64,000 bases of DNA from Shigella phage vB_SboS_Gloob. The position numbers and the translations under genes were made by a program. Within the stretch, counting starts at the first letter, position 1; each line of letters begins with the position of its first letter. The notes beneath the pieces are model-generated. The model ran no database searches and was not told where the DNA came from. It worked only from the letters and a program-made list of their open reading frames with translations. Positions 1 through 64,000 of this stretch are shown piece after piece. The stretch lies in the sequence record OL615011. One strand, given 5' to 3'.

Positions 1-443
1 GGTCAGGTCCATGACGTTGAGTTTCTGCTTCAGACCGGACTGGCGGATGATCTTAGGAATCAGGGTCATCCCGCGTTCCAGCGCTTTCTTAGAGAAGTTG
101 ACAGCATAGCCATCGATAGTCTTGCCAAGAGGGGTCGCCAGGAACTGCTTGGTAGCTTCGATCATGGAAGCAATAACGCGCATTGGGTTCTTGAAGCGAG
201 CGATGGCATCAGGATAGACAGAGCCGCGCTTCTGGCCGATGAAGACCTGACGAACGTTCTTGCCCAGCCCCTGAGGGGTATAGAACTGAATGCGGTATTC
301 CTTTTCATCTTCGTCGATGAAGGTGAAGAACACATCGCCTGCGTTCTTCTTGCCCATGGTCAGCTCATACGGAGCAGAGTTGAACGCTTCGTCCAACTGA
401 TCCTTTTCCTGCATGAACTGAAGGAAATTTGGCTTTGACATTT
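1..443 (-). CDS. hypothetical protein, N-terminal part (gene runs off the left window edge)
   Basis: Manual reverse translation from ATG at about 441-443 gives MSKPNFLQFMQEKDQLDEAF..., open through position 1; absent from ORF track because truncated. Confidence 0.5.
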
Positions 444-518
444 TGTATCTCCTGATGGAATTATGGCGGTTTCTTCTAATTAGCGAAACCAAAAGAGAGC
501 CGAAGCTCTCTTGTCAGA

Positions 519-890
519 TCATGCCCAGGTGGATTTACTTACGGAAAGGTAGTGATCTTTAGACTCGATCAGTTCTTTACCGGATTTGACGATGGCGTCC
601 ATGGAGTAGAATCCAATCTGGAACCCATCTTTCAGGAAGATCGTGTGGTGCATGTGGTCAACTGGCAAACCATTCACTGGGGAATTTTTGAAATTCCAAC
701 CTTCAGCCAGGAATTTTGCGTGGACCGCTTTCATCGTAGCGTCGCGATCACCGTTTGTCATGATACCCATTTCAACGTTGTCTACCAAACCACGGTCAAC
801 AATCTGACCTTCGAGGGTTACAACGCCGAAGCCAAGGGATTCAAGGATAGACATTTCTGGTTTGGTGAAATCTGTTTTGATCGCGTTCAT
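519..890 (-). CDS. hypothetical protein (start moved to the ATG preceded by AAGGA and CTATATC)
   Basis: ORF track 519..911; the track start is the TTG of the upstream TTGAAA element; sigma70-like promoter just upstream. Confidence 0.5.
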   Translation of the reverse strand: MNAIKTDFTKPEMSILESLGFGVVTLEGQIVDRGLVDNVEMGIMTNGDRDATMKAVHAKFLAEGWNFKNSPVNGLPVDHMHHTIFLKDGFQIGFYSMDAIVKSGKELIESKDHYLSVSKSTWA

Positions 891-938
891 GATATAGTTC
901 CTTCGTTTCAAGTTGGTGTCGTACTGCTTATGGAATGA

Positions 939-967
939 AGTATAGGGAAGGATATTGAAGAAGTAAA
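939..967 (-). promoter_or_regulatory. sigma70-like promoter (TTTACT, 17 nt spacer, TATACT), copy 1 of a duplicated cassette
   Basis: Hexamers read on the minus strand upstream of the gene at 519..890; overlaps an upstream hairpin at about 967..982. Confidence 0.45.
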
Positions 968-997
968 GGGGCGAAAGCCCCTTTTATTGAATTATTT

Positions 998-1636
998 TTA
1001 CGGCGTTGGGTTCACCACAGGAATATGGAATCTGATCCCGGCGATGATATCCTTCAGCTGAGGCTTCCATCCATCCACCAAACGGGGGAGAGCGATAGCA
1101 CCAGGCTGAACTAAAATGATGTCGCTGCCTGTGATATTGTGCTGAGGGAACTGGGCAAGGTACTGCTCCATGGTGACACCCTCATCAATCAGAACCGCAC
1201 CGACGTCAGACGATGCGTAGGTTGCACCCAGACCGTCAACGCCCCACGCCAAGATGCCCCAGTCAGGGATGTTGGCTTCAGATGTGATGGTGAATCCAAA
1301 CACGGTGTTCAGCGAGGTGAAGGAATAGACATCGTGAGTTATGTCATACACCAGATACCCCTTGGCCAGCATATCGGCAAAGATCGCGTCCGTATCTCCC
1401 GCCGCCAGAGTCGGTACAGTAAACAACAGCTCGCCCTCAGGAGGGGCAGGATACGTGCCGAGGGCATAGAGGCACCATGCATCAATGCACTTCTTAATGA
1501 ACGCCTCGGGTGCGACGTAATCGGCAAGGCGCACAGTCCCCGAGTACTCGGATACGATGATTCCTTCCTTCGCGCCCTGTAGAGCGATGAAGACCAAGAT
1601 ATGTTCATATCCGGTCTGAGATGGAGTGATGTTCAT
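998..1636 (-). CDS. hypothetical protein
   Basis: ORF track 998..1732; start moved to internal Met (MNITPSQ), which overlaps the stop of the upstream gene (ATGA coupling). Confidence 0.5.
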   Translation of the reverse strand: MNITPSQTGYEHILVFIALQGAKEGIIVSEYSGTVRLADYVAPEAFIKKCIDAWCLYALGTYPAPPEGELLFTVPTLAAGDTDAIFADMLAKGYLVYDITHDVYSFTSLNTVFGFTITSEANIPDWGILAWGVDGLGATYASSDVGAVLIDEGVTMEQYLAQFPQHNITGSDIILVQPGAIALPRLVDGWKPQLKDIIAGIRFHIPVVNPTP

Positions 1637-2250
1637 TATCTTGTCCTCTTCAGTTTCTCTATCGTGCGCTTGTTCATGGCGATCACCCGAGGATCTACCT
1701 CGGAGATGGTCCGGCCTTTGAAGGACACACATTTCTGAAGATATTTAGCTTTCTTCACGACGTCAGCGGCATAAGCGTTCGATGCGGGATTACGGGCGAA
1801 GCCAGCATTGTAAGAGGAGAGGGATTTGCGTACATTCTGCTTGTGATAGGTCAGCCAGAACTGCATCTCATCGAGGGCGGCTTGCGCGGCATATTCTTGG
1901 TCGGTCAGCAACTTTATGGCGACATTGGCATAGCACTTGCGATTCTTACAACCTTCGCGATCACCAACTGTCTTCACCTTGTTCTGAAAGGCTCCCATGT
2001 TGGCCGCCTTGAGACCGTAGCGCATTGACACTACATCTTCACCAGCACGGCTCTCTCGCCAAGATATGGCAGCCAGGGTGTAACCAAGATCTTGTGTCTT
2101 GCCTATGTGATAGGCAGTTGCCAGCGTATTAAGTTGTTGCTCAGAGAAATCATAAACACATTGACTTGTATTTTGGGAAGCGTGCACATTCCCGCTGGCA
2201 ATGGTAAAGGTCACGGACAAGGCCATGGCCTTCAACGTTGTCATCGTCAT
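1636..2250 (-). CDS. secreted protein with lytic-transglycosylase-like (SLT-like) ES...GL motif
   Basis: N-terminal signal-peptide-like segment (MALSVTFTIASGNVHA); ISWRESR...YGL motif; late-promoter-like motif upstream. Confidence 0.35.
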   Translation of the reverse strand: MTMTTLKAMALSVTFTIASGNVHASQNTSQCVYDFSEQQLNTLATAYHIGKTQDLGYTLAAISWRESRAGEDVVSMRYGLKAANMGAFQNKVKTVGDREGCKNRKCYANVAIKLLTDQEYAAQAALDEMQFWLTYHKQNVRKSLSSYNAGFARNPASNAYAADVVKKAKYLQKCVSFKGRTISEVDPRVIAMNKRTIEKLKRTR

Positions 2251-2328
2251 GATGGCGTTCCTTATGTGGATTGTCGACTTGCAGCTCGCTTGAGCCTCCT
2301 GACAGGGGTTAAAAGATAAAGGGCACGT

Positions 2329-2339
2329 GGTATTTAGTG
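2329..2339 (-). promoter_or_regulatory. late-promoter-like motif CACTAAATACC upstream of the SLT-like gene
   Basis: Lies within a short palindrome in the 2251..2349 intergenic region. Confidence 0.4.
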
Positions 2340-2349
2340 CCCTTTGGCC

Positions 2350-2628
2350 TCATTCATAGATGAGGTGGTAGGATTCTTCGATGCACTCCAGCCAGCCGTA
2401 GACGAACTGTAGAGGGTCATCCCAGTCACACGCCTTGCCGATCGTGAACTGACCGTCTAGACAATCCCCGCGCTCGTAGAAGTTCACGGTGCCATCAATC
2501 GTGATAACGTTTCCAGTCTGCATCACTGCTTTGACACCAACCGCAACCTTGTGGTGTTTATGTTTCGCATTCCAGGTATCAGCAGCAATCTGGCCTGCCG
2601 AAAACAGTTCAACGTTGTCTTCTTTCAT
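2350..2628 (-). CDS. hypothetical protein
   Basis: 92-aa ORF in the same-strand gene train. Confidence 0.4.
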   Translation of the reverse strand: MKEDNVELFSAGQIAADTWNAKHKHHKVAVGVKAVMQTGNVITIDGTVNFYERGDCLDGQFTIGKACDWDDPLQFVYGWLECIEESYHLIYE

Positions 2629-2938
2629 ACGTTTGTCTCAGGTGTTCAGTAAAGGATTTACCCAGCTTGCGGAATAGTTTAATACGACCAATGACTTTGA
2701 CGTAAACATCTCCGTGGCAGGGGCGTGGCTTACACCAGCACCCCAAGATCTTCCCGTCAAGCTCAAGGAGTTCATCCTCGGTGATATCCCCTTCAATCAG
2801 GCGCACATACAGGTCTTCTTCAAACAGTTCGATGCAGACGCCTCGTCCATGGTCTTTGACCTCGAACGGGTTCCCCCATTTACCAGGCCGACCAATGTAG
2901 ACATCGTATGGATCCTTCTTGAAGTGTACGACTTTCAC
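2609..2938 (-). CDS. small protein with RPGKWGNPF motif (DUF4326-like)
   Basis: VYIGRPGKWGNPF motif; proposed GTG start overlapping the upstream stop (GTGA). Confidence 0.35.
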   Translation of the reverse strand: MKVVHFKKDPYDVYIGRPGKWGNPFEVKDHGRGVCIELFEEDLYVRLIEGDITEDELLELDGKILGCWCKPRPCHGDVYVKVIGRIKLFRKLGKSFTEHLRQTYERRQR

Positions 2939-3249
2939 ATATCCTCCAGGTCGTCCCCTACCACAACCATGAATTCTAAGCCCCTGTCCATGATCAAGTC
3001 TATCGCTCTGGTGCTGCCGCTCCCCTGAACACACCAGTATTTGAATGGTCCAAAACGGTGTAGAATCTTGATGATCATCAACTGCATGCTTTTGTGGGCG
3101 TCATTGTAGCGCGACTTGTACTTCTTGGAGAACCATCCGTGGTTCAGGCTTTTGTAACGGTAAAGGAACCACAGGCGAACAGCCTTGTACAAACGCTTTT
3201 TCGCGCCTGTGGAATCCTTTGAAACCCTGATTACTTTGTTCATGATCAA
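2935..3249 (-). CDS. hypothetical basic protein
   Basis: 104-aa ORF; ATGA overlap with the gp46-like gene. Confidence 0.4.
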   Translation of the reverse strand: MIMNKVIRVSKDSTGAKKRLYKAVRLWFLYRYKSLNHGWFSKKYKSRYNDAHKSMQLMIIKILHRFGPFKYWCVQGSGSTRAIDLIMDRGLEFMVVVGDDLEDM

Positions 3250-5582
3250 TCCTTCTTGATAACTTCGGTCAGGCCGTTGCGCAGGCCATAGCGGATGTTG
3301 TGAGGGAAGTACTCTTGGAACTCCTGCTCACGCTGACTGATGACAAACAGGTTGTTCCCGCCGAACTTATGCTTCAGCATCTCAACCGATTCCTGCACCC
3401 CGCGCTCGCTCATGTTCTCAAGGATTTCGTCCAGGACAAACAGGTTACATTGCACCGATGCCTTGAGGTTAGCCACGTCGCGCAGAGCCAGTGTCACAGC
3501 CAGGTTCAGGCGGCTCCGCTGGCCAGTAGACAGGGAGAAGATGCTCTGCCCCTTGCGACCTGCTGCACTCATGGTGATCTCAAAGGTATCGTCAACAACG
3601 ATGTCCAGGAACATGTTGAGGGCTTCAAGATACTCGTTGATCTTGCTATTGAGGAATGGCAAGTACAGGGCGATGATGCGCGCCTTGGTCTGGTCATCCT
3701 TCAAGAAGAACAGCAGGTGCTGTAAGTCCTGGAGTTCCTCATCTGCATCTTCACGGAGTTCATACAGAGCCTCCAGTTCACCTTCCAATGCAGCGATAGA
3801 GTTCTCCAGGTCGGCGGTAGGCGTCGGCTGTACAGCCAGTTTACGCTCCAGATCGGCAATGGACGCCACGAGAGGAGCACGACGGGCTTTCAGCTCGGCG
3901 ATCTTATCATCGACGGCTTTAATCCCGCTGACGGCATTCTCTCGCGTCTGTTGCAGCGACGCAGTGATGTCTTCAAAACGAACGTTCAGCGCCTTGCGGA
4001 TGTCAAGGATCTTCTGTTGGCATTCACGGTTCAGCGAATTACACTCAATCGTGGCCGCTTCATGGAACCCCTGAATGTCACGGTGCAGCTGCTTGATGTT
4101 GTCAACGATTTCGTCGGCCTGCTTGCGCATTGCATCCAGTTCGGCATCTAACACAGCAATGTCAGCAACCAGCTTGTCGTCCTGAGCCTTGTGACCATCA
4201 ATCAGGGCGGTGACATCGGCAGTGACCTTATCCAGCTGATCCAACTTCGCCTGCAGTTCCTGTATCTGAGGGTTGTACTTGCTCTCAATGCGCGCCTTGG
4301 TATCATCAGACACCAGCTGGGTGCATGTTGGGCAAGTCCCCATATCGTGGAAGCGCTTGATGGCCGCTTGATGACCATCCATTTCTGTTTGGAAACGGAT
4401 ACGGAAGTTCTCACCCTGTTGGCGGCGCTGGATAGCAGCGTTCAGAGTGTCCAGGTTGGCGTTGCGTTCGGTGAGCAGGGTGTTCTTGCTCTCGGCTACT
4501 GTAAAGGCGCGGTCGCGCAATACCTGGAGATCATGCTCCGCAGTAGACACTTCGATGCGCTCATAATCGTCAGCCTTGTCCTGAGCGGCATCCTTCACCG
4601 CCTGGATCTTGGTATCAAAGTCTTTCTTGACAGCCTCGATCTCCACCATGGATTCGTCATGAAGGCGGCTTTCCACCGTCTTCATTTCCTGAGTGGCTTC
4701 GAATTCCACGGCAGTGAGACGGGTGCGCTCCTCATTCTGCGCGGCAATGTCAGCGTCCAGCGATACCAGGGCTTCCTGTTGCTGTACAAGGATATCGGCC
4801 GACTGCTGTTGGATAAGGGCATTGGATTGCTCTATCTGCTGCAGCTGCGTCTTCTTGTTGGTGTGGTCAACAACCTTCAACGCACATTCATTCGCGATCG
4901 TGTCCAGCTTTTCGTTCGCTTTCTTGATGGATGCCTTGACATCTTCGTTCATCAGGCTGAAGAAGCCCAAGTCCCAGATAGTCTCCACCATCGCGCGACG
5001 GTCGGCGGTGTACATCTCCGTGAACGGAATGAACTTCTCTTTGCCCAGCACCAGAGAGTTCTCAAACATCTTCTGGTCCACGCCGATGAGGTTCACGATG
5101 TACTTGTTCATGTCGGCTTTGGCTGCTTCATTATCGATCTGCAACCACTTGCCGTCCACCATCTGGTAGACTTCAACAAAGTCAGGTTTAATGCCACGGC
5201 GAACCTTCCATTCGCTACCACGGCAGGCAAACTCCACCTCACCCACACATTCCTTGCGGCTCTGTGAGTTTACCAGGCCTGCCTTCTTCTCCTTCTTACT
5301 GTACGTGTCGTTGTACAGTACGAAGAACAGCAGCCACACCAGCATCGTGGATTTACCCGCGCCGTTATCGTCAGACGTGACGAGGGTAGCCGGGTTGCGC
5401 TGGTAATCAATCTCCATGAACTGATTACCGATGGAGCGGAAGTTCTTGGCGCGGCCTTTGCGGAAGGTCAGTTTGTGCGTAATGTTGTCACGCACTTCAA
5501 ATGGGACTTCGACCTCAACCGGAGTGTCGGCTTCCTTCAAAAGATTGCCAAATTTGGCCAGGATATCTGTGCTCTGAGTCAT
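3246..5582 (-). CDS. 46: recombination endonuclease subunit, Rad50/SbcC-like ATPase (T4 gp46-like)
   Basis: N-terminal Walker A (NGAGKST), long coiled coil with CPTC zinc hook, C-terminal signature LSTGQRSR and Walker B (FVLDE). Confidence 0.85.
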   Translation of the reverse strand: MTQSTDILAKFGNLLKEADTPVEVEVPFEVRDNITHKLTFRKGRAKNFRSIGNQFMEIDYQRNPATLVTSDDNGAGKSTMLVWLLFFVLYNDTYSKKEKKAGLVNSQSRKECVGEVEFACRGSEWKVRRGIKPDFVEVYQMVDGKWLQIDNEAAKADMNKYIVNLIGVDQKMFENSLVLGKEKFIPFTEMYTADRRAMVETIWDLGFFSLMNEDVKASIKKANEKLDTIANECALKVVDHTNKKTQLQQIEQSNALIQQQSADILVQQQEALVSLDADIAAQNEERTRLTAVEFEATQEMKTVESRLHDESMVEIEAVKKDFDTKIQAVKDAAQDKADDYERIEVSTAEHDLQVLRDRAFTVAESKNTLLTERNANLDTLNAAIQRRQQGENFRIRFQTEMDGHQAAIKRFHDMGTCPTCTQLVSDDTKARIESKYNPQIQELQAKLDQLDKVTADVTALIDGHKAQDDKLVADIAVLDAELDAMRKQADEIVDNIKQLHRDIQGFHEAATIECNSLNRECQQKILDIRKALNVRFEDITASLQQTRENAVSGIKAVDDKIAELKARRAPLVASIADLERKLAVQPTPTADLENSIAALEGELEALYELREDADEELQDLQHLLFFLKDDQTKARIIALYLPFLNSKINEYLEALNMFLDIVVDDTFEITMSAAGRKGQSIFSLSTGQRSRLNLAVTLALRDVANLKASVQCNLFVLDEILENMSERGVQESVEMLKHKFGGNNLFVISQREQEFQEYFPHNIRYGLRNGLTEVIKKD

Positions 5583-5583
5583 G

Positions 5584-6699
5584 TTATGCGTCCAGTTTGT
5601 TCAGGCGTTGTTGGGCAGCATTGTAGAAGTGCTCTGCAAGTTTACAGACGTTTTCAGGGCGCTGGATGTTGTTCCCGGCGCGGATATCCTTCTTCAGGAC
5701 TTCCACTGCATCGGTTGCCACCATCTCTTCGGTGACCTCAACCTTCTCAGCCGCCACGGTGATAGTCCGGTCGATGAAGTTGTAGTCAATGCACTTGCAG
5801 CGCTTCATGGCATCACAGAACTTTTCATAATGCTTAGCATTGTCGCGGTTCTGTACGATAACCTTAACGATTTGCCCTTCAATACCCAAGCCTGTGTTCA
5901 GCCATTCTGGGTCGATCCAGTTACCCTCATCGTCTGAGGACAACTTGGTGTAGTCATACTCCACATAGCGGAACAACGTCTGGTGCTCGCTGTTGGGGAT
6001 GAATACCTCTCCGCCGCGCATGTCGTCCACATAGAAGCCACGGTTGGTGCCGTCTTTGTAGTCTTCCCAATTCAGGTGATACGGAGTCCCAAGATACTGA
6101 ATGTTACCTTCCATCGAACGGGTATGGAAATGCCCCGTGTCGACCCTGTCAAACTTGGAAAGGAGCGCAACGTCGATCTGACCGTGATCACAAGTAGAGG
6201 ACTGGTACATTTTGAACCCCGCCAACTCCAGATGCGCAAAACAGTACTTGGCGTCCGTAGCGTGTATCGCCGCAATAGATGCATCGTAGTTTTCCTTATT
6301 GATCCACGGTAGGAGCAGAGTCTTGACACCCTCGATCATCACTTCGGTCGGTTCGCTGTAGTAGCAGTACACATCTGGGTCGAGTTCGTTCAGGTAGGAT
6401 GGCCAGTTGATGCGGTTGGACTCTTCCAGGGTGATGTCGTGGTTGCCAACAATGCCATTCCACTTGATACCAGCCTCTTTCAGCGCCGGAGTCAGCTCAT
6501 CTTTCAACCAGTCCTTGTCACGACCGTACATGAATTTGCGGACATCAAATGTGTCACCAAACTGCCACACCTCATGGATGTCGGAGGCGACAAGTTCAGG
6601 GATGAAATAATTGATGAGGTAGTTCTTGATGAAGTCGCGAACGTAACGGGAACCATTACGGCTCCCGATATGCAGATCGCCGATTTTAGCAATCGCCAT
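5584..6699 (-). CDS. 47: recombination nuclease subunit, Mre11/SbcD-like (T4 gp47-like)
   Basis: GDLHIG, GDTFD and GNHD phosphoesterase motifs, collinear with T4 gp47. Confidence 0.85.
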   Translation of the reverse strand: MAIAKIGDLHIGSRNGSRYVRDFIKNYLINYFIPELVASDIHEVWQFGDTFDVRKFMYGRDKDWLKDELTPALKEAGIKWNGIVGNHDITLEESNRINWPSYLNELDPDVYCYYSEPTEVMIEGVKTLLLPWINKENYDASIAAIHATDAKYCFAHLELAGFKMYQSSTCDHGQIDVALLSKFDRVDTGHFHTRSMEGNIQYLGTPYHLNWEDYKDGTNRGFYVDDMRGGEVFIPNSEHQTLFRYVEYDYTKLSSDDEGNWIDPEWLNTGLGIEGQIVKVIVQNRDNAKHYEKFCDAMKRCKCIDYNFIDRTITVAAEKVEVTEEMVATDAVEVLKKDIRAGNNIQRPENVCKLAEHFYNAAQQRLNKLDA

Positions 6700-7427
6700 T
6701 ATTCTGTTTCTCCTTCGGTTTCGTCCAAATCGAATTGGGTTTTGCCGAAGTCCTGATCTGAATTGTCTTCGGCCTGCGCTGTTACCGTATTCTTAGCCTG
6801 CGCCATGTATTGAAGTATGCCTTTCGCAATCTTTTTATTCGATTCTGCGAGACGAGCTGCCTCCACCTTCTCTCGCTCCTTCTGCCTTTGAGCGTCCTTT
6901 TTGTTCTCAAAGTTGCCGATACGTTCACGGAAGTCCATGCCAATCCCTGTCGCATCAACAAAGATCTCTTGTTGGAAATCGGGATCGTCTGCCAGCCCTG
7001 CGAACCCACCCGCCTCTTCAAATGAGCGCAATTTGATGTACGTATGTTCTTCTTCGATATTCAGTTTACGAGCAAATGAGCGATCCGCACACATGGTCAC
7101 CCAAGAGAAGAAGTTGATCTTCCCTTTCTTTCCAATGTGGTCGACGTCAAAGGTGTGGAGGTAACGCAGGATGTTGACGATTGCTTCAGAGACCATGTCT
7201 TCACGGAAGGGATAGTCGCGATAGTTGTAGCGGGTGCTCATCTTGGTGATGATGCGCTGGACCTGTAGAGCAACATAGTTGGGGATCTTTGGAAGCCTGG
7301 TGCCTTCAGCCAGAGCCTTCTTACGAGCAGGGATCCAATCACGAAGGATACTGATGACACGCTCGTTATCTTCGTCCGTGAAATATTTGACGACATTCTC
7401 GCCACGATCAACATAATTCATACCCAT
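6699..7427 (-). CDS. 55: late-transcription sigma factor (T4 gp55-like)
   Basis: Segment-by-segment resemblance to T4 gp55 (ILRDW, RYNYRDY, HTFD, NFFSWVTMCADRSFARK) with an acidic C-terminal extension. Confidence 0.6.
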   Translation of the reverse strand: MGMNYVDRGENVVKYFTDEDNERVISILRDWIPARKKALAEGTRLPKIPNYVALQVQRIITKMSTRYNYRDYPFREDMVSEAIVNILRYLHTFDVDHIGKKGKINFFSWVTMCADRSFARKLNIEEEHTYIKLRSFEEAGGFAGLADDPDFQQEIFVDATGIGMDFRERIGNFENKKDAQRQKEREKVEAARLAESNKKIAKGILQYMAQAKNTVTAQAEDNSDQDFGKTQFDLDETEGETE

Positions 7428-7438
7428 TGTGGGAACCC

Positions 7439-7966
7439 TCAGATACCGATAAATTCATCAAAAGATCCAACAACCTTCTTCACTGAGATCTTGTCATTCT
7501 CAATCAGGAAGTTGCTGTCGTTTTTGGCTGCTGTGGCCCAGTCATCGGCAAGTTCGTTACCTTCGTGCCCCGCATGACCCTTAACCCATTTTAGTTCAAC
7601 TTCACAAATTGAACAAACGAGATCATAGATTCTGAACAGATCTTTGATGAGTTCAACGTTCTTGTCTGGGAAGCCCTGATACTCCCACTTCGCTCGCCAT
7701 TCGGTGACGCTCTTGATGGTGTATTGGCTGTCAGACCAAATTGTTGCCTTTGGTATTCTGCGCTCACCCTTTCCTGAGAATGCCCACAGCAGCTTCAATG
7801 CGTTGGTCACACCCAACAACTCGGCGATGTTGTTGGTGGACGGGGGAGGCAGGTGACCGAAGAACACCTTCCATTGCATACCCGATATTGGCCTGATGAC
7901 AAATGCCCATCCTGCGGCCTGGTTGGTCTTCGGGTTAGAACCCCCGTCAGAATAAATTTCTATCAT
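7439..7966 (-). CDS. rnhA: ribonuclease HI
   Basis: Strong match to the RNase HI fold: IYSDGG, TNNIAEL, WSDSQY, KWVKGHAGHEGNELADDWA; ORF track 7439..8062, start moved to MIEIY. Confidence 0.85.
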   Translation of the reverse strand: MIEIYSDGGSNPKTNQAAGWAFVIRPISGMQWKVFFGHLPPPSTNNIAELLGVTNALKLLWAFSGKGERRIPKATIWSDSQYTIKSVTEWRAKWEYQGFPDKNVELIKDLFRIYDLVCSICEVELKWVKGHAGHEGNELADDWATAAKNDSNFLIENDKISVKKVVGSFDEFIGI

Positions 7967-7968
7967 GA

Positions 7969-7976
7969 TATAAATA
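7969..7976 (+). promoter_or_regulatory. T4-type late promoter core TATAAATA
   Basis: TATAAATA about 36 nt upstream of the plus-strand ATG at 8012, in a divergent intergenic region. Confidence 0.45.
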
Positions 7977-8011
7977 TCCCAAACTGGTTTTATAGAAAGA
8001 GGAATGAAACT

Positions 8012-8779
8012 ATGGCACCCCGCGCATATCGTTTCAGTCTCACCGCCCCGCAGATTGAGCAATTGCTCCTTTCTATCAATGATGCTATCAAGTCAGAAGA
8101 TATCATCTATGATTATGCTGCAGGTGGGACTGTTGGGCAAGTCGCAGCAGCGTCTGCCGTCAAGAACATGTGGTTGAAGCTCAACGAGATGGTAACAGGC
8201 CAAGGCCTCAAAGATGCCATCAACGCTGCAGAAGACAGCAACGTGTTCACCGACTATTATAAGTCTTTACTGGATCGCGAAGGCTGGAAATTTATTGGGT
8301 CTCCGGCAGATGAACTTGAGCGAGGCGACATCGACACCGCGAACTTCACGGGTGGTGAGGTCATTCTACTTCAGAAGAACGCTTCAGGCAACCCCGAATT
8401 CCAATACTGGAAGCGTACCCCGGTTGCTGGGGGTGATCCTACCTTTGCATGGGCTTCGGTCTATGAAGGGAACTCCAATGACTCTTCCATTGAGATCCCT
8501 GTGGTTGGCACCAGCGTACTCAAGGACATCCCCAAGGCGCTCTTCCATATGATCGAGTTCAGAGTGCATGTCTACGATGAGACACTGGGTCATTGGCAGG
8601 ACACCGACGGAAAAGTAGGGTATCGTGGCGAGGATCTGTTCTACAGCGTCTACAACCATGTTCAGACCAAACCTCTCGCCACCATTGACTTCAGTCAAGA
8701 CACAGATAGCATGACAGTCTCTGTTACTTCCCTGGAGCCGAATGTCAAATGCCATCTGTCGTTTATCGCTGGTTACTAA
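8012..8779 (+). CDS. hypothetical protein, probable late gene (one of few plus-strand genes)
   Basis: ORF track 7853..8779; start moved to MAPRAY preceded by AGAGGA. Confidence 0.5.
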   Translation: MAPRAYRFSLTAPQIEQLLLSINDAIKSEDIIYDYAAGGTVGQVAAASAVKNMWLKLNEMVTGQGLKDAINAAEDSNVFTDYYKSLLDREGWKFIGSPADELERGDIDTANFTGGEVILLQKNASGNPEFQYWKRTPVAGGDPTFAWASVYEGNSNDSSIEIPVVGTSVLKDIPKALFHMIEFRVHVYDETLGHWQDTDGKVGYRGEDLFYSVYNHVQTKPLATIDFSQDTDSMTVSVTSLEPNVKCHLSFIAGY

Positions 8780-10494
8780 ACCTCGAACACGGCATCAGTA
8801 AACCAAGCGGGGAAGAACTCTGGGTTGCGCATCATCAGTGATTCAAAAGAAGAATCAAGGATGTATGTCGCAGCCCAGTCATTCACGCCCCTGACCGAAC
8901 GCCCGCACATCTGAACGATACGCAGTACCGCCATCCTGAAGTACGCCGATGGGTCTACACTGTTGACGTGAGCCACCAGAGGATCACCAAGGTAATCGTA
9001 TGGAACCTTGATCAAGATCTGAAATCGGCTGTAATCGCCTTTGAAGTCATACCCCTCTTCCATAGCCGGACTGGCGATGACACAAGGCGTCTTGGTCCGG
9101 AACGCGTGTTCCATGATGTCCATCAGAGCCTTACGAGTACGAGGAACGTGAATCATATTCCGGTACTTACTGAACTTCTGTAGAGCCAGGGCGCGGTCAT
9201 AACTTACTGTGTGAATGATGCCAGACTGCCCAGGGTGGAATGCGATGATTTCATCCACGTATTCGGCCAGCTTCTTCATCTCATAGTCACCCATGTTCGC
9301 CGTCATCTTCATGATGGGCATGTAGTTGACTTTCCGGTTCTCAATCGGGATAGGGTTTCCGATCTGAATCTTGTGGTACTCGCCCTCACGGATACCCAGT
9401 GACCGAGCGTACGAGTCAATCCCACAAATGGTCGCCGACATGTGAACGTGGTAGTCACCCTTGCGGAACAGGCCGAACTGGGATACATCAGATGCGATGA
9501 CAGGCTTGAACTGAATCATGCCCTTGTCCTTCTCCTGTACGATGAAGGTGCTGGCGTTGGTCTGCCCCATGATCCCACAGTAGTCGCTGAGGTTGTGAAG
9601 GGTGTCAATGATGTCCGACAACTTCATCACCTGGGCTTCAGTCAGGCGCTCGTCCTCTACCAGTTCCTCAAGGGTTTCCAGCAGGGCTTCAACCTTGTCA
9701 TGCAGGTCGTCAAATATCGAATGCATCTCACCAGACAGGGAATACAGCTTGCCCAATTCATAGTTCTCTGTGCGGATGATGATATCCTTGATGAGTTCCA
9801 CGATAGGCACTCCCTCGGGGATCGTAAGCAACCCTTCCACAGCCTTTATGCTGTATTCCATGATCGTGTGCTCTAGGAGCGTAGAGGGCATTTTATGGCA
9901 CTCGTCAAGGATCAGCATATCGGCGCGGTTTTCGGGCTTCATGCAGATCGTCGTGCACATCTCCACCATCATGGCGGCGTTGGTGCAGCGCAGGGAGGAG
10001 ACGTCTGTCCACTGACGACGCGCCTGAACATATGGACAACGATTCTTGTTACAGTGGCCATCTCGGCATGCCATACGGCACTGGATAGCGTTGTAATACA
10101 GGTCAGGGCTGATATGACAACGATAGTTCTTCTTGCCCTTCAGGATGTCTATCGCCACTGCCCTTTCAGCCGCATACTGATCTTGTAACCCTTTGGTCGG
10201 TGTTGTGATAGACGTGCGGAACTGACCATATGGGTTGCGCTCAAGAACCAGATGGCGAAGCACGTTATGGATGGTAGTGCCGATGAGGGATTTACCCACG
10301 CCCGTCGGCGCCTCGATGATCACGTGTTTGAATTTCTTATTCACAAGGGCATCAACGGCTTCAACGATGCACTCCATCTGGCCGGGGTTGGCGGTGTCGT
10401 ATGGGAAGGACTCAGTGGCAAGAGACTTGATGCGGTCTATGCTAACTGGTCCGACGCCATCAAGCGCCTTGGTATATTGGTTGAATGCTGTCAC
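8776..10494 (-). CDS. DinG/XPD-like Fe-S superfamily-2 DNA helicase
   Basis: Walker A (APTGVGKS), DECH box, cysteine cluster CHISPD...CRMACRDGHCNKNRC; GTG start preceded by AGGAGG. Confidence 0.75.
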   Translation of the reverse strand: MTAFNQYTKALDGVGPVSIDRIKSLATESFPYDTANPGQMECIVEAVDALVNKKFKHVIIEAPTGVGKSLIGTTIHNVLRHLVLERNPYGQFRTSITTPTKGLQDQYAAERAVAIDILKGKKNYRCHISPDLYYNAIQCRMACRDGHCNKNRCPYVQARRQWTDVSSLRCTNAAMMVEMCTTICMKPENRADMLILDECHKMPSTLLEHTIMEYSIKAVEGLLTIPEGVPIVELIKDIIIRTENYELGKLYSLSGEMHSIFDDLHDKVEALLETLEELVEDERLTEAQVMKLSDIIDTLHNLSDYCGIMGQTNASTFIVQEKDKGMIQFKPVIASDVSQFGLFRKGDYHVHMSATICGIDSYARSLGIREGEYHKIQIGNPIPIENRKVNYMPIMKMTANMGDYEMKKLAEYVDEIIAFHPGQSGIIHTVSYDRALALQKFSKYRNMIHVPRTRKALMDIMEHAFRTKTPCVIASPAMEEGYDFKGDYSRFQILIKVPYDYLGDPLVAHVNSVDPSAYFRMAVLRIVQMCGRSVRGVNDWAATYILDSSFESLMMRNPEFFPAWFTDAVFEV

Positions 10495-10549
10495 TTTCTT
10501 CCTCCTATGGGATTCACCTTTAGTTTAACCGATTCCCAGGAACGAAAAA

Positions 10550-10570
10550 GCCGGAGTACAATGCTCCGGC
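10550..10570 (-). terminator. rho-independent terminator hairpin downstream of the HU gene
   Basis: gccggagtacaatgctccggc stem-loop followed by a T-run on the minus strand. Confidence 0.55.
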
Positions 10571-10623
10571 TTTCTCTTTTGTCACGCCCCCGAGTTGCAG
10601 AGGCCGGACCGAACCAGGTTGAA

Positions 10624-10902
10624 TTACTTGCCGTTGGCAGCGTTCTTCAGACCTTCGCCCACTTTAAATTTCACAACGTTTTTCGCTTCGATCTGAATGG
10701 TCTGGCCGTTCAGAGGGTTACGACCTTCACGAGCTTCCTGGTGCTTCACTTCGAACGCGCCGAAGCCGACCAGCTGTACAGATGCGCCTGCAGCAACTGC
10801 AGTTTTAACGCCGTCGATAAAGGATGCCACTACTTTCTCCGCTTCGCCTTTGGTGATGTTCTGGGTCGAAGCAATGTGGGCAACAAATTCAGTACGATTC
10901 AT
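10624..10902 (-). CDS. HU-like histone-like DNA-binding protein
   Basis: Near-collinear with E. coli HU (VQLVGFGAFEV...REGRNPLNGQ). Confidence 0.85.
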   Translation of the reverse strand: MNRTEFVAHIASTQNITKGEAEKVVASFIDGVKTAVAAGASVQLVGFGAFEVKHQEAREGRNPLNGQTIQIEAKNVVKFKVGEGLKNAANGK

Positions 10903-10992
10903 CTGGATTTCTCCGTTGGGTTAATGTTTACTTTCATGTTCACTACAAGAGGACTACAGTTTAACTAACAAATTTTATTGAATAAAGCGGAA

Positions 10993-11277
10993 TTATTGGG
11001 TGTTTCCTTTGGAGATGAATGATTCCATGTCTTCCCGAGAAATAATCGTTTCTACACGATCTTCATCGATCAACATTTCGTTCAGAAGGTCATAGCCCAG
11101 GACTTTCACACCACGCACACCCCAAGACTTTTCCCTCAGCTCTGACTCAATACTGAGAACTCTCTGAACCGTCAGGCCACCAGAAGAGAATGGGACCGGA
11201 AAGAAAGCAGAACACACTTGGGCACACCCATTCACGCTGTATCGAACCAGCAGGACATCACACCATACGCCAGCCAT
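10993..11277 (-). CDS. hypothetical protein
   Basis: 94-aa ORF, same strand. Confidence 0.35.
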   Translation of the reverse strand: MAGVWCDVLLVRYSVNGCAQVCSAFFPVPFSSGGLTVQRVLSIESELREKSWGVRGVKVLGYDLLNEMLIDEDRVETIISREDMESFISKGNTQ

Positions 11278-11278
11278 G

Positions 11279-11962
11279 TTACACCTCCACCGCGTGAGAC
11301 TTCAGGAGTTCATCAATCGCTTTCTGTCCCATATAAGAGAATGGGGTGCGCTGGTAGAACGCCCACAGAACCAACTGAACGACAGCGCGGGAACGGGTTT
11401 CGGCCGTCATCACCAGGTCGCTGAAATGAGGAGACTGTGCCGTCCACTGAATCACTTCGCCCAGGTCTTGATTACAGGTCACGGAGATGCGGAACTTGTT
11501 GCACAGATTGTCGACTTCTTTGTACGCATCGGTAGACACCCGAAGTTGGTCTGCATGCGCCCATGGTGTCGTGACGATTCTTTCACCCATCACTTTATCA
11601 GAGATAAACCAATCAATGGATTCAACAAACTTGCCGAAATGGTCGATGCGATAAATGCAGTCTCCCCCTTCCATAGAACGCATGGCATGATAGCGAGCGT
11701 CGATTTCGTTGTTGTGCATCGCGTTGAAGTCGATGAACACGCGACGCGCCAACACAACATCTTCCGGCTCCAGAGGGATGTATTCCCCTTCGTTGCTAGA
11801 CCTCCGGATGTTCGGATAATGTAGAATGCCGCTTAAATGCCCAGTGCAATATACATAACGAGGTCCAACACCCCCGACACGAGCATGAGCGACATAGGAT
11901 GGTTCTGTGAATCGCAAGTGGCCTTGATCGGCACCGACGATAATAGAATAAAGTTTTTCCAT
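11279..11962 (-). CDS. hypothetical protein
   Basis: ORF track 11279..11977; start moved to the ATG preceded by GAGA CTATATC. Confidence 0.5.
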   Translation of the reverse strand: MEKLYSIIVGADQGHLRFTEPSYVAHARVGGVGPRYVYCTGHLSGILHYPNIRRSSNEGEYIPLEPEDVVLARRVFIDFNAMHNNEIDARYHAMRSMEGGDCIYRIDHFGKFVESIDWFISDKVMGERIVTTPWAHADQLRVSTDAYKEVDNLCNKFRISVTCNQDLGEVIQWTAQSPHFSDLVMTAETRSRAVVQLVLWAFYQRTPFSYMGQKAIDELLKSHAVEV

Positions 11963-12019
11963 GATATAGTCTCTCAAATGAAAAGGGCGACCTTATGATA
12001 AGTCGCCCGAGGTTATTGA

Positions 12020-12928
12020 TTATTGGAAATCACCAACATACATGTTCAGCTTGTCGTCCCAGTTCAGAACAACACGGATCGTTGCGGTATCTTCTGGGAA
12101 GGTCAGTTTGTCACACATGGCGCGATTAACATAAGTCCCACTCTGGTTCACGTTGTAGTCCTTGCCTTGCATGATACCAAAACGCTTGAAGTCGCGTGTC
12201 ACCATCATGTTCAGGGTCGCCCATGGGAGTGATTCACGCAATGCTTTACACAGGATAATCTTTCCATTCGGCCTGAATGATACAAACAACTCATTAGCAA
12301 CCCGGCGGCGGGTGGGTGCCTCGAGTTCACGCAGGGAGATAAATTCAGAGGGATCGTCCAATGCACCCAGGGTGATCATGTCTTCGCGAACTTTATTGAC
12401 AATTTCAGTTACTGCTGACACGACTTCAACTGCCGGATTCGTCTTAAATGGCTCAACAGTCGTGGACATCTTGGATACAGACATCCCGCTGCCGTTGCGC
12501 TTCTCCGCATATTGCTCGACGGACTTGTCACTCACTGGAGGCAGTTTGGTGGCAGGAGTTATGACCGGGCTTGCATCTGGTTTCGCCTTTGGGGTACTCC
12601 GAGCCGCACGCAGCTTTTCCTGGGCTTCCAGAATGCGCTCTTGACGAGAAAGTGGAGCCTTTGGGGTGATCTTCGTACTGAAGTCAGAAACGCCGACCCA
12701 GTCACCCTGGTCATTACGCTTGGCGACCAGAGTCAGTTTGTGGATGATGCCCTGAAGTTTGCTCTCACGCAAGTTGTCGGCATACCAGAACTTCGCACCC
12801 ATCTCGAACTTCTCGGCGAAGATCACGCGAGCGTCTTCGTGTACCAACATAACTTTGGCTGTGTTGGGGGCAAAAGCCTTATTCTTTTCGATAATCGCCG
12901 CAGCGATTGATTTGGTCAGGAGCATCAC
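12020..12928 (-). CDS. hypothetical protein
   Basis: 302-aa ORF. Confidence 0.5.
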   Translation of the reverse strand: MMLLTKSIAAAIIEKNKAFAPNTAKVMLVHEDARVIFAEKFEMGAKFWYADNLRESKLQGIIHKLTLVAKRNDQGDWVGVSDFSTKITPKAPLSRQERILEAQEKLRAARSTPKAKPDASPVITPATKLPPVSDKSVEQYAEKRNGSGMSVSKMSTTVEPFKTNPAVEVVSAVTEIVNKVREDMITLGALDDPSEFISLRELEAPTRRRVANELFVSFRPNGKIILCKALRESLPWATLNMMVTRDFKRFGIMQGKDYNVNQSGTYVNRAMCDKLTFPEDTATIRVVLNWDDKLNMYVGDFQ

Positions 12929-12976
12929 AGTGTATTCCTTCAGTTCACAATGTAGGGCTAAATTTTAACCCGAAAC

Positions 12977-13294
12977 TTATTTTTGAAATCCGACAAAGTC
13001 CTGGGCAATCCCCCGACAATACATCAGGTCTTTCTTCGTTTGTGGGCTGTTTTCGGCCGCAGACATCATCATTGGTAGGTCCAGCGCATTCTCTATCTGA
13101 TCAACACTGAACAGATCAAGGCGCTTCAGCTCTCCCTCGAAGTCAGACAGGAGGATAGATGTATCTTTGTCGTCCGGATGGAATTGCTGATACGTCTCCA
13201 TCCAGGCGGCGCAGGTATTCAGTTTAGACGGTGGTGTGGCGTTTACACACCCGGCCATCAGTAACAGCAGGAGTAGGATTTTACCTTTCATCAC
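12977..13294 (-). CDS. putative lipoprotein
   Basis: Signal peptide with lipobox (LLLLLLMAGC); ATGA overlap with the upstream gene. Confidence 0.5.
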   Translation of the reverse strand: MMKGKILLLLLLMAGCVNATPPSKLNTCAAWMETYQQFHPDDKDTSILLSDFEGELKRLDLFSVDQIENALDLPMMMSAAENSPQTKKDLMYCRGIAQDFVGFQK

Positions 13295-13977
13295 TCGTTC
13301 TCCTTCATCATATTGTCGCAGTCAACACGAGTCTGCTGGAGTTCGCGCGACATGCGAGGATCATCAAGGTTCACGCTCAGATTCGTGGCCAGGTCTTTCA
13401 GGCCGTTCTGAACCCTGTCTTCAAAGTAATAATCGTTCTCCACCAACCATGCCCTGAGGCCAAGAGCGCGAGTGCGCCATTCCTTCTTCAGGGCGCGATC
13501 AGAGGTCTGCGTAGCGCTGTATTCGAATACTTTGATGCACTGATTGCCATCGTTGATGAGGTTCAGGTGACGGCGGCCTATCTGCACACCCTTCTGTAAT
13601 GCCGGAGAAGGGAGAGAACGGCACTGTCTGACTGTCATTCGGCCTTGGGTGCCCATACGCCCAGTCATGATAAGATCGCCAGCCTCCATGCCGCCTCGAT
13701 TAAATTCGTCGTCATTGAGGTAGCCCTTGAGGTTATAGGCTCCCTGTTTGTATCGGTTGAACTCAATCCCAGCATTGACCACAGCAGTGGAGACGTTGCC
13801 CGTGTTCCAGAGTTCAGCAAAGTTCTCTATGGAACCAGACTTGTCGATGGCGACTGCCTGGGAGAACCCAGCACAGTAGGAAAGATCAGACCACAGTTTG
13901 TCACCTGTGGAGTTCAGCTTGGCGGCGGCGGGTAATGCCAGACCAGCCAGCACAACCCCGAGGATTAAACGTTTCAT
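13291..13977 (-). CDS. putative secreted (periplasmic) protein
   Basis: ORF track 13291..14043; start moved to MKRLILGVVLAGLALPAAA (cleavable signal peptide) preceded by AAGGAGA. Confidence 0.5.
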   Translation of the reverse strand: MKRLILGVVLAGLALPAAAKLNSTGDKLWSDLSYCAGFSQAVAIDKSGSIENFAELWNTGNVSTAVVNAGIEFNRYKQGAYNLKGYLNDDEFNRGGMEAGDLIMTGRMGTQGRMTVRQCRSLPSPALQKGVQIGRRHLNLINDGNQCIKVFEYSATQTSDRALKKEWRTRALGLRAWLVENDYYFEDRVQNGLKDLATNLSVNLDDPRMSRELQQTRVDCDNMMKENE

Positions 13978-14056
13978 GGTGATTCTCCTTATTTCATTGG
14001 ATGAAATGATAGGCGGCTCACCATGTTGAGTAAAGGGTTTCAATAAACTATCGTAT

Positions 14057-14515
14057 TCAGAAGCGAGCGTCAGACACGGTTCTGAACTTCACACCCTTGA
14101 ACTGCTTGGCGACCTTGACGAACTCCATCGCTGGCATGTCCACTTTGTAGACCTTGATGCGCTGTCGGTCATCCATGTTCAGGGCGGCGACATAGCGGTG
14201 TGAGCCGTCGACCACGTAGTTATCAGAAGACACCCAAACCCGACCCATGGGCTTCTTGTTTCTGATGTTCTTCATGATCTTCCAGACCTTCATCTTGTTG
14301 ATTTCGTTCTGGGTGAGACGGAGCGATTTGATAGGAACCTGGCCAGCGTCGATGGTGATGCCGAGTTCCTCCAGGTAGTCATGGAACGCCTGCTGCTTGT
14401 CATCGTCGATCTGTGGCATAGAAGAACGAGAAAGCCCGAGGTTTCCAACAGGAATCCTCAGGCCGTTGATAATGTTCAACCAGTCTATGAAGGAAGACAT
14501 GAACATGAGATTCAC
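14057..14515 (-). CDS. ParB-like nuclease domain protein
   Basis: VPIKSLRLTQNEIN ... VVDGSHRYVAA resembles the ParB/sulfiredoxin fold. Confidence 0.4.
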   Translation of the reverse strand: MNLMFMSSFIDWLNIINGLRIPVGNLGLSRSSMPQIDDDKQQAFHDYLEELGITIDAGQVPIKSLRLTQNEINKMKVWKIMKNIRNKKPMGRVWVSSDNYVVDGSHRYVAALNMDDRQRIKVYKVDMPAMEFVKVAKQFKGVKFRTVSDARF

Positions 14516-14539
14516 CTCGGGATATGGATTATCCCTTAG

Positions 14540-14650
14540 TTAGGCGTGAAATGTCTTACACAGTACGGCTCCGAGATATTCACACAACAAAACGAGCAAG
14601 ACACCCAATGAACATCCAATAAGCCAACCCCAAAATTCAATGTCCACCAT
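14540..14650 (-). CDS. small hydrophobic membrane peptide (36 aa), not in ORF track
   Basis: Manual translation MVDIEFWGWLIGCSLGVLLVLLCEYLGAVLCKTFHA; ATG overlaps the stop of the upstream gene (TGATG). Confidence 0.4.
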   Translation of the reverse strand: MVDIEFWGWLIGCSLGVLLVLLCEYLGAVLCKTFHA

Positions 14651-14937
14651 CACACCTCGTCTTCTTCAGGTCCACCGTCAATCAGGATGCGAGCGGTGTC
14701 GAAAGTTTCCCCGCCCGTGTTCAGCAGCTTGGTTAGATCGTCAAGATATCGGACCGTGCCAAGATCAGATGACCGCGATATAAACTCCAGCATACCATAC
14801 AACGCTGATTGGAATCGGCCATTGTCGATATGATTCTTGACCTCCATCAGGCGCAAGATGTTCTCTGACTGAGTATGGCCAACACACGCCTTGTCTCTGA
14901 TCATCTCCTTGATAGAACTTCTCTCTGATGGTGTCAT
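14650..14937 (-). CDS. hypothetical protein
   Basis: 95-aa ORF; ATGA-type overlap with neighbours. Confidence 0.4.
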   Translation of the reverse strand: MTPSERSSIKEMIRDKACVGHTQSENILRLMEVKNHIDNGRFQSALYGMLEFISRSSDLGTVRYLDDLTKLLNTGGETFDTARILIDGGPEEDEV

Positions 14938-15308
14938 AACGTACCCCCGACAGAGATCAAGAACTCTTCTTCAATGGTCGTGACCGGGCGGCGGTTGCGG
15001 GTTTCGATCATGAAGCCCCAGCCGCCGTCGGCGACGTTGCCAAAGGTCTTGACGCCAAAGGTCTTCTTCCCGTTGGAGCAGGCATAGAAGTCCAGGATGA
15101 ACGGGCTACCCTGATTGTCGATCCCACGGTTTACGCCGTCCGCTACACAGCGCTCAATCATCTTCCCGTTCTTATACAGAACGAGGTCTTGGCCATACGC
15201 CTTGAAAGCATAAACGCCGCTGGTAGACACTCCGGTGATGACAGGAGGAGCGGAAACAGCAGAGAAGGAAGCGCCCAGCAGGGCAACAGCGAGGATTAAC
15301 TTTTTCAT
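14934..15308 (-). CDS. putative secreted protein
   Basis: ORF track 14934..15329; start moved to MKKLILAVALLGASFSAVSA (signal peptide) preceded by AGAG CTATATC. Confidence 0.5.
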   Translation of the reverse strand: MKKLILAVALLGASFSAVSAPPVITGVSTSGVYAFKAYGQDLVLYKNGKMIERCVADGVNRGIDNQGSPFILDFYACSNGKKTFGVKTFGNVADGGWGFMIETRNRRPVTTIEEEFLISVGGTL

Positions 15309-15332
15309 GATATAGTCTCTTGGTTTCAAATG

Positions 15333-15354
15333 GGCGGGGTAATCATACCCCGCC
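15333..15354 (-). terminator. intercistronic hairpin followed by ATTTGAAA and CTATATCATG
   Basis: ggcggggtaatcataccccgcc stem-loop between two same-strand genes. Confidence 0.4.
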
Positions 15355-15367
15355 GGAGTTTATAGAA

Positions 15368-15613
15368 TTAGCTGATGTGCTTCAGAAGAGCGAAGAGGAT
15401 CGCGGCCTTGGCTTTCACCTTGCCGACGACGCCTGTCTCAACATCGACTTCTTCAGCAACCCACTCTTTGCCCTTCTTGCTGATGATAACGTCACGGCGC
15501 TGGGCATATACCTCTTTGGTCGCGTACACGCGGCGGAACCCTTTGGCGCGGAGTAGTCCCCAATTGCGGTCAATTTCTACGGAGGTTTCGACCATTTTGT
15601 TCTTATTTGACAT
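15368..15613 (-). CDS. hypothetical protein
   Basis: 81-aa ORF. Confidence 0.4.
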   Translation of the reverse strand: MSNKNKMVETSVEIDRNWGLLRAKGFRRVYATKEVYAQRRDVIISKKGKEWVAEEVDVETGVVGKVKAKAAILFALLKHIS

Positions 15614-15776
15614 CTGTGACCTCGATCACGTTAGCAACGTTGCGCCAGAATTCACGTCCTTCGGAATCAACGACCAAAATTTGTTTGTTGCTGCGAGCCT
15701 TAACTGTCAGGACAGGAGCAGTTCCGAACTCACCTACCCATTTGGTTTCTTTTACTTTCGATCCAGACATGATCAT
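15603..15776 (-). CDS. hypothetical small protein
   Basis: ORF track 15603..15791; start moved to the ATG with AAGGA spacing. Confidence 0.35.
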   Translation of the reverse strand: MIMSGSKVKETKWVGEFGTAPVLTVKARSNKQILVVDSEGREFWRNVANVIEVTDVK

Positions 15777-15899
15777 AATGTAATCCTTCATCTCAATCTG
15801 GTGAACCCCATCGTTCGCCAGTTATTGAATAATAGGATATTCCTTAGAGGAAGTAAACCCCTAAAAGTAAAAATCCCCAACAAACGTTGGGGACTTCTG

Positions 15900-16226
15900 T
15901 TATTTGCGCAGGGCAACCACGAGTTCAGCGAGTTCACCCATGGTCGGGTCATCGCCTTTACTACCCAGCCAACCGTCGTCGATTTCGACCTGAAACTCTT
16001 CTTCGAGGTCCATTACAATTTCGATAGCGTCCAGTTCATCACCGCCGAGATCCTTCTTGGCGCGGAGGCCTGCAAACTTGTCCAACGCATCGTCTGTGGC
16101 AACTTCACCGTCAATCATTTTCTTGACGTTTGGGTATTTCACCTCGTCTGCATCTAAGTTCAGATTGTCAGTGGCGTACTGAGCCAGATGACGCATGACT
16201 TCAACATATGTTGGTTTACTGCTCAT
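15900..16226 (-). CDS. acyl-carrier-protein-like protein lacking the phosphopantetheine-attachment serine (DSL replaced by DEL)
   Basis: DLGGDELDAIEIVMDLEEEFQVEIDD aligns with E. coli AcpP [26 protein letters not shown]; Glu codon GAA at the serine position. Confidence 0.6.
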   Translation of the reverse strand: MSSKPTYVEVMRHLAQYATDNLNLDADEVKYPNVKKMIDGEVATDDALDKFAGLRAKKDLGGDELDAIEIVMDLEEEFQVEIDDGWLGSKGDDPTMGELAELVVALRK

Positions 16227-16268
16227 GCTACTTCTCCCAAAGAAAGGCGGGTTGCCCCGCCCGTTGGA

Positions 16269-18512
16269 TTAGATTTTGATCTCTTTCTCTGCCAGTTCGG
16301 CAGTGACCTTGTACTTCACACCATCCACTTCAACTTCCATGGTGGACTCTTCCAGGTCGAGGTCGGTGAACCAGCCGTGGCCAGCAACGATACCATAAAC
16401 CACTTTAGACAGCGTCTTGTTCAGGGCGCGGACTTCGGTGATGGCCGCCTTGGCAGCAGCGTCGATCCAGTTTTCGATCAGCTGTTTCTGTACGGCTTCA
16501 GGCACGGCAGTGATCGCAGGAGACTTCACGAATGCTTCGTATTCCTTCAGAGCATTGGCGATGAACAAGTCACCCGCATTGAGTTTCTTGTTCTCGGCAA
16601 TCTTCTTCTGTACTGCCGCGATGCTCGGCAGAGAAGACGCTCCAGCGATCTTAACGTTCAGCTCACGGCTCATGTAGACATCCGTGGAGTCCTTCAGTTC
16701 GGTCTTCGGTGAGAAGCCGTAATCACGGATGCCGTAGGAGGACAGGAACTCAGCCGCCTCAGCGCCGTACTGTACTGCCAGGCCTTTGGCGTTGCCTTTG
16801 CCAACCAGTTCATCACGGAAGAACTTCAGCACCTTCTGCTTGCCTTTCAGGGCTTCCAGACGGACATTATCCGCAAAGAACTGAGCAGCACTGATGTTCT
16901 TGACCATGGCGCGGTTGACCAGCGGTACGCTTTCCAGGTTCAGGACAAACACTTCCGGACCACCGAACACATGGACGCCCATCTGGCACAGATTGGTTAC
17001 AACTTCAACATCAGCCCTGAACGGCAGAGTCTTCACGTTGATGATGCCGTCTTTGACGATGGTGTAGTTGCGCCATTGGAAAGTATCCAGTTCTTCAGGC
17101 AGACCGAACTTCTTCTGCACGAACTCCGGAATCGCCACAGTGCCGTGCTGGACAGTGCGTACACTGATATTAGGGCGTTCGGAGTTATAGACCAAATCGC
17201 TGATTGGCACAACACCCAGATCGTTGGTAGGTTCGAACGTCGGGTTCCACTCTTCGTGCTCGGCCAGCTTGAGAGCCAGGGCTTTGCGCTCTTCTTTGGA
17301 CTCGGCGTTCGCGATCTGTTCTGCCAGCTTGTCTTCGGTATCGTCCAGTTTCTGAGCCGTACCGCGACCGATGCTCTTGTAGGAGAACATAGGATGTTTG
17401 GTGGCAACACACACGCCAGCTTCAGCCAGATACGTCAGCACGTCAACGACGGTCGTCGCATCTTCAGCCGGGACCAGGTCATAGTCAATACCGTCAACGC
17501 CGCGCAGCTGGTCATCAACGATGGCCTGGGTCAGATCAACTTTGATGTTGGAGTAGTCCTGCTTGGTGAAGCAGTTGCTGTACTGTTTGATGAAGCGGAC
17601 GTCGCCCGTTTTCTTCAGTGCAGCCCACACCAGGTCTGCGTCCATGATGTGTACGCCGTAGAACGCCAGCACGTATGCCGCCTGGATGTCCGCCAGCGCA
17701 TCAAGTTGGTCGATCATGTTAGGATTGACGACCCACAGCTTCGTGACGCTCTCAGGGATGCTCACGTGGCCAACGGGATGCTCTGCGTCTGCCTGTACCG
17801 CCAGAACAGTTGCTACGCCGTTTTCAACGTAGATGGCATGATCATACAGCAACGGAACATCAACAACCACCTTCGGAACTGAGGACTTCAGCACGGTTTC
17901 CAGCTCGGCCTGATACTCAACCTGACCTTCGGCAAACACGTGAGTCGCACCGGAGCGCTCAGACATCAGAGCCAGCAGTTCGCGGTTACAGTACCAGCCG
18001 TATTCGATGAAAGTGACGTTGTCGAACGCGGAAGGAAGTTTTTCGGCGGTGTCCAGGATCTCATTGGAGCGCCAGCAGTTGTCATAACCATCGGTCATGA
18101 ACGCCAGGTTGTTGACGTAGCCGGGTTTCTTCAGGTCACGCGCAGTATCCATCGCCAGTTTCAATGGCTCAACAAAACCAGTACAGCCGGACGGTTGTAG
18201 GAAGCGGTCGATCAGTTTGTTCAGCTCGCTCAGGTCAGATGCTGCACTAACCTGACGGCCAGCGAACACAGTACCAAAGTCGCCACGGGATGAGAAATAC
18301 AGAACACTCACAGTGTCTTCCGGTTTCACCAGAGAAGGCAGGTTCTCCTTCAGATGCTTACGGACTTCAGGGAGCGCCCGGTACATTGAACCGGAAATGT
18401 CTACAACGATTACATGGTTGGACGGAGCAGCAGTCGCAACCACATTCTTAAATTCTAATGATTCAATCATTGTTCTCTTCGCCTTTTGCGTAAGGGTTAA
18501 GTTCAGACTCAT
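16269..18512 (-). CDS. large protein with N-terminal von Willebrand factor A (vWA) domain
   Basis: MIDAS motif VVVDISGSM near the N-terminus; 747 aa. Confidence 0.5.
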   Translation of the reverse strand: MSLNLTLTQKAKRTMIESLEFKNVVATAAPSNHVIVVDISGSMYRALPEVRKHLKENLPSLVKPEDTVSVLYFSSRGDFGTVFAGRQVSAASDLSELNKLIDRFLQPSGCTGFVEPLKLAMDTARDLKKPGYVNNLAFMTDGYDNCWRSNEILDTAEKLPSAFDNVTFIEYGWYCNRELLALMSERSGATHVFAEGQVEYQAELETVLKSSVPKVVVDVPLLYDHAIYVENGVATVLAVQADAEHPVGHVSIPESVTKLWVVNPNMIDQLDALADIQAAYVLAFYGVHIMDADLVWAALKKTGDVRFIKQYSNCFTKQDYSNIKVDLTQAIVDDQLRGVDGIDYDLVPAEDATTVVDVLTYLAEAGVCVATKHPMFSYKSIGRGTAQKLDDTEDKLAEQIANAESKEERKALALKLAEHEEWNPTFEPTNDLGVVPISDLVYNSERPNISVRTVQHGTVAIPEFVQKKFGLPEELDTFQWRNYTIVKDGIINVKTLPFRADVEVVTNLCQMGVHVFGGPEVFVLNLESVPLVNRAMVKNISAAQFFADNVRLEALKGKQKVLKFFRDELVGKGNAKGLAVQYGAEAAEFLSSYGIRDYGFSPKTELKDSTDVYMSRELNVKIAGASSLPSIAAVQKKIAENKKLNAGDLFIANALKEYEAFVKSPAITAVPEAVQKQLIENWIDAAAKAAITEVRALNKTLSKVVYGIVAGHGWFTDLDLEESTMEVEVDGVKYKVTAELAEKEIKI

Positions 18513-18678
18513 CAGCGGCTTCGATGCGCGCCTTTACAGAGTCCAGCATATTGTTGATAAACTCACGAGACTGCTCCAGCTGAGCCAAGAGCACATCCTT
18601 TGGAGCATAGTTCTGAATGCAAGCCGGAATACTTTCAGACGTCGCCTTCAGGTCGGTAAAACATTCTTTCAGTACCAT
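18463..18678 (-). CDS. hypothetical small acidic protein
   Basis: 71-aa ORF between the vWA gene and the NAMPT-like gene. Confidence 0.3.
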   Translation of the reverse strand: MVLKECFTDLKATSESIPACIQNYAPKDVLLAQLEQSREFINNMLDSVKARIEAADESELNPYAKGEENND

Positions 18679-18755
18679 TTGATCTCACTTAACAGAGACG
18701 ACGCCCTGTTGGATTTAATAGCGGTCTTCACAGACATCAGGTTTACCTCAAAACA

Positions 18756-18771
18756 GGGGAGTCTCCTCCCC
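18756..18771 (-). terminator. hairpin terminator downstream of the NAMPT-like gene
   Basis: ggggagtctcctcccc stem-loop followed by a T-run on the minus strand. Confidence 0.45.
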
Positions 18772-18779
18772 TTCGGTTA

Positions 18780-20444
18780 TCAGATTTGTGATGCCAATTC
18801 TGCCACCAGAGGAGCAGCACGAACACGCGCATCTTCCAGAGTCTGGGTGTTGAAGAACTTGCCGTCACGATACACCAGCTGGTGCTGGTTGTCGGCGTCT
18901 TGCACCTGATCAAAGGTGATACCGTCAACCAACACTAGTTTACCCTGAGAGTCTTTAATGACTTTAAGGAAACCACGCGCAGACTTTTTAGTCCCGCCTT
19001 TGTCGGTCTTCGGCTCTTTGAAGATCTCACGGAATTCGCCGTTCACTTTACCAGCCGTTGCTTTCACTGCCGTGCCAGTACTGTCACGGGTGTTCATCTG
19101 GTAGGTGTAGGAACCGATACCGAACACCACGTTGATGGAAGCAAAGTTCCGGCCAGCCAGACGACCAAAGATCTGGTCTTCACGTGCCAGGGTGATGGAG
19201 TCGCCGTAAATCAGACCGATGTGTTCGTCCAACAGGAAGTGACCAGTTTCGGTCTGGGTCCCGCCAAAGATCTCCCACAGGCGCTGGATAGAGCCGACCG
19301 CTTCTGAACGACTGATGATATTGCGGTCATCTGCCATCAGAGAGTTGATCGTGCCTTCGCCTGTAATCAGGTGATAGGTGTTCGTCTCTTCGATGTGAAT
19401 GACTTCGGTGCTGCTAGACACGCCGCTGATGTTCAGCATAGCGCGGTCTTTGAACCCCTCAATGCGGTAGCCGCCGACGATATGAACTGGGTCGCCCGAG
19501 TCAGGGCGGATCACGACTTTGCCGTTGCGTGCCATGATAATATCTTTCAGGCGCGGCAGATAGTCGTCGATGACCTGCCAGTAATCCCACGCATCAGACA
19601 CGATGCTGACGATGCCATCAGGATACACGTCCTGCACCAGGCGGCGGAAGGTTTCGAATTCACCATCCTTCGTACCCATACACATCACGGCGTGTTCGGT
19701 AGCCGCAACAGAACCAGCAACGACATAGTCTTCGTCGATGTCTGCGCCATAATACTCTTCTACGAAGTCCAGGGCAGGGTTGGTATCGGTGCCTTTGAAG
19801 AACACCAGATGACCGGAACCGGAAGACGCCGCGTCATGCCACCCACTCATACCACGGAAGGAGAAGTCGTGGCCTTGGTAGTCGATGAACCAATGGTCCG
19901 GCGACACGCCTGTAGCGAGGGCAGCTTTCACCATCAGTGCCTTGTAATGCAGAGCGATGGTGGCGTTCGTCATCGGCTTCCAGATCTCAGAGCTGAACAC
20001 AGTCTCCAGATAGTTGGTCAGCCAGTAGAACTCCGGCAGGGTGTTGAACATCACATACACCGGAACGCCATATGGGCACATGGTGCCTTCAGGCAGAGCA
20101 CGGACTTCGATAGGCAGGTAGCCGAGGTCATGCAGGGCTTCAATATGCTCTGTGCCGACGCGGCCTGGACCCAGGACTTTGTTCATGCGACGGGCATACT
20201 TCTTCAACACCTTGGCCTTTGGGCGCTGGAAGAATGCTTCGTCAAACAGTTCGTGGAACCAGGTCATGAAGCCCTGGATGCCCCAGACCACCACGCCGTT
20301 CTTCGGCAGGTGAGAGTTGAACAGTTTGTTGGAGCGCGGAGTTCCGTTGGAGAACACCAGCTCGCTGCCTTCAGGGAACTGATAGATGTGCCCTGATTTG
20401 TAGAAGTCGATTGCATGGATTGGATCTAAGTGGCGCATGCTCAT
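18780..20444 (-). CDS. nicotinamide phosphoribosyltransferase (NAMPT/NadV) family enzyme; candidate nicotinamide ADP-ribose transferase
   Basis: Collinear with human NAMPT: LPIEVRALPEG...EFYWLTNYLETV, HDFSFRG, GHLVFFKGTDT, VIRPDSGDP. Confidence 0.85.
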   Translation of the reverse strand: MSMRHLDPIHAIDFYKSGHIYQFPEGSELVFSNGTPRSNKLFNSHLPKNGVVVWGIQGFMTWFHELFDEAFFQRPKAKVLKKYARRMNKVLGPGRVGTEHIEALHDLGYLPIEVRALPEGTMCPYGVPVYVMFNTLPEFYWLTNYLETVFSSEIWKPMTNATIALHYKALMVKAALATGVSPDHWFIDYQGHDFSFRGMSGWHDAASSGSGHLVFFKGTDTNPALDFVEEYYGADIDEDYVVAGSVAATEHAVMCMGTKDGEFETFRRLVQDVYPDGIVSIVSDAWDYWQVIDDYLPRLKDIIMARNGKVVIRPDSGDPVHIVGGYRIEGFKDRAMLNISGVSSSTEVIHIEETNTYHLITGEGTINSLMADDRNIISRSEAVGSIQRLWEIFGGTQTETGHFLLDEHIGLIYGDSITLAREDQIFGRLAGRNFASINVVFGIGSYTYQMNTRDSTGTAVKATAGKVNGEFREIFKEPKTDKGGTKKSARGFLKVIKDSQGKLVLVDGITFDQVQDADNQHQLVYRDGKFFNTQTLEDARVRAAPLVAELASQI

Positions 20445-21295
20445 TTTACACGTCCTGTATTTTCAGTTTTGAAAGGAAGGCCGTCGGTGGTGATATTCTC
20501 CCACCAGACAGTGTCGGCATACACAGCATCATAGATCCCGTCGAAAACAGAGAGACCTTTGCTGAAGATGCCATGGGTGACGAAGAGCGTCATGTGCTTA
20601 GGCTCGTGCTTCTGAAGCTCTTTACCCAGCTCAACAAACGTGCGCCCGCCATCGCAGATATCATCAACCACCACCAGATAGCGGTCTTTGATCAGTTCAG
20701 GGTTTGTAATGCTCACCCCAATGATCTCACCAGTCTTGGTGTCACGGTTCTTGTGGCCGTAGACAACAGGAACACCATCCAACGACAGGCTGAGGGCTTC
20801 GGTCTTCTTCGCCGCGCCGCCGTCAGGGGCTACTAGCACAGCGTTGTTCCCACGGATGAACCAGCCCAGATACTGCCGCACGATGTAATCTTGCGGGACA
20901 ACATGGACGTTGTTGATCAGAGAAGACACGACATGGCTGTGAGGGTCTTTGATCGCCACGCGGTCAAAGTTCATGCTATTGATGAACTCAGCCGCCCACT
21001 TCACGGACAGAGGCTCGCCGAAGTCGCAATGGCGGTCCTGGCGAGCATACGGGAAGTAAGGGATATACGCATGGAAGGTCGTCAGACGGTCCACGTTACC
21101 CAGGCCGCGCACGGCGTTTACCAGAAGCGCCAGCTCAATGAAGTCGGCTGATGATTTGATGTGGGCATCAATCACAACCGTCTGAATCTTACCGACAGGA
21201 ATACCAGCCTTTTGGATCTTGATATGTTCCTCACCACCTGGGAAGGTGAAGTGTTTGTAGAACACATCTTGGTCGTTCAATTTCAAACGAAACAT
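20441..21295 (-). CDS. ribose-phosphate pyrophosphokinase (PRPP synthetase) family enzyme; candidate ADP-ribose pyrophosphate synthetase
   Basis: IPYFPYARQDRH and VVVDDICDGGRT match Prs motifs; ATGA overlap with the NAMPT-like gene. Confidence 0.8.
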   Translation of the reverse strand: MFRLKLNDQDVFYKHFTFPGGEEHIKIQKAGIPVGKIQTVVIDAHIKSSADFIELALLVNAVRGLGNVDRLTTFHAYIPYFPYARQDRHCDFGEPLSVKWAAEFINSMNFDRVAIKDPHSHVVSSLINNVHVVPQDYIVRQYLGWFIRGNNAVLVAPDGGAAKKTEALSLSLDGVPVVYGHKNRDTKTGEIIGVSITNPELIKDRYLVVVDDICDGGRTFVELGKELQKHEPKHMTLFVTHGIFSKGLSVFDGIYDAVYADTVWWENITTDGLPFKTENTGRVK

Positions 21296-21326
21296 AATGT
21301 AGCCTCATGGTGTATTGTACAGCCGT

Positions 21327-21332
21327 ATTATA
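21327..21332 (-). promoter_or_regulatory. sigma70-type -10 hexamer (TATAAT) upstream of the NAMPT/PRPS operon
   Basis: Perfect TATAAT about 30 nt upstream of the PRPS-like start; -35 is weak. Confidence 0.35.
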
Positions 21333-21401
21333 CTGTGATGCACAAATTGAAACACCCAGCAAATATACTGGGCGTCATTGATATTGAAGGAGTTTACTGA
21401 T

Positions 21402-21768
21402 TCAGGTTTTGGATTGTTCACATACCTCGGCCACCTTGCGACACATGTCGATATCGAACAAGCCAATATGACACTCACGCTTCTTTATCCCCAGCTTATG
21501 CGCCAGCCAACTGTAAGCGTCGCTCCTGCTCCTCTCTCCGCTTTTCCACAATGGGTCAAACGATCTGCTTCTCGGCACGGAGAGCGGCATTCGCCATCCT
21601 TCCCAGAGGTTGTCTGCCGTCGCCATGGGCATGGCAACCGACACGAGCGTCACATGGAGTGCATACCCAGAACTTCAGATTGCGGAGGTCAGGGCGATGA
21701 GGGTGGAGGACGTCACCACCGATGAATTCGGCTGGGAGGCCGCAGTAATCACAGATGACAGGTTTCAT
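21402..21768 (-). pseudogene. zinc-ribbon (CxxC...CxxC) phage protein interrupted by a frameshift
   Basis: N-terminal half (MKPVICDYCG...CTPCDARVG...GRMANAALRAEKQ) and C-terminal half (SFDPLWKSGERSRSDAYSWL...CHIGLFDIDMC) lie in two overlapping frames, one-nucleotide shift near 21560. Confidence 0.45.
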
Positions 21769-21787
21769 ATTCTTTGTCCAAAAGAAA

Positions 21788-21804
21788 CCCCGCACATGGC
21801 GGGG
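21788..21804 (-). terminator. hairpin terminator upstream of the zinc-ribbon gene
   Basis: ccccgcacatggcgggg stem-loop followed by a T-run on the minus strand. Confidence 0.4.
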
Positions 21805-21828
21805 TTGCTCAGGCCGAGGCCAACAGGG

Positions 21829-22200
21829 TTATTTCAGCAGCGCTTCCAGTTCTTCAACAGATTTGCCTTCCAGCTCCTGCTGTTTCTTACGCTGGATCAG
21901 CTCCAGGATAACCTGGTTGTTCGCCTTACGCTCTGCCGCGTCTTTGCTGTCGTCACGCTCTTTCAGCTTAACGCCGATGATGTGCTTGACAACGTCGAAG
22001 CGCAGCTGCAGTTCGGAGTCAACGTTGCTTTTGGTGCCGATGAAATCTTCTTCATCGGTTTCCGCTGCCTTCACCTGACGGCTCAGACCTTTCGCCATTT
22101 CGTTCAGGGCAGTCAGGCTCAGGTCCCAGACCTGCTCAACAGACAGCAGACCTTTGTTAGACTCGAAGCGCAGTTTCAGACGGGTTGCTTTATCAAACAT
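21829..22200 (-). CDS. hypothetical protein
   Basis: 123-aa ORF. Confidence 0.45.
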   Translation of the reverse strand: MFDKATRLKLRFESNKGLLSVEQVWDLSLTALNEMAKGLSRQVKAAETDEEDFIGTKSNVDSELQLRFDVVKHIIGVKLKERDDSKDAAERKANNQVILELIQRKKQQELEGKSVEELEALLK

Positions 22201-22244
22201 TTTACTATCCTCAATGATGAATGGGTTACAGTTTCAAATCAGGT

Positions 22245-24263
22245 TTAGAAAACAACTTTCACAGTGCGGTTGAAAGAGCCGCTCACCTTCACGAACACGT
22301 GGTTGCGTTGGGTGGTAGAGAAGCCCAGACCGGACAGCTGCTCAGTGCTTGGCTGTACTTTAATCTTACCGCCCAACATTTCAAAAACCTTGCGGTGTTT
22401 ATCAAGTTCCGGCTTCAGATACTCGTTATAGAAGCCACGAGTGCCGACAGGGTTAGCACAACCTTCCAGAATGAAGAACACGTGCTTGTTGCCTGTCTGT
22501 TCGCCATCCCAATGGTTTGGTGAGTTCAGAACCAGCTGTACCTTCTGGAAGACAGCGGTCTTGATACCCCAGATTTCCTGGGAGCGAGCATCGTCCTTCA
22601 GGGTAGAACGGATGTCTACCACTTGTCCAGCGCGGACATCAATCACAACAGCCAGAGTGCGATCTTTGTGCTTCAGGCCAGGATGCGAAAAACGCTTGGT
22701 CTGGCCTTTGTATTCAACTTCGATTTCGAAGCCCATATCACAGGTTTCACGCTGGCTGAAGTTAGTGACATAGAACTCGTACAGACCATCACGCAGCTTG
22801 CGTTCATCGCTGAAGAAGATGTTCTCCACCGGGCGGCGGTTGGGGTCAATACCGTCCATACCGTTCATGTCGATATCCAGGGTTGCGCCAGTTGCCGAAC
22901 GACGGTTGTGATAATACACGTGGTTGTGAAGAGGATCGTTCAGGCTCAGATCCAGGTCATCGTTGTTATGCCACGCCAGGGACACACGGAGGAAACCGTC
23001 AACGTTGCCGCCTGCCGTCTTCACGCGCTCTTTGATGGAGTCGGCCACTTCACCGTTGTATGACCAGCTGAAGCCGTTGTTCCACTTGAACAGGTTAGGA
23101 GCACCTGCCGTAGCCGGAGCGATCAGGGACATCAGGTTGCCAGTGTGAGAGTTTTCAACCAGCACTTCCAGGGAATGCGCCTTTGGCAACACGTTGGTCA
23201 GGAAGTCGTCGATGGTGATCTCTTCAACCTTGTCCAGGGACTTGGTCGGAGTCTTCACTTCAGACGCCAGCTGAGCAAACGGGTCCATCTTCTTCTGTGC
23301 TGCCAGGTCGGCAAACAGAACGTTGTTGATGGTCAGATCGTCATACACGGCATAACGGCGACCCAGTGAATCAGTCAGACCCAGCGCTTCGACTTCTTTC
23401 TGCGCGTTTTCAATCATGGACTTCGTGACCAGCGCGGTTGGGCGCTTGTAGTTCGTCGGAGCGACTTTGGCTTCAAAGGACTTCACGGCGGTTTCCAGAT
23501 CCCGACCTTCATTGAGGTCTACCAACAGAGAGCCAATCACGGTATTGCGGATGCCGTGAGGGGTGTGTCCGTTTGCACGGTAGCCAGTACGCCAAGCCCA
23601 CAGAGCGCGTTTCTCTTCTGCAGTTTGTTCGTACAGGGTCTTGCTCGTCACGAACGCCTGCACAGCAGCTTTGTGCTCTTCACCACGATACAGAGAATTC
23701 TGATCAATCAGTTCCAGAACGATTTCGGCCGATTCCAGAGACAGTTCACGCAGGCCGCGCTCAAACACTTCAATCGCCTGGCGGATTTCACCCTTCTTAG
23801 AAGCGATGGCATCAGCCCGCAGAACATAGCTGGGCAGCAGGTCGGTGTGGAAGTGGTTGTAGGTGCGGACATTACCGTCTTTCATTTCGTGATTCGACTC
23901 AACGCCGACTTTCTTGGTATCGTTGAAGTACACGTCGACGATTGCGTGTTGCTTGACATACGCAGACAGCGCCGCAGCGACAACGTCGTATTCGTTACCC
24001 AGCTGAATGTTATCCCAGATAGAGATCACGTTCAGGTCGGCGTCGATGGTCACCACACCGCCGATGTTACGGATGAATTGTTTACAGCAGGTGCAGTCGT
24101 GCTCGGTGCGCTCACGGTAGAGCGGGTTGGTGCCAGCAGGGAAAGAGTTCAGATACAGATCCCACAGAGCATCTTTATCGATGTTGGTCATGAACAGACC
24201 AGTTGCTGACATGGCCAGCACATTATTGTTTACGGCTACTGCGAAGGGCTTAAATTCTGACAT
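22245..24263 (-). CDS. large hypothetical protein (672 aa)
   Basis: No polymerase, ligase or P-loop motif recognised by eye; contains a CTCC cysteine cluster. Confidence 0.5.
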   Translation of the reverse strand: MSEFKPFAVAVNNNVLAMSATGLFMTNIDKDALWDLYLNSFPAGTNPLYRERTEHDCTCCKQFIRNIGGVVTIDADLNVISIWDNIQLGNEYDVVAAALSAYVKQHAIVDVYFNDTKKVGVESNHEMKDGNVRTYNHFHTDLLPSYVLRADAIASKKGEIRQAIEVFERGLRELSLESAEIVLELIDQNSLYRGEEHKAAVQAFVTSKTLYEQTAEEKRALWAWRTGYRANGHTPHGIRNTVIGSLLVDLNEGRDLETAVKSFEAKVAPTNYKRPTALVTKSMIENAQKEVEALGLTDSLGRRYAVYDDLTINNVLFADLAAQKKMDPFAQLASEVKTPTKSLDKVEEITIDDFLTNVLPKAHSLEVLVENSHTGNLMSLIAPATAGAPNLFKWNNGFSWSYNGEVADSIKERVKTAGGNVDGFLRVSLAWHNNDDLDLSLNDPLHNHVYYHNRRSATGATLDIDMNGMDGIDPNRRPVENIFFSDERKLRDGLYEFYVTNFSQRETCDMGFEIEVEYKGQTKRFSHPGLKHKDRTLAVVIDVRAGQVVDIRSTLKDDARSQEIWGIKTAVFQKVQLVLNSPNHWDGEQTGNKHVFFILEGCANPVGTRGFYNEYLKPELDKHRKVFEMLGGKIKVQPSTEQLSGLGFSTTQRNHVFVKVSGSFNRTVKVVF

Positions 24264-24378
24264 GATGTAGTCTTCCTGTTTCAGTTCAAATGTGCGCCCC
24301 GTTTGCCAGAGCGCTTCGTTTAAGTGAGGTCAATAATACGTTGAAAAAGGTTATTGAAGAATGAAGTAAAGGGAATCT

Positions 24379-25599
24379 TTATTCAGGTTTCTTCAAACGG
24401 TCCAGCAAATTGACGGAACCACGTTTGAGCACGACTTCATCACAGCGCTTTTTGTATTCCCCGCCGCCGTCATAGCTGACCTTGCCCCGAGGTTTTTCAC
24501 CGCGCCCAACCGCCTCAACACAGCGAGTGTACTTGCTCAGTTCACAGAACATGTTCTCCAGCTGCATGACGTTCATGCACTGATCTACAGGCTCTTCGGC
24601 TGACCAGAATTGCTCGCGAACATACCCATATTGGGAGTATACTGCGTCCTGATTATCCCGTAGCCAGAATATGCATTCTTCGTGAGTCATGCCGTCTTTG
24701 TTCAGGAACAGCAGATCAATACCTGCGCGACAGCCCGGTCCGGCTATCGTGAAGTGGTTCTCACTGAACGGATAACCAGGCATGTACGTGAAGTCAACCC
24801 AGATCTGGTATGCCAGGAATGGACCAAGACCTTCGATGTCGTCGTACATGCGCTGGTATACTTCCAGAGGAGTACCAAGGCGCAGCAGGTCATGGAAGTA
24901 ATTTGGATACTTGTTGACGAATGCCTTCAGGGAACGGATGACACGCATTGGCATGTACGGCTCCCAGCCTTCGATGGTGTAGAAGTCCGGCTCCGCTTCA
25001 GCGATGGCCTTGGCTTCCTTATAATCCATGTTCTGGGTCGAACCATCTTTGCAGATCAGGTTCACCATCATCCCACCGAAGCGCTGCTCTTTGTGGTTGA
25101 CAACCAGCTCAGGGAAAGCCAGGCATTGCTTCAGACCGCCCGTGTTGAAGGCATTGGTGAATACTTTACCGCCGTCGGCCTCGAACTTCTGAAGTCGTTC
25201 GCGGGTTGCGTCAAGGTTGATCTTGGCGAATTCTTTGATCGTCATCGCGCCGCCGATAGCCTGGATCGGATCCCAGAGGTTGAACATGCGGAACAGCACG
25301 CAGTTAAACATCTTGTCTGCCATACCCAGAGCATCGTTGTTGACGATGTTGTTGATCAGGTTAAGAGACTGCCTGTCGTGCTCTCTCCGGACGTTACAGA
25401 ACTTGACCTGCCGTAGTATAGGATTATTCGTCCAAGGGGCAGGAAGACGCTGGACGTCCTTCTTGACGTGGATCTTATAGCGCTCGCTCATCCATTCGTA
25501 AGACAGGCGGGTATGGGTCGGACTGAGAACCGGTTTGGCCGACTTTATCTTTTCTTCACGGACACCGCAGTACGGGACGTCCAGGGCTTTATCTTTCAT
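24379..25599 (-). CDS. hypothetical protein (406 aa)
   Basis: Long ORF, function not recognised. Confidence 0.5.
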   Translation of the reverse strand: MKDKALDVPYCGVREEKIKSAKPVLSPTHTRLSYEWMSERYKIHVKKDVQRLPAPWTNNPILRQVKFCNVRREHDRQSLNLINNIVNNDALGMADKMFNCVLFRMFNLWDPIQAIGGAMTIKEFAKINLDATRERLQKFEADGGKVFTNAFNTGGLKQCLAFPELVVNHKEQRFGGMMVNLICKDGSTQNMDYKEAKAIAEAEPDFYTIEGWEPYMPMRVIRSLKAFVNKYPNYFHDLLRLGTPLEVYQRMYDDIEGLGPFLAYQIWVDFTYMPGYPFSENHFTIAGPGCRAGIDLLFLNKDGMTHEECIFWLRDNQDAVYSQYGYVREQFWSAEEPVDQCMNVMQLENMFCELSKYTRCVEAVGRGEKPRGKVSYDGGGEYKKRCDEVVLKRGSVNLLDRLKKPE

Positions 25600-25668
25600 G
25601 GTATCCTCTTAGAATACGAAAAACAGAGGCCATTATAGCCTCTGTTGTTTAGTGAATAACTGTATATC

Positions 25669-26538
25669 TTAATCGATACGGGACAGCTGAGTGATAGATG
25701 ATTGCACTGGGCTGGCCACATAGATACGGACGTTGGCTTTCCACGTACCCCACAGGAGAGGCAGAGTCGGGAAGTTTACTTCGTTCAGCTCAAATACAGG
25801 GATGTAACTCTCCAGCGCTTCCCCAGAATACGCCTGGAAGCCCATCTCGGCGTACTGAAGGATCTCTTCTGGGAAATCGAAAGGTGCGTATGCAACGCCC
25901 ATGGATTCGTTCATGCCCATTCGACCCGCAGTGGCAGTGCCCGTCAGAATGATTTCGGTGATCTGGCGCTTAGGCTCGGTGGTCAACATATCAGAGAAGT
26001 CCGGCTCTTTGAATGCTGCCATGTTCTTCAGGAACTTGCCAGCCGGGTACTCTTTGCCGTCGACGGTGATGGTGTCTACCACTTTGATGCACGCCTGAGG
26101 GAATTCCCCTTCGATGCGTAGACTTTCGCGTGGGAAGCCTTTGTTGTAGTAGTAATCCAGTGCAGGCACAACTTCACCTTCATTACGGATGAACTTGCTC
26201 ATGTTGGAAGCATAAACGCGCTGTAGGCACTCATCGCCGTCGAAACCAGCAATGTGAGCCACGCCGTCATTGACGGTGGTGATATCACCCTGAGCGTCCA
26301 TGATGTCCTTCAGGATTTCCTGAATGGTTCTGGTCTGGTAAGGTTCTTGTTTAGGTGTGAGCACCAGATCCAGTTTCACATCGCAATCGTAGTACGCCGC
26401 CTCCAACAGTTCGCGGGTCTCTTCCAGCACCAGTTTCGCCTGATTGCGAATCTTACCAAAGTCGGGCGATGTGACATCGCCCTTTGCATTACCGAAAGCC
26501 AGATTCAGATTCACGTTCTTAGAAAATGTAGTTGTCAT
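25669..26538 (-). CDS. hypothetical protein (289 aa), possible MazG-like N-terminal helix
   Basis: LVLEETRELLEAA acidic helix; weak. Confidence 0.4.
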   Translation of the reverse strand: MTTTFSKNVNLNLAFGNAKGDVTSPDFGKIRNQAKLVLEETRELLEAAYYDCDVKLDLVLTPKQEPYQTRTIQEILKDIMDAQGDITTVNDGVAHIAGFDGDECLQRVYASNMSKFIRNEGEVVPALDYYYNKGFPRESLRIEGEFPQACIKVVDTITVDGKEYPAGKFLKNMAAFKEPDFSDMLTTEPKRQITEIILTGTATAGRMGMNESMGVAYAPFDFPEEILQYAEMGFQAYSGEALESYIPVFELNEVNFPTLPLLWGTWKANVRIYVASPVQSSITQLSRID

Positions 26539-26554
26539 GATTTAGCGACTCCAG

Positions 26555-27019
26555 TTATTCGCTTTTGGCCTTTGTAGGCCGGATAATGTATTTTGGGACC
26601 AGCTTCCATTCAGGAACCTGATCGTGTTTAACCACTTTAATGCGTGACATATCGGCGGCTTCGGTGACCTGCTCGGGGTGAATGACCTTCACCATGTTCC
26701 ACTGCTCAAGCAGCTTGATGATGCGGTTCATCCTCAGGACATCTTCGCGGTTAAACCCGTTGTAATGCCCGTCCAGCATAAACAGATGCTTGAAGTGGAC
26801 GATATAATACTTGCCATACTTATGAAGAATATGACAAGTCTGATACAGAGTATTCGGCTCTTGGCGCGTGTTTACCCCAATTCGGCTCAGTGTTTCCTTG
26901 ATCCCCAGGAATATTCCTGGCCGATCTTGGTTCAATTGAACTTCAACCATACAATCAACGATGCTGGCCTCATCGTTGACGGCTGAAATGTTCAATATGT
27001 CTAGCGTATTGCGCGCCAT
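26555..27019 (-). CDS. regA: translational repressor RegA
   Basis: Collinear with T4 RegA (LYQTCHILHKYGKYYIVHFKHLFMLDG ... EWKLVPKYIIRP); the true start may be the internal Met at 26950. Confidence 0.85.
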   Translation of the reverse strand: MARNTLDILNISAVNDEASIVDCMVEVQLNQDRPGIFLGIKETLSRIGVNTRQEPNTLYQTCHILHKYGKYYIVHFKHLFMLDGHYNGFNREDVLRMNRIIKLLEQWNMVKVIHPEQVTEAADMSRIKVVKHDQVPEWKLVPKYIIRPTKAKSE

Positions 27020-27048
27020 GACTCATTCCCCTTTTACAATAGTTTGAA

Positions 27049-27471
27049 CTACTTAGCCTTGCGCGGTTTCGCTTTGGCGTTCAGCTCAGTACGTCCCATC
27101 TTCTCGCGTATCTCGGCCAGGACTTCCTTCGGCAAGAAACGGACGTACTCGGATGCCTTCTCCATGCTGATGTAGAAGTACTCGGAGAGTAACTTCACGT
27201 CAGGATCAATCGGACCTTTCTTAGACCATTTGTCGTAGCGTTTCCGCGCCGGAATGGTGTGAAAGGCATATGACCATTGCATCCATGGAGTGACAGCATG
27301 CAGCTTGTTCATCTGCTGTGCAGTCACCAGAGTGTCTTTGCTCTGAGCTAAACCACGCCGCGTCATAAACGGGTCGAATCCTTTCAACACTTCTGGGTCA
27401 TCAGACTGCAGAAGGTTTTCTTTGCTGCTGTTCAGAGCAGCCAGGTAATCGAACAATCCAGGGGCGGCCAT
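27049..27471 (-). CDS. 62: clamp loader small subunit (T4 gp62-like)
   Basis: TIPARKRYDKWSK matches T4 gp62 AVPRGKRYGKWAK; positioned between gp44 and regA as in T4. Confidence 0.7.
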   Translation of the reverse strand: MAAPGLFDYLAALNSSKENLLQSDDPEVLKGFDPFMTRRGLAQSKDTLVTAQQMNKLHAVTPWMQWSYAFHTIPARKRYDKWSKKGPIDPDVKLLSEYFYISMEKASEYVRFLPKEVLAEIREKMGRTELNAKAKPRKAK

Positions 27472-27475
27472 AGTA

Positions 27476-28465
27476 TCACTTCCACTTGATGTTGAGCATG
27501 ACGTTTGTCAGGAAAAACACAGCATGCAGCCAGACATCGCCGACCTGACGGTGTTCAATCTGAGACTGACCACATACGCATACCAGATCAGGGATAGACT
27601 CATTCTGAACCAGCATCGGCTTCTCTTTATCCTGTGGTACACAGAACTGGAAGAAGCGGGAATAGAAGTCTTCGGTGATGTAGTTCTGGTTGTCAGTCAC
27701 CCACTGCTTCATGCCAGCCCAGTCATTGCCTTTCAGCATATCAACCAACACACCCATGTCGGCAGATTTCAATACGGCGAGGGCGCGTTCATCGATCTTG
27801 CCGTAGGTGGTGACGTTATCCTGTAGGGCACCCATGATGCGGCGGTTATCGGGGAAATGACGTTTGACAATAGCAGCCAACACAGGAGGGTCATACTCAA
27901 CACCTTCGCTGCGAAGGATTTCAGCACAGCGGCGCATGAACTGAAGTTTTACCTCATCAGCCTCGGTCTCATTCCAGATAAAGTCGATTTCACGACAACG
28001 AGAACGCAAAGGTTCGTTCACGCGCTGCTTGGCGTTGGTGGTCAGGATGAACGAGCAGTTCTTGGAGACCTTCTCCACAATACCCTTCAGCGACTCCTGT
28101 GCCGCCATAGACAGACGCTCTACTTCGTCGAGGATAACGACTTTGCGACCACCGAATACACTCACACCAGTAGAGTACTGAATCACGCGGTCACGGATAA
28201 CGTCGATGCTGTTGTCCAGGGATGCGTTGATCATCAGTGGTTGCTTACAGCCGATTTCATTACACACGGCCAGGGCAGAGGTAGTCTTGCCAGTACCAGG
28301 CTGAGGGGAGTAGAACAGCATAGACGGGATGTTGCCGTTGCCGCTGGTAATGTAGCCATGGATTTTAGCGCGGACGTCTTGAGGGATGATGATCTCGTCC
28401 AGGTTGTCAGGGCGGTACTTGTTTTCCCATGCGTACTGGTCGGAAACGATAGTGATATTAGACAT
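27476..28465 (-). CDS. 44: clamp loader AAA+ ATPase subunit (T4 gp44-like)
   Basis: ENKYRP, SPQPGTGKTT Walker A, SRC motif; ORF track 27476..28519, start moved to MSNITIV. Confidence 0.85.
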   Translation of the reverse strand: MSNITIVSDQYAWENKYRPDNLDEIIIPQDVRAKIHGYITSGNGNIPSMLFYSPQPGTGKTTSALAVCNEIGCKQPLMINASLDNSIDVIRDRVIQYSTGVSVFGGRKVVILDEVERLSMAAQESLKGIVEKVSKNCSFILTTNAKQRVNEPLRSRCREIDFIWNETEADEVKLQFMRRCAEILRSEGVEYDPPVLAAIVKRHFPDNRRIMGALQDNVTTYGKIDERALAVLKSADMGVLVDMLKGNDWAGMKQWVTDNQNYITEDFYSRFFQFCVPQDKEKPMLVQNESIPDLVCVCGQSQIEHRQVGDVWLHAVFFLTNVMLNIKWK

Positions 28466-28496
28466 TTCAGCCTCGTGTAGAAGAATCATTTCAAAT

Positions 28497-28515
28497 GGGC
28501 GGGAAACCCCCGCCC
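28497..28515 (-). terminator. intercistronic hairpin between the gp45 and gp44 genes
   Basis: gggcgggaaacccccgccc stem-loop followed by ATTTGAAATG. Confidence 0.4.
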
Positions 28516-28544
28516 ACACATTATAACATCAGGCTGGAGATTGA

Positions 28545-29213
28545 TTACTCAATCTGTGCGCCGACGAAGTAATTGATCGTCGCGTCGGATGATTGGAAGT
28601 TCACCATCTGCAGCTCAGCGCAGGCACGCAGAGTGTAGTTGCCTTCGATCATCTTCAGGTTAGCAACGTCCAGTGGCATGACGAAGTCCGGCAGCGCGGT
28701 TTCACCCAGCTCAACGGTGTAGTTGTTGGAGTTGTCCAGGGTAGTGGTGGTTGCAACCAGGCGAGTTTTGCCACCCTGAGCAACCAGGCGCACAGTCTTG
28801 TGACCGAGGGTAGAACAGGCGCGGGTCAGTTCTTTCATCTTCTCTGGAGTGATGATCGCTTCAAAGTCGACAGACGGCAGTTCAATGGTGTCAGCCGGAA
28901 CAACAGTGAGTTCTTTAGCAGAACGCCAGAATTGCAGCTGAGAGCTTTCGCCTTTCAACAGGATGTAGTCCTGATGGAATTCGGCTTTACCGCCTTTGAA
29001 GGAAGGCAGGCGCTGGATGGCCAGAAGTTTGGTCAGGTCCAGGATAGGGAACTCAAACGGGAAGTCTTCTTCGATCTGAGCCACGGCGATAACAGTAGAC
29101 GAATCGTTAATGCTGCGCAGCATCTTACCCGGTGTCAGAACGATAGATGGGTTGATGGTCTCAAAGTTGGCCAGCAACTGGAGTGTACGTTCGGAGAGAG
29201 TGATCTCTTGCAT
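28545..29213 (-). CDS. 45: sliding clamp (T4 gp45-like)
   Basis: Size (222 aa) and position immediately upstream of gp44/gp62/regA as in T4; N-terminus resembles T4 gp45. Confidence 0.7.
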   Translation of the reverse strand: MQEITLSERTLQLLANFETINPSIVLTPGKMLRSINDSSTVIAVAQIEEDFPFEFPILDLTKLLAIQRLPSFKGGKAEFHQDYILLKGESSQLQFWRSAKELTVVPADTIELPSVDFEAIITPEKMKELTRACSTLGHKTVRLVAQGGKTRLVATTTTLDNSNNYTVELGETALPDFVMPLDVANLKMIEGNYTLRACAELQMVNFQSSDATINYFVGAQIE

Positions 29214-29403
29214 TTATGTATCCTCAAAATATAGTGGGGTTCAAGTCATGTTTGACGCAATCTAGTATCGCTGTGTTGTGCTTATAGAACAAGTGGCAAA
29301 TTGCGCTACGCGTTATTAATAAATGCCTTCGGCATTTATGGACTTTATTAAAGATAATAACCTTTATTAATCCTATTCGCTTCGCTCATAAAACAAATAC
29401 TCG

Positions 29404-29433
29404 TTGTTCGTTAACACTCACAACTCGTATAAT
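29404..29433 (+). promoter_or_regulatory. sigma70-like promoter (TTGTTC, 18 nt spacer, TATAAT) for the plus-strand gene at 29554
   Basis: Hexamers read directly in the 340-bp AT-rich divergent intergenic region. Confidence 0.4.
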
Positions 29434-29553
29434 ACCACGCCATTTGTTCAACAGGAAAGCAATTTTTATTCAACAGCAAAATTAATTTATTTGGTCTAAA
29501 CATGCACGCGAAATAATATGTATGTCATGTTAACCAACACACGAGAGTAATAT

Positions 29554-29931
29554 ATGAAACAGTTCGTAGGATTATATGCGGTCGGATGCAGTAAGCCAGA
29601 CGCCATCCTCACCGCAGGGCAATTTGTCACAGGCACCCCAGTTTATCTGGCGCAGCTGGCGTCAGACAAGAACTTACCATCGGAGCCGCGATTTGTCCCT
29701 CTGGGTTTGATGGCAGGCCTGAAAGTTGGTCTGTATGTCGGTGTGGTGACGTTTGAAAACGGCGTCGAAGCGAAGGTTCTGCCATTTAAATTGGGCAGCG
29801 AACAAATGCTGAAGGACACTATCAGTGAACACCTGAACGCACAATGTCTGGTTTCTCTGGACAAATTGTTCGGCACAGTATCTGATGAAGGCGAGGCCAC
29901 CCCCGCCTATGTGAATCAAGATCAGTCGTGA
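29554..29931 (+). CDS. hypothetical protein
   Basis: 125-aa plus-strand ORF starting MKQFVGLYAV. Confidence 0.5.
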   Translation: MKQFVGLYAVGCSKPDAILTAGQFVTGTPVYLAQLASDKNLPSEPRFVPLGLMAGLKVGLYVGVVTFENGVEAKVLPFKLGSEQMLKDTISEHLNAQCLVSLDKLFGTVSDEGEATPAYVNQDQS

Positions 29932-31430
29932 TTACCCAGCGCCACCTTCATGAACTCCACAGGGTGGCGCTCTGTCAGGTAGAACTTGTAACGCTCATGA
30001 GAGTGCCTGATAGCGTGGTTCGTGCTGGCGTTGTACGACACATCATCCACTAAGTCCCATATCCACGCGACGTCCTTGGAGGAGTGCTGACGCATCAGAC
30101 GACCCAATGTCTGTATGACGCGGATATATGACTTGCTCGGGTGCGCCAGTACAAGGTGGTGTAGCTTCTTGATTGACACACCCTGTTGCATTGTCCCGTA
30201 TGAAGCCAACAACGTGATATCCTCTCCATCCTCCATCGCTTTCTGTATGCGGCGGCGGTCTTCGATCTTCACTTCCCCGTTGATGACAAACACGTTGGGC
30301 TTGACTGCGCTCAGCATATCGTACACAACCATCATGTGGGCGTCAATACGCTCGAACATGATGGCCACGTTCCCTTTCAGATTCAGTGCCATCTTGGCGA
30401 TCAGTTCGTTGCGGGACTGGTGTGTAATAAGGTATTCTATTTCCTTGGCATAATCCCCGTCCAGACCAACAGCATCCGCCGGAGTGTGCTTCAGCTGAAT
30501 CATCTTCACTTTGATGTCAGTGGCGTACCCGAGATTGATAAGGTCGCGAGCTGTGATGATCTTATGGTACGCCCCGAAGTGAGCCACCACCTGAAGCCCG
30601 GCAACTTTGGTGTTCGACAGCGTACCTGTAACCCCCAGGCGCTGGTCGGCGTAGATGCAGTTGTTGAGGATGTAGGACAGTTTCTCAGACTTGGAGGTAT
30701 GCACTTCATCCACCACGATGTCACCGAACTGGTGGAACCATTCTTTCGGCTGGTCTTGAATGCCCTGCCATGTACTGATGACGATTGGTTTGCTGATTTC
30801 CTTTGTCGCGCCCTCAAAGATCAACTGAGTGTTGACAACGGGCTTCCAATCACTGCCGTGTGCGTACTCTTCAAAGTTGTCGTACAGCTGAGTGACCAGG
30901 TGAATCGACGGCACCACGATAAGCGTCTTCAGAGGACTTTCGAGAGCTTCTCTGCGCTGCCTGTAGTACCGCGCCATGACATACAGAATAAAGGACTTAC
31001 CAGCACTTGTAGCCAGTTCACAGACGCATCTGGTTTGACGCATAGCCTTGGCGATGGTGTCGTACTGATAGTCACGGGTCTCAGCATCGATGTATTCGTG
31101 ATTTTCGGTGCGGATCTTTGGATGGAGACTGTCGATGAAGTCATGGATTTCTTGATCTGGGATGTCCTGAATGTACTTCAGAGCCGGATCCAGTTCAATG
31201 GTGTATTTGTTGTTCTTGCAGAACTTGAACACCTCAAACAGTAGGCCGATATCAATCAGGCCGGATGACTTGGTGAATAAGCGAACAACCCCGTCCCATT
31301 TAGAGAAGGGGTTGGGAACGAAGTTCGGGTCTTCGAATTTGAAGTAGTCATTCAGCTCTTCCCTGATAGAAAGATCTGCGATGCAACGCATGCGGACTTC
31401 GTTAACCTTAACAATCTGAATGTCTGCCAT
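29922..31430 (-). CDS. uvsW: UvsW-like SF2 DNA helicase
   Basis: Collinear with T4 UvsW (ATSAGKS, DEVH, WQGIQDQPKEWFHQFG, KKLHHLVLAHPSKSYIRVIQTLGRLMR); ORF track 29922..31523, start moved to MADIQIV. Confidence 0.9.
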   Translation of the reverse strand: MADIQIVKVNEVRMRCIADLSIREELNDYFKFEDPNFVPNPFSKWDGVVRLFTKSSGLIDIGLLFEVFKFCKNNKYTIELDPALKYIQDIPDQEIHDFIDSLHPKIRTENHEYIDAETRDYQYDTIAKAMRQTRCVCELATSAGKSFILYVMARYYRQRREALESPLKTLIVVPSIHLVTQLYDNFEEYAHGSDWKPVVNTQLIFEGATKEISKPIVISTWQGIQDQPKEWFHQFGDIVVDEVHTSKSEKLSYILNNCIYADQRLGVTGTLSNTKVAGLQVVAHFGAYHKIITARDLINLGYATDIKVKMIQLKHTPADAVGLDGDYAKEIEYLITHQSRNELIAKMALNLKGNVAIMFERIDAHMMVVYDMLSAVKPNVFVINGEVKIEDRRRIQKAMEDGEDITLLASYGTMQQGVSIKKLHHLVLAHPSKSYIRVIQTLGRLMRQHSSKDVAWIWDLVDDVSYNASTNHAIRHSHERYKFYLTERHPVEFMKVALGNHD

Positions 31431-31451
31431 ACAAAATCTCCCAAGATATAT

Positions 31452-31462
31452 GGGGTATTTAG
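31452..31462 (-). promoter_or_regulatory. late-promoter-like motif CTAAATACCCC upstream of uvsW
   Basis: Minus-strand CTAAATACCCC about 22 nt upstream of the uvsW ATG, followed by GGGAGA. Confidence 0.5.
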
Positions 31463-32232
31463 CGATCCGGCCAGACTCCGTTCTGTTCTTTATCCATGCG
31501 ATGGTACAGACGAACACGCTCAAACATCTTTGTCAGGATGTCATCGCGGTTGAACTCTATGATGGTTGGCGTCAACGATGACTCGTTGGCAATCACATTG
31601 ATGAGGCGGGTGATCTTGACACCGAACATCTGCTGGAACATAACAGAGTACAAGCACAGCTGGATACTGTAGTCCTCGATCATTCCCCGCGTCTTCATGG
31701 TGTTCGATGTCTTGAAGTCGATGATAGCAGGCTTACCCTCATAAACCCCGATAAGGTCCACTCGACCTGCGAGACCAAGCACCTCGCTATATAACGGGAT
31801 CTCCTGAGCATAGATCTTTGTCATCTTGTTCAGATAGGGGAACAGCTGCTTGAACATGAACATGTATTCGCCAGCCGCTTCCAACACTTCTTTCATTGGG
31901 CGGTTCTTCAAATACAGTTCACATGCAAGGTGCAGCTTCTCCCCTCGGTCAGCGCAACGCATGGTCTCAAGGTCGGCGGCCTCTGCACCCAGCTTCTCCC
32001 TCCAAGCCTCAAGCCATTCATGATCACCAGTACGCCCCAGCATCGTCGTTACAGACGTCAGCTTGACACCAGTTGGTGACACATAATGACGACCGTTCTC
32101 CGTCGTCACACACTCCAGTTCCTTATGAGGAAGTTCGTACTGCTGGAATGTGTAATGACGATTTTCGAAGTCGTTCAGCTTGCGCAGGGCTTGGAGAGAT
32201 GCCATCAGGAACCATCCATATATTTTCGCCAA
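31459..32232 (-). CDS. putative PD-(D/E)xK-type nuclease
   Basis: GRVDLIG ... EGKPAIIDFKTS resembles the D...E-x-K nuclease core. Confidence 0.4.
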   Translation of the reverse strand: MAKIYGWFLMASLQALRKLNDFENRHYTFQQYELPHKELECVTTENGRHYVSPTGVKLTSVTTMLGRTGDHEWLEAWREKLGAEAADLETMRCADRGEKLHLACELYLKNRPMKEVLEAAGEYMFMFKQLFPYLNKMTKIYAQEIPLYSEVLGLAGRVDLIGVYEGKPAIIDFKTSNTMKTRGMIEDYSIQLCLYSVMFQQMFGVKITRLINVIANESSLTPTIIEFNRDDILTKMFERVRLYHRMDKEQNGVWPDR

Positions 32233-32657
32233 TCAATGGCATTCTTCACTTCGTATCCCAGCTTGTTCAGGCGATCCAAACAAGTCTCGATGAACTTGAC
32301 TTTTGCTTTCTGCTCTTGCAACAGAACAGACAGCTCTACATAGTCATCGTCGGCTTTGACCCATGTATCCAGGTCAGACTTCAGGGGGCGAACCTTCAGG
32401 GGGCGCTCTGCGTAGATGTTCGGGGGTAACTCCCCTGCATAGTAGCGGCGCAGATAGAGATCGATCTGGCGGAAGCGCCCGTTGAGGAATTCAAGATAAC
32501 GCCCCTCACGCAGATAATGTCGTTGTACGGCCATCCAAGAGCGCCCGATTTTCAGTGAGATCTGGTCAAGGTTCATGTCTTCTGGGTCCACTGTAATCAG
32601 CGGCTCCAGTTCGTTCATGATGTCCTCGGTTGCCATTGTCTGTAGTTGTTCTTTCAT
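32205..32657 (-). CDS. uvsY: UvsY-like recombination mediator
   Basis: Similar size and motif pattern to T4 UvsY (RRYYAGE ... KNAIDWRKYMDG). Confidence 0.5.
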   Translation of the reverse strand: MKEQLQTMATEDIMNELEPLITVDPEDMNLDQISLKIGRSWMAVQRHYLREGRYLEFLNGRFRQIDLYLRRYYAGELPPNIYAERPLKVRPLKSDLDTWVKADDDYVELSVLLQEQKAKVKFIETCLDRLNKLGYEVKNAIDWRKYMDGS

Positions 32658-32699
32658 AAAATATCCCAGCTTGTCAATGTCATAGAATTATACCGTATT

Positions 32700-33200
32700 T
32701 CATGGATTAGAATCAATCACCTTCCCACCAGATAGTGGGACCAGCTGCTGGAACTTGAACGTCACTGTCGTCACCAGCTGAGGTACAGCCGCATCCACAT
32801 CCACCAGTACGTTGTCCAGAGCAGTCGGACGGGCTTCCTCCAGCACGAGAGTGAGGCCAATCGGTCGGTTGAGGTTATCCAGTAATTCAATGGTAATGTC
32901 CTTGGAGACAGCCAAATCCTTGCCGACGTTGCTGGTGATCCATTGGTGGATCTGTAACCACGATTTCCAGTCCTCGTCTATAACGAAAGTAAATACGACG
33001 GGATCATAGGTTAAACGTTCTGAAGGGATAGAAACCAGTACGTCGCCAGGAGACGGACCATCGATGCCTTCGGAGTACACTCCTGGTATACTGAAGTCGT
33101 GGATGTTACGGGTTAGGAGTACAAGGTCTCCGATAGTCAGACGCCACTTATCGGACGCCGCGAAATTAGGGTTTTCGTTCTTGAATTGTACGTCGGACAT
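32700..33200 (-). CDS. hypothetical protein
   Basis: 166-aa ORF. Confidence 0.45.
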   Translation of the reverse strand: MSDVQFKNENPNFAASDKWRLTIGDLVLLTRNIHDFSIPGVYSEGIDGPSPGDVLVSIPSERLTYDPVVFTFVIDEDWKSWLQIHQWITSNVGKDLAVSKDITIELLDNLNRPIGLTLVLEEARPTALDNVLVDVDAAVPQLVTTVTFKFQQLVPLSGGKVIDSNP

Positions 33201-33238
33201 AATAGCACCTTTTGCTGTGGAGATATTTTGTGACCCTG

Positions 33239-33883
33239 ATGCGCGGGATCAGTAGATTGTTGTTGTTGGCATGCGCGATGCTCTTGCTTACGAGCTGTCG
33301 CATCTTTGTCACGCCAATAATTTCTGTTTCCGAACTCTGGAACCCAGAAGTACGCACCGTACCTGTGACGTTGTCGGCCAGTGTTCCTACTTGTAACAAG
33401 GGTATGCTGGACATCATCGTGCAAGAGTTCCAGACCTTCCAGAAGCTCGTGCCTTTGGGTTGCTTCGAGGAGAACACGAGCACCCTCAAGCCATACTGGA
33501 AGACCACGATTCCCCTCCTGCGTCGTGGCGATGAAGGGAAGATTCCATACCTATCAGCAAGTATTTATTACTCTCAGAACAACAGCATCATCATCACTTT
33601 TAATCCATCATTCTACGCCAAGCTGAAGCAACACATGGTTGGGCGACTGAGTGAAACGTCGGATATAATCGTGACGTTCAAAATCATGAATGACTCAGAC
33701 AAGCCAGTACGAATCGCAACTCAGGGTGTGTTCGTCAACAACGACGCAGTTGGGAATGAGATGAATATCTTTGAAGTTAACCCAGGGGGAACCATCTGGA
33801 TTAGACTGAGTAATGTGGGTGTGAACTCCCTACTGTTGGATGGCATCGAACCAGTGGGAGTTCTTCCGGCGCGGGAGCGCTGA
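33239..33883 (+). CDS. putative outer-membrane lipoprotein (plus-strand)
   Basis: MRGISRLLLLACAMLLLTSC signal peptide with lipobox; ORF track 33212..33883 begins at an upstream TTG. Confidence 0.5.
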   Translation: MRGISRLLLLACAMLLLTSCRIFVTPIISVSELWNPEVRTVPVTLSASVPTCNKGMLDIIVQEFQTFQKLVPLGCFEENTSTLKPYWKTTIPLLRRGDEGKIPYLSASIYYSQNNSIIITFNPSFYAKLKQHMVGRLSETSDIIVTFKIMNDSDKPVRIATQGVFVNNDAVGNEMNIFEVNPGGTIWIRLSNVGVNSLLLDGIEPVGVLPARER

Positions 33884-33885
33884 GA

Positions 33886-34614
33886 TTACTTCAGGGCGCT
33901 CTTCAGATTATCAGAACCTATGTTGTTGATAACGCCACCAGCGCACAGGTCTTTAGCCCACTCAGACAGTACATTGGCGAACGAGAAGTTCAGACACTTG
34001 CTGACCATGTCTTGGATGTGGGCTAACTCTGAGGCAATACCATTGGCGATATCCTGACCGATTTGCGCCACCTGAGCAATAGCATCGTTGATATATCCGG
34101 TAACTTCGGCGGCCAGCGCCTGGATCTTTGCTAGGCCAGCGCTTACGCCCTGCGCAACTAACTCAGCCAGTTCGGCCATCTTGGCAGTAACAGTGCTGAG
34201 AGCACCCTCCATAGCCCCGATCCACTGGCGCCCAAGAGTCTGTATGACGCCGAAGGCATTGTTGATCAGATCACAGTTGGTCGGCTCGCGCTCGATTGAC
34301 TTCAGGCCAGATTTGTACGACACGGAAGTCCCGATGCGGGAATACGCTTCGTTCACAGTCTGATCACCATAGTTGTTCAGCGTGGTGAGGCTGGTGTCGG
34401 CAGAGGTGAACATCGTGTTCGTTTCATTGAGTTTGGCTGTGGTTAGACCGCCTGCCGTCAGAGCGCCCTGGATTTGCGTATTTCCGGTGTTTGCCAGTGC
34501 AGCTGTAGTCGCCTTGCCGCTGGTGATTAAACCCTGAGACGTGCTGCTGAGGGACGGGAGAGGATTGTTAAATGCGTTACCCTGCTCAAGGGCGTCATAG
34601 ATCTGTGCGTTCAT
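33886..34614 (-). CDS. hypothetical protein, probable late gene
   Basis: Late-promoter-like motif upstream; alternative ATG at 34629. Confidence 0.5.
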   Translation of the reverse strand: MNAQIYDALEQGNAFNNPLPSLSSTSQGLITSGKATTAALANTGNTQIQGALTAGGLTTAKLNETNTMFTSADTSLTTLNNYGDQTVNEAYSRIGTSVSYKSGLKSIEREPTNCDLINNAFGVIQTLGRQWIGAMEGALSTVTAKMAELAELVAQGVSAGLAKIQALAAEVTGYINDAIAQVAQIGQDIANGIASELAHIQDMVSKCLNFSFANVLSEWAKDLCAGGVINNIGSDNLKSALK

Positions 34615-34636
34615 AGAAAATACCCCCATGGATGAT

Positions 34637-34648
34637 GGGGGTATTTAG
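34637..34648 (-). promoter_or_regulatory. late-promoter-like motif CCTAAATACCCCC within a 12-bp inverted repeat
   Basis: Promoter motif is one arm of the palindrome AAATACCCCCAT / ATGGGGGTATTT that also contains the first ATG. Confidence 0.45.
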
Positions 34649-34861
34649 GGGATCATGGCAGTTTGTAAACGAAGTTGGACCAGAACTTGCGAGCGAACTT
34701 CTTGGCATAGACCTTCCAGTCGGCGTATTCGCCCTCCTTCAGGTCATTGTAGGTCTCGAACCCTACTGCTCCCAAGAAGTACGCCGTGAAGATATAGCAG
34801 AACAGATTGACGACAAACATGATGTATCTCCGCTGTGTGAACTCAAATTATTTATGGTATG

Positions 34862-35284
34862 TTATAAAAGGCGCTTGGTCTTCGGCTTGCCCATTAGAGT
34901 GATGTCCACAGGGAGGCCAGTTTTCTTGCAACGGTTGATCATATCCAGAGTGCCAGTAGACGAGCCGTCCCACATCGCAATCGGATACACTTCCAGCCTG
35001 GTCTGCCTGACGAGTTCCAATGCCTTGTCTAACATGTCCTGATTGCGTTTGTTACCCATCCCTTTCCCATACCTTTCATAATAGCTCGGAGGGATTGGCA
35101 TAGGAGTGATATGAACATAATTGATTTCAGCCCAATCACGGCAAATCGTGTCGACACCCGTGGCCTCACCCTCGATCAACGTATAGACTTCATGAGGATC
35201 GAGAAGTTCGTCCAGCTTGGCGAATACCTTATCCCGCTCGGTGATTGAGCGGGAACCTGTAACGAGTACGATATACTTCTTCAT
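34862..35284 (-). CDS. SLOG-type Rossmann-like protein (YpsA/DprA-like, DUF2493-like)
   Basis: VLVTGSRS ... GEATGVDTICRDWA motif pattern; ORF track 34862..35329, start moved to MKKYIV. Confidence 0.4.
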   Translation of the reverse strand: MKKYIVLVTGSRSITERDKVFAKLDELLDPHEVYTLIEGEATGVDTICRDWAEINYVHITPMPIPPSYYERYGKGMGNKRNQDMLDKALELVRQTRLEVYPIAMWDGSSTGTLDMINRCKKTGLPVDITLMGKPKTKRLL

Positions 35285-35289
35285 AGAAC

Positions 35290-35634
35290 TCACAGCGCCC
35301 CAAGATTGCCGATGACATACAGGGAGCACAGAGGAGTGCCTGACGAACGGGGTTCGATTGTCATCCCGCTCAGGCGGATCAGTTCCAGTAAGCCGTCAGT
35401 GGTTTGATACGCGCGTGTCGAACCGTTCGGACGGTATAGCTCCAGCTCGGTTCGCCCTTCCTTTAATGCGTTACGAATGCGAGTGAACACACTGTGGCCG
35501 CCGAACTTCTGCTTCAGAAGGTCCAGCTTGGTGACCAGACGGCGCGATTTGCGCGGCTTACGCTTGTTTGGCTTTTCTAATTTGACGATGTGGGGGATCT
35601 CCACACGGTTGGTCATTTTGGTATCGCATGCCAT
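35290..35634 (-). CDS. hypothetical basic protein
   Basis: 114-aa ORF. Confidence 0.4.
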   Translation of the reverse strand: MACDTKMTNRVEIPHIVKLEKPNKRKPRKSRRLVTKLDLLKQKFGGHSVFTRIRNALKEGRTELELYRPNGSTRAYQTTDGLLELIRLSGMTIEPRSSGTPLCSLYVIGNLGAL

Positions 35635-35703
35635 GGTAAAGTCCTCTATTTGTAGGGGATAGGGTATGCGCTTAACATACCCCGTTCAAAGGTTTAGAAC
35701 AAA

Positions 35704-36012
35704 TCAAGAAAAATTGAACTTGTTGTCAACGAAGGTCAGGCGGGAGCATACTTCTTCAACTGCATCAACCATCATAAAATCTTTGAATGCTTCATGCAAG
35801 GCATTCAGGAAGGAAGCTGGGACTAAACCACAAGCCGGGTTGTCAAACAGAGCTGAAGCAACTACTGCGTTGTAAGTTGAATCAGGAGTAGCAGACTGGC
35901 ACAACATCATGGCTTCAGCGTTCTTTACCGCATGGTATTTAAAGGTGTTAACCACAGTGGTTTTGTTGGATTTTGCCAGTTGAGCTTCGAATTGTTCTTT
36001 GGTGATTGTCAT
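35704..36012 (-). CDS. hypothetical protein
   Basis: ORF track 35704..36033; same upstream cassette as the gene at 519..890. Confidence 0.5.
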   Translation of the reverse strand: MTITKEQFEAQLAKSNKTTVVNTFKYHAVKNAEAMMLCQSATPDSTYNAVVASALFDNPACGLVPASFLNALHEAFKDFMMVDAVEEVCSRLTFVDNKFNFS

Positions 36013-36059
36013 GATATAGTTCCTTCGCTTCAAGTTGGTATTGTGTTGCTTGTCCTTGA

Positions 36060-36087
36060 AGTATACGGGGTTTATTGAAGAAGTAAA
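36060..36087 (-). promoter_or_regulatory. sigma70-like promoter (TTTACT, 16 nt spacer, TATACT), copy 2 of a duplicated cassette
   Basis: Hexamers read on the minus strand; about 70 bp of similarity with the cassette at 893..982. Confidence 0.45.
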
Positions 36088-36112
36088 CCCCGTTTATTGA
36101 ATAAATTTAAAA

Positions 36113-36349
36113 TTATTTGAAGCGATCCGGAAGGGTGTCGTGAACCTCGGCGCTCAGCACCAGGTACTTGCCGTCTTTAGTGGGGAAGCAATAGTCTTTC
36201 TTGATGTGTCGCATGTGTTCAGCCGTGGCCGCCACGCAGTCTTCGGTCACATCAGTCTTCTCACCGACCCACATGCTGGTCTTGGTGTTCAGGGTGCCCT
36301 GGAAGATTGTCCCAGTGAGTGGGCTTGCGCCGATCTTTTTAATTCTCAT
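36113..36349 (-). CDS. hypothetical protein
   Basis: Start at the ATG preceded by GGGAGA; ATGA overlap with the upstream gene. Confidence 0.4.
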   Translation of the reverse strand: MRIKKIGASPLTGTIFQGTLNTKTSMWVGEKTDVTEDCVAATAEHMRHIKKDYCFPTKDGKYLVLSAEVHDTLPDRFK

Positions 36350-36723
36350 AATTTCTCCCAAGTCCAGGTTTGAGCTTTAGCCTTTCCGATGACAGGAATA
36401 TCCCGGTGCATATTCCGGAATGACCCAGTCTGATAGAAACTGATCTTCACCCGTTCATGGTTGACGCTCTGAGCCCACACATGATGGCCGTCTGGGTAAA
36501 ATTCACGTTCGTTACCGCCGTCTTTGGCCACCCGAGTTACGACATAAGTGTCGATCAGATAATCGAATACCGTGTTAGAATCCGGGGTGGCTTCGCCCTG
36601 GCTTGTGGTCCAATCACCAACGCAATTTGAGTAAAGAAGATGATTCGGAACCTCAGTCAGGACAGTCATTCCTTCTTTGATTTCGAACACATCACCAACT
36701 TGAAGCAGGGGTAAATTGCTCAT
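36346..36723 (-). CDS. hypothetical protein
   Basis: 125-aa ORF. Confidence 0.45.
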   Translation of the reverse strand: MSNLPLLQVGDVFEIKEGMTVLTEVPNHLLYSNCVGDWTTSQGEATPDSNTVFDYLIDTYVVTRVAKDGGNEREFYPDGHHVWAQSVNHERVKISFYQTGSFRNMHRDIPVIGKAKAQTWTWEKL

Positions 36724-36731
36724 AACAGACC

Positions 36732-37172
36732 TCAGCTAATGCGGAACAGATGTGGATAACCACCAGGATGGCCCTGACCCGTAACGAACACATCGAACTT
36801 AGATCCTTTGATCAGGCCGGGGAGATTACCAGAGTCCAGCAGTTCGCGGATCTGATCCATCGCCAGCATCCAGTTCTTAGCAGGTTCAGCTTCAGCCTCT
36901 CCACGATTGAGGACGAGTTCACCTTCAGAATAATACTTCCCGCTGTCTTTCATATAGTACAGCTTGATATGGATGTACTGAGGGGACGGGACCAAACGCC
37001 AGCCATCGTCAATCAGATCCTGGCGATCATTATCCAGGGACTGGTAATCGATCTCACCAGACGCCAGACCATAGCTGCGCATGTAGCGGAACTTCTCAAC
37101 ACGGTCTTTTACGTCAGAGATGAAGAACTCCTTCGTGGCAGGACTGATGAAAATGTATTTCTCTTTTGACAT
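36732..37172 (-). CDS. hypothetical protein
   Basis: ORF track 36732..37193; start moved to the ATG preceded by AGGAAGG and CTATATC. Confidence 0.5.
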   Translation of the reverse strand: MSKEKYIFISPATKEFFISDVKDRVEKFRYMRSYGLASGEIDYQSLDNDRQDLIDDGWRLVPSPQYIHIKLYYMKDSGKYYSEGELVLNRGEAEAEPAKNWMLAMDQIRELLDSGNLPGLIKGSKFDVFVTGQGHPGGYPHLFRIS

Positions 37173-37189
37173 GATATAGATCCTTCCTT

Positions 37190-37414
37190 TCAAAGAATGA
37201 TGTGTTCGTCGATATCGGACTGCGTTGCAATCTCCCAGCGGACGACATTTTCGGTTGTGATGAAATCACGGTTCAGGTGAGAGGCTGGCACATACACCAT
37301 CGTGTCGACCATGAAGTAACGCTGCTCGTTGTTCCAGGAGTCAACATAAGCCTCAATAAGGCATACTTCGATCACTTCGCCTTTCGGCTTCTTCACAGTC
37401 TTTTTCAGGTACAT
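37190..37414 (-). CDS. hypothetical small protein
   Basis: Start at the ATG preceded by GAGGG. Confidence 0.4.
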   Translation of the reverse strand: MYLKKTVKKPKGEVIEVCLIEAYVDSWNNEQRYFMVDTMVYVPASHLNRDFITTENVVRWEIATQSDIDEHIIL

Positions 37415-37474
37415 GGCACAGCCCTCGGATAGTAGACGGGGCAATAATACCTCTCGCCCCGTTATTGAAAACTG

Positions 37475-37675
37475 TTATCCTTCTTGTTCTTCCCAACCCC
37501 ATTCATCTTCCCAAGACTGGCGAGGGGTCTTGCCCGCTTCGTAATCATCACGCCAGGCGTCGGCGTCGGCGGCCGAACCACCCTGACTTTTCGCGACTTT
37601 GCACAATACGTCGTGCCACTCACGGAAAGTGGAGTTGGCGACTGTGGTGTTTACAGAATCTTCTTTCAGGCTCAT
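37475..37675 (-). CDS. hypothetical small acidic protein
   Basis: Start at the ATG preceded by GAGGAA. Confidence 0.4.
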   Translation of the reverse strand: MSLKEDSVNTTVANSTFREWHDVLCKVAKSQGGSAADADAWRDDYEAGKTPRQSWEDEWGWEEQEG

Positions 37676-37734
37676 TGTGATTTCCTCGATTAATAGAGAG
37701 GGTATTATTACCCTCATGCAATCTTTGAAACTCT

Positions 37735-38067
37735 TTATCCAGCCAAAGTCATATTCTGGGAACCAACCCCATCTTCACATTCTGGATGACATGAAGTGCC
37801 CAGTTTTTCATGGATTACATCCAGATGGGTAAAGATAGCGTCGATGATATCGTCTTGGTCAGACTGGACGTCAATCACCAAGCCGACCAGACCAGGCGCG
37901 GCCATTTCTTTATCTTCACCTTTCTGAGCGGTTGGGTAATCACCGTCGAGTTGGATACGGATGTTTCTGATATTGGTGAGGAGGTTGCACAAACGCTCTT
38001 TATGAGAACGAGCATTGACCAAGATTTGGGACACGGATTGTGTTGGTGATACGAGGTTACTTGACAT
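37735..38067 (-). CDS. hypothetical protein
   Basis: Start at the ATG preceded by AGGAG. Confidence 0.4.
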   Translation of the reverse strand: MSSNLVSPTQSVSQILVNARSHKERLCNLLTNIRNIRIQLDGDYPTAQKGEDKEMAAPGLVGLVIDVQSDQDDIIDAIFTHLDVIHEKLGTSCHPECEDGVGSQNMTLAG

Positions 38068-38159
38068 GATTTGTACTCCTGTTGTATGGTTGACTGTACA
38101 AGCATACAACAGGCAGGTGTATTGAACAACGCGGGTATTAAATCGACACGATAAAGGAA

Positions 38160-38387
38160 TTAACTCGGAATGTGCCTAGCGATCTTCTTGTTGATGTCGT
38201 CTAGCAGAATATTCATCGTATCTTTGTAGACCTCTACAGCCAATATCGATTTGGAATTCATGAATGAGCTGAAGATACCAGATTTCAAACGCCTCAACTC
38301 CTTTTCCGCTTCTTCAATCTGTCTCATGATGTATTTCTTCGCGCCCTGTAGCTCTATAGCACGGATGTCTATTTCTTTATCGTTCAT
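38160..38387 (-). CDS. hypothetical small coiled-coil protein
   Basis: Start at the ATG preceded by GGAGG. Confidence 0.4.
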   Translation of the reverse strand: MNDKEIDIRAIELQGAKKYIMRQIEEAEKELRRLKSGIFSSFMNSKSILAVEVYKDTMNILLDDINKKIARHIPS

Positions 38388-38440
38388 GATGGCCTCCAAT
38401 TAGTTTGGCACATCATATAGCGAATCCCCATAATGAAAAA

Positions 38441-38456
38441 CCCCGCCGAAGCGGGG
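38441..38456 (-). terminator. rho-independent terminator downstream of the major capsid gene
   Basis: ccccgccgaagcgggg stem flanked by an A-run and a T-run. Confidence 0.6.
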
Positions 38457-38479
38457 TTTTGTAGGACCAGCCTGTTAGA

Positions 38480-39811
38480 TTAGAACAGACCTTTGATCAG
38501 ACCTTTACGGAAGTAAGGGTTGCTGTCCTGAGCGATACCATCGGCAGTCACGTAAACCTGTGGGTCCTGGTTCGCTGGGATCTGTACGAATGGGTTCGCG
38601 CAGATGCCGTAACGAGTTTTGAACGCCATACGTGGGCTGAAGGTGGTTTCACCCTGGGTGCGGTACATTTCCAGCGGCACATACGGCGCGAAGAAGATAC
38701 CAGCATCCAGCGCGGTTGCGCCTTTGTACGCCAGGGTGATGTATTCAGCAACCGCATACGGGTCGATGTATACACGCATACCGTTGGACAGTACACCAGC
38801 GAAGGTCTGGCCAGTTGGGTCGATCGCCAGCTTGGTGTTTTCCTGCAGCGCCGGAGCGTAATCCAGCATGCCGGACATTGCCAGAGCGGATGCTACGTTC
38901 GGAGAACACAGAACACGGTTGCCTTTACCACGACGGGTGTCAACACCGATGCCGTTCGCTTCAACTTCCAGCATGAAAGTCATGTACTTCCATTTTTCCA
39001 GCGCCCAACGACCGGAGATGTCGGTGGAGATGTCTACAACGCCGTTTGCGCCGAATTTTTTGAAGCGTACTGCACTGAAGTTCATGGTACGGATGAACTC
39101 ACGGTTCATTTCCGCCTGAATTTCAGTTACCATCACGTCGGACAGGATGCTGTCAACGTCTTCGCCGTGGATCGCCATCATGTCCTGGCGCAGTTCATGG
39201 CTGTAGTCAGCGTACAGGCCACGAGACTTCGCAGTCACGGTTGCTTTCTGAACGGTGATACCAACACGCGCCCATGGGTTGGTGGTGGTGCCCAGCAGTT
39301 CAGCGTCGGTGGTTGGCATGCCTTTACCGATGGTGGTCACGCCAGCGCCGGAACCTTCGATCTCGGCCTGAGTAAAGCCAGATGGATCGCCAGCCTGTAC
39401 AGTACCGTCACCAGAGTAGCCGGAATCAGCTTCCTGCATGAACAGTTCTTTACGGGACTGTTGGGTGTTGGATGAGTCGCCGACGCCCTGGCGAGCACGC
39501 AGAGCAAAGATCTGACCGTCAGGACCAGACAGCGGCTGTACGCCGAAGAAGTCCATCGCGATGTTGATCGGAGCCAGACGTTTTGCCATGTCGATCAGGA
39601 CTGGCTGCCATTTGCCCACAGAGTTGTTCACAGAACCAGGAGCGTCAGATTCGCCCAGGTTTTTGGCGTTCCACTCAGCCTGGTTTTGCAGCAGGCGGAC
39701 AGCAACGTTTTCGGCAGAAAGCGGCTGGATACTTTCAGATTCTTTCTGAAGAACTGGCAGCCACTGCTCGCGCATTTGTTCGGTAACAAGTTTCTTAGCC
39801 ATGATGGTCAT
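38480..39811 (-). CDS. 23: major capsid protein (T4 gp23-like)
   Basis: Strong C-terminal collinearity with T4 gp23 (FAGVL...RVYIDPYA, YKG...DAGIFFAPYV, KTRYGI.ANPF). Confidence 0.92.
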   Translation of the reverse strand: MTIMAKKLVTEQMREQWLPVLQKESESIQPLSAENVAVRLLQNQAEWNAKNLGESDAPGSVNNSVGKWQPVLIDMAKRLAPINIAMDFFGVQPLSGPDGQIFALRARQGVGDSSNTQQSRKELFMQEADSGYSGDGTVQAGDPSGFTQAEIEGSGAGVTTIGKGMPTTDAELLGTTTNPWARVGITVQKATVTAKSRGLYADYSHELRQDMMAIHGEDVDSILSDVMVTEIQAEMNREFIRTMNFSAVRFKKFGANGVVDISTDISGRWALEKWKYMTFMLEVEANGIGVDTRRGKGNRVLCSPNVASALAMSGMLDYAPALQENTKLAIDPTGQTFAGVLSNGMRVYIDPYAVAEYITLAYKGATALDAGIFFAPYVPLEMYRTQGETTFSPRMAFKTRYGICANPFVQIPANQDPQVYVTADGIAQDSNPYFRKGLIKGLF

Positions 39812-39893
39812 TCCTTACATTGATATTCAGTTAAGTTGAAATTACTTAGTAGTTCAAAATCAAGCCCCCTTTCGAGGGCTGTGGCTGCTAAAA

Positions 39894-40766
39894 TTAGCCG
39901 TTGATGCCGAAGCGACGATTATAGTCGGCCAACTGACGCTTGATAGATTCTTTCAGCTCTTTGTCTGTTTCATCTTCATCGTCTTTGCCATCATCGTCGC
40001 CATCATCGCCTTCTTTCTTAGACTTTTTGCCTTCGTCGACTTTGTCTTTGTCGCCTTTGTTGTCGTCGTCACCGTCTTTGCCGCCGACTTTGTCCTGGAA
40101 GTCGTCATCGTCATCGCCTTCTTTCTTAGCAGACTTACCTTCTACCAGGTTGCGGAAGGTGTGTACGCGGGAAGCGAATTCGCTTTCGGTGGTGAACTGC
40201 ACCGCTTCCAGCAGATTGACAACCGTTGCTTTCTTGGTGTCGACCATGCCTTCACAGATACGGGCGATCACAGAGTCGCGCAGAGTCGCATTCGCGGCTT
40301 CTTTGATTTGACGGTTTTCGCTTTCAGCAGCCGCAGCGCGTTGTTCTGCTTCGGTCAGGCGGGCAGTCAGCGCAGCGATCTGGCCGTTTTCGTCAGTCGC
40401 AAAGTTGATACCAGCTTCTTTCAGAACGCCAGTCAGGCCAGTCAGCAGGTTTTCAGCTGCTTCACGCTTGATCTGAGCATCGATTGCAGGAGCGTTGGTG
40501 TTAGCCCACTCTTCTACAACAGCGTTCAGGAAGCTGTCAACTTTGGTTGCGATCTCCATCAAGTGAGACTCTTTCAGCTGAGCAATCTCAGACTGATGAG
40601 CTTCAACCAGACGCAGGCGCTCGACGTTGGCAGCGTTTTCGGTTTCTTGAATAGCGGTCAGGCGAGCGGCTTCTACTTTAGATTCCAGCAGGCCAGACAC
40701 TTTATCCAGGAAGTCGGGGCTGAGGCCGTTAACGCCCTCAAACAGTTTTTGCAATTCAGGTTTCAT
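39894..40766 (-). CDS. 22: prohead scaffold protein (T4 gp22-like)
   Basis: Coiled-coil protein with acidic C-terminal tail, located between the protease and major capsid genes. Confidence 0.7.
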   Translation of the reverse strand: MKPELQKLFEGVNGLSPDFLDKVSGLLESKVEAARLTAIQETENAANVERLRLVEAHQSEIAQLKESHLMEIATKVDSFLNAVVEEWANTNAPAIDAQIKREAAENLLTGLTGVLKEAGINFATDENGQIAALTARLTEAEQRAAAAESENRQIKEAANATLRDSVIARICEGMVDTKKATVVNLLEAVQFTTESEFASRVHTFRNLVEGKSAKKEGDDDDDFQDKVGGKDGDDDNKGDKDKVDEGKKSKKEGDDGDDDGKDDEDETDKELKESIKRQLADYNRRFGING

Positions 40767-40790
40767 GATTGTTTCCTTCTGAACGATTTT

Positions 40791-40802
40791 CAGTATTTAG
40801 TG
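40791..40802 (-). promoter_or_regulatory. late-promoter-like motif CACTAAATACTG upstream of the scaffold gene
   Basis: Read on the minus strand in the protease-scaffold intergenic region. Confidence 0.45.
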
Positions 40803-40811
40803 AGGCTGAAT

Positions 40812-41480
40812 TCAGCCCAGATGTCTCAATGCGATATCGAGGCGGCGCAGGAAGTCGTCTTCGAACTGAATATTGGTTTTCACCAATGAATCGACCACTT
40901 GCCCTTTGATGTCTTTAGGAACCCAAATCCCCGAAGATTCATCAAGCTGCCATTCAACAGATTCGCTCACAGCCTTTACATAACAAACTTGTCCAGAAGG
41001 ACGGTCGACTGCATCAACAGCAGTGAGCATAAAGCCAGGTTGAACGTCGTCATAACCGTTCACCGACTTGGTCTCACCAAGGCCACGTGTAGACACGGCC
41101 AAGTTGAAGTCTGCTTCAGCCAGAGCACGAATGATCTGGCCTTTTGGTGTATTTAGCACACGCGCTCGACCGATTGCGTTTGTACCCTCCCAACGGAGGC
41201 TCTCGGTCTTCAGCGCAGCTTCAGCAATATCTGGGAAAGGGTAGTCGGGATGTTTGAGTTCACCGATTGCGCGACGATCCTGAACATACTCTTTGTCATA
41301 TGCTTCGACAGCTGGTATGCCCACTTTCTGGAGATCGTAGTTGCGTCCATTACGGTTCACCTGATTACACATCACGAATGGACCTTCGATGAACATAGCC
41401 TTACCCCCGGTGGAGGTCGTGCTTTCACCAATTTGGAGGTCTTTCCCTATCGCCGTGATCTCACGCAACAGTTTCATCAT
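40812..41480 (-). CDS. 21: prohead protease (T4 gp21-like)
   Basis: Collinear with T4 gp21 (NRNGRNY, GELKHPDY, AVSTRGLGE, AVDRPSG). Confidence 0.9.
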   Translation of the reverse strand: MMKLLREITAIGKDLQIGESTTSTGGKAMFIEGPFVMCNQVNRNGRNYDLQKVGIPAVEAYDKEYVQDRRAIGELKHPDYPFPDIAEAALKTESLRWEGTNAIGRARVLNTPKGQIIRALAEADFNLAVSTRGLGETKSVNGYDDVQPGFMLTAVDAVDRPSGQVCYVKAVSESVEWQLDESSGIWVPKDIKGQVVDSLVKTNIQFEDDFLRRLDIALRHLG

Positions 41481-41487
41481 TCGCTCC

Positions 41488-41793
41488 TTAACTCAGTCCC
41501 ATCATTTTGCGGAACTTCATCGCTTTCTTCTTACGACGCTCAATCTTGCGACTGTAGCCCATACCCATGCGTTTCTTGGCTCGGATTGCCTTGCGGTTGC
41601 CCAGCTTGCGGGTACGGCGCTCACTGGCGACCATAACCTCACAACGAGAACCATCCGCAGACAGTTTGAAACCAGGAGCGCACTGCAGGCGACGGCGGCG
41701 TTTACCTTTTGCATTCACCTTGTCAATGACTTTCTGCTCGTCCATGCGGGAAGCCAGGAAATCAGCGAATGTTGCAACTTCTTCGATTTCCAT
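41488..41793 (-). CDS. small highly basic protein, possible prohead core/internal protein
   Basis: Arg/Lys-rich 101 aa; sits between the portal and protease genes where T4 has gp67/gp68. Confidence 0.3.
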   Translation of the reverse strand: MEIEEVATFADFLASRMDEQKVIDKVNAKGKRRRRLQCAPGFKLSADGSRCEVMVASERRTRKLGNRKAIRAKKRMGMGYSRKIERRKKKAMKFRKMMGLS

Positions 41794-41803
41794 GATGCTC
41801 TCC

Positions 41804-41974
41804 TTATTCGTCTTGCGCAGGAGACATGTCTTGACTCAGAGAGTTCATGACATATGCGGTGCCCTGTTGAACGAGTTCCTGGGCGCGAGCGGACAGTTCA
41901 GTTTGACATTCAGCAACAGCAGCATCGGTGTCACCAGCGATGATTGCTTTTACCAGATCGATAGCGGCCATGTT
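41804..41974 (-). CDS. small acidic protein, possible prohead core component
   Basis: Short ORF; start moved to an internal ATG preceded by GAGGA; coordinates approximate. Confidence 0.3.
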   Translation of the reverse strand, partial: NMAAIDLVKAIIAGDTDAAVAECQTELSARAQELVQQGTAYVMNSLSQDMSPAQDE

Positions 41975-42008
41975 CATATCCTCTAAATGTTTTCTATACT
42001 TAGTCGAA

Positions 42009-43700
42009 TTATTCTTCACCACCAGGAGGGTTAGTCGCTGGGATGACGTTAGGTCTGAATTTCAGTGGGCTGACTTCACCGCCGCCGAAGCCGCCTGATT
42101 CATCTGCCTGCACTTCAGGATATTTGCCTTCTTTCTTCTCTTGCGCGATCTTCTCTTGCTGATCTTTGATGTCTTCGTCAGACATACGCAGCAGATTGCG
42201 CTGAGCAAAATCGATAGAGAACAGGGTGCCAATGTACGGTTCGATCTGACCAAGAGCAGACATGCGTTGTGCCAGGATTTCGTTTTCCTGCTGCTCACGA
42301 ATGAAGCTGTCAGATGTAAATTCGAACTTGACAAACGGCTTGATCTTTTCGTTCCAATCAGTCTGGTCAGTGATGTTCTTCAGGATCAGCTGGCGACGAA
42401 GAAGTTCAAGGAAGAATCCTGAATAACGACGGCGCAGGCCTGCGCAGAATTTGTTGAAGCGCAGTTCTTCCTGGGTGATTTCGGCAAGATTGGAACCACC
42501 GATGTTGATGGAACCTTCCTCTTGGAGGCGGCTCTTAGGGATCATCAGAGCCTCGTAGAGCTTCTCGCGGAAGTATACCACATGATCCATTTGACCCAGT
42601 TGATCGCCGCCACCTACGTTGGATATCTCCGTTGCGTTCTGCCCTTCGCGGCGCGGCAACCAGTAGTCTTCAGCGATACCCATCAGATGGGTGTTGCCTG
42701 CTACTTTACCAGTGGTGCGATCATACGCCAGACGGTTCTTGAATTTACCCATCATCGCCTGCATATACTCTTCCGCAGACTTCTTACCCAGAGTACCCAC
42801 GTCGAGATAGAACGCTCGCTTCTCTGGGGCACGCGTGATGGCGTAGATGACCGTCGCATCCTCAGTTGTAACGAGGTTGTTCAGGGGACGGATAGCAGGG
42901 TTCAACAAGCCTGGGATAACCCCATTGGCCAACGGATCTTCACCACTGTCGATGTAGACAACGCTTTCTTCATCAAACACCAGTTCCTGCTGTGACGGCT
43001 GGAAGTTCTGAGACGTGCCCGATTGCCCAGTAAACTGATTGCGGTTGTAGTTCGGGTTGTAGTAGTATTGAAGTTTGACTTCTCCAATTACCTCGATACC
43101 GTCGCGAACTTCTTTCTTCACGATGTATACAGGGCGGATGCAGCGCGAATCCAGCATCACCAGTTTGGCAATACCACCTTTCTTGTTCTTTGGATCTACG
43201 ACAACATGGTATGCTTGACGACCTTCTACATACCAACGACGGATCTTTTGATATGCGGTGTTATTGAAGTCCATGAGTTCAAGAACTTCCTTGAAGGCAT
43301 CATTGATCTTTTCTTTGATGGAGTCGTCGATGCCTTCAACCTTTTCCAGATTGATTGTGACAGGAGTCTCATCCTCTTCACAGGTGACGACGTCGTTCAC
43401 GATAATATCGACAGCCTTACGGATCTCAGGTTGCTGAGCCATAGACTGATATTCTTCGACGACTTGTTTGACGCTGAGTAGTTCACTCTCAACGCCTACG
43501 AAATTGAATGTGTTGGCACCGCCCTGCAAGATGATAGAACCATCCTGAGCATCGTCCAGCGCAACAACAGCCGCTTTTGAAAGCAACTTCTCTTCTTGGT
43601 TCGTTACCAGTTTGTCGGTGTCTACCGGGGCTTCAATCTTCCCGCCAGTACCGAACAGACCGAAGAACCCGTTACCGAATGCACCATTACCGAATGCCAT
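42009..43700 (-). CDS. 20: portal protein (T4 gp20-like)
   Basis: Size and position between the tail tube and prohead genes as in T4. Confidence 0.8.
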   Translation of the reverse strand: MAFGNGAFGNGFFGLFGTGGKIEAPVDTDKLVTNQEEKLLSKAAVVALDDAQDGSIILQGGANTFNFVGVESELLSVKQVVEEYQSMAQQPEIRKAVDIIVNDVVTCEEDETPVTINLEKVEGIDDSIKEKINDAFKEVLELMDFNNTAYQKIRRWYVEGRQAYHVVVDPKNKKGGIAKLVMLDSRCIRPVYIVKKEVRDGIEVIGEVKLQYYYNPNYNRNQFTGQSGTSQNFQPSQQELVFDEESVVYIDSGEDPLANGVIPGLLNPAIRPLNNLVTTEDATVIYAITRAPEKRAFYLDVGTLGKKSAEEYMQAMMGKFKNRLAYDRTTGKVAGNTHLMGIAEDYWLPRREGQNATEISNVGGGDQLGQMDHVVYFREKLYEALMIPKSRLQEEGSINIGGSNLAEITQEELRFNKFCAGLRRRYSGFFLELLRRQLILKNITDQTDWNEKIKPFVKFEFTSDSFIREQQENEILAQRMSALGQIEPYIGTLFSIDFAQRNLLRMSDEDIKDQQEKIAQEKKEGKYPEVQADESGGFGGGEVSPLKFRPNVIPATNPPGGEE

Positions 43701-43730
43701 GATTAAGTCCTCAACATTTTCTTGTAATTA

Positions 43731-43759
43731 GTGCTGGGGGAATAAGATTCCCCCAGCAC
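43731..43759 (-). terminator. hairpin between the tail tube and portal genes
   Basis: gtgctgggggaataagattcccccagcac stem-loop; no clear T-run. Confidence 0.35.
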
Positions 43760-43767
43760 TGAGGACA

Positions 43768-44301
43768 TTACAGAGACTTATCAGAAATGGCCTGGAAGTA
43801 ACGCAGATCGACAGTGAACTGAGTATATGAGTCCATTGCAGACATATCCAGTTCCAGCTGGCCGAGGTTCTGAGGCCAACCCCCCTGCAGAGTCCAGGTC
43901 TTAGTGACGTTGTCGTTCGCATCCAGTAACTCCATGATCACGTCACGGAAATAATCATCTGGATTCGCCGCCGCACGGTTGCTGTTGCTTCCGTTAATGT
44001 ACTGCTGCCAAACTTCAAAGGCGTTGTAAGCAGAGTTGTTCACGACGTTGATGAACGTAATAGGAAGCGCTTCGAAGCGACGATCACCAGGGAATGGAAG
44101 TTCACGACCACCCCAAGGCACAAGGATCTCACCCAGCTGGCCAGTAGGAGTGTTGGTTGTTACTGCCAACAGAGACACGTCGCGAATGGTATCCGCGCCA
44201 GCTACGAATGCTGGGAAGTTGACGGTCACACGCCAGCGGTGCTGACGTTGTACGCCGCCCCCACGTGACATGGCCGCGCGAAATTCATTAACTGTAGCCA
44301 T
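43768..44301 (-). CDS. 19: tail tube protein (T4 gp19-like)
   Basis: C-terminal GGWPQNLGQLELD ... FTVDLRY matches T4 gp19 GLWPTNVGELQLD ... FEVTLALDY. Confidence 0.85.
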   Translation of the reverse strand: MATVNEFRAAMSRGGGVQRQHRWRVTVNFPAFVAGADTIRDVSLLAVTTNTPTGQLGEILVPWGGRELPFPGDRRFEALPITFINVVNNSAYNAFEVWQQYINGSNSNRAAANPDDYFRDVIMELLDANDNVTKTWTLQGGWPQNLGQLELDMSAMDSYTQFTVDLRYFQAISDKSL

Positions 44302-44355
44302 TATAGATTCTCCAAAAAGAGTTACACAATTCTAATTAGTGCCTTCAATGAAATT

Positions 44356-44371
44356 GCCCTCCGAAGAGGGC
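44356..44371 (-). terminator. hairpin terminator downstream of the sheath gene
   Basis: gccctccgaagagggc stem-loop; the same sequence recurs at 57146..57163. Confidence 0.5.
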
Positions 44372-44379
44372 ATGTTCCA

Positions 44380-46275
44380 TCAGGAAGCGGCTACGATGCC
44401 ACCGCCAGTTTCGATCTCGCTGAACTCCATGTCCGGACGTACTGCAGCAAAGTCCAGATACACCCAGTTGATGGAGTATTCTGGTTTCAGCCAGATACCC
44501 GCAACCATCTGGTTCGCAGCGATGATGTCGGCGGTGTTGTTGTCGGCGTCGCACTTCACCTGACCATCGTAGATCGCACCCATGTTGGCCAGCTGGCGGA
44601 TATACGGGCGTACAGCGTTGCTGAACAGGCTACGAGTGAATTCATCGTTGTTCTCACCAAGGTAGTATTTGGCGATTGCAGCGATGTTCTGCTCGGCCAT
44701 GATGAACAGGCCGCGAACGTTGATGCGGTCAAACGCAGACGGGCGAGTCAGACCAGTCTTGTCGCCGTACAACACGATGCCTTCGTTGGAGAAGGTGACG
44801 ATGCTGTTGATCTGGTTGCGATACAGCACAGCACGCTCATCAGAAGACGCAGACCACGCCATGCGGTTATAGTTGTTGTATTTGCCACGGTTGTGGAACG
44901 CAGGGGATTTGTAGATGCCCGCGATCTCAATGCTGCGTGCCCAAACACCCGCCGTACCACCACAAGCAGGGATCCAGCGCATCTTGTCGTTGTACTTGTC
45001 GTACACATACGCCCAGTTGTCGTCCATGAAGAAGTAGGAAGAGTCACGTACCAGGCTTTCACGCCAGGCCACAACATCTTCCATCTCACGACCACGGTTG
45101 CCGACCACAACGTCACGCAGAGGAGACACGAAGGACACAGTGTCTTTGCGCTCGGTGGAGAGATCAATCAGCGTCTGTTGCTCAATGAGTTCTTCGCAGA
45201 ATGCAAACACAGGCTTGGCGTCATACGCTTCGGCATTGTTCAGGGCTTCAATGGCCGCCACACGGTTGCCAGTGTAATCGTCTACACCACCTTCGAGTTC
45301 AGTGACGCCAGCAGCCAGGGTAGTGGCGAAGGTGTACACCCAATTTGAGGTGTCGTTGATCACGTCTTTGAAGTACGCATTGGAGCCATCGGATTTCTTA
45401 GAACCCTGAGTGGCCTGCATCAGTTCATATTTTTCGATAATAGAACCGGAAGCACCAACAGTGGTGGTCACTGCAGTCGCAGTCAGACCGTTCGCATCAG
45501 GAACGATAGCAGTCACAGCCTGAGGACCGATTGCTTTGTGAGTGACGGTGACGGTGTTGGACTTCACGACAACAGAAGAATACACGTCAGTCAGAGCCGT
45601 CAACGCAGTGCCGATTTTGGTCGCCAGGGTGGCCGGGGTGTCAGTATCAGTGTACGCCACGTCTTCGCCAGCAACAGAGATTGAGCCTGCACCAGTAGCC
45701 GTACCGGATACAGAGATACGATCAACCTGACCAACAGCGCCAGAAGAATCTGTGATGCGACCGACTTTGTCAACGATGACGATGTGGTATTCGCCAGCCT
45801 GTGGAGCATAGGCGAAGTTGTTACGGAATTCCCAAGTCGGGAATCCAGCAGCATCACACACGTTGATCGCAACGTCGTTACCCAGGGAGCCAGCATAGCG
45901 GCCTGTCCAGGTAATAGACGCAGATGGGGACGCGGTTTCGAAGTCCAGTTTGTTACGGATAAGGATTGCAGTCTGACCTTTGGTTACAGCGTTACGTGCC
46001 GCCGGACCGACCACACGGGTCACCCATGCAACAGAGCTGTAAGACAGGAAGTCAGCAATCACCAGGAAGTCGGTGGCAGTTGCATCGTTTGGCTTGAAGA
46101 ATTTCTTCACCAGACCAGTTTCACCACCAGTGACCAACACAGGGAGTTCTGCTTCACCCCATTGGAATTTACCGACGGTCGCACCCTGAACAACAACGGA
46201 TGGAGACGTCTGAAGCGTGGCATCACGCTCAGTCCACTGTACGGACGGCGCAACGCTGAAGCTTTGAGTTGCCAT
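44380..46275 (-). CDS. 18: tail sheath protein (T4 gp18-like)
   Basis: GKFQWGEA near the N-terminus and LYGDKTGLTRPSAFDRINVRGLF near the C-terminus match T4 gp18; ORF track 44380..46308, start moved to MATQSF. Confidence 0.92.
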   Translation of the reverse strand: MATQSFSVAPSVQWTERDATLQTSPSVVVQGATVGKFQWGEAELPVLVTGGETGLVKKFFKPNDATATDFLVIADFLSYSSVAWVTRVVGPAARNAVTKGQTAILIRNKLDFETASPSASITWTGRYAGSLGNDVAINVCDAAGFPTWEFRNNFAYAPQAGEYHIVIVDKVGRITDSSGAVGQVDRISVSGTATGAGSISVAGEDVAYTDTDTPATLATKIGTALTALTDVYSSVVVKSNTVTVTHKAIGPQAVTAIVPDANGLTATAVTTTVGASGSIIEKYELMQATQGSKKSDGSNAYFKDVINDTSNWVYTFATTLAAGVTELEGGVDDYTGNRVAAIEALNNAEAYDAKPVFAFCEELIEQQTLIDLSTERKDTVSFVSPLRDVVVGNRGREMEDVVAWRESLVRDSSYFFMDDNWAYVYDKYNDKMRWIPACGGTAGVWARSIEIAGIYKSPAFHNRGKYNNYNRMAWSASSDERAVLYRNQINSIVTFSNEGIVLYGDKTGLTRPSAFDRINVRGLFIMAEQNIAAIAKYYLGENNDEFTRSLFSNAVRPYIRQLANMGAIYDGQVKCDADNNTADIIAANQMVAGIWLKPEYSINWVYLDFAAVRPDMEFSEIETGGGIVAAS

Positions 46276-46315
46276 AATCTTATTCCTTCTCGGTAGAGTT
46301 TCGCTCAATTTGAAA

Positions 46316-46326
46316 GTTATTTAGTG
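46316..46326 (-). promoter_or_regulatory. late-promoter-like motif CACTAAATAAC upstream of the sheath gene
   Basis: Read on the minus strand between the terminase stop and the sheath start. Confidence 0.45.
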
Positions 46327-46327
46327 A

Positions 46328-48547
46328 TCACCGTCTCAGCCATTCTTCCATGGACATGCCAGAGCGTTCGTCATACACCTGAACTCCACCAAACCCTGGG
46401 ATACTCTCTATAGAGTGAGGATCTGGTGTTGAAAGCACACCCCCGAAAGGTAACATCTGAGATTCTTCCATCGCAGATAATCTTCCTCTCATGTCCACAG
46501 AGATACTTGAGTTTGTGAGATCACTAAACCATTCTTGTTTCACCGCCCATGCATAGAGCACGAGAGGCATCACACAGTCATCATGACAACCATCATCGGC
46601 TTCATACCTTGTCCCAGTCCATACGAATGTACTGAGTTCATCTATCGTGTCCTGGTCATCAACCACCAGCATCTCACGTTCGATAAGCGCCTTGAGGTTA
46701 GCACAACCATTCGAACGCACTTTCTTGTTCGTGTTGATGCCAGGCTCAGGGCGGCGACCACCAATTCGTTTGCCAGTACCCTTCGCATCTGTGGTAGTGA
46801 AGATGATCTCTGGGTATTCAATTTCCTGGTATAGAATTGTGATTACCTGGCCGCCCACGTCGTTGTTGGTTTCAACCAGCATCGGACACGTGCCATATTT
46901 CTCGCCCATGTCGGCGATAGTGTATGCATACATCATTGGAGGTATCGTGTTGTTCCGATACTTGGCCGCAATCTTGTGAGGATAGTCTGTGATGTCCAAG
47001 ATGGTAAGGACAGAGTAATCCCCCTCCACGCCTTTGCCTGTATCGGCGATACCCATGTAGATGCGCTTCGGATCGTAATCGTGATAGATCTTGGTGAACT
47101 CGTTCGGCTCCTGATAGAGTTTCGAGGTCATCTTGTCTAAGCACTTGGCCGGAATCAATGAACCGACGGAACCACGGAACTTGATACCGAATTCCTGATC
47201 GAAACGTGCATCGCCCAGCTTCGCCCTCTGTTTGGATTCCCAGTTCGGATCCTTGGTGTATGTTGGAACACGATACCAAGGCACCTCTGTGAGTTTGAAG
47301 TCGTTGTACTGAGGGTGTTCTGGGTTCGCCTTGGTGACGATGTCGTAGAACAACCCGCGCTGGCCTTTCGGCGTACTGGTCAAGATACAACGTGAAGTCT
47401 CTGCAGATGCAATCGCAGGGAATGTTGACTCCCAGAATTCAAAGTCATTTTCGATGAACGCCACTTCGTCCACATACAGGAGCGATACAGATCGACCACG
47501 GATAGAGTCAGAAGATGTCGCATAAGCATAGATCTTCGATCCGTTTTCGAACTCGATGAGCGTGGAGCCGAACTTCTCACAACCCTGCTGGAGGAAGAAT
47601 GGCAAATCCTGGTATGCCTTGCGGATACGGTCTAGGATTTCAATCGCCTGCTTCTCTTTGTTCGCCAGTACCGCGATCTCTTTGTCAGAGTGGAACATCG
47701 CATACCAGAGCAGGAACGCTGCTACGACTGTCGTGTTGTGGCTGAGGAAGCCGTTGGTGTAGTAGCGCTGATCACTAGATTTCACCTGTAGGTCATACAT
47801 GTGATGCATCTCACCAGTCTGCCATACCTCAACGACTTCTTCTAGACCTTCTTCGGTCATCAGCCGTGAACCAGCAACCAGATCTTTAGCAAACACTTCC
47901 TTCATGTTCTGATTGAAGAACATGTGATCATCGGCCACGTTGATACGACGACCACTGGAAGTGATGACAACGTACTCTTGGTACAGCTTGGTCTTGTGCG
48001 CGGCGATGACAGGCACCCAGCCTTTGTCACAGCGAACAAAATAACGCTTGCCGAAGCGGCTGTCTACGAACTTATCGTGTTTGCCAAAGGCATTCAGTGG
48101 CTCGGCGTGATTTGGTCCCTCGAAGCGGCTGTGAAGCTCCTCGATGGTGACTTTAAACTCTTCTTGGCTGAACGTATCGTAAACCTCGACGATGCTGTCA
48201 CCCTTCACACACTTGCCAGACTGACGCGCCTGGACTACGGCGTTGAAGCGGTGATCCTGGAAGTCATGGAACAGCTGCTTCTGATAATCATGCATATCGA
48301 AGAGGATGAAGCCCTTATCGATGGTCGTGATCTTGTAGTAGTTGGCGGCGAAGTAATGAGCGTCCATCGCGCACTCAACGAACTCCGATTCTTGATCGTC
48401 GGTCAACATCAACTCTACACGAGGAGCACGCACAGACGGCTTGCGCATGAACGTCTGGTCCATACGCAATCTGACATCATCAATCTTGAATCCCGTCTTT
48501 ATCGGGGCATATTCAATATCACGCTTCTGATACGCCATCGTCTTCAC
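46328..48547 (-). CDS. 17: terminase large subunit (T4 gp17-like), interrupted by a mini-intein in the Walker A P-loop
   Basis: Extein reads ARQSGK | TTVVAAF, matching T4 gp17 SRQLGKTTVVA; 739 aa including a 159-aa insert. Confidence 0.9.
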   Translation of the reverse strand: MKTMAYQKRDIEYAPIKTGFKIDDVRLRMDQTFMRKPSVRAPRVELMLTDDQESEFVECAMDAHYFAANYYKITTIDKGFILFDMHDYQKQLFHDFQDHRFNAVVQARQSGKCVKGDSIVEVYDTFSQEEFKVTIEELHSRFEGPNHAEPLNAFGKHDKFVDSRFGKRYFVRCDKGWVPVIAAHKTKLYQEYVVITSSGRRINVADDHMFFNQNMKEVFAKDLVAGSRLMTEEGLEEVVEVWQTGEMHHMYDLQVKSSDQRYYTNGFLSHNTTVVAAFLLWYAMFHSDKEIAVLANKEKQAIEILDRIRKAYQDLPFFLQQGCEKFGSTLIEFENGSKIYAYATSSDSIRGRSVSLLYVDEVAFIENDFEFWESTFPAIASAETSRCILTSTPKGQRGLFYDIVTKANPEHPQYNDFKLTEVPWYRVPTYTKDPNWESKQRAKLGDARFDQEFGIKFRGSVGSLIPAKCLDKMTSKLYQEPNEFTKIYHDYDPKRIYMGIADTGKGVEGDYSVLTILDITDYPHKIAAKYRNNTIPPMMYAYTIADMGEKYGTCPMLVETNNDVGGQVITILYQEIEYPEIIFTTTDAKGTGKRIGGRRPEPGINTNKKVRSNGCANLKALIEREMLVVDDQDTIDELSTFVWTGTRYEADDGCHDDCVMPLVLYAWAVKQEWFSDLTNSSISVDMRGRLSAMEESQMLPFGGVLSTPDPHSIESIPGFGGVQVYDERSGMSMEEWLRR
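47735..48211 (-). mobile_element. mini-intein (Hint domain, no homing-endonuclease domain) inside the terminase large subunit gene
   Basis: Begins with Cys (CVKGDSIVEV), ends ...MYDLQV...NGFLSHN, followed by Thr +1; 159 aa placed by codon arithmetic from the ORF start. Confidence 0.8.
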
Positions 48548-49226
48548 CTTCTTCCTTCGGCTCTGCCTGAACTTCGATTACATCTTCTTCGGGATCAGGT
48601 CCTTTGGACGCAGCTTTCGCTGCAGTACGTTCTTCAGCACGTTTACGGGCGTCTTCGATGGTCTTCAGTAGATCACGGGAAGACCTGGCCTGTTTGCCGA
48701 CGTTGACCGTGGTTGTACCATCAGGGGACGTGGTGACCTCGACAGTTGTTTCGTCCCCAGGAGGTGGCTCTTTGTCGCCTGTAACGGCCTTGATGGTCTT
48801 CTGGTTCTCCATCAGGTCTTTGTTCAGACCGCGCATGAGTTCGCCCAACTCTTTGAAGACTGTGAACGCGCGGGGTGCTTCAGTCGTCGTCGCGAGTTTG
48901 GCCGCCTGTCCCATCATGAACATCGTGGCTTCCTGCATGGCATAAGTCGTGTCACGGATGCGTTTGTAGTCGGTGGTGGCGTCCGTGTCTTCGAAGTCTG
49001 GAACCTTAGACTCCTTGGACTTCAGCTCTTCTGGGTCCAGAGAAGGAGGGAACACCACAGGCTCATACCCTGCAGGCTTTTCACCCAACCATTCGCCTGT
49101 ATCCGGATCATAATCTTTTCCAGCCACAGGCGAGGTCTTCTCCATGACTTCTTGAGCGACCTCATCCCGCGCTTGGATAGCACCGAGGGTGGACAATAGG
49201 CGTTCTGACATAGCACTCATAATCAA
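48519..49226 (-). CDS. 16: terminase small subunit (T4 gp16-like)
   Basis: DYKRIRDTTYAMQEATMFMMGQAAKL resembles T4 gp16 [22 protein letters not shown]; immediately upstream of the terminase large subunit. Confidence 0.7.
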   Translation of the reverse strand: MIMSAMSERLLSTLGAIQARDEVAQEVMEKTSPVAGKDYDPDTGEWLGEKPAGYEPVVFPPSLDPEELKSKESKVPDFEDTDATTDYKRIRDTTYAMQEATMFMMGQAAKLATTTEAPRAFTVFKELGELMRGLNKDLMENQKTIKAVTGDKEPPPGDETTVEVTTSPDGTTTVNVGKQARSSRDLLKTIEDARKRAEERTAAKAASKGPDPEEDVIEVQAEPKEEGEDDGVSEA

Positions 49227-49918
49227 TCTCCAGGATGATGTACACCGTCTTTGTCAACACGGAACCATTCTGGTAGTTCCGTCCACGGCGTTTTCAAATC
49301 ATTAGACATTTCGATAATTATCTCTTTGATCCCGTTAGGATCCCCGCCACCACCATTGTCCACCCAATAGTCGTACCCATAGATGAAGCCGCTCAGCTGG
49401 AACATGAAGGAGCAGTCGACGTGTGGTGAATCAGAAGCATCCCCTTCCCAGTTATCGGACATCTGGTGGTTAATCAGTTGGATCTTGATCTTCTGGTCTT
49501 GCTGTAGTGTATCGTTGTCCTTGATGCCACAGTCTAGAGAGGGGGTGAATACCGAATAAACCTGCTCTAGCACCTGTAACATCTCAACCAATTTCTTGGT
49601 TCGGATATTGTACTCAAAATCGATAATCAGGGGAATTCGCTGCTTCGCCCCGGCTGTTGGCGTCGATTGTCGATTGTGGTACGTCTTCGTCACCTGTTTG
49701 TTGATCTCAAACTGACCAAAAGAGAAGGTCGCAAATGGGAGCATGTTGGATGGCACGTTCCTGTTGAGGTCATTGCGTCTCCCGATGGCCATGTGTAATG
49801 GGACTTCCATAAGGCCACGCTCTGTGTTCACCTTCAGATCAGACATAATGGTGGCAAACAGATTGATGTATTTCATCAATGAATCATGGTAGAAGTAATT
49901 TTCAAATGGTCTGGCCAT
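49223..49918 (-). CDS. 15: tail sheath stabiliser / tail completion protein (T4 gp15-like)
   Basis: N-terminal YFYHDSLMKYINLFATIMSDL resembles T4 gp15; synteny. Confidence 0.75.
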   Translation of the reverse strand: MARPFENYFYHDSLMKYINLFATIMSDLKVNTERGLMEVPLHMAIGRRNDLNRNVPSNMLPFATFSFGQFEINKQVTKTYHNRQSTPTAGAKQRIPLIIDFEYNIRTKKLVEMLQVLEQVYSVFTPSLDCGIKDNDTLQQDQKIKIQLINHQMSDNWEGDASDSPHVDCSFMFQLSGFIYGYDYWVDNGGGGDPNGIKEIIIEMSNDLKTPWTELPEWFRVDKDGVHHPGD

Positions 49919-49920
49919 GA

Positions 49921-50571
49921 TTATTCTCCAAAGTCGATCTTCATCTTGTCTACTGCAAGCCCCTTCTCAAGCACATCCGCCAAAGCATTGTCGGTCTGCA
50001 GAGAAGAATCCTTGTACACGTCCGGTTCGTTCTCTTCGTCCAAGATGGACAGACGTTTGTCGATATCGTCGATCTCCGGAACGCCTGTATCGAAGTTTTC
50101 GTTGCCGTACTGGAACAACGTGCACGGCAGAGAGAACGTATACCATTTGCCAAATTGCATGAAGTCTTCATCGTTGTTTGGGTTGTTGACCTTGAAGATC
50201 TTGTTCGCCAGGGGCAGGTAGATCAGGTCACCTTCCTGAGGTTGTTGTTCAATCCCAACACCGTTGCCTATCACCTCAGCAAAGCGACGGCGCGAGATAG
50301 AGAACGTCACCTCATCCTGTAGATTAATACCCCCGAACTTCTCCCACATCTGGGTGTTGAAGCCCTGGTAATCCTGCATGTAAACTTCGATGTCGAACGC
50401 TTGGTCGAATCGATGGTTTGCATCGTTGGTAACTGGGAATTTTTCAACGATGGAACGTGGTATATACTTGACGTCTATCCCACGCAACTGAATCATTTCT
50501 TGCACCAAATCTTCAATCAGCTTCTGTGTGCCTTGGTGATTGGTGGCGTTGAAATATTTTGAAGTGGCCAT
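49921..50571 (-). CDS. 14: neck protein (T4 gp14-like)
   Basis: EMIQLRGIDVKYIPRS and EGDLIYLPLANKIFKVN match T4 gp14. Confidence 0.85.
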   Translation of the reverse strand: MATSKYFNATNHQGTQKLIEDLVQEMIQLRGIDVKYIPRSIVEKFPVTNDANHRFDQAFDIEVYMQDYQGFNTQMWEKFGGINLQDEVTFSISRRRFAEVIGNGVGIEQQPQEGDLIYLPLANKIFKVNNPNNDEDFMQFGKWYTFSLPCTLFQYGNENFDTGVPEIDDIDKRLSILDEENEPDVYKDSSLQTDNALADVLEKGLAVDKMKIDFGE

Positions 50572-50591
50572 ATCGATACCCTCAATTTTGA

Positions 50592-50603
50592 AGGTATTTA
50601 GTC
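50592..50603 (-). promoter_or_regulatory. late-promoter-like motif GACTAAATACCTT upstream of the gp14-like gene
   Basis: Read on the minus strand about 20 nt upstream of the ATG, followed by GAGGG. Confidence 0.45.
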
Positions 50604-50630
50604 GAAGTTTATTCTTTTGAGGAATAACTC

Positions 50631-50843
50631 ATGCAAGTGGAAGACATCAAAGAAGTTCGCAGCGGTCGTCGCGTCCGAATCATCTGTGTGGACGCCAAGA
50701 TTGGAGGCGGTGATTACGACATCGTCGGTCTGGTGAAGGAAGTGGATGGCACAGACTTCATTGAGTGGTGGAACTCCAACGACAAGACCGAAGACGGCCT
50801 GCTGCGTGGTAGTGGTAACGGAAACCTGGATTTGAAAATCTAA
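50631..50843 (+). CDS. hypothetical small protein (plus-strand)
   Basis: 70-aa ORF preceded by GAGGAA, in the gap between the gp13-like and gp14-like genes. Confidence 0.4.
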   Translation: MQVEDIKEVRSGRRVRIICVDAKIGGGDYDIVGLVKEVDGTDFIEWWNSNDKTEDGLLRGSGNGNLDLKI

Positions 50844-50870
50844 AAGAAGGGCGGGGGAACCCGCCTTTCC

Positions 50871-51623
50871 TTATCCCATAAAGAAGTCAATCGGGTACTG
50901 CTGACCAGTACGCAGTTCTTCCTCTAAACGCTCGATCTCGCTTTCGGCTTCACTGAACATAGTATCGCCATCCAGCTCGATACCACCTGGGAGACGGATG
51001 CCTCTTGCCTTCTTGAGTACTTCAGCCCAGCGGCGCTTGACCAACGCAGTTGCATACGCCTTCAGCCACATGTCATTCCATGCTTCTTCATTACCCTCTA
51101 CCTCTGGGTCGATGTTCTGGAAACATTTGAACGCCAAAGCCTCGTCCTTTGTCAGGGCGAATTGTGGGTAGAGTTTACGCTGGAATTTCTTGTACACGAA
51201 GGTGCGCTTCACGTTCAACACACTGGTGATGTCGGATAAACGCTGTTGCATTGAAACATAGTCGATCAAGCGGATGGAAACGAGGGCGGCCTTTGGCACC
51301 AACATGGCTTGGGCCATCTGCCATTGAGGAGTTGCCCAGTTACCGATCGATTCAATCGGAGGACCGACGATGACTTCAACCACGTCGTCGATGTCTTTGG
51401 GGAATTCGATGTAACCGTTGGCGATAGTTTCTTCAGTCACCTGGTGAACAAAGAATGCGTCCTGACTGCCATCACGATGATACTCCCAAAACTTCTGTAG
51501 AGCGTCATCGACAGCGTCGGATACCTGTGATGGGTCGAGGTTGATCTGAATTACGGGTGCCCCCAATTTCTTGAGGATGTAATTCATAAACCCCTTGCGG
51601 TCTCTGATAGAATTAACGGCCAT
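50871..51623 (-). CDS. 13: neck protein (T4 gp13-like, assigned mainly by synteny)
   Basis: Position upstream of gp14; ORF track 50871..51641, start moved to the ATG preceded by AAGGGGA. Confidence 0.5.
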   Translation of the reverse strand: MAVNSIRDRKGFMNYILKKLGAPVIQINLDPSQVSDAVDDALQKFWEYHRDGSQDAFFVHQVTEETIANGYIEFPKDIDDVVEVIVGPPIESIGNWATPQWQMAQAMLVPKAALVSIRLIDYVSMQQRLSDITSVLNVKRTFVYKKFQRKLYPQFALTKDEALAFKCFQNIDPEVEGNEEAWNDMWLKAYATALVKRRWAEVLKKARGIRLPGGIELDGDTMFSEAESEIERLEEELRTGQQYPIDFFMG

Positions 51624-51951
51624 TGACGTTCCCCTTACCACTCTGGAGGTCAGATACCGTAATCCGCAGAGTTCGCACGTCGTCGGACAGACTGCTGCTA
51701 TTGAGTTTTAATTCAGCAACGTTCTGCTTGACGTAGTTGACGTCTGTGTTTAATACAGCGATCTTCTCACTCATATCGTTGACTTTGACAAGGATCTGGT
51801 CAACCTTGTTGGAATCCCGCTCAACCACATCAAGACGGTTTTCGAACTTACCCATCATCCAAACAACCGAGCCAACAGAGACTATCGCCGCCGTCAGCAC
51901 CCCGGTGAGGATCGCTTTCACATCGATCACAGTGTTAGTTTGAGTTGTCAT
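51613..51951 (-). CDS. membrane-anchored coiled-coil protein
   Basis: N-terminal hydrophobic helix (ILTGVLTAAIVSVGSVVWMMG) then coiled coil; start at the ATG preceded by AGGAGG. Confidence 0.45.
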   Translation of the reverse strand: MTTQTNTVIDVKAILTGVLTAAIVSVGSVVWMMGKFENRLDVVERDSNKVDQILVKVNDMSEKIAVLNTDVNYVKQNVAELKLNSSSLSDDVRTLRITVSDLQSGKGNVNGR

Positions 51952-52183
51952 CTTGGCCTCCTGACGGGAGTTCAATCCCGAGGTGTTCCGCCATGAGTTG
52001 TACCGTCGCTGTCAGTTGATCGATTTGCGCTGCCTGCGCTGCAATAGTTCTGTCCTTTTCTTCCTGATTTCGACGGGCGTTCAGAGCCGCTAAACCAGCA
52101 GCACTGTCTGTGCAGATGATAGCCCCAGGGCAAGAGCTACTTCTCATCATCGATGCATGCCCCTGTACTTTTACACCACGCAT
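51935..52183 (-). CDS. hypothetical small protein
   Basis: 82-aa ORF. Confidence 0.35.
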   Translation of the reverse strand: MRGVKVQGHASMMRSSSCPGAIICTDSAAGLAALNARRNQEEKDRTIAAQAAQIDQLTATVQLMAEHLGIELPSGGQDDNSN

Positions 52184-52234
52184 GATAATATCCTCTGTTG
52201 ATGGGCGGGGTTTCCCCCGCCTTGGTATTACTAC

Positions 52235-55200
52235 TTATGCCAGAGCAATCAAACGGAAATCTTTGAATGATGGCGGCGCTGTACGGTTGCCTCTCACCAG
52301 CAGGCGGATCTTCAGGCCAACAAACGGATTGGTGCTGTCCACAGTCTTGTCATATTCGTATTCAAAGAATGTGGAACCATCGTTGACCAGAGGGGATGTT
52401 GGAGTCACGGTTTCCCATGCCACGTCATCCATCTCCTGACCAGCGCGGAGCAGTTTCACCTGTACAGTCATTGAAGACTGAGAAGGCAGCATCGCACCGA
52501 AGTATTGCTTCAGGGTGGTGCAAGGGTTATCGAAGCCGATATCCTTGGTCACATAACTGAACACGTCTTCAAACGGATCCACCCCGTAGGTGTTGAAGAT
52601 GATAGTGAAATCATCTCCATCGATCATCGGAGCCGTGTACACGTTGCTTTCGTTACGCGTCATTGTCGCCCGCACCTGGAAGTCACCCACTTGACGATAG
52701 ATCCCTTCCGTCGGCAGCGGTACGTCCGTATCGGATTCGAACTCAGCCCAATCAGAGAATGAGTTGGAGGTCGCATCGCGGTAACGGTATTCCAGTTTCA
52801 ACACAGATCCTTCCAGCGCAGAGTTGGTGACACTTGCATAGAACATGTCCACCAAGTAGTTACCCAGGAACGACGCCTCTTCCCCGCCGATCTGGCCGTC
52901 AGAGTCCGCGTTGGAACTCAGCACGACTTTGAAGCTGGTGAATGAAGCATCAGTTACAGTGTGCTGGGTGTTCAGCTGCTCCGGTGTGAATCCACAGCCG
53001 CCAGTCAGACCAGACAGCGTCACACTCTCACCAGCAGTCAGGCCATGGCCTGGTGCGTACACGGTAACAGTGGAAGAACCGCTCACGCAGTTGACCATGT
53101 TCAAGCCCAGCGGACGGATCTTCGGACCGACCTTGGCATCGAAGGTCACGATGTTATCACCAGCACTGAAGTTGCAGCGATATACACGGAACTTCATATC
53201 GGCAGTCTGGTTTGGAGTCCAGGTCGTACCGTTTGAAGATGTGAAGAACACGCCAGTGTACGGCTGTTTGGCAATGAACTCGTTGGTCAGCAGGTTTTTC
53301 TTGCCCATCTCGGCGATGTACGCGTTGTAATCCTGGGTGTTGGCCAGTAGTACAATCGCGAATTCAGTCTGAGCCTGCAGATACACAGGGTAATCGAACT
53401 TGAACATCGTCGGCACAGAAGAGTCCGTGGAGATGGAGACTTCTGATGGGTTCAACGTCTTACGAGTGACCACAGTTGTCGCTGGAAGCCCGTTGCTCAT
53501 TTCACGTATTTCCAGAGTGATCGGGATATCTCGTGACTTGGTGGAGAAGAACACTTCGATCCCTTCGATGTACTCACCACCAATATTGGTAGCAACCATG
53601 AAGGATTGAGCAATCGGGTCTTTCCACTTCGCAACTTCAACCGTCTCCGTCTTGTTCTCTGTGGACTTGGTCGCAGTGTAACCCAGGACGCGAGTGTTGA
53701 CATAGGTCTTTTGAATGCCCTGTTTCTTACCGAAGGATTTGTGAACCGCTTCAGCATTGGTCAGGGTATCATCAGCAGACTTGCTGTCAACAGGGCTGTC
53801 GGTCAGACGGAAGACGTTGTCGCCCGTGTTGAACTTAACAGTCTCGTTCTGAGGAACTGCGAACACGCCTTTGATGTTGCCGTTGGCGTCAGTATTCAAC
53901 GCACCACCCAGGGAGCCGCCGTTGGGTGTACAGTACGCGCTAACATCACGTCCAGAGAAGAACGGATACACGCGAGTAAACGGACGCAGACCTGTGGCTT
54001 CGAAGTTGATGTTCGTTTTGCGCATGTATGGGATTACCTGCGTTTCAACGATCTGCTCGCCAGTCAGGGTAGTGGTCGTCTTGTCGGTGTACGTGTACGT
54101 GGTGACGTCACGGGTAGACACAGTCGTGCGGTAGCGGTAGCCCCACCATACGCCGCCTGCGCCATGCGGTTCCCACACACGCTCAGACACAGACACAGTA
54201 CGCCATGTGCCATACACGGAACCTTCTTTGATCGCGCCGCGTGTGTTGATCGTTTCGTTGATTACACGTGGAGCAACATAGTAGTTCTCGAACCAGTAGT
54301 CGGTGGTTGGGTTCAGTTTCAGGAAACCTTCCCAGTTGAACACCGCATATGGGTTCACGTTGATGGTCGTGGTCGCATAATCCTGGCGCACAGAGATCTC
54401 ACGGGTGTAGTTGCATACAACCATGCCATCCTGAACGTTGTTCCAGCCCACTGGCGTCAGGTCAACCGCATTCTGCTGAACGAACGGGCGTAGGCGACCA
54501 TTGTCAGTGTCGATTGAACCTACCCAGTCAGCGGACAAATCGTCGATCAGACGGAAGTCTTTGAACGGGTCGGCAGCGATACCGTTTTTGAAGCGCGGGT
54601 TGCCAGTGATCGGGTCGAACACCTGCTGAGTCATAGCTGAAGATTCCAGCTGTGACAGTGAGGTGTAGTATTCAACATTGGAGATACGGGTCTCCAGTTT
54701 ACCGATATCACGCATCGTGTAACGACGGTTGTCGATGGTACGAATCTGAATATCGTCGATGTTGGCCGTGTAAGGCGGGATCATCAATTCGTACAGACGC
54801 ATGCCGTTGTCTGGGATCGCAGGCGAAGCCAGGTTGTTGGAACTCACACCACGCGCAACGTTAAACACGCCGTTGTCGGCCAGATACACGGCATCAATAC
54901 GAGGCAGATAGTACTCCGCATCGAGGACGATGGCAGTGTTCGGGCGAACCATGTCCGTGTCGGACGCTCCGCTGGTGATCTTAGGACGGAAGTCCAGGCT
55001 GTCTGCCAGACCATACACAGTACCAGAACTGGATGAAACATAGTTCGGGATGTCTTGGTAGTCGATAGACGAATAGGAGTCCGCCGTAAAGAAGTCACCG
55101 GAGCTGTGGGCGAAATACTGATACACCACCGTGAACACGCCTGAGATGGCTCCAGTAGACGATACGAGGTTAGAACGGTAGTACGCCGCATCGCGCTGGC

Positions 55201-57073
55201 CGCCGTCCAGAGTGAAGTTCGAGGTGACGTCAGCGCCATTTGCGTTCTTCACGCTGACCAGTTTGTAGCCGTCGTGATTGTTCAGCTGTACGCTGGCCGC
55301 CGAAGTGAACGTTGCGGTCTCGGTGACTTCGGTCACAGTCTTTGTCTTGATCGTTGCTGTGGTACGCACCATCAGAGCCAACAGGTTGATGGATTGGTTG
55401 GCATAGCCAGCACCCAAAGAGATCTGGAGAGCAGAACCCACTGGTGTACCTGTCAGAGACAGTCCTGAAGAAATATCGAACTGAGCTGCAGTGCCATCTG
55501 CCTTCGCCGCCGAATACAAAGAGAATTCAGGACTGAAGCTGTAGCCCAGAGGAGCAGAGATAGAGCCTGTGCCTGCCGCACTCAACGTGATCTTGTTTGA
55601 CCGCAGGACGGTGTAGTTGATATCAATGGTTCCAGTAGGAGCCAAGGTCTTCACGCCGAATACAGGCAGAGGGAAGATCAGGTCAATCGCCGAACTCTGG
55701 CTGAACTGATTAGACTCCAGTTCGCAAGAGAACATTGTTGTACCGCTTTCTTCATAAGCGACTTTGGTCACCGTGCCCATGTCCCCAGTCACGACCAGAT
55801 CACGCATGTACAGACGGAATTCAGTACCGGAGCGCTCTGCTGAAATCAGCAGCGCCGTTGCCTGGGTCACGCTCGAAGCGTTCAGGAACTTGTAACGGAT
55901 TGTGCGAGAGACAACCGGAACCCCTTTGGAGTTCTTGGACACCAGATAGTTGCCAGTCGCAACAGCCACAGGGTTGTTGTTCAGGGTATCAGTGTCACGG
56001 GCTTTATCAATGGTGACCAGCTCTTCGCCGAGGTTTTCGATACGACGGCCACGAACGTAGGAGATCCCTGGCTTCATGACCGCCACGAATTTGCTTGCGT
56101 CACCACCTTCAGCCGGAGTGTACACGCCGCCGTTGTTGTTCTCTTTCAGATGTTCACGCAGGTCGATCTGATGCGTAGACACGTTGTAGTCACCATTGGT
56201 CTCATAGGTACGCTGAGCCATGGTGTCTTCGAGGATGTTGTACGTTGACTGGGTGACCATGGACTGAATGCGACCGTCTTTCACCTTCGCCAGTTCAACG
56301 AAGTCGGCCACTTCTTCATCATAACCGTAGCGAGACAACACGAGGTCGACGCGCAGGCGATGCGCGCCAGGCGCTTTAGAGTTCGGAGTACCCTGCGCAT
56401 TGGAATACAGGCTTTCGTCTTCTGCTTCTGTAACAATGGTTTCTGTTACTTTGAATCCAACGCGGTGTGAAGTAGAGTTGGACGCGTTATCTACGATCAG
56501 AGTAGCTGGTTCAACATCTAGGAACATACCACGAACAAAATAAACACCCTTTGTCATGCGAGCAACAATCGAACCGCCAACAGTAGCAGCCACACCATAG
56601 CCGACGCGGATGAAGTTATCGTTCACGTCGTAGGTGTTGAAGTACAGGTTATCCCCAGCTTCGAAACCGTCTGAACTACCACTCTCAGTCATCTCTAAGA
56701 TGGCATACATTGTATCCGGCTCAGCCAGGTAACGTTCCAGAGACAGGACGCGTGCTTTCGCATTGTTGTCCTTGCCCAGAACATAGAGTTCGGAGATACC
56801 TTCCAGATCAGTGAACTCGCTACCACCAGCCAGAGTGAACTTCATGGACACTGCGGTGTTGGTGATTGTCAGACCGCCGGGAATAACCATAGATCCTTCT
56901 TTGAAAAGATGGTTGCCGATCTTTTCAAGCTGGTCTTGGAAGATAGTCTGAAGCTGGTTCAGTTCACGCGTCTGTACTTTGATAGGAGCCGGACGGAACA
57001 GGATGCGTGAAAAACGCTTCTCTGGATTCCAGTCATCCCAGTACGGGCGGCGGTTGAGGTTCATTTCTTGCAT
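52235..57073 (-). CDS. giant virion structural protein (1613 aa), probable tail or baseplate-associated fibre component
   Basis: ORF track 52235..57337 runs upstream into the neighbouring gene; start moved to MQEMNLN preceded by GGAG; Thr/Ser/Gly-rich low-complexity stretches. Confidence 0.6.
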   Translation of the reverse strand: MQEMNLNRRPYWDDWNPEKRFSRILFRPAPIKVQTRELNQLQTIFQDQLEKIGNHLFKEGSMVIPGGLTITNTAVSMKFTLAGGSEFTDLEGISELYVLGKDNNAKARVLSLERYLAEPDTMYAILEMTESGSSDGFEAGDNLYFNTYDVNDNFIRVGYGVAATVGGSIVARMTKGVYFVRGMFLDVEPATLIVDNASNSTSHRVGFKVTETIVTEAEDESLYSNAQGTPNSKAPGAHRLRVDLVLSRYGYDEEVADFVELAKVKDGRIQSMVTQSTYNILEDTMAQRTYETNGDYNVSTHQIDLREHLKENNNGGVYTPAEGGDASKFVAVMKPGISYVRGRRIENLGEELVTIDKARDTDTLNNNPVAVATGNYLVSKNSKGVPVVSRTIRYKFLNASSVTQATALLISAERSGTEFRLYMRDLVVTGDMGTVTKVAYEESGTTMFSCELESNQFSQSSAIDLIFPLPVFGVKTLAPTGTIDINYTVLRSNKITLSAAGTGSISAPLGYSFSPEFSLYSAAKADGTAAQFDISSGLSLTGTPVGSALQISLGAGYANQSINLLALMVRTTATIKTKTVTEVTETATFTSAASVQLNNHDGYKLVSVKNANGADVTSNFTLDGGQRDAAYYRSNLVSSTGAISGVFTVVYQYFAHSSGDFFTADSYSSIDYQDIPNYVSSSSGTVYGLADSLDFRPKITSGASDTDMVRPNTAIVLDAEYYLPRIDAVYLADNGVFNVARGVSSNNLASPAIPDNGMRLYELMIPPYTANIDDIQIRTIDNRRYTMRDIGKLETRISNVEYYTSLSQLESSAMTQQVFDPITGNPRFKNGIAADPFKDFRLIDDLSADWVGSIDTDNGRLRPFVQQNAVDLTPVGWNNVQDGMVVCNYTREISVRQDYATTTINVNPYAVFNWEGFLKLNPTTDYWFENYYVAPRVINETINTRGAIKEGSVYGTWRTVSVSERVWEPHGAGGVWWGYRYRTTVSTRDVTTYTYTDKTTTTLTGEQIVETQVIPYMRKTNINFEATGLRPFTRVYPFFSGRDVSAYCTPNGGSLGGALNTDANGNIKGVFAVPQNETVKFNTGDNVFRLTDSPVDSKSADDTLTNAEAVHKSFGKKQGIQKTYVNTRVLGYTATKSTENKTETVEVAKWKDPIAQSFMVATNIGGEYIEGIEVFFSTKSRDIPITLEIREMSNGLPATTVVTRKTLNPSEVSISTDSSVPTMFKFDYPVYLQAQTEFAIVLLANTQDYNAYIAEMGKKNLLTNEFIAKQPYTGVFFTSSNGTTWTPNQTADMKFRVYRCNFSAGDNIVTFDAKVGPKIRPLGLNMVNCVSGSSTVTVYAPGHGLTAGESVTLSGLTGGCGFTPEQLNTQHTVTDASFTSFKVVLSSNADSDGQIGGEEASFLGNYLVDMFYASVTNSALEGSVLKLEYRYRDATSNSFSDWAEFESDTDVPLPTEGIYRQVGDFQVRATMTRNESNVYTAPMIDGDDFTIIFNTYGVDPFEDVFSYVTKDIGFDNPCTTLKQYFGAMLPSQSSMTVQVKLLRAGQEMDDVAWETVTPTSPLVNDGSTFFEYEYDKTVDSTNPFVGLKIRLLVRGNRTAPPSFKDFRLIALA

Positions 57074-57106
57074 TTTGATGCTCCATCGATAGGTGCCATT
57101 ATAGAC

Positions 57107-57116
57107 ATATTTAGTA
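57107..57116 (-). promoter_or_regulatory. late-promoter-like motif (weaker variant TACTAAATAT) upstream of the giant structural gene
   Basis: Lies between a terminator hairpin and the GGAG-ATG start. Confidence 0.35.
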
Positions 57117-57145
57117 TACAGCCAACCGAGGAATAGAAAGAAATA

Positions 57146-57163
57146 AGCCCTCCGAAGAGGGCT
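57146..57163 (-). terminator. rho-independent terminator downstream of tailspike gene A
   Basis: agccctccgaagagggct stem-loop followed by TATTTCTTTC on the minus strand. Confidence 0.55.
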
Positions 57164-57168
57164 CTGAT

Positions 57169-59631
57169 TTAGTTGACAGAATCCAGCATCGACAAACATT
57201 TCAGCTGAACTTGCACAACACTTTCGTTGGTCACGGCTGGAACAGTCAACCCAGATGCAGATATGCCGAAATTCGCTATGAAGCCTGTGGTCTGACTCCG
57301 CACGACATCTGTACCCGTGCCGCTCCCACCGTTGCAAGCAAACTGGGTCTGTTTCGAACCGAAAGCATCACCATTACCACTTACACATAACTGCCAAACT
57401 CCGCGAGGAAGAGTTCCCGGTATTGTTATGGAAGCCGCCCCCGCAGGCCTGGTGAATTTAATATTTTCAAAGAAAATAGTATCTTCAATTGTAGCCGTGT
57501 TTCGTGTTCCGAAACTCAGTGCCTGGTTTCCAACAAAACTGATGGATGTGCGACTGTCAAGAACAAAGCTAGACAAAAGCCCAGTCTGTGCTGTGACGTT
57601 ACAGTCGACGATGTTGCCGTGTGCAGTGACCGCTTTCGGAATACCCTGAATTTTGTAACCAACAGTCCGGTAATTCAGAGAAAGGTTATTCAATTGTTTA
57701 ACAGTATTCCCGATCATCTTGACTTTCTGGCCGCGATAAACCTGACCAGAAGTTGCCCCCGCATTAACGCAAATCCCCTCCGTTTTGTTATTAGAGGTAT
57801 TGCATTTCATGACCACGGTATTATGGCTGATGTCTATATCGTTGTAAACAAAGTACGAGCTGTCCCCCGCACCAGTTGCTATGGAAACACCGTCGACAGA
57901 ACGGAGTTCGCAATAGTTGTTTAGCACTTTCACGAAAGGTTCAGGATAAGTTGTGCTCGTGGGTTCACCCCCGCCCCCGACGTCGATAGACCTGGTATAC
58001 TTCGCCCCAATCAATGGACCCGTGGTCTCACTGTCTGGAATGTCGCGAGAACGGACGTAGTTGTTTGCAATTATCAGGTTATACGGCTCATAATTTGGAC
58101 TCCAGCCGACGCCACATTTGGCATAAATACCCACAACGCCGTGTTCTAAACATTGGTTTCCCGTGATGATCGCTTGTCCACCACCATGGAAATCAATACA
58201 TTTTCTACGACAATTTTGGATCTGATTGTTGGTGACTGTAACGTTTCTGACTCGGCGGTTTCGGCCGTGTGTAATGCCATACCCAGGGTCATAACTGGCG
58301 TTGACCAAGTCATCACCGGATGGATGCCCGATATCATTAATGACGTTGGCGTCGTAGTTCAGGCGATAACCAGATAGCACATAAATGCCGCCACTGTAGC
58401 ATTTACTGATAGTAGAATTGACCACCAAAATACCGTTCGGTACGTCTGAATCCACGGTGTAGTCGGCTGTCCCATAAGCAACAGCGGCGTTCCTGATACC
58501 GATACCAACCCCAGCAAAGTTGAATCCGGTTATATGACAGTTATTAATCAAAATGCCACGACATGCTCTCTGCACTTTAATCCCACACGCCCAGCTTCCG
58601 ATGTAACCACCAAGGAAAGTGCCCCAAGTGCTCCTCCAACCCGCAATTTGGGTGCCTGCGGAGTCGTAGGAAGGGAACTGCCCAGATACACCAGAATAAG
58701 CACCACTAGTGTAAGCAGAACTGTCAACTGAATTGTTGGGTCCTGTGATTTGAGCTGAATCATACCCAAAGCCAGTTTCACCTTTCTCTGCATACCCGGT
58801 GGTTGGGTCTATCGCTGGGAAAATGCTGGGTCCGGTTATCGTCAGTTGCACAGTAACGTTTTCACAATTAACTAATGATAAAGCGTCAAGTCCGTGTGTA
58901 TTGACTTTAATCGAACCATTGAATACCTTTATCCCTTTCTTGTTCACGAGCGCTAAACAAGGGCTGAAGTTTCTTGTTCCATCAGAAAAGTCAGATTCAC
59001 CGGGATATTTGTTAGCCAACGCAGGATTTTTGGACACGAGGTAATTTCCTCCACCCAAATTCAAATCCCCAGAAACTGATTCAAAGAAAGCTTGGAGGGC
59101 TAACGTGTCGTCCGTGCTACCATCACCGATAGCACCGAAGTCTTTTGGAGTCAAAATTCTTTTGGCTGGGTTAGATTGTAAAACCCAGGTAGAAGAAGAA
59201 ATGCCTCCTGTGTTAGAGACTGTGTCGTTCGCCGATACCGTCTTCGGCAGAGAACCCGCCCAACGATACAATTCCTTCCCGTCACTCACCAATTCGTTCT
59301 TGACGCGGATAGTGAATCCAGACGTAAAGTTTTCGACCAGAGTAACGAACTCCCCACGTATTACAGCCAAAGCACCCAGGTCGACAGTGCCCGTATTGTG
59401 TACAAGAATGCCGTCTGTCAGGCTGGTGATGGTAGCGCCAGCAGGCAGGTTAGAAGGTAGTGCATAGGAGCGCTGAGTGACCTTATCGTAGATTACCTTG
59501 TAACCAGTCAGGGTGGAACCTGGTTTAGCATACAGAACTTCGGACTTCTTGCATCCAAACTTGCGAGCAATGGAGTCCTTGTTTGTCTCTTTGGAGACAG
59601 AGCCTTTCGGCTGTGAAAATTGCGGATTCAT
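57169..59631 (-). CDS. tailspike protein A with pectate-lyase-like right-handed beta-helix
   Basis: DFGAIGDGSTDDTLALQ motif after the shared YRWAGSLPKTV...TGGI...W segment; ORF track 57169..59670, start moved to the ATG preceded by AGGAGA. Confidence 0.7.
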   Translation of the reverse strand: MNPQFSQPKGSVSKETNKDSIARKFGCKKSEVLYAKPGSTLTGYKVIYDKVTQRSYALPSNLPAGATITSLTDGILVHNTGTVDLGALAVIRGEFVTLVENFTSGFTIRVKNELVSDGKELYRWAGSLPKTVSANDTVSNTGGISSSTWVLQSNPAKRILTPKDFGAIGDGSTDDTLALQAFFESVSGDLNLGGGNYLVSKNPALANKYPGESDFSDGTRNFSPCLALVNKKGIKVFNGSIKVNTHGLDALSLVNCENVTVQLTITGPSIFPAIDPTTGYAEKGETGFGYDSAQITGPNNSVDSSAYTSGAYSGVSGQFPSYDSAGTQIAGWRSTWGTFLGGYIGSWACGIKVQRACRGILINNCHITGFNFAGVGIGIRNAAVAYGTADYTVDSDVPNGILVVNSTISKCYSGGIYVLSGYRLNYDANVINDIGHPSGDDLVNASYDPGYGITHGRNRRVRNVTVTNNQIQNCRRKCIDFHGGGQAIITGNQCLEHGVVGIYAKCGVGWSPNYEPYNLIIANNYVRSRDIPDSETTGPLIGAKYTRSIDVGGGGEPTSTTYPEPFVKVLNNYCELRSVDGVSIATGAGDSSYFVYNDIDISHNTVVMKCNTSNNKTEGICVNAGATSGQVYRGQKVKMIGNTVKQLNNLSLNYRTVGYKIQGIPKAVTAHGNIVDCNVTAQTGLLSSFVLDSRTSISFVGNQALSFGTRNTATIEDTIFFENIKFTRPAGAASITIPGTLPRGVWQLCVSGNGDAFGSKQTQFACNGGSGTGTDVVRSQTTGFIANFGISASGLTVPAVTNESVVQVQLKCLSMLDSVN

Positions 59632-59664
59632 AACGAATCTCCTGTTGTTATTCTCAATGGAAAG

Positions 59665-59687
59665 CCCCACTTAGTTAATAAGTGGGG
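59665..59687 (-). terminator. hairpin between tailspike genes B and A
   Basis: ccccacttagttaataagtgggg stem-loop in the intergenic region. Confidence 0.4.
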
Positions 59688-59709
59688 AAAGGAAAGGTGT
59701 AAAATTAAT

Positions 59710-61932
59710 TTAAGAAGATGCAGACCATTGTGGCATGCTGAGTGTCCACTTACCAATTGACGTCCAATAAGTAGCAGTAAATGTAGCAGTCTTAGTTGTG
59801 GCAGTATTCGCACCCGTAACATCAACAGGAACACCTGCAAAACTCAAAGATGCAATGTTACTACCACGAACCAACATATTAATTTTTTGCCCGTTATACG
59901 GTGTTCCAGACACTGTGATATTCAAACCGGAAGTCACATTTAGATAATATAATGCGTATCCCTGTCGGACATCTATAGGAAGTGTTCCAGCTGTATATTG
60001 TGCAAAGGATTGTGTACCACGGTCTACAGCCAAGCCGTCTGTGTTACCTATTGGGATAACGGTTCCGCCAGGGAATGCCCTAGCCCTTGGAATATAGGCG
60101 TAACATTGGCTTGCCCCAGAGAAATCAAACCAACGGGTTCTCAGTCCATTATTAGGAGCATGGATCACAGCCCCAACACAACCACGACCTCGATACATAC
60201 AGTCACCGATGGAATGACTATGATTTATACCGGCACAATAAAAGTCCCGGCTTCCTCCGCTTAGGTTGATATCAGCAATATCATTACGCTCAAAGTACAT
60301 TCCGTAGACGTTTGTTCCGTCTGCGCTGTCGTAAAGTCCAAACTGACTGGTGTTCTGGCTAAATCCACCTGTAATGCACACGGCAGATGTGGAAAAGGTA
60401 TTCACGTAATCGACATCAGTGCTTCCGTCAGTGCTGTTAAAAACTACGATGCCATAATCGCACTTGTTAGCAGGGTCGCCAGAGTATCCTCGATGGTCTT
60501 TAATCGTAATAGCATTCGGGCCATTAAGGACAAACAGACGTTTACCACCTATTCCACCGTTCAAAACCTCAGAGTTAGATATAATAACCCCATAACTCAT
60601 AAACTCGATTCTAATTCCGGTGTTTCCTGTTCCTAGCCCCATATCAATCCAAGGGTCGAAAACACCAGTGTTGTTTCTGGCGCTGTATAAATGCAAGCCG
60701 ATACAGTTGTTAAACCCAGAAAGGTCAATACGTATATCGTGAGTCTTACAGTTTCGAATAAAGGCGCTATTAACGTCTAATGAAGAAGCTCGTGCTACAG
60801 TGACTCCATCCGCCCCAGCTTTAATTTTTGCATTGGGATGGAAAAATACTTGGGTGTTCTGACCGAATTTAATGGTTTCTGCTGCCGTTGATACGGTGTA
60901 GTCTCCTGCATTGAAATAAATCCCACCACCAGCGGCCAAAATTGTGTTGATTTCCGCGTTGGTCATCGTCGGATAGATGTTTTTCAACGGGAAAACGCCG
61001 GTTTTAACGGCATAATCATCGAAAATAGTACCACCATACCCGCTGCCAATTAATTTAGTTCCTATATCAGAAGCCAATTGGTCACGTAAAGAATTTTGGT
61101 CTACTCGTACCCAAGCATCAACATCAATACCACCAGTGGTAACTGGAGTAGATCCGGCTACCACAGTTTTAGGCAGCGTGCCTGCCCAACGATACAATTT
61201 ACCTTCTGCCTTATATCCGACAGACTGAGAAGCCGTAATAACAGTAGCACCAGCTTCAAACGTGCCTACCATAGGCAAACCAGATTCGGCAGCTAATCGA
61301 CTCAGGATAGGATCGAGAGCACCACTGAAATTACCAGAGGCTTGTTTAAGTGTATTAATCTCCTCTTGCACCGTCTGCCCAGAAGACGTACCAATCAGAC
61401 TTGCTCCTCCATCGGAAGAGAGCGCCAGGTAATTTTGTTTGATGGACATCTCGGCCACGACCCAAACCCCAGCCGCTGGTGAACCTGTAAGGAAACTCAC
61501 AACTCCTGTTGTGCTATTGTAGGTGTAGTCAACCCCAGGAACCTGGAACTTACCATCGATATACAGGGTCTGCACACCATATGTGGTGAAGTCGGGTGTG
61601 AACGTTGTTTCGTTGCCAACGGCCTGGAACTTGTAGATTCGGATCCCGTTTTCATAATCTTCTGGGGACAGGATCTTGTCAAACAGACAGTACACAACGT
61701 CTTCTGGTTCAAGAGATCGACCGAGGTTGACAGTGTTACCATCGATTTCATAATTGTCGACAGGAACCTGGACGCCGCCGTTGATGGTGATGAAGCCCGT
61801 AACAGGATAGAACGGGAGGGAGATAAACGTCTCTCCGCCCGTTGCGGTATAAGTGTATGGAATCTGGTGCGGGGCTGTTACAACCGCTCCAAAGATACTC
61901 TCGACGTTTCTGGTCATTTGAAGATACCCCAT
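59710..61932 (-). CDS. tailspike protein B
   Basis: Contains the shared KLYRWAGTLPKTV...TTGGIDVDAW segment; alternative ATG 15 nt downstream. Confidence 0.65.
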   Translation of the reverse strand: MGYLQMTRNVESIFGAVVTAPHQIPYTYTATGGETFISLPFYPVTGFITINGGVQVPVDNYEIDGNTVNLGRSLEPEDVVYCLFDKILSPEDYENGIRIYKFQAVGNETTFTPDFTTYGVQTLYIDGKFQVPGVDYTYNSTTGVVSFLTGSPAAGVWVVAEMSIKQNYLALSSDGGASLIGTSSGQTVQEEINTLKQASGNFSGALDPILSRLAAESGLPMVGTFEAGATVITASQSVGYKAEGKLYRWAGTLPKTVVAGSTPVTTGGIDVDAWVRVDQNSLRDQLASDIGTKLIGSGYGGTIFDDYAVKTGVFPLKNIYPTMTNAEINTILAAGGGIYFNAGDYTVSTAAETIKFGQNTQVFFHPNAKIKAGADGVTVARASSLDVNSAFIRNCKTHDIRIDLSGFNNCIGLHLYSARNNTGVFDPWIDMGLGTGNTGIRIEFMSYGVIISNSEVLNGGIGGKRLFVLNGPNAITIKDHRGYSGDPANKCDYGIVVFNSTDGSTDVDYVNTFSTSAVCITGGFSQNTSQFGLYDSADGTNVYGMYFERNDIADINLSGGSRDFYCAGINHSHSIGDCMYRGRGCVGAVIHAPNNGLRTRWFDFSGASQCYAYIPRARAFPGGTVIPIGNTDGLAVDRGTQSFAQYTAGTLPIDVRQGYALYYLNVTSGLNITVSGTPYNGQKINMLVRGSNIASLSFAGVPVDVTGANTATTKTATFTATYWTSIGKWTLSMPQWSASS

Positions 61933-61949
61933 AGAGGATTTGCCAATAT

Positions 61950-61962
61950 GGGGTATTTAGTG
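61950..61962 (-). promoter_or_regulatory. late-promoter-like motif CACTAAATACCCC upstream of tailspike B
   Basis: Motif forms one arm of an inverted repeat (ATACCCCAT / ATGGGGTAT) that includes the first ATG. Confidence 0.5.
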
Positions 61963-61971
61963 AATGGATAA

Positions 61972-61987
61972 GGAGTCGCAGGACTCC
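61972..61987 (-). terminator. hairpin downstream of tailspike gene C
   Basis: ggagtcgcaggactcc stem-loop just upstream of the late-promoter motif. Confidence 0.4.
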
Positions 61988-62116
61988 CACTTGTTTTATA
62001 TGATTACGAATTTACCCAGGCTGATATCGTTAATCAGCGTAGCCACTATGTTTGCCAGTTGGGTGGTTGTTAACGTGTTCACATGACCACGCAATTGCTG
62101 GCTACAACAATGATTG

Positions 62117-64000
62117 TTAGCTTAGATTTAGACTAAACCCACCATTTGACTTGCTTATCATACCACGAACAGTTTTGTTGCCTCCACCGCTGTATTCGTC
62201 ATATTGCATTTTGACATTTACAGCGATGTTGGCGTCAATTGAATCCCATCCAGCAAAGTTCAGGAACACATTTCCGCTAGTGTCTACTGATATTGTTGGC
62301 GTGGCGGCTGTTCCTTTTGTGAACGTACTTTGCACTGAACCTTCCATTGTGCTTGCTGCTGGAGTTGTGCCCATCACCAATGTTCCCTGCAATCGCCCAT
62401 GCCATGCGCTAGAAACACCTGAAACCGGGGAGTTGGCTACAACATCAACCGTCCACAAACTTACGTTTCGGTACGTACTCACAGTGCCAATTTTAAAATT
62501 CCTGGAATCTCCAGCGGCTTTAATGAACAGCATTGAACCCGTAGCGCATTTACTTGAATCAGGCGCTGCACCTACAGATGCAAAATCAGAGAATGTGCAA
62601 TTATCAAATTTTACTTTGCTATAATCGGTAGCTGTTAACTTAGCTTCTGGCGCATTAACATTTTCGAATTTAACTCCGCCATAGTTCGCCACTGCGCCTG
62701 TAAGCTGATTGGTATTGACATATACATCACCACCATTCAGCTTTCGGACCACCAGGTCACGACAGATAAATCCGTTAATAGAATCTCCCGACGTCCAGTT
62801 GTCGTTGGTGTTGAAGTTAAAGAACCATGCATGGTTACCAGAGTCTCCGCCGCCAAGTTCTATGCGTCCGGTGATCACAATATTTGAATAACCATATCCA
62901 CGCGGGTTATTATCTGCTACAGACTCGTCAATCAGCTTTGTTGCGCCAATAACACTTCCCCAATTCCCCCCGACGACATCATAATTGATGGTTATGTTAC
63001 GCATCAGTCCGGCAATCATCGTCTCTGTTATGGTGCTGTCCCAACCCCAATCCAGCCATATTGGTGCTACGCGGTACGGAAGCGTGTAACGCCCTGTGCT
63101 ACGATATTTGTAATTGACTGTAAGATTAGATATTTGATTATCCATGTTACCGTTATAGAAATACATTTTGATTGGCGTACCCTGTTGAGTATCAATGGCA
63201 TCAACAGTTATCTGGCCACCACCACAATTGTTCGTCAGAAAGAAATCACGACGGCAACCATTATTAACTGTATGGATGTCAACTACACCAACATTACCAA
63301 GGAGATGTGGATAGCGAGTGTCATTGTTCACACTGCGAGCAAAAAGATTTTTTACATTAGTACATTCGTAGCCCTGATAGCACTTGTTAGTCTTGCCAAT
63401 AAATGTGAAATTATTGCATCCATTCAGGCGCAGCGGGGTTAGTCCGCGTTTGTCATCACCGACATACTCAAGGGTGGAAGAAGCATCCACTTCAAACACC
63501 AGATTGGTGATATTCGTCAGGTCGAACACGCGCGTCAGGTCAAATGCACCGGAGTAAAGCAGGGTGTCCCTGATAACCAGTCCGCGAATTTCAAGGCAGT
63601 CCATATTACTTAAAGTAAAGATGGTACTAAGACCGCCACTACCAGGACCAAAGTTCACAACCTGGTCAAAAATAATTTCAACACTTTTTAGGTTGTTAGA
63701 CGTGATGTAAGACTGTAAAGATTGCAGTGTACCGAATCGGGAGAAGTAAAGGACACGTTTGTTTACAACCGAATCAAGAGCATCTTTTACTGTAGATGAT
63801 TCGTATCCGACAAGACTTGCCTTTTCACCCGTCAGCAGTTCAGAACCCAGCGTTTTGCTTTCAACGCTAACCCATGCTGAAGATGATACACCACCAGTTG
63901 ATTGTGGTGTTGAGTTTTTGTCTACAGTCTTGGGCAAAGACCCACCCCAGGTATAACACTGGGCACCATTGATGTGCCACACGGCGTCGGTTGCGGTCGT
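62117..64000 (-). CDS. tailspike protein C, 5' end beyond the right window edge
   Basis: ORF track 62117..63982 begins at a GTG inside the shared motif (VWHINGAQCYTWGGSLPKTV); the frame stays open to position 64000. Confidence 0.6.
   Translation of the reverse strand, partial: TTATDAVWHINGAQCYTWGGSLPKTVDKNSTPQSTGGVSSSAWVSVESKTLGSELLTGEKASLVGYESSTVKDALDSVVNKRVLYFSRFGTLQSLQSYITSNNLKSVEIIFDQVVNFGPGSGGLSTIFTLSNMDCLEIRGLVIRDTLLYSGAFDLTRVFDLTNITNLVFEVDASSTLEYVGDDKRGLTPLRLNGCNNFTFIGKTNKCYQGYECTNVKNLFARSVNNDTRYPHLLGNVGVVDIHTVNNGCRRDFFLTNNCGGGQITVDAIDTQQGTPIKMYFYNGNMDNQISNLTVNYKYRSTGRYTLPYRVAPIWLDWGWDSTITETMIAGLMRNITINYDVVGGNWGSVIGATKLIDESVADNNPRGYGYSNIVITGRIELGGGDSGNHAWFFNFNTNDNWTSGDSINGFICRDLVVRKLNGGDVYVNTNQLTGAVANYGGVKFENVNAPEAKLTATDYSKVKFDNCTFSDFASVGAAPDSSKCATGSMLFIKAAGDSRNFKIGTVSTYRNVSLWTVDVVANSPVSGVSSAWHGRLQGTLVMGTTPAASTMEGSVQSTFTKGTAATPTISVDTSGNVFLNFAGWDSIDANIAVNVKMQYDEYSGGGNKTVRGMISKSNGGFSLNLS

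Follow-up and report, generated by a model that had tools for sequence, protein, structure and literature searches.

Introduction

The large terminase subunit (TerL) is the commonest intein host among phage proteins, with 293 of the ~800 inteins recorded in PhagesDB (bioRxiv 10.1101/2025.01.02.630785). TerL inteins have been reported in the genome announcements of Salmonella phage Maynard in 2013 (PMC3868846) and Klebsiella phage Magnus in 2019 (PMC6763660), and the split inteins Cat, AceL-TerL and VidaL have been proven experimentally to splice in trans (reviewed in PMC11766414).

Here we analyse the TerL gene of Shigella phage vB_SboS_Gloob in a stretch of 64,000 nucleotides (sequence record OL615011), referred to below as the window. 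Over the whole window, identity to Shigella phage Ag3 (family Ackermannviridae) is ~98%, and the phage is an Ag3-like Agtrevirus of this family. An initial annotation, made from the nucleotide sequence, had proposed a 159-aa mini-intein at 47735-48211, in the P-loop of TerL. This claim is confirmed by the translation, the fold, the profiles and the invariant residues, and the insert is very probably a contiguous, cis-splicing class-1 mini-intein devoid of a homing endonuclease and lying within the TerL Walker A motif. The element is already known, in that the same intein at the same site has been annotated and published for sister phages; what is added here is its patchy distribution, a breakpoint inside the intein and its kinship to the atypically split TerL inteins.

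Results

Terminase gene and position of the insert

The features of the locus are the following:

46328..48538, minus strand: coding sequence of the TerL precursor (T4 gp17-type), 736 aa from the probable ATG start at 48538 (basis: ORF, Pfam, PHROG, Ag3 match, start context)
48212..48538, minus strand: N-extein, Met1-Lys109, ending in the first Walker A half ARQSGK and aligning with T4 gp17 to K166
47735..48211, minus strand: very probable class-1 mini-intein, 159 aa, Cys110-Asn268 of the 736-aa precursor (basis: translation, Pfam, AF2, Foldseek, profile)
48209..48211, minus strand: block A nucleophile Cys1, invariant in 19/19 family members and in all 27 extracted cis-inteins
47924..47935, minus strand: block B, A93-D94-D95-H96, with A93, D94 and H96 as invariant columns
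47783..47800, minus strand: block F, MYDLQV, with M138 and D140 invariant; aligns with block F of the Cat, CDC21, VidaL and gp41-1 inteins
47735..47755, minus strand: block G, NGFLSHN, with penultimate His158 and terminal Asn159; L156, S157, H158 and N159 invariant
47735-47737, minus strand: codon of Asn159
47732..47734, minus strand: +1 Thr, presumptive C-extein nucleophile and Walker A Thr (GK-T), corresponding to T167 of T4 gp17
46331..47734, minus strand: C-extein, remaining ATPase domain plus RNaseH-like nuclease domain (Pfam Terminase_6N/6C)
46328-46330, minus strand: TerL stop codon
48519..49220, minus strand: terminase small subunit gene (ORF 48519-49226; Ag3 annotation mapped onto the window)

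The coordinates of the initial annotation are right, and the strand, which it left unstated, is the minus strand. Its protein length of 739 aa is that of the mechanically defined ORF, which spans 46328-48547 (minus strand) and opens with a GTG; however, the true TerL start is likely the ATG at 48538, giving 736 aa as in the Ag3 annotation, because this ATG is preceded by AAGGTGA, a Shine-Dalgarno-like stretch within which the GTG at 48547 itself falls. As T4 gp17 is 610 aa long, the proposal that the terminase exceeds it by ~130 aa holds.

Pfam analysis of the 739-aa ORF places Terminase_6N at residues 272-463 (E = 4e-17) and Terminase_6C at residues 501-658 (E = 3e-6); on TerL, PF03237 and PF17289 score 63 and 27.8 bits, respectively, both exceeding the cut-off. 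The PHROG family phrog_2 (terminase large subunit) also matches (E = 2e-55), and the gene is 98.3% identical in nucleotides to the TerL gene of Ag3. When the extein alone is aligned to T4 gp17, as had been suggested, the two are 31% identical (E = 9e-61) and colinear through Walker A. The host gene encodes a T4-type terminase large subunit, in which an ASCE ATPase with Walker A is joined to an RNaseH-like nuclease.

The minus-strand translation of 47735-48211 contains 159 codons and no stops (CVKGDSIVEV...YYTNGFLSHN), whereas the plus strand has stops. The inserted DNA measures exactly 477 nt and sits in frame between AAG (Lys) and ACx (Thr), so that the insertion point separates Lys from Thr in the TerL Walker A, ARQSGK/TTVVAAF (the slash marks the site). 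The junctions read ...VVQARQSGK, then C...HN, then TTVVAAFLLWYA; a Cys directly after Gly-Lys, a His-Asn end and a following Thr, as originally described, are thus seen in both translation and junctions. Excision also restores the expected T4-like motif, since ARQSGKTTVVAAF is colinear with T4 gp17 162-RQLGKTTVVAIF and identical to the uninterrupted alleles P0015-P0019.

Identity of the insert as a mini-intein

The AF2 model of the insert (pLDDT 95.1, pTM 0.88) shows one compact domain, in which residues 23-43 form a short helical linker. In a Foldseek search against the PDB, every one of the top 50 matches is an intein or a BIL domain (probability 1.00, TM up to 0.81), and the best fold match is the VidaL intein (E = 8e-12, TM 0.76/0.83); the model and the search together reveal the horseshoe beta fold of the HINT (Hedgehog/intein) domain. 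A family profile searched against the PDB recovers gp41-1 (2.9e-11), VidaL (3.2e-10), CatC (1.9e-8, as compared to E = 0.0038 with the single sequence) and NrdJ-1 (4e-4).

The match to intein profiles foreseen in the initial annotation is therefore borne out by Pfam Intein_splicing (PF14890, E = 2e-8 with the single sequence) and by the family profile, but the single-sequence scores stay below the curated cut-offs. PF14890 reaches 34.6 bits against a gathering cut-off of 35.8 bits, 1.2 bits short, and the NCBIfam models for the two intein termini, TIGR01445 and TIGR01443, reach 16.9 of 24.5 and 13.2 of 15.6 bits, respectively; NCBIfam intein_Cterm matches block G weakly (E = 0.08) and a PHROGs search with the intein alone found no family. 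These scores are near-misses for a divergent phage subfamily, and neither the family profile nor the fold search leaves any ambiguity.

Homologues were gathered using the full TerL as query together with an exhaustive representative search. The extracted cis-inteins are 150-181 aa long, and at 32-77% identity the homologues keep C1, A93, D94, H96, M138, D140, L156, S157, H158 and N159 invariant. All intein-bearing alleles (27 cis homologues) have Thr or Ser at +1. The insert of Gloob has the features of a class-1 intein, namely the Cys1 nucleophile, the block F Asp, the penultimate His with terminal Asn and the +1 Thr; MYDLQV and NGFLSHN, initially noted as block F- and G-like motifs, do align with the corresponding blocks of solved inteins. 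The His of block B is the essential residue, and inteins devoid of the Thr of this block exist. In the present family, block B is ADDH rather than TxxH: His96 is invariant and Ala replaces Thr in every member. The pairing of Cys1 with Thr+1 is a known combination, found in ~12% of inteins (review PMC11766414). A class 3 intein (WCT) was rejected, given that the insert has Cys1 and that its block F, MYDLQV, contains no Cys.

No homing-endonuclease family occurs among the Pfam matches to the insert, where only HINT families are found, and with 159 aa folded as a single compact domain there is indeed no room for such an enzyme. Between blocks B and F there is no LAGLIDADG, HNH or GIY-YIG domain, as befits a mini-intein; a degenerate endonuclease remnant was rejected for want of both space and match.

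Inferred dependence of the terminase on splicing

Each genome record has a single TerL place, on which ground a further, uninterrupted TerL copy in the genome was rejected. Furthermore, an interrupted gene with an intein identity of at least 60% is present in ~280 records of isolated phages. Because these viable isolates have one TerL locus per genome, and this locus is interrupted, the precursor must mature into an active terminase. Searching the available literature, we found no experimental splicing evidence for any Ackermannviridae TerL intein, that of Gloob included; we infer splicing of the Gloob TerL, and its efficiency, from the single-locus viability of the ~280 isolates and from the trans-splicing of the related Cat, AceL-TerL and VidaL.

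Following the established chemistry of class-1 inteins, the reaction would proceed as follows. The 736-aa precursor would be translated with an inactive ATPase, which could not work because the Lys and the Thr of the P-loop stand 159 residues apart. After translation the HINT domain would fold, and Cys1, with the block B His assisting, would attack the carbonyl of Lys(-1) (N-S acyl shift). The hydroxyl of the +1 Thr would then attack the thioester (transesterification) to yield the branched intermediate, and cyclisation of Asn159, with the help of His158 and the block F Asp, would free the 159-aa intein. Finally, an O-N shift would form the Lys-Thr peptide bond, producing a TerL of 577 aa whose ARQSGKTT P-loop is intact.

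Distribution and evolution of the intein

The survey of related phages advised in the initial annotation returned intein-free alleles with an intact site. Empty sites are present in P0015-P0019, Erwinia phage phiEa2809, Vibrio phages D510 and YC, and T4 gp17; the uninterrupted syntenic relatives, including phiEa2809 and Vibrio phage YC, read ARQSGKTTVVAAFLLWYA at this position, and the gene order of the intein-free alleles is gp13-gp14-gp15-terS-terL-gp18-gp19-portal. The intein is therefore dispensable, since closely related phages (phiEa2809, Vibrio phage YC, P0015) do without it.

The distribution of the intein within the family is patchy. In the extein tree, the intein-free P0015, whose extein identity is 84%, is sister to the intein-bearing crown group in 200/200 bootstraps, run on a fast distance routine, and the intein-bearing P0012, P0013 and P0014 branch outside. 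In addition, the similarities of intein and extein are incongruent, as the Gloob intein is 96% identical to that of Limestonevirus (LIMEstone1) but 76% to that of AV101, whose extein is 97% identical, and a sharp mosaic (recombination) breakpoint lies inside the intein. These three observations, together with F-LimIX, a gene for a free-standing homing endonuclease which in LIMEstone1 lies immediately between terS and terL, would suit an intein that is still mobile among co-infecting Ackermannviridae through endonucleases encoded elsewhere ("collaborative homing", in which a free-standing enzyme cuts the intein-free terL). On the other hand, the mosaic patch does not match the intein borders and has the form expected of homologous recombination between two intein-bearing alleles. 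Moreover, in Gloob terS overlaps the TerL start and therefore leaves no free-standing endonuclease gene between the two, nor does any endonuclease gene adjoin terL in the window. Intein divergence also broadly follows extein divergence (57% versus 73% identity for P0014; 68% versus 81% for P0012), which fits vertical descent with losses. Taken together, we regard continued mobility of this kind as rather improbable.

The intein is old in the phage family, mostly vertically inherited and under purifying selection, with dN/dS values, usable within the Aglimvirinae only as dS is saturated between subfamilies, of 0.04-0.19 for the intein and 0.02-0.04 for the extein. A recent horizontal acquisition was rejected because the GC content of the intein equals that of the extein (0.501 versus 0.499). 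Having no endonuclease, such an intein moves only passively; its transfer would occur by homologous recombination between co-infecting phages, and the same route could remove it precisely.

Discussion

The purifying selection on the intein and its persistence without a homing endonuclease in several genera could also be read as the signature of a domesticated post-translational switch, with splicing conditional on redox state, temperature, TerS, binding of DNA or prohead, or time, which would keep the packaging ATPase/nuclease silent until late infection. The benefit of such a switch would explain why an endonuclease-less intein is kept, and the intein does sit in the catalytic P-loop, where the activity of the precursor must be nil. 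Conditional splicing has reportedly been documented for the RadA intein. It has been argued that P-loop inteins in general may be kept for function (PMC4760082). However, phiEa2809, Vibrio phage YC and P0015 show that close relatives dispense with the intein, and a P-loop intein should in any case be under purifying selection, given that every defect in splicing is lethal. A redox trap was rejected as well, since C1 is the only invariant Cys and the family conserves no second Cys to pair with it. A role as a switch is, in our opinion, very unlikely.

It is extremely unlikely that the insert is a non-splicing HINT-derived domain (pretoxin-HINT or bacterial intein-like) kept in the mature terminase for a structural or regulatory purpose: several Dickeya phage records do label the gene "pretoxin HINT domain protein" and Pfam PT-HINT (PF07591) gives a weak match (E = 3.6e-4), but its 21.2 bits lie under both the Intein_splicing score and the PT-HINT cut-off of 27.7, what comes after the insert is the ATPase and nuclease part of TerL and not a toxin domain, the splicing residues are all invariant, the terminal Asn and the +1 nucleophile among them, insert-free orthologues have a normal P-loop, and a domain left in place would abolish ATP binding because it splits the GK/T of Walker A.

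The mature terminase should be annotated as 577 aa, not 736 or 739 aa, TerL phylogenies and clustering should use the extein only, and the "pretoxin HINT" label on the Dickeya phage TerL is misleading. As a short, mesophilic, presumably cis-splicing Cys1/Thr+1 intein akin to the engineered Cat, VidaL and AceL-TerL, it may find use in protein engineering or in experiments asking if P-loop inteins regulate the proteins that carry them, helped by the ease with which the source phages of the family (E. coli, Shigella, Salmonella) are grown. We attach little weight to the broader proposal that the intein times or conditionally switches the packaging motor (a splicing-gated ATPase) in enterobacterial Ackermannviridae and/or is exchanged with the help of F-LimIX-type endonucleases; if it were true, the patchiness, the incongruence and the kinship to split inteins would reflect an ongoing cycle of gain, loss and fracture at the terminase P-loop.

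Comparison with known systems

The TerL intein of the Salmonella phages Maynard and Marshall (Kuttervirus) is an orthologue of the Gloob intein, with the same gene, GK/T site, length (159 aa) and residue numbering. Indeed, the Maynard RefSeq record NC_022768 carries a mat_peptide, "intein from Cys110-Asn268", whose boundaries are those found in Gloob, while in the RefSeq record of Ag3 the intein is not annotated. Relative to Maynard/Marshall, the intein is 73% and the extein 89% identical; Gloob differs from them in genus (Agtrevirus) and in carrying a Limestonevirus-like intein allele.

AceL-TerL, GOS-TerL, the consensus Cat (PDB 6DSL) and VidaL (PDB 6VGV) belong to the same sequence family as the Gloob intein. 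About 100 of the 150 best library matches are ORFs which start at intein position ~46 and run into the TerL C-extein, and in the one case checked, contig L013, the intein is split at the same GK/T site. In contrast to these split inteins, made of a short IntN and a long IntC ORF, the Gloob intein is contiguous in one reading frame and uses Cys1/Thr+1 in its native context; membership of the naturally split AceL-TerL/GOS-TerL type was rejected for its single uninterrupted frame, though the two are homologous. A 14-residue linker of lowest pLDDT (residues ~33-46) marks, in the Gloob intein, the place where the split relatives break.

The TerL inteins of actinobacteriophages (mycobacteriophages) are also inserted in ATPase nucleotide-binding motifs (bioRxiv 10.1101/2025.01.02.630785; PMC4760082), but their hosts are other terminase families, and many of them either belong to class 3 or contain an endonuclease domain, of the LAGLIDADG or another type. 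Likewise, the P-loop inteins at DnaB site b, MCM site a, RFC-S site a and in RecA/RadA lie inside Walker A and make the ATPase dependent on splicing (PMC4760082), in host proteins different from TerL; the DnaB, RecA and RadA inteins are among the structural neighbours of the insert, with an identity of only 13-17%. The Gloob TerL adds one more example to a bias that is well documented, namely that of inteins towards the P-loops of ATPases, phage terminases among them.

The terminase gene and its insert

As judged from its sequence, the protein that carries the insert belongs to the T4-type terminase large subunits (TerL): both Pfam Terminase_6N and Terminase_6C exceed their cut-offs, PHROG phrog_2 is matched at E = 2e-55, and the extein (TerL minus the insert) is 31% identical to T4 gp17 (E = 9e-61). 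The gene is located in a T4-like block, gp13-gp14-gp15-terS-terL-gp18-gp19-portal, and its DNA is 98.3% identical to that of Shigella phage Ag3 (Ackermannviridae, Aglimvirinae, Agtrevirus) and 87–98% identical to that of other Aglimvirinae members. The insert occupies exactly the positions assigned to it in the initial annotation, 47735-48211, and lies on the minus strand, where 159 stop-free codons are read (CVKGDSIVEVYD...MYDLQVKSSDQRYYTNGFLSHN); the plus-strand translation of the same segment contains many stops.

46328-48547, minus strand: mechanical ORF holding the insert, 739 aa from a GTG (ORF listing)

The terminase length of 739 aa claimed initially holds for this mechanical ORF, but the precursor more probably has 736 aa, since the ATG at 48538 (minus strand) is preceded by AAGGTGA and the same ATG is the start annotated in the Ag3 RefSeq record; the GTG (48547) falls within this Shine-Dalgarno-like stretch. 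The insert would then correspond to Cys110-Asn268. As had been proposed, it starts with Cys directly after the P-loop GK (...VVQARQSGK/CVKGD..., the slash marking the junction) and ends with His-Asn followed by Thr (...FLSHN/TTVVAAFLLWYA). Removal of the 477 nt fuses AAG (Lys) with ACG (Thr) and indeed restores a T4-like motif, ARQSGKTTVVAAF, which aligns without gaps to R162-Q-L-G-K166-T167-TVVAIF of T4 gp17.

The suggested survey for intein-free alleles at the same site was successful. Uninterrupted TerL alleles of close relatives read ARQSGKTTVVAAFLLWYA, and at the DNA level the insertion falls precisely at the boundary of the Lys and Thr codons. Empty alleles of this type (P0015, with 84% extein identity, and P0016-P0019, with 73–76%) share gene order with the window. 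Among cultured Ackermannviridae, the empty site is found in Erwinia phages phiEa2809 and Bue1 (Nezavisimistyvirus) and Vibrio phage YC (Campanilevirus); it also occurs in many Vibrio phages.

Identity of the insert and proposed splicing mechanism

Taken as a single sequence, the insert gives profile evidence for an intein that is positive yet marginal. The search against intein HMMs agreed with the initial annotation in that Pfam Intein_splicing is matched at E = 2e-8, but the score (34.6 bits) is below the cut-off (35.8), as are those of the NCBIfam N- and C-terminal intein models; the match to Pfam PT-HINT is weaker than that to Intein_splicing. With phmmer, the insert reaches PDB entries only at E = 0.004-0.03, namely the Cat (consensus of the atypically split AceL-TerL and GOS-TerL), CDC21, VidaL and gp41-1 inteins.

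The alignment of 19 homologous inserts from TerL homologues (150-181 aa, 32-77% identical to the query) is more informative. Residues C1, K47, F48, G64, T74, Y77, A93, D94, H96, M138, D140, Y150, T152, L156, S157, H158 and N159 are invariant, a set which takes in the nucleophile of block A, the His of block B, the Asp of block F (D140) and the His-Asn pair of block G (H158-N159), so that the block F- and G-like motifs noticed initially are substantiated. The +1 residue is Thr or Ser without exception, and block B reads ADDH, deviating from TxxH, in every family member. The 19-insert profile matches gp41-1 (2.9e-11), VidaL (3.2e-10) and CatC (1.9e-8) in the PDB, together with the CDC21 inteins and NrdJ-1. 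AlphaFold2, run from the alignment, returned a confident all-beta HINT model (mean pLDDT 95.1, pTM 0.88), whose sole soft part is a helical linker at residues 31-50; a Foldseek search of the PDB with this model gave inteins or intein-like BIL domains as all of its best 50 matches, headed by VidaL (E = 8e-12). Conservation, profile matches and structure therefore settle the intein question. An endonuclease domain, for which the insert offers neither room nor a profile match, is lacking as initially claimed, hence a mini-intein; the presence of Cys1 and a block F without Cys assign it to class 1 and rule out class 3. Overall, we regard the insert as very probably a functional class-1 mini-intein.

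We infer the mechanism by applying established class-1 chemistry to the residues present. With help from His96, Cys1 would undergo an N-S acyl shift, the resulting thioester would be attacked by the Thr+1 hydroxyl (transesterification), Asn159 would cyclise with the assistance of His158 and Asp140, and an O-N shift would finish the peptide bond. With the Walker A Lys and Thr kept apart in the precursor, splicing would be a prerequisite for both ATPase and packaging activity; it presumably runs efficiently in vivo, since about 280 plaque-forming isolates have only an interrupted terL. A regulatory or still-mobile role of the intein appears improbable.

Distribution, selection and recombination

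A tblastn search with the intein retrieved 309 phage records, 278 of them at >=60% identity, all from enterobacterial Ackermannviridae (Kuttervirus, Agtrevirus, Limestonevirus, Taipeivirus and Serratia phages); copies with 28-42% identity reside in the TerL of Salicola SCTP-2, Delftia PhiW-14, Campylobacter CPt10 and CP21, and Vibrio vB_VmeM-32. Each genome has one TerL locus. On the extein NJ tree, the intein is patchily distributed: intein-free P0015 is sister of the intein-bearing crown group (200/200 bootstraps), the intein-bearing P0012, P0013 and P0014 branch outside (P0014 basal in 166/200), and two more intein-free clades have 200/200 bootstraps each. To produce this pattern, the intein must have been lost precisely at least three times or gained repeatedly. 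Within Aglimvirinae, dN/dS is 0.04-0.19 for the intein versus 0.02-0.04 for the exteins; thus the intein is under purifying selection, yet less constrained than the exteins. GC content is equal in the two.

Similarities of the intein do not parallel those of the extein: the window intein is 96% identical to that of Dickeya phage LIMEstone1 and 76% to that of Escherichia phage AV101, whereas the extein is 96% and 97% identical, respectively. Compared with AV101, gene nucleotides ~270-720 (window ~47819-48269), a patch of ~450 nt comprising the N-extein end and the first three quarters of the intein, show 63-82% identity, and the adjoining 180 nt (gene 721-900, window ~47639-47818), covering the intein end and C-extein start, 99-100%. 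The gene is therefore a mosaic in which recombination has left a breakpoint within the intein, near its residue 125. Since the borders of the patch differ from those of the intein, ordinary homologous recombination between intein-bearing alleles suffices to explain it.

In LIMEstone1, a free-standing homing endonuclease gene, F-LimIX (809-1693 of the compared DNA), is flanked immediately by terS and the intein-bearing terL. The window lacks such a gene, and its terS and terL overlap. The position of F-LimIX could bear on mobilisation of the endonuclease-less intein or of the terL region.

Other insertions in TerL and P-loop proteins

An exhaustive search of 1.84 billion representatives gave 738 matches at E<=1e-3 (347 at E<=1e-10). 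Some of these, close homologues of the window intein, carry C-exteins unlike TerL after the GK junction, such as TLIAKKLAEEIFGD, TTILNAIAFAFYDK and TNVGKTLFLCH (e.g., P0149, P0155, P0169, P0251 and P0254), so this intein lineage would also occupy GK/[ST] in the P-loops of other ATPases. Campylobacter phage CPt10 (78-2273 of the compared DNA) has a homologous TerL intein (~29% identity; ...QPRQ/CIEANT...VLSHN/SSKSTT) inserted two residues upstream relative to that of the window; the family therefore uses a shifted P-loop insertion point too.

Three TerL homologues with the P-loop mini-intein, P0050 (838 aa), P0062 (815 aa) and P0126 (923 aa), have a gapped Terminase_6N match. Together with their extra length, this suggests that a second insertion, which may be another intein, lies deeper in the ATPase domain; in P0062, positions 374-413 show weak similarity to Intein_splicing. 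P0066 (Vibrio phage VP-1), P0083 (Vibrio phage K469) and P0053, all annotated as TerL, contain a GIY-YIG domain straight after the ATPase domain and no Terminase_6C nuclease domain, likely reflecting a homing endonuclease gene or intron that interrupts terL and was read through by gene callers.

Comparison with known inteins

RefSeq records of Salmonella phages Maynard ("intein from Cys110-Asn268", mat_peptides) and Marshall carry the orthologous intein as a feature. It was described for Maynard in 2013 (PMC3868846), and a TerL intein is likewise reported in the announcement of Magnus, a Klebsiella phage of the Ackermannviridae (PMC6763660), so the finding is correct yet already known; terminases are a recognised intein hot spot (PMC4760082; bioRxiv 10.1101/2025.01.02.630785; PMC8228797). 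Annotation is inconsistent across the records compared (NC_013693 for Ag3; KM209228, KM209320 and KJ716335 for Dickeya phages): the Ag3 record has no intein feature in TerL, several Dickeya phage records label TerL "pretoxin HINT domain protein", and some records give it as hypothetical. Patchy distribution, intragenic mosaicism and the link to atypically split TerL inteins are absent from these earlier notes and constitute modest additions.

As for this link, about 100 of the best 150 matches of the exhaustive search are proteins starting at intein position ~46 and running through SHN into a TerL-like C-extein, [ST][ST]xxxxxxLW..F. Furthermore, a metagenomic T4-like contig (L013) encodes at 3424-5788 a naturally split TerL with the same GK/T site:

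3424-3915: N-extein (...CRQSGK) and 53-aa IntN
3900-4028: intervening 42-aa ORF
4001-5788: 124-aa IntC (MSSLLSESVDRKF... through ...GILSHN) and C-extein TTVVGAF...

This layout is the "atypical" split architecture, a short IntN with a long IntC, known from AceL-TerL and GOS-TerL, the source of Cat (PMC11766414), and the PDB matches of the window intein to CatC and VidaL agree with that family. By sequence comparison, the window intein is thus best described as a contiguous form of the atypically split TerL inteins, the split point of its relatives corresponding to its low-confidence linker.

What the first reader, a model, noticed from the sequence alone, without database searches (positions are those of the whole stretch)
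52235..57073. 1613-aa structural protein between the neck genes and the tailspike cluster
This very large late protein is Thr/Ser/Gly-rich with repeated beta-rich segments and lacks the motif shared by the three tailspikes. Its position suggests a baseplate or fibre hub that may anchor the tailspike array. The ORF track over-extends it by 88 codons into the neighbouring gene.
Basis: inference. Interest (0 to 1): 0.4.

Follow-up and report, generated by a model that had tools for sequence, protein, structure and literature searches.

The report
Known phage baseplate protein VriC
This gene is the well-known, highly conserved VriC/VrlC structural protein of Ackermannviridae phages, a relative of the "tripod" baseplate protein of Staphylococcus and Listeria phages, so the finding is real but ordinary.

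Summary
The ORF is real: minus strand 52235-57073, 1612 aa, 177 kDa. It has a GGAG ribosome-binding site, and the mechanical ORF is over-extended by 88 codons. It is the ortholog of vriC/vrlC of Ackermannviridae (Agtrevirus): 98% aa identity to Shigella phage Ag3 ORF206, which mass spectrometry found in purified virions. Published work already uses vriC as the conserved landmark beside the variable tailspike cluster.

It carries Pfam DUF4815. It is homologous end to end to the Herelleviridae tripod protein (phage 812 gp119, A511 gp106; hhalign E 9e-107). AlphaFold models match only that solved structure (Foldseek E 6e-33).

It is most likely a trimeric peripheral baseplate complex, perhaps the "prongs" seen by EM. 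It would turn towards the cell surface during adsorption. It is probably not the hub that anchors the tailspikes. A 2024 review already proposed this reading.

One small addition: an 82-aa gene directly downstream (51935-52183) belongs to a family that follows VrlC genes in at least five phage lineages, including A511 gp107 (hhalign 91.7%, E 8e-7).

Verdict: already known, low interest.

The parts
52235..57073 (-). vriC/vrlC coding sequence: 1612 aa plus stop, 177.3 kDa, DUF4815. Ortholog of Ag3 ORF206/gp174.
   Evidence: ORF, start, RBS. (Pfam DUF4815, 203 bits against a cutoff of 30). (93% nt identity over 100% of the length to SKML-39 and Ag3). (98.0% aa identity to Ag3, same length).
57081..57084 (-). 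GGAG ribosome-binding site, 7 nt upstream of ATG 57073.
   Evidence: Read directly from the sequence.
57098..57125 (-). Sigma-70-like promoter match (TTGGCT-16 nt-TATAAT) in the 95-nt gap between tailspike 1 and vriC. This is a consensus match only; function is not shown.
   Evidence: 10 of 12 matches. The region had fewer such sites than shuffled sequence, so the evidence is weak.
57145..57164 (-). Terminator-like GC-rich hairpin plus T-run just after the stop of the upstream tailspike gene.
56792..57070 (-). aa 2-94: conserved N-terminal block with the first predicted axial ('spine') helix (aa 39-56). It aligns to tripod residues 1-72.
56567..56791 (-). aa 95-169: beta-rich insertion 1 relative to the Herelleviridae tripod. 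Poorly conserved among distant homologs.
55964..56566 (-). aa 170-370: conserved block that includes the second predicted spine helix (aa 281-291). It aligns to tripod residues 73-252.
55337..55963 (-). aa 371-579: insertion 2, confidently predicted beta-sandwich domain(s) (pLDDT about 85-93). The 1152-aa tripod proteins have no counterpart.
53078..55336 (-). aa 580-1332: the conserved core.
- The long third spine helix (aa 787-815) lies in the most conserved stretch, DNRRYTMRDIGKLE..EYYTSLS.LE.
- Long beta-hairpins follow.
- The DPIAQSF motif and CBM-like beta-sandwiches complete the block.
It aligns to tripod residues 308-959.
52844..53077 (-). aa 1333-1410: insertion 3, a small beta domain with the conserved HGL..GD.V motif. 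It gives a sub-threshold Pfam Phage_spike_2 match. It is present in cyanophage homologs and absent from Herelleviridae.
52238..52843 (-). aa 1411-1612: C-terminal beta-sandwich domain. It aligns to the C-terminal about 190 aa of the tripod protein and ends in the conserved D.R.IALA.
51935..52183 (-). 82-aa gene, 51 nt downstream of vriC. It is 100% identical to Ag3 gp173, annotated 'virion structural protein'. It is a candidate conserved partner or assembly factor of VriC: an N-terminal R-x(4-6)-G-A-I-I strand motif followed by a helix.

Best explanation
The gene is vriC (also called vrlC), the conserved large baseplate protein of Ackermannviridae, here in an Agtrevirus-type genome.

It is an end-to-end homolog of the 'tripod' or 'pyramid' protein of Herelleviridae (phage 812 gp119, Listeria phage A511 gp106). 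It is enlarged by three beta-rich insertions.

Inferred mechanism:
1. Three chains assemble around three axial spine helices into a pyramidal trimer.
2. The trimer is docked on the periphery of the baseplate. It is probably the 'prong-like' structures seen by EM beside the star-shaped tailspike complex.
3. The tailspikes bind and cut O-antigen or capsule.
4. The trimers then reorient and bring their C-terminal CBM-like beta-sandwich domains onto a conserved part of the cell surface.
5. This fixes the baseplate and helps propagate the change that triggers sheath contraction. The role would be analogous to the T4 short tail fibres, which this family lacks.

The 82-aa protein encoded directly downstream is probably a partner or assembly factor of the trimer.

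Shown here: identity, homology, fold and conservation. Virion presence is shown only for orthologs, in published proteomics. Inferred here: oligomeric state, location as prongs, reorientation and surface binding.
For: Identity:
- 93% nt over the full length and 98.0-98.3% aa identity to Ag3 and SKML-39.
- Pfam DUF4815 at 203 bits against a cutoff of 30.
- Synteny of tailspike cluster, vriC, small ORFs and gp13 is the same as in Ag3.

Virion protein:
- Ag3 ORF206, 177.2 kDa, 36 peptides (PMC3121705).
- Sajous1 VriC, 311 spectra, second only to the capsid protein (PMC10892097).

Homology to the tripod:
- The only PDB sequence hit is the 1152-aa DUF4815 chain of the phage 812 baseplate entries (E 5.7e-52, collinear).
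- That chain occurs in the baseplate-arm segment A and B entries, where the tripods dock.
- Family against family hhalign gives Prob 100, E 9e-107, VriC 2-1610 against 1-1149.
- tblastn hits A511 gp106 (E 3e-36).

Fold:
- AF2 models have pLDDT 78.5 and 79.3.
- They match only the 812 chains significantly: E 6e-33 with TMq 0.47, and E 1e-22.
- The next hits are CBM22 tandem modules (E 1e-4, prob 1.0).

Conservation:
- About 1600 aa length is kept down to 31% identity in 589 homologs.
- Conservation is even along the chain, with no hypervariable tip.
- Against Ag3 there is about 7% nt difference but only 2% aa difference.
- 52 phage records cover the whole gene. No record covers 80% of the adjacent tailspike region.

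Mechanism of the solved homolog: twelve trimers, about 170 degree rotation, leg, anchor and hook domains reaching the cell wall (PMC13433997).

The prong hypothesis and the A511/812 resemblance are already published (PMC11721090).
Against: - No structure or localisation exists for VriC in any Ackermannviridae phage.
- Trimer state, copy number and position were not testable here (monomer predictions only).
- The docking partner is unknown. The baseplate genes flanking the Ag3 tailspike cluster show no sequence similarity to the Herelleviridae arm scaffold or arm segment proteins, or to the gp8-like wedge gene that precedes VrlC in other lineages.
- The LysM-like hook reported for phage 812 is not detected by Pfam here.
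- TM-scores for the N-terminal model are low (about 0.2), because of the insertions and because domain arrangement differs between the pre- and post-contraction states.
- LPS alone triggers DNA release from the related phage Det7 (cited in PMC11721090). That result does not identify a separate VriC receptor.
Confidence: 0.75

Rival explanations
1. VriC is the hub or adaptor onto which the branched tailspike complex is mounted. TSP4's anchor domain would bind VriC rather than a wedge protein.
For: - The gene lies immediately next to the tailspike cluster.
- Early immunolocalisation in A511 was read as the receptor-binding protein gp108 being bound to the VrlC homolog (cited in PMC4621102).
- The binding partner of the TSP4 anchor domain is still only 'believed' to be the baseplate (PMC11721090).
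Against: [quoted passage not shown] The tripods are separate cargo on docking loops.
- VrlC homologs occur without any tailspike cluster, directly after a wedge gene, in ACP17, OLIVR5, S-RIM2 and S-CAM4.
- TSP2 and TSP4 carry T4-gp10-like adaptor domains that already explain the branching.
Confidence: 0.12
2. VriC is a host-range-determining tail fibre or receptor-binding protein, or a polysaccharide depolymerase, like its neighbours. Some GenBank records annotate it 'tail fiber protein'.
For: - Annotations such as 'tail fiber protein' and 'tail protein / putative RBP' occur in some records.
- CBM-like domains are present.
- There are weak Foldseek hits to endosialidases (prob 0.7-0.87, TM about 0.1).
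Against: - Phages isolated on Salmonella, Shigella and Dickeya share at least 95% identical proteins, while the tailspikes next door are mosaic.
- There is no hypervariable distal domain.
- There is no beta-helix or catalytic Pfam domain.
- The endosialidase matches have negligible TM-scores.
Confidence: 0.05
3. As the name 'virulence-associated protein' suggests, it is a factor that acts on the bacterial or animal host and is not part of the virion.
For: Only the name supports this. The name is inherited from VrlC of the Dichelobacter nodosus vrl locus.
Against: - It is abundant in purified virions of Ag3 and Sajous1.
- It is homologous to a solved baseplate component.
- It lies in the late structural module between baseplate/tailspike genes and neck genes.
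Confidence: 0.01

Closest known systems
VriC/VrlC of Ackermannviridae (Shigella phage Ag3 ORF206/gp174, Salmonella phage SKML-39, Kuttervirus 'virulence-associated VriC protein')
   Same: - Same gene: same length (1612 aa) and 98% aa identity.
- Same position between the tsp cluster and the gp13 neck gene.
- Same downstream 82-aa gene, 100% identical to Ag3 gp173.
   Different: Only about 32 scattered substitutions against Ag3. The neighbouring tailspikes differ: the best record covers 44% of that region.
Tripod / pyramid protein of Herelleviridae (Staphylococcus phage 812 gp119, PDB 9EUF/9TIC series; Listeria phage A511 gp106)
   Same: - DUF4815.
- Collinear end-to-end homology (hhalign E 9e-107).
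- Three predicted axial helices fall inside the blocks that align to the tripod (which 812 domain each corresponds to was not checked, because the 812 paper text read here gives no domain residue ranges).
- CBM-like beta-sandwiches and a conserved C-terminal domain.
- It is the best and only significant structural match.
- It is followed by a homologous small gene.
   Different: - About 460 residues longer, through three insertions (aa about 95-169, 371-579, 1333-1410).
- About 19-28% identity.
- No LysM-like hook detected.
- The host is Gram-negative.
- No arm scaffold or arm segment homolog was found among the Ag3 genes flanking the tailspike cluster. In the genome order the tailspikes separate vriC from the wedge genes.
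VrlC-like 'virion structural protein' of T4-like cyanophages (Kyanoviridae, e.g. S-RIM2, S-CAM4) and of ACP17 and OLIVR5
   Same: - End-to-end homology (hhalign E 4e-192).
- Insertion 3 is aligned to cyanophage residues rather than gapped, so cyanophage homologs appear to have it too.
- Same small downstream partner gene (phrog_473 family).
- ACP17 shows the order wedge, VrlC, small ORF, gp13.
   Different: These proteins are larger still (1705-2704 aa). They directly follow a gp8-like wedge gene, with no tailspike cluster in between.
T4 gp12 short tail fibre (functional analogy only)
   Same: - A trimeric baseplate-bound component that is stowed before infection and turns towards the cell for the second, irreversible binding step.
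- It lies in the same stretch of the T4-like gene order, between gp10-like genes and gp13.
   Different: - No sequence or fold similarity.
- Ackermannviridae are reported to lack gp9-gp12 (PMC11721090).

Membership tests
Pfam DUF4815 / VrlC (VriC) family | Match to PF16075 above the curated gathering score. | tested here: met
   203.1 bits against a cutoff of 30, E 8.4e-60. PHROG 358 gives E 0.
Pfam DUF4815 / VrlC (VriC) family | Orthology to Ackermannviridae vriC: full-length near-identity and conserved position flanking the tsp cluster. | tested here: met
   100% coverage at 93% nt and 98% aa identity to Ag3 and SKML-39. Gene order is identical to Ag3. vriC is described as the conserved flank of the tsp cluster in PMC8432352 and PMC11721090.
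Pfam DUF4815 / VrlC (VriC) family | Component of the purified virion. | not testable with these tools
   Known only for orthologs: Ag3 ORF206 (PMC3121705) and Sajous1 gp140 (PMC10892097).
Herelleviridae tripod protein (812 gp119 / A511 gp106) | Collinear sequence homology over the whole chain. | tested here: met
   - phmmer E 5.7e-52 to the 1152-aa chain of 9EUF.
- hhalign Prob 100, E 9e-107, VriC 2-1610 against 1-1149.
- tblastn to A511 gp106, E 3e-36.
Herelleviridae tripod protein (812 gp119 / A511 gp106) | Same fold as the solved tripod chain. | tested here: met
   - Foldseek for aa 690-1612 against 9euf_0: E 6.4e-33, TMq 0.47.
- Foldseek for aa 1-1150 against 9eui_Q: E 1.2e-22, but TM only about 0.2.
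- No other PDB entry is significant for the N-terminal part.
Herelleviridae tripod protein (812 gp119 / A511 gp106) | Homotrimer built on three spine helices per chain, with a pyramidal shape. | tested here: inconclusive
   Three helices are predicted at aa 39-56, 281-291 and 787-815, inside the conserved blocks. No multimer prediction was possible.
Herelleviridae tripod protein (812 gp119 / A511 gp106) | Docked by flap-domain loops on docking loops of an arm scaffold protein; twelve trimers per baseplate. | tested here: inconclusive
   No similarity was found between the Ag3 baseplate genes next to the tsp cluster and A511 gp104, gp105 or ISP ORF35 (BLASTP; PDB phmmer). Copy number is not testable.
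Herelleviridae tripod protein (812 gp119 / A511 gp106) | C-terminal LysM-like hook that binds peptidoglycan. | tested here: not met
   No LysM match at E<=0.1. The C-terminal about 200 aa do align to the tripod C-terminus, but the model predicts a beta-sandwich there.
Herelleviridae tripod protein (812 gp119 / A511 gp106) | CBM-like beta-sandwich (base and fin) domains. | tested here: met
   After the 812 chains, the best Foldseek hits with high probability are tandem CBM22 modules (4xup, E 1.4e-4, prob 1.0).
Herelleviridae tripod protein (812 gp119 / A511 gp106) | Followed by a small gp107-like gene. | tested here: met
   In all 11 loci examined a 52-82 aa ORF lies directly downstream. Profile against profile gives 91.7%, E 7.6e-7.
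Herelleviridae tripod protein (812 gp119 / A511 gp106) | Rotation by about 170 degrees and refolding on tail contraction. | not testable with these tools
   Requires cryo-EM of extended and contracted particles.
Ackermannviridae tailspike (TSP1-4) | Tail_spike_N domain (PF18668) and a right-handed beta-helix. | tested here: not met
   Neither is found in VriC. Tail_spike_N is found in all three upstream genes; the beta-helix Pfam domain was detected only in the 833-aa one.
   No T4 chain appears in the PDB sequence search at E<=1, nor among the top 50 Foldseek matches for either model.

The most novel reading that the evidence does not exclude
VriC and the 82-aa protein encoded just downstream form the enigmatic 'prongs' of Ackermannviridae. 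They act as a tripod-like, flipping second-stage adhesin and contraction trigger on a conserved outer-membrane or LPS-core receptor. The 'VrlC plus about 70-aa partner' gene pair is an ancient baseplate-periphery module shared by Herelleviridae, Ackermannviridae, Kyanoviridae, Pootjesviridae and Busanvirus. The mechanism solved for a Gram-positive phage would then also operate on Gram-negative hosts.
Probability: 0.4. Interest if true: 0.4.

Novelty: already known. Interest (0 to 1): 0.15.

Why it matters
On its own it matters little. The gene is a textbook landmark of Ackermannviridae genomes, and its likely role has already been proposed in print. Its value is practical.

- It marks the conserved edge of the exchangeable tailspike cassette, which is useful for engineering host range.
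- It is the obvious candidate for the still unassigned prong structures and for the missing short-tail-fibre function in this family.
- The recently solved phage 812 tripod now gives a concrete structural template for testing that role.

Tried and rejected
- Self-BLASTP for internal repeats at E<=10: none found.
- Regular-expression and Pfam search for the tailspike motif in VriC: none found.
- Full-text search for the PDB code 9EUF: no paper. The chain was instead identified through the phage 812 paper's data-availability list and the shared Cwp84-like and CBM features.
It was repeated with 48 rows.
- Looked for the docking partner:
  - PDB sequence searches of the two Ag3 baseplate genes beside the tsp cluster gave only chance hits.
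  - All-against-all BLASTP with the wedge, arm scaffold and arm segment genes of other lineages found no link to Ag3.
- tblastn with the 82-aa protein reached only Ackermannviridae. Small local HMMs gave only marginal cross-family E-values of 0.005-3. Larger profiles were needed.
- The apparently truncated third tailspike ORF was checked. It is simply cut by the window end and is not a frameshift.
- The weak Phage_spike_2 hit (19.8 bits against a cutoff of 25) and the weak endosialidase and reelin fold hits were not used for any functional claim.
Full report
**1. What is there**

On the minus strand an ORF ends at 52235. The mechanical ORF list starts it at TTG 57337 (1700 codons). That start lies 169 nt inside the upstream 833-aa gene, whose stop is at 57169.

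The real start is ATG 57073:
- GGAG lies 7 nt upstream.
- The N-terminus MQEMNLNRRPYWDD aligns position by position with the N-termini of about 100 homologs. P10, D13, Q34, R36 and E37 are invariant.

The product is 1612 aa, 177.3 kDa, pI 4.9.

Between the upstream stop and the ATG lie a GC-rich hairpin with a T-run (57164-57145) and a TTGGCT-16-TATAAT match (57125-57098). These are consensus matches only.

Composition and structure:
- Thr 10.2% and Ser 8.1% are high. Gly 7.5% is unremarkable and lower than in the neighbouring tailspikes.
- AlphaFold2 predicts an almost all-beta protein.
- Self-BLASTP finds no internal sequence repeat.

**2. Surroundings**

Upstream:
- The three upstream genes are 57169-59670, 59710-61932 and 62117-63982. 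The last is cut by the window end.
- All three carry Pfam Tail_spike_N. They share the motif LYRWAGSLPKTV...TGGI..W.
- The large protein has neither that domain nor the motif.

Downstream:
- An 82-aa ORF (51935-52183) and a 112-120-aa ORF.
- Then gp13, gp14 (Pfam T4_neck-protein) and gp15.

**3. Identity**

- Megablast finds the whole gene at 93% nt identity in Salmonella phage SKML-39 and Shigella phage Ag3 (Agtrevirus, Ackermannviridae). It is at 80-92% in 50 further records.
- At protein level it is 98.0% identical, ungapped and of equal length, to Ag3 ORF206/gp174. It is 95.8% identical to Dickeya phage phiD3 and about 84% to Kuttervirus proteins.
- Those records call it 'hypothetical', 'virulence-associated VriC protein' or 'VrlC protein'.
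- Pfam gives DUF4815 (203 bits, cutoff 30). PHROGs gives family 358, 'unknown function'.

The literature already treats vriC as the conserved landmark flanking the variable tsp cluster (PMC8432352, PMC10791037, PMC10199534, PMC11721090).

It fails for the orthologs:
- Ag3 ORF206 (177.2 kDa) was one of the six most intense bands of CsCl-purified virions, with 36 peptides and 39.6% coverage (PMC3121705).
- The Kuttervirus Sajous1 VriC gave 311 spectra, second only to the major capsid protein (PMC10892097).

**4. What it is related to**

Sequence:
- The only solved structure found by sequence is a 1152-aa 'DUF4815 domain-containing protein' present in 15 entries of the Staphylococcus phage 812 baseplate. 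The match has E 5.7e-52 and is collinear over four blocks.
- Those entries include the baseplate-arm 'segment A' and 'segment B' maps, where the tripod complexes dock.
- The Bacillus phage homolog labelled 'Tail fiber/VrlC' has the Cwp84-like and CBM domains that the 812 paper describes for the tripod protein gp119.
- tblastn also hits A511 gp106 (E 3e-36) and about 1700 phage records. These cover Ackermannviridae, Vibrio phages, cyanomyoviruses, rhizobial phages and Herelleviridae.
- A local profile-profile comparison used 120 VriC-type sequences against five Herelleviridae tripod proteins. It gave Prob 100%, E 9e-107, running from VriC residue 2 to 1610 and tripod residue 1 to 1149. Against two cyanophage homologs it gave E 4e-192.

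Insertions relative to the tripod:
- aa about 95-169.
- aa about 371-579.
- aa about 1333-1410. This one carries a conserved HGL..GD.V motif and a sub-threshold Phage_spike_2 match.

Fold:
- Two AlphaFold2 models were built on 48-row alignments: aa 1-1150 (pLDDT 79.3) and aa 690-1612 (pLDDT 78.5).
- Against the PDB they match only the phage 812 chains significantly. The C-terminal part gives E 6.4e-33 with TMq 0.47. The N-terminal part gives E 1.2e-22 with TM about 0.2, lowered by the insertions and by the different pre- and post-contraction arrangements.
- The next credible hits for the C-terminal model are tandem CBM22 modules (E 1.4e-4, prob 1.0).
- No T4 gp7, gp10, gp12 or gp34 chain appears in either search.
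- Against predicted viral structures, the named top hits are DUF4815/VrlC/VriC proteins from many phage groups.

**5. Conservation pattern**

- 589 homologs were found (E<1e-5). Among the best 120, down to 31% identity, nearly all are about 1560-1710 aa long (one is 2032 aa).
- Identity is spread evenly along the chain, with no hypervariable distal domain. The best-conserved stretch is aa about 760-840, around the long predicted helix 787-815 (DNRRYTMRDIGKLE..EYYTSLS.LE).
- Against Ag3 there is about 7% nucleotide difference but only 2% amino-acid difference, which indicates purifying selection.
- By contrast, no phage record covers even 80% of the adjacent 6.9-kb tailspike region. The best, Ag3, covers 44%.
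- Phages isolated on Salmonella, Shigella and Dickeya carry at least 95% identical VriC. It therefore cannot be the determinant of O-antigen-level host range.

**6. How it most likely works**

What is shown for the homolog in phage 812 (PMC13433997):
- Twelve trimers of the tripod protein are docked on loops of an arm scaffold protein.
[quoted passage not shown] The base and fin domains are CBM-like.
- On attachment the outer tripods rotate by about 170 degrees. The domains rearrange, and the C-terminal parts reach the cell wall.
- The rearrangement is relayed to the wedge modules and triggers contraction.
- In A511, gp106 pyramids likewise flip towards the cell (PMC9863714, PMC11406892).

What I infer for this protein:
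- VriC is a trimeric peripheral baseplate complex. It has three predicted axial helices (aa 39-56, 281-291, 787-815) in the conserved blocks, extra beta-sandwich domains, and CBM-like C-terminal domains.
- It contacts a conserved surface component after the tailspikes have processed O-antigen or capsule.

Supporting context from a 2024 review (PMC11721090):
- Ackermannviridae lack T4 gp9-gp12.
- They show unexplained 'prong-like structures'.
- The review already suggests that VriC may form the prongs, and notes the resemblance to A511 and phi812 baseplate proteins.

My results put numbers on that resemblance but do not change the picture.

**7. Why the 'tailspike hub' reading is less likely**

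- In phage 812 the receptor-binding proteins attach to the arm, not to the tripods.
- TSP4 has its own anchor domain, and TSP2 and TSP4 have gp10-like branching domains.
- In ACP17, OLIVR5, S-RIM2 and S-CAM4 the VrlC gene directly follows a gp8-like wedge gene with no tailspikes. In ACP17 the order is wedge, VriC, 68-aa ORF, gp13.
- In Ackermannviridae the tailspike cassette therefore looks like an insertion between the wedge genes and an older VrlC module.

The partner of the TSP4 anchor is unproven, so I leave this rival about 12%.

**8. A side observation that may be new**

In all 11 loci examined, the VrlC gene is followed immediately by a 52-82-aa ORF. The loci are the window/Ag3, BX-1, ACP17, OLIVR5, S-RIM2, S-CAM4, A511, ISP, BillyBob, Sw5 and Goe25.

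These small proteins share an N-terminal motif, roughly R-D-x2-3-[ST]-G-A-[IL]-[IL], followed by a charged stretch that looks helical.

Evidence that they are related:
- The window's 82-aa protein is 100% identical to Ag3 gp173, annotated 'virion structural protein'.
- It also matches the cyanophage family phrog_473 (E 1.6e-5).
- A profile of the Gram-negative-phage members collects 660 relatives.
- That family (39 sequences), compared with the Herelleviridae gp107 family (25 sequences), gives hhalign Prob 91.7%, E 7.6e-7, with the motifs aligned.

In A511, gp107 has been suggested to be a chaperone or a part of the pyramids. I read the pair as a conserved two-gene module. This rests on a single profile comparison and on gene order.

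**9. Verdict**

It is a baseplate-associated structural protein. It is probably not the tailspike anchor.
- The object is an already known, well-conserved gene.
- Novelty: already known. Interest: low.
- Still open for the whole family: the location, stoichiometry, partner and receptor of VriC in Ackermannviridae.

Noticed in passing
window 51935-52183 (-); also L002:9187-9408, L003:14206-14433, L004:5371-5529, L005:5295-5489, L006:5404-5610, L007:5509-5679, L008:6418-6621, L009:8209-8415, L010:7618-7836, L011:11119-11325: A 52-82-aa ORF directly follows the VrlC/VriC gene in every lineage examined: Ackermannviridae, Busanvirus, Pootjesviridae, Kyanoviridae and Herelleviridae. The proteins share an R-D-x-x-[ST]-G-A-[IL]-[IL] motif followed by a helix. 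Profile-profile comparison of the Gram-negative-phage family with the A511 gp107 family gives 91.7%, E 7.6e-7. This looks like a conserved VrlC partner or assembly factor.
   Followed up: yes
L009, L010, L003, L011 compared with L001 and window 57169-64000: In ACP17, OLIVR5 and cyanophages the VrlC gene directly follows a gp8-like baseplate wedge gene. In Ackermannviridae the whole tailspike cassette sits between the wedge genes and vriC. The cassette therefore looks like an insertion into an older wedge-VrlC-gp13 module.
   Followed up: partly
window 57074-64000 (-): The tailspike region is mosaic. The best phage record (Ag3) covers only 44% of it at 95% identity, and other pieces match Kuttervirus Det7-type tailspikes at about 91%. 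The adjacent vriC is fully covered in 52 records. This phage carries a tailspike set not present as a whole in the phage collection searched.
   Followed up: partly
window 62117-64000 (-): The third tailspike ORF seems to start inside its Tail_spike_N domain (profile position 30 at residue 2). The reading frame is open to the window edge, so the gene is simply cut by the end of the window. It is not a frameshift or pseudogene.
   Followed up: yes
window 51613-51975 (-): The ORF after the 82-aa gene (mechanically 120 aa; 112 aa in Ag3, PHROG 3961, annotated with one transmembrane helix) overlaps the 82-aa gene's end by about 40 nt. An ORF of similar size in the same position (113 aa) is present in Vibrio phage BX-1 but absent from ACP17. 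Its function is unknown.
   Followed up: no
window 57098-57164 (-): A terminator-like hairpin and then a TTGGCT-16-TATAAT promoter-like site lie in the 95-nt gap between tailspike 1 and vriC. This hints that vriC starts its own transcription unit. It is a consensus match only, and the region as a whole had fewer promoter-like sites than its shuffles.
   Followed up: no

What the first reader, a model, noticed from the sequence alone, without database searches (positions are those of the whole stretch)
57169..64000. Three tandem paralogous tailspike genes sharing a conserved roughly 35-aa junction motif but divergent beta-helix bodies
The three consecutive genes (820, 740 and more than 620 aa) each carry a near-identical segment (YRWAGSLPKTV...TGGI...AW, at about 59179-59274, 61105-61200 and 63863-63982) followed by unrelated right-handed beta-helix-like sequence; tailspike A has a pectate-lyase-type DFGAIGDGSTDD motif. 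This is the architecture expected for a branched multi-tailspike receptor-binding complex with several polysaccharide-degrading specificities, as in Ackermannviridae. A fourth copy or the anchoring N-terminus of spike C probably lies just beyond the window edge.
Basis: partly seen in the sequence, partly recalled or inferred. Interest (0 to 1): 0.55.

Follow-up and report, generated by a model that had tools for sequence, protein, structure and literature searches.

The report
Known Agtrevirus phage tailspike gene cluster
These are tailspike genes 1, 2 and 3 of a four-spike host-recognition complex in an already deposited Shigella phage (vB_SboS_Gloob, family Ackermannviridae), and the shared motif is a known, catalogued tailspike head domain, so the finding is correct but ordinary.

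Summary
Three consecutive minus-strand genes (820 aa, 740 aa, and at least 627 aa cut by the window edge) each carry Y-x-W-x-G-x-LPKTV…TGG…W at the stated coordinates, and nowhere else in the window. The copies are 53-59% identical in protein and 53-58% in DNA. So they are conserved but not "near-identical", and they are not a collapsed repeat.

The motif is the C-terminal half of Pfam PF18668 (Tail_spike_N). This corresponds to the D2/TD head subdomain of phage CBA120 tailspikes and ends just before the neck helix.

All three bodies are right-handed parallel beta-helices with no detectable sequence similarity to each other:
- Spike A: Pfam Beta_helix match.
- Spike B: structure model, pLDDT 89.

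Exact-sequence look-up identifies spikes A and B as UHS65012.1 and UHS65013.1 of Shigella phage vB_SboS_Gloob. The body of spike C is 100% identical to the Gloob spike and 99.5% identical to the Ag3 spike. By synteny with Ag3, A, B and C are TSP1, TSP2 and TSP3, lying next to VriC. TSP4 and about 46 codons of TSP3 lie past the window edge.

The bodies are mobile modules also found on T7-like, P22-like and prophage spikes. This cluster was already compared by Sørensen et al. 2023. Verdict: interpretation supported, already known, low interest.

The parts
52235..57073 (-). VriC/VrlC-like large virion protein (1612 aa) that flanks the tailspike cluster downstream
   Evidence: Pfam DUF4815, 203 bits. 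93% DNA identity to Ag3 orf00206. A 1612-aa gene was called in L002. ATG at 57073 with GGAG upstream.
57145..57164 (-). Terminator-like hairpin directly after the spike A stop codon
   Evidence: GAGCCCTCTTCGGAGGGCTT followed by a T-rich tail. Consensus match only.
57169..59631 (-). Tailspike A = TSP1 (820 aa; GenBank UHS65012.1 is annotated from GTG 59670 as 833 aa)
   Evidence: Exact-sequence look-up. N-terminal residues 1-158 are 82% identical to Ag3 TSP1. PDB hits 4QNL, 9D84, 6NW9 and 4OJ5 over aa 1-159. AGGAG lies 7 nt upstream of ATG 59631.
59179..59346 (-). PF18668 (D2-type head subdomain) of TSP1, aa 96-151.
   Evidence: Pfam 54.1 bits. Motif position.
59107..59142 (-). DFGAIGDGSTDD, the N-terminal cap motif of the TSP1 beta-helix (aa 164-175)
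   Evidence: Position. Matches only the cap of GH55, AlgE and endosialidase N-termini.
57172..59157 (-). TSP1 receptor-binding body (aa 159-820), a right-handed beta-helix module
   Evidence: Pfam PF13229 at aa 401-527, 39.6 bits against a cut-off of 25.9. 74% identical to a P46FS4 spike, about 70% to spikes of T7-like Enterobacter and E. coli podophages, and 69% to ChubbyThor TSP2. GC 47.3%.
59665..59687 (-). Terminator-like hairpin between TSP2 and TSP1. It overlaps the annotated GTG start of TSP1.
   Evidence: CCCCACTTATTAACTAAGTGGGG.
59710..61932 (-). Tailspike B = TSP2 (740 aa as in UHS65013.1; probably 735 aa starting at ATG 61917)
   Evidence: Exact-sequence look-up. The first 570 nt are 96% identical to Ag3 orf00210. 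CBA120 TSP2 residue 1 aligns to residue 6.
61381..61917 (-). XD2-XD3 gp10-like branching domains of TSP2 (aa 6-184)
   Evidence: phmmer against PDB 6W4Q, full-length CBA120 TSP2: E 4.6e-74, aa 6-184 aligned to 1-179.
61099..61263 (-). PF18668 head subdomain of TSP2 (aa 224-278).
   Evidence: Pfam 47.4 bits. In the structure model the motif forms strands 46-50, 56-58 and 75-77, followed by neck helix 80-88, with pLDDT 88-93.
59713..61032 (-). TSP2 receptor-binding body (aa 301-740), a beta-helix module
   Evidence: AlphaFold2 model, mean pLDDT 89. Foldseek probability 1.00 to CBA120 TSP1-4, AlgE4, and the HK620 and Sf6 tailspikes. 45% identical to the lateral tail fibre of phage ETEP102 and 40% to Ag3 TSP1. 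73-95% identical modules occur on T7-like, P22-like and Enterobacter prophage spikes. GC 44.3%.
61972..61987 (.). Palindromic hairpin in the 184-nt spacer between TSP3 and TSP2
   Evidence: GGAGTCGCAGGACTCC. Consensus match only.
62117..64000 (-). Tailspike C = TSP3, cut by the window edge (627 of 673 codons; annotated as 682 in Gloob)
   Evidence: The frame is open to the edge. 99.5% aa identity to Ag3 orf00212. 100% over the body to the Gloob protein P0001.
63863..63991 (-). PF18668 head subdomain of TSP3 (aa 4-46 of the partial protein).
   Evidence: Pfam 47.3 bits.
62120..63820 (-). TSP3 receptor-binding body, a beta-helix module

Best explanation
The region holds tailspike genes tsp3 (5' end cut off), tsp2 and tsp1 of the four-gene tailspike cluster of an Agtrevirus phage. 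It is identical to the deposited Shigella phage vB_SboS_Gloob.

Each protein is a mosaic. Its N-terminal assembly module is conserved within Ackermannviridae:
- TSP1: 19-aa peptide + D1 + D2.
- TSP2: gp10-like XD2 + XD3 + one D-type domain.
- TSP3: 19-aa peptide + helix + one D-type domain.

A short alpha-helical neck joins this module to an unrelated right-handed parallel beta-helix body.

The shared motif (YxWxGxLPKTV…TGG…W) forms the last beta-strands of the D2-type head subdomain (Pfam PF18668), which in CBA120 TSP1 has a chitin-binding-domain-like sandwich fold. It is conserved because it is a structural part of the trimeric head, sitting just before the neck.

Inferred from the CBA120 model: TSP4, outside the window, anchors to the baseplate and binds TSP2 through XD2 and TSP1 through XD3. 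TSP3 docks on TSP2 XD3. This gives a branched complex in which each beta-helix trimer binds, and most likely cleaves, a different O-antigen or capsule.

The bodies are horizontally exchanged cassettes. The join lies in or just after the neck, about 45-55 residues downstream of the motif Tyr, not in the motif itself.
For: Identity:
- Exact sequence matches to Gloob proteins UHS65012.1 and UHS65013.1.
- TSP3 body 100% identical to Gloob and 99.5% to Ag3.
- Core genome 96-98% DNA identity to Agtrevirus phages.
- Synteny with Ag3: VriC-tsp1-tsp2-tsp3-tsp4-baseplate and with L003.

Assembly modules:
- PF18668 in all three spikes.
- PDB matches to CBA120 TSP1, TSP3 and TSP4 heads and to G7C gp63.1.
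- TSP2 XD2-XD3 matches 6W4Q, E 4.6e-74.

Bodies:
- PF13229 in A.
- B model, pLDDT 89, matches beta-helix tailspikes and epimerases.
- No sequence similarity between the bodies.

Mosaicism:
- The same bodies, at 64-95% identity, are fused to T7-type (PF03906), P22-type (PF09008) or prophage N-termini.
- Sliding-window identity rises to 85% or more only from about residue 115-120 of TSP3 (motif Tyr at 71) and about 300-305 of TSP2 (Tyr at 247).
- Body GC is 44-47% against 50-51% for the genome.

Literature:
- D1/D2/neck architecture and the chitin-binding-like D2 fold (PMC3966878).
- Assembly of the branched complex (PMC8825819, PMC8432352).
- Agtrevirus tsp cluster comparison that includes Gloob (PMC10791037).
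Against: - Nothing here shows that the complex assembles or that any spike has enzymatic activity. Both are inferred from CBA120 and AV101.
- TSP4 and the 5' end of tsp3 of this exact phage were not seen. Only relatives were available, plus the deposited Gloob TSP3 protein.
- TSP3 lacks the D1 subdomain, which the CBA120 model treats as the XD3-docking element. Its attachment mode may therefore differ.
- The TSP3 model has only moderate confidence (pLDDT 74), and both models are monomers.
- No catalytic residues or substrates were identified for any spike.
Confidence: 0.93

Rival explanations
1. The shared motif is an assembly artefact: collapsed or mis-joined repeats create apparent copies.
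For: A three-copy 37-nt DNA family exists at the motif core. Public metagenomic or run-level contigs carrying tsp1 break inside or next to tsp2.
Against: The copies are only 53-58% identical in DNA and the longest exact run is 16 nt. Each copy is in frame within a significant Pfam domain. An independent assembly is 100% identical over 14.8 kb, including two of the copies. The same arrangement is present in Ag3.
Confidence: 0.01
2. The motif is kept mainly as a DNA-level recombination site (a 'junction') that lets beta-helix cassettes be swapped between spikes and between phages. On this view it is not conserved for a structural role.
For: The motif core is the only nucleotide island shared by the three genes. 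Sørensen et al. note a short region of nucleotide identity just upstream of the beta-helix in Agtrevirus tsp genes and suggest it is a recombination site (PMC10791037). PF18668 accompanies these bodies on T7-like and prophage spikes.
Against: In the mosaics examined, high identity begins 45-55 residues after the motif Tyr, beyond the neck. The motif domain itself is only 45-55% identical to the window's copy. P22-type fusions carry the same bodies without PF18668 at all. The within-genome DNA identity of 53-58% is poor substrate for homologous recombination. Amino-acid conservation exceeds DNA conservation at the invariant positions, as expected for selection on the protein.
Confidence: 0.12
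3. One or more of the three proteins is a binding-only fibre or adhesin, or modifies rather than depolymerises its receptor (for example by deacetylation). In that case 'several polysaccharide-degrading specificities' would be wrong for that spike.
For: No catalytic family was assigned. Bodies B and C have no Pfam match, and A matches only the generic Beta_helix family and the cap motif. Beta-helix folds also occur in adhesins such as PfbA and in epimerases such as AlgE4, both among the fold hits. G7C gp63.1, which shares the N-terminal head, is an esterase according to the literature cited in PMC8825819.
Confidence: 0.1

Closest known systems
Shigella phage vB_SboS_Gloob tailspike cluster (GenBank proteins UHS65012.1 and UHS65013.1)
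   Same: TSP1 (833-aa form) and TSP2 (740 aa) are exact sequence matches. The TSP3 body is 100% identical. This is the same phage or an identical isolate.
   Different: Nothing of substance. The deposited start codons of TSP1 (GTG, +13 aa), TSP2 (+5 aa) and TSP3 (+9 aa) look over-extended compared with homologues and ribosome-binding sites.
Shigella phage Ag3 (Agtrevirus AG3) tsp1-tsp4, orf00207-orf00213
   Same: Same gene order next to VriC. TSP3 is 99.5% identical. The TSP2 N-terminal 190 aa are 96% identical in DNA. The TSP1 head is 82% identical.
   Different: The TSP1 body is unrelated. The TSP2 body here is a 38-40% relative of the Ag3 TSP1 body, so the module sits at a different position in the complex.
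Kuttervirus CBA120 TSP1-TSP4 branched complex (PDB 4OJ5, 6W4Q/5W6P, 6NW9/5W6F, 5W6H, 7REJ)
   Same: Same modular plan: D1-D2 head, neck and beta-helix in TSP1; XD2-XD3 in TSP2; PF18668 domain before the neck. The fold matches of the bodies include all four CBA120 spikes.
   Different: Different genus. The bodies have no sequence similarity to CBA120 bodies. TSP3 here has no D1 subdomain, whereas CBA120 TSP3 has D1+D2. The receptors are unknown.
Agtrevirus AV101 TSP1-4 (receptors E. coli O8, O82, O153, O159; PMC10791037)
   Same: Same genus and cluster architecture. Receptor-binding domains are shared with prophages and unrelated virulent phages, as found here.
   Different: The paper reports the AV101 receptor-binding domains as unique within the genus. 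No sequence comparison with AV101 was made here.
Podophage G7C gp63.1/gp66 two-spike complex (PDB 4QNL)
   Same: The head of gp63.1 (aa 1-157) is the best PDB match to the TSP1 head (E 4.9e-45), including the N-terminal peptide and the motif. Pfam PF18668 is named after TSP1 and Gp66.
   Different: G7C is a podovirus with two spikes. According to the literature, the gp63.1 body is an esterase and not a beta-helix depolymerase.

Membership tests
Ackermannviridae branched tailspike (TSP1-4) cluster | Consecutive tsp genes located between VriC and the baseplate-wedge genes of an Ackermannviridae genome | tested here: met
   VriC (DUF4815; 93% DNA identity to Ag3 orf00206) lies directly downstream of spike A. 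The core genome is 96-98% identical to Agtrevirus phages. The baseplate side is outside the window but is present in Ag3 and L003.
Ackermannviridae branched tailspike (TSP1-4) cluster | TSP2 with N-terminal gp10-like XD2 and XD3 branching domains | tested here: met
   Spike B aa 6-184 against CBA120 TSP2 (6W4Q) aa 1-179, E 4.6e-74.
Ackermannviridae branched tailspike (TSP1-4) cluster | TSP1 and TSP3 with a D1-D2 (TD1-TD2) head that docks on XD3 | tested here: inconclusive
   TSP1 meets it: aa 1-159 match 4OJ5, 6NW9 and 4QNL. TSP3 has only the 19-aa N-terminal peptide, one helix and one PF18668 domain. There is a 60-residue gap where D1 would be. Docking itself was not testable.
Ackermannviridae branched tailspike (TSP1-4) cluster | TSP4 with a baseplate anchor plus XD1-XD3 | not testable with these tools
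   It lies beyond position 64000. Relatives carry a 954-1019 aa gene there, but the contig of this exact phage could not be fetched.
Ackermannviridae branched tailspike (TSP1-4) cluster | C-terminal right-handed parallel beta-helix receptor-binding domain in each spike | tested here: met
Ackermannviridae branched tailspike (TSP1-4) cluster | Physical assembly into a star-like complex, and polysaccharide depolymerase activity | not testable with these tools
   This needs microscopy, ultracentrifugation and spot assays.
Pfam PF18668 Tail_spike_N (TSP1/Gp66 N-terminal domain) | Score above the curated gathering threshold (25 bits) | tested here: met
   54.1, 47.4 and 47.3 bits for A, B and C.
Pectate-lyase-like enzymes (Pfam PF12708 Pect-lyase_RHGA_epim) | Whole-domain match above the gathering threshold (27 bits), beyond the DFGAxGDGxTDD cap | tested here: not met
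   15 bits, E 0.023, covering only profile positions 5-25. Profile-against-PDB hits to GH55, AlgE and endosialidase cover only the cap. The enzyme class of spike A stays open.

The most novel reading that the evidence does not exclude
In Ag3/Gloob-type Agtrevirus phages, TSP3 has lost the D1 head subdomain. In the CBA120 model, D1 is the element that docks on XD3. TSP3 nevertheless keeps the first 19 residues, which are 14/19 identical to TSP1. The real docking determinant for XD3 may therefore be this short N-terminal peptide, perhaps together with the PF18668 domain, and not D1. If so, spikes could be attached to the branched complex with a minimal peptide tag.
Probability: 0.25. Interest if true: 0.35.

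Novelty: already known. Interest (0 to 1): 0.12.

Why it matters
As a discovery it matters little. The genome is deposited, the domain is in Pfam, the architecture has been solved for CBA120, and this very cluster was compared in a 2023 paper.

Its practical value is as annotation:
- It assigns TSP1, TSP2 and TSP3 identities to the three genes.
- It shows which modules are Agtrevirus assembly domains and which are exchangeable receptor-binding cassettes shared with T7-like, P22-like and Enterobacter or E. coli prophage spikes.
- It places the cassette join after the neck helix, which is useful when designing chimeric spikes.

Tried and rejected
1. Collapsed-repeat artefact. Rejected on 53-58% DNA identity and a 100% identical independent assembly.

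2. Fetching the contig of this exact phage past position 64000. None of these attempts reached tsp4:
- Exact look-ups of Gloob TSP3, of TSP2 and of the 833-aa TSP1 found nothing.
- The 820-aa TSP1 and its 99% relative gave contigs that start inside or next to tsp2.
- A 60-nt exact scan of IMG/VR found nothing.
The only evidence for what lies beyond the edge is synteny in Ag3 and L003, plus the deposited Gloob TSP3 protein.

3. Assigning spike A to pectate lyases. The PF12708 match is sub-threshold and covers only the cap.

4. Sequence matches of bodies B and C to Pfam or PDB. There were none, so fold prediction was needed.

5. The motif as the exact recombination breakpoint. This is not supported by identity profiles against three mosaic relatives of each of TSP2 and TSP3.

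6. A fourth copy of the motif in TSP4. Neither the strict regex nor Pfam finds PF18668 in TSP4 of Ag3 or L003.

Full report
**What is in the sequence**

On the minus strand, the region 57169-64000 holds three consecutive long genes:
- Spike A, 57169-59631: 820 aa from the ATG, or 833 aa from an upstream GTG.
- Spike B, 59710-61932: 740 aa.
- Spike C, 62117 to beyond 64000: 627 codons, with the frame open to the window edge.

A six-frame scan for [YFW]xWxGx[LFIVM]PKxV finds exactly three matches in the whole 64-kb window. Each match lies inside a Pfam PF18668 (Tail_spike_N) hit of 47-54 bits, against a gathering score of 25. The motif is therefore real and far beyond chance.

It is not "near-identical". 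Over 32 aligned residues the copies share 17-19 identities, and over 96 nt they share 51-56, with a longest exact in-register run of 16 nt. The only three-copy DNA family in the region is a 37-nt island at the motif core, 68-81% identical.

An independent public assembly is 100% identical to window 47169-61953. The repeat is thus a diverged protein domain and not an assembly artefact.

**How far the similarity extends**

Pairwise BLASTP shows that the three proteins resemble each other only around this domain:
- A 98-171 against B 221-298: 41% identity.
- B 209-296 against C: 43% identity.
- A and C also share the first 19 residues.

Everything downstream is unrelated in sequence (E > 0.1).

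**Identity of the locus**

- Conserved parts of the window are 96-98% identical in DNA to the Agtrevirus phages P46FS4, MK-13, SKML-39 and Ag3.
- An exact-sequence look-up finds spike A (833-aa form) as UHS65012.1 and spike B as UHS65013.1, both from Shigella phage vB_SboS_Gloob.
- The spike C body is 100% identical to the Gloob spike P0001, and the 627-aa partial spike C is 99.5% identical to Ag3 orf00212.
- In Ag3 the order on the same strand is tsp4 (1019 aa), tsp3 (673 aa), tsp2 (753 aa), tsp1 (594 aa), VriC (1612 aa), with baseplate genes upstream of tsp4. A related contig, L003, shows the same order.

Spikes A, B and C are therefore TSP1, TSP2 and TSP3. The window edge removes 46 codons of tsp3, and tsp4 lies beyond it.

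**Anatomy of the N-terminal modules**

- TSP1 aa 1-159 match the heads of G7C gp63.1 (4QNL), CBA120 TSP3 (6NW9), TSP1 (4OJ5) and TSP4 (5W6H), with E 1e-35 to 5e-45.
- TSP2 aa 6-184 match the XD2-XD3 region of full-length CBA120 TSP2 (6W4Q), E 4.6e-74.
- In CBA120 TSP1 the head consists of D1 (12-96) and D2 (97-about 155). Each is a helix followed by a beta-sandwich. D2 resembles a chitin-binding domain, and a short helix (155-165) forms the neck (PMC3966878).
- The PF18668 hit in TSP1 (aa 96-151) is D2.
- In the models of TSP2 and TSP3, the motif forms the last three strands of this sandwich and ends directly before the neck helix.

**The bodies are beta-helices**

- TSP1 has a Pfam Beta_helix match (39.6 bits) and the cap motif DFGAIGDGSTDD at aa 164-175.
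- The TSP2 model (aa 200-740, pLDDT 89) matches CBA120 TSP1-4, AlgE4, fucoidan lyase, and the HK620 and Sf6 tailspikes, with Foldseek probability 1.00.

The "pectate-lyase-type" motif is only the generic N-terminal cap. PF12708 scores 15 bits against a cut-off of 27. A profile of TSP1-body homologues hits GH55, AlgE epimerases and endosialidase only over that cap. No enzyme class can be assigned.

**Mosaic origin of the bodies**

- TSP1 body: 74% identical to a P46FS4 spike, about 70% to spikes of T7-like Enterobacter and E. coli podophages, and 69% to ChubbyThor TSP2. The last point is the similarity already noted by Sørensen et al. (PMC10791037).
- TSP2 body: 40% identical to the TSP1 body of Ag3, MK-13 and ChubbyThor, and 45% to a siphophage lateral tail fibre.
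- All three bodies occur at 64-95% identity fused to T7-type (PF03906), P22-type (PF09008) or Enterobacter hormaechei prophage N-termini.
- Identity profiles show that the high-identity cassette starts 45-55 residues after the motif Tyr, at or after the neck. P22-type fusions lack PF18668 altogether.
- Body GC is 44-47%, against 50-51% for the genome.

The motif therefore borders the join but is not the join.

**Mechanism**

The following steps are inferred from CBA120 work (PMC8825819, PMC8432352, PMC11414711):
- TSP4 anchors to the baseplate.
- TSP2 binds TSP4 through the XD2 domains.
- TSP1 docks on TSP4 XD3, and TSP3 docks on TSP2 XD3.
- Each beta-helix trimer recognises, and probably cleaves, one O-antigen or capsule type.

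What is shown here is the presence of the corresponding domains and folds. Assembly, activity and receptors were not shown.

**Novelty**

The phage genome, the Pfam domain, the architecture and the comparison of this very cluster are all published. The finding is correct and already known.

**A small open point**

TSP3 of the Ag3/Gloob type lacks D1 but keeps the 19-residue N-terminal peptide that it shares with TSP1. Chao et al. could not resolve the role of the first 13 residues of TSP1 (PMC8825819).

**Seen in passing**

The terminase large subunit carries an intein-like insert in its Walker A loop. The region is contiguous in 277 Ackermannviridae records.

Noticed in passing
window 47735-48211 (- strand), inside the terminase large-subunit gene 46328-48538: A 159-aa intein-like insert splits the Walker A loop: …ARQSGK | CVKGDSIV … GFLSHN | TTVVAAF… It has a Cys at position 1, a terminal His-Asn and a +1 Thr. 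Pfam Intein_splicing scores 28.1 bits (below the 35.8 cut-off) and PT-HINT 18.2 bits. The region is contiguous in 277 Ackermannviridae records, all of which annotate it simply as terminase. No paper on it was found in the library.
   Followed up: partly
window 63863-64000 plus protein P0001 (Gloob TSP3) and L001 12621-14642 (Ag3 TSP3): TSP3 lacks the D1 head subdomain found in TSP1 and in CBA120 TSP3. It consists of a 19-aa N-terminal peptide (MNPQFNQPKGSTAKEINKN, 14/19 identical to TSP1), one helix and one PF18668 domain. This raises the question of what docks on TSP2 XD3.
   Followed up: partly
window 59631-59687, 61917-61932; P0001 residues 1-9: The deposited start codons look over-extended. 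The TSP1 GTG at 59670 lies inside a hairpin stem, whereas ATG 59631 has AGGAG 7 nt upstream and matches the N-termini of homologues. TSP2 probably starts at ATG 61917 (MTRNVE…, which is residue 1 of 6W4Q). Gloob TSP3 is annotated 9 aa longer than Ag3 TSP3.
   Followed up: partly
window 57145-57164, 59665-59687, 61972-61987: A GC-rich hairpin follows each tailspike gene and looks like a terminator on a consensus scan. The scan found 11 terminator-like sites in the region, against 6.8 ± 2.5 in shuffled sequence.
   Followed up: no
window 57172-59157, 59713-61032, 62120-63820: The three beta-helix bodies have 44-47% GC, against 50-51% for the rest of the window and 48-51% for their own N-terminal modules. 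This is consistent with recent foreign origin of the cassettes.
   Followed up: partly
window 59713-61032 vs L001 8173-9699 (Ag3 TSP1): The body of TSP2 here is a 38-40% relative of the TSP1 body of Ag3, MK-13 and ChubbyThor. The body of TSP1 here resembles ChubbyThor TSP2. Related cassettes thus occupy different positions in the complex in sister phages.
   Followed up: partly
L002 (Logan SRR17231375 contig, starts at window 61953) and L004 (Logan ERR11042402 contig): Public run-level assemblies that carry this tsp1 end inside or next to tsp2. The tailspike cluster appears to be a recurrent contig break point.
   Followed up: no
L001 14689-17748 (Ag3 TSP4) and L003 5087-7951: TSP4 of the closest relatives gives no PF18668 match at E<=0.01 and lacks the YxWxGxxPKxV motif, unlike CBA120 TSP4, whose head aligns with TSP1.
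   Followed up: partly
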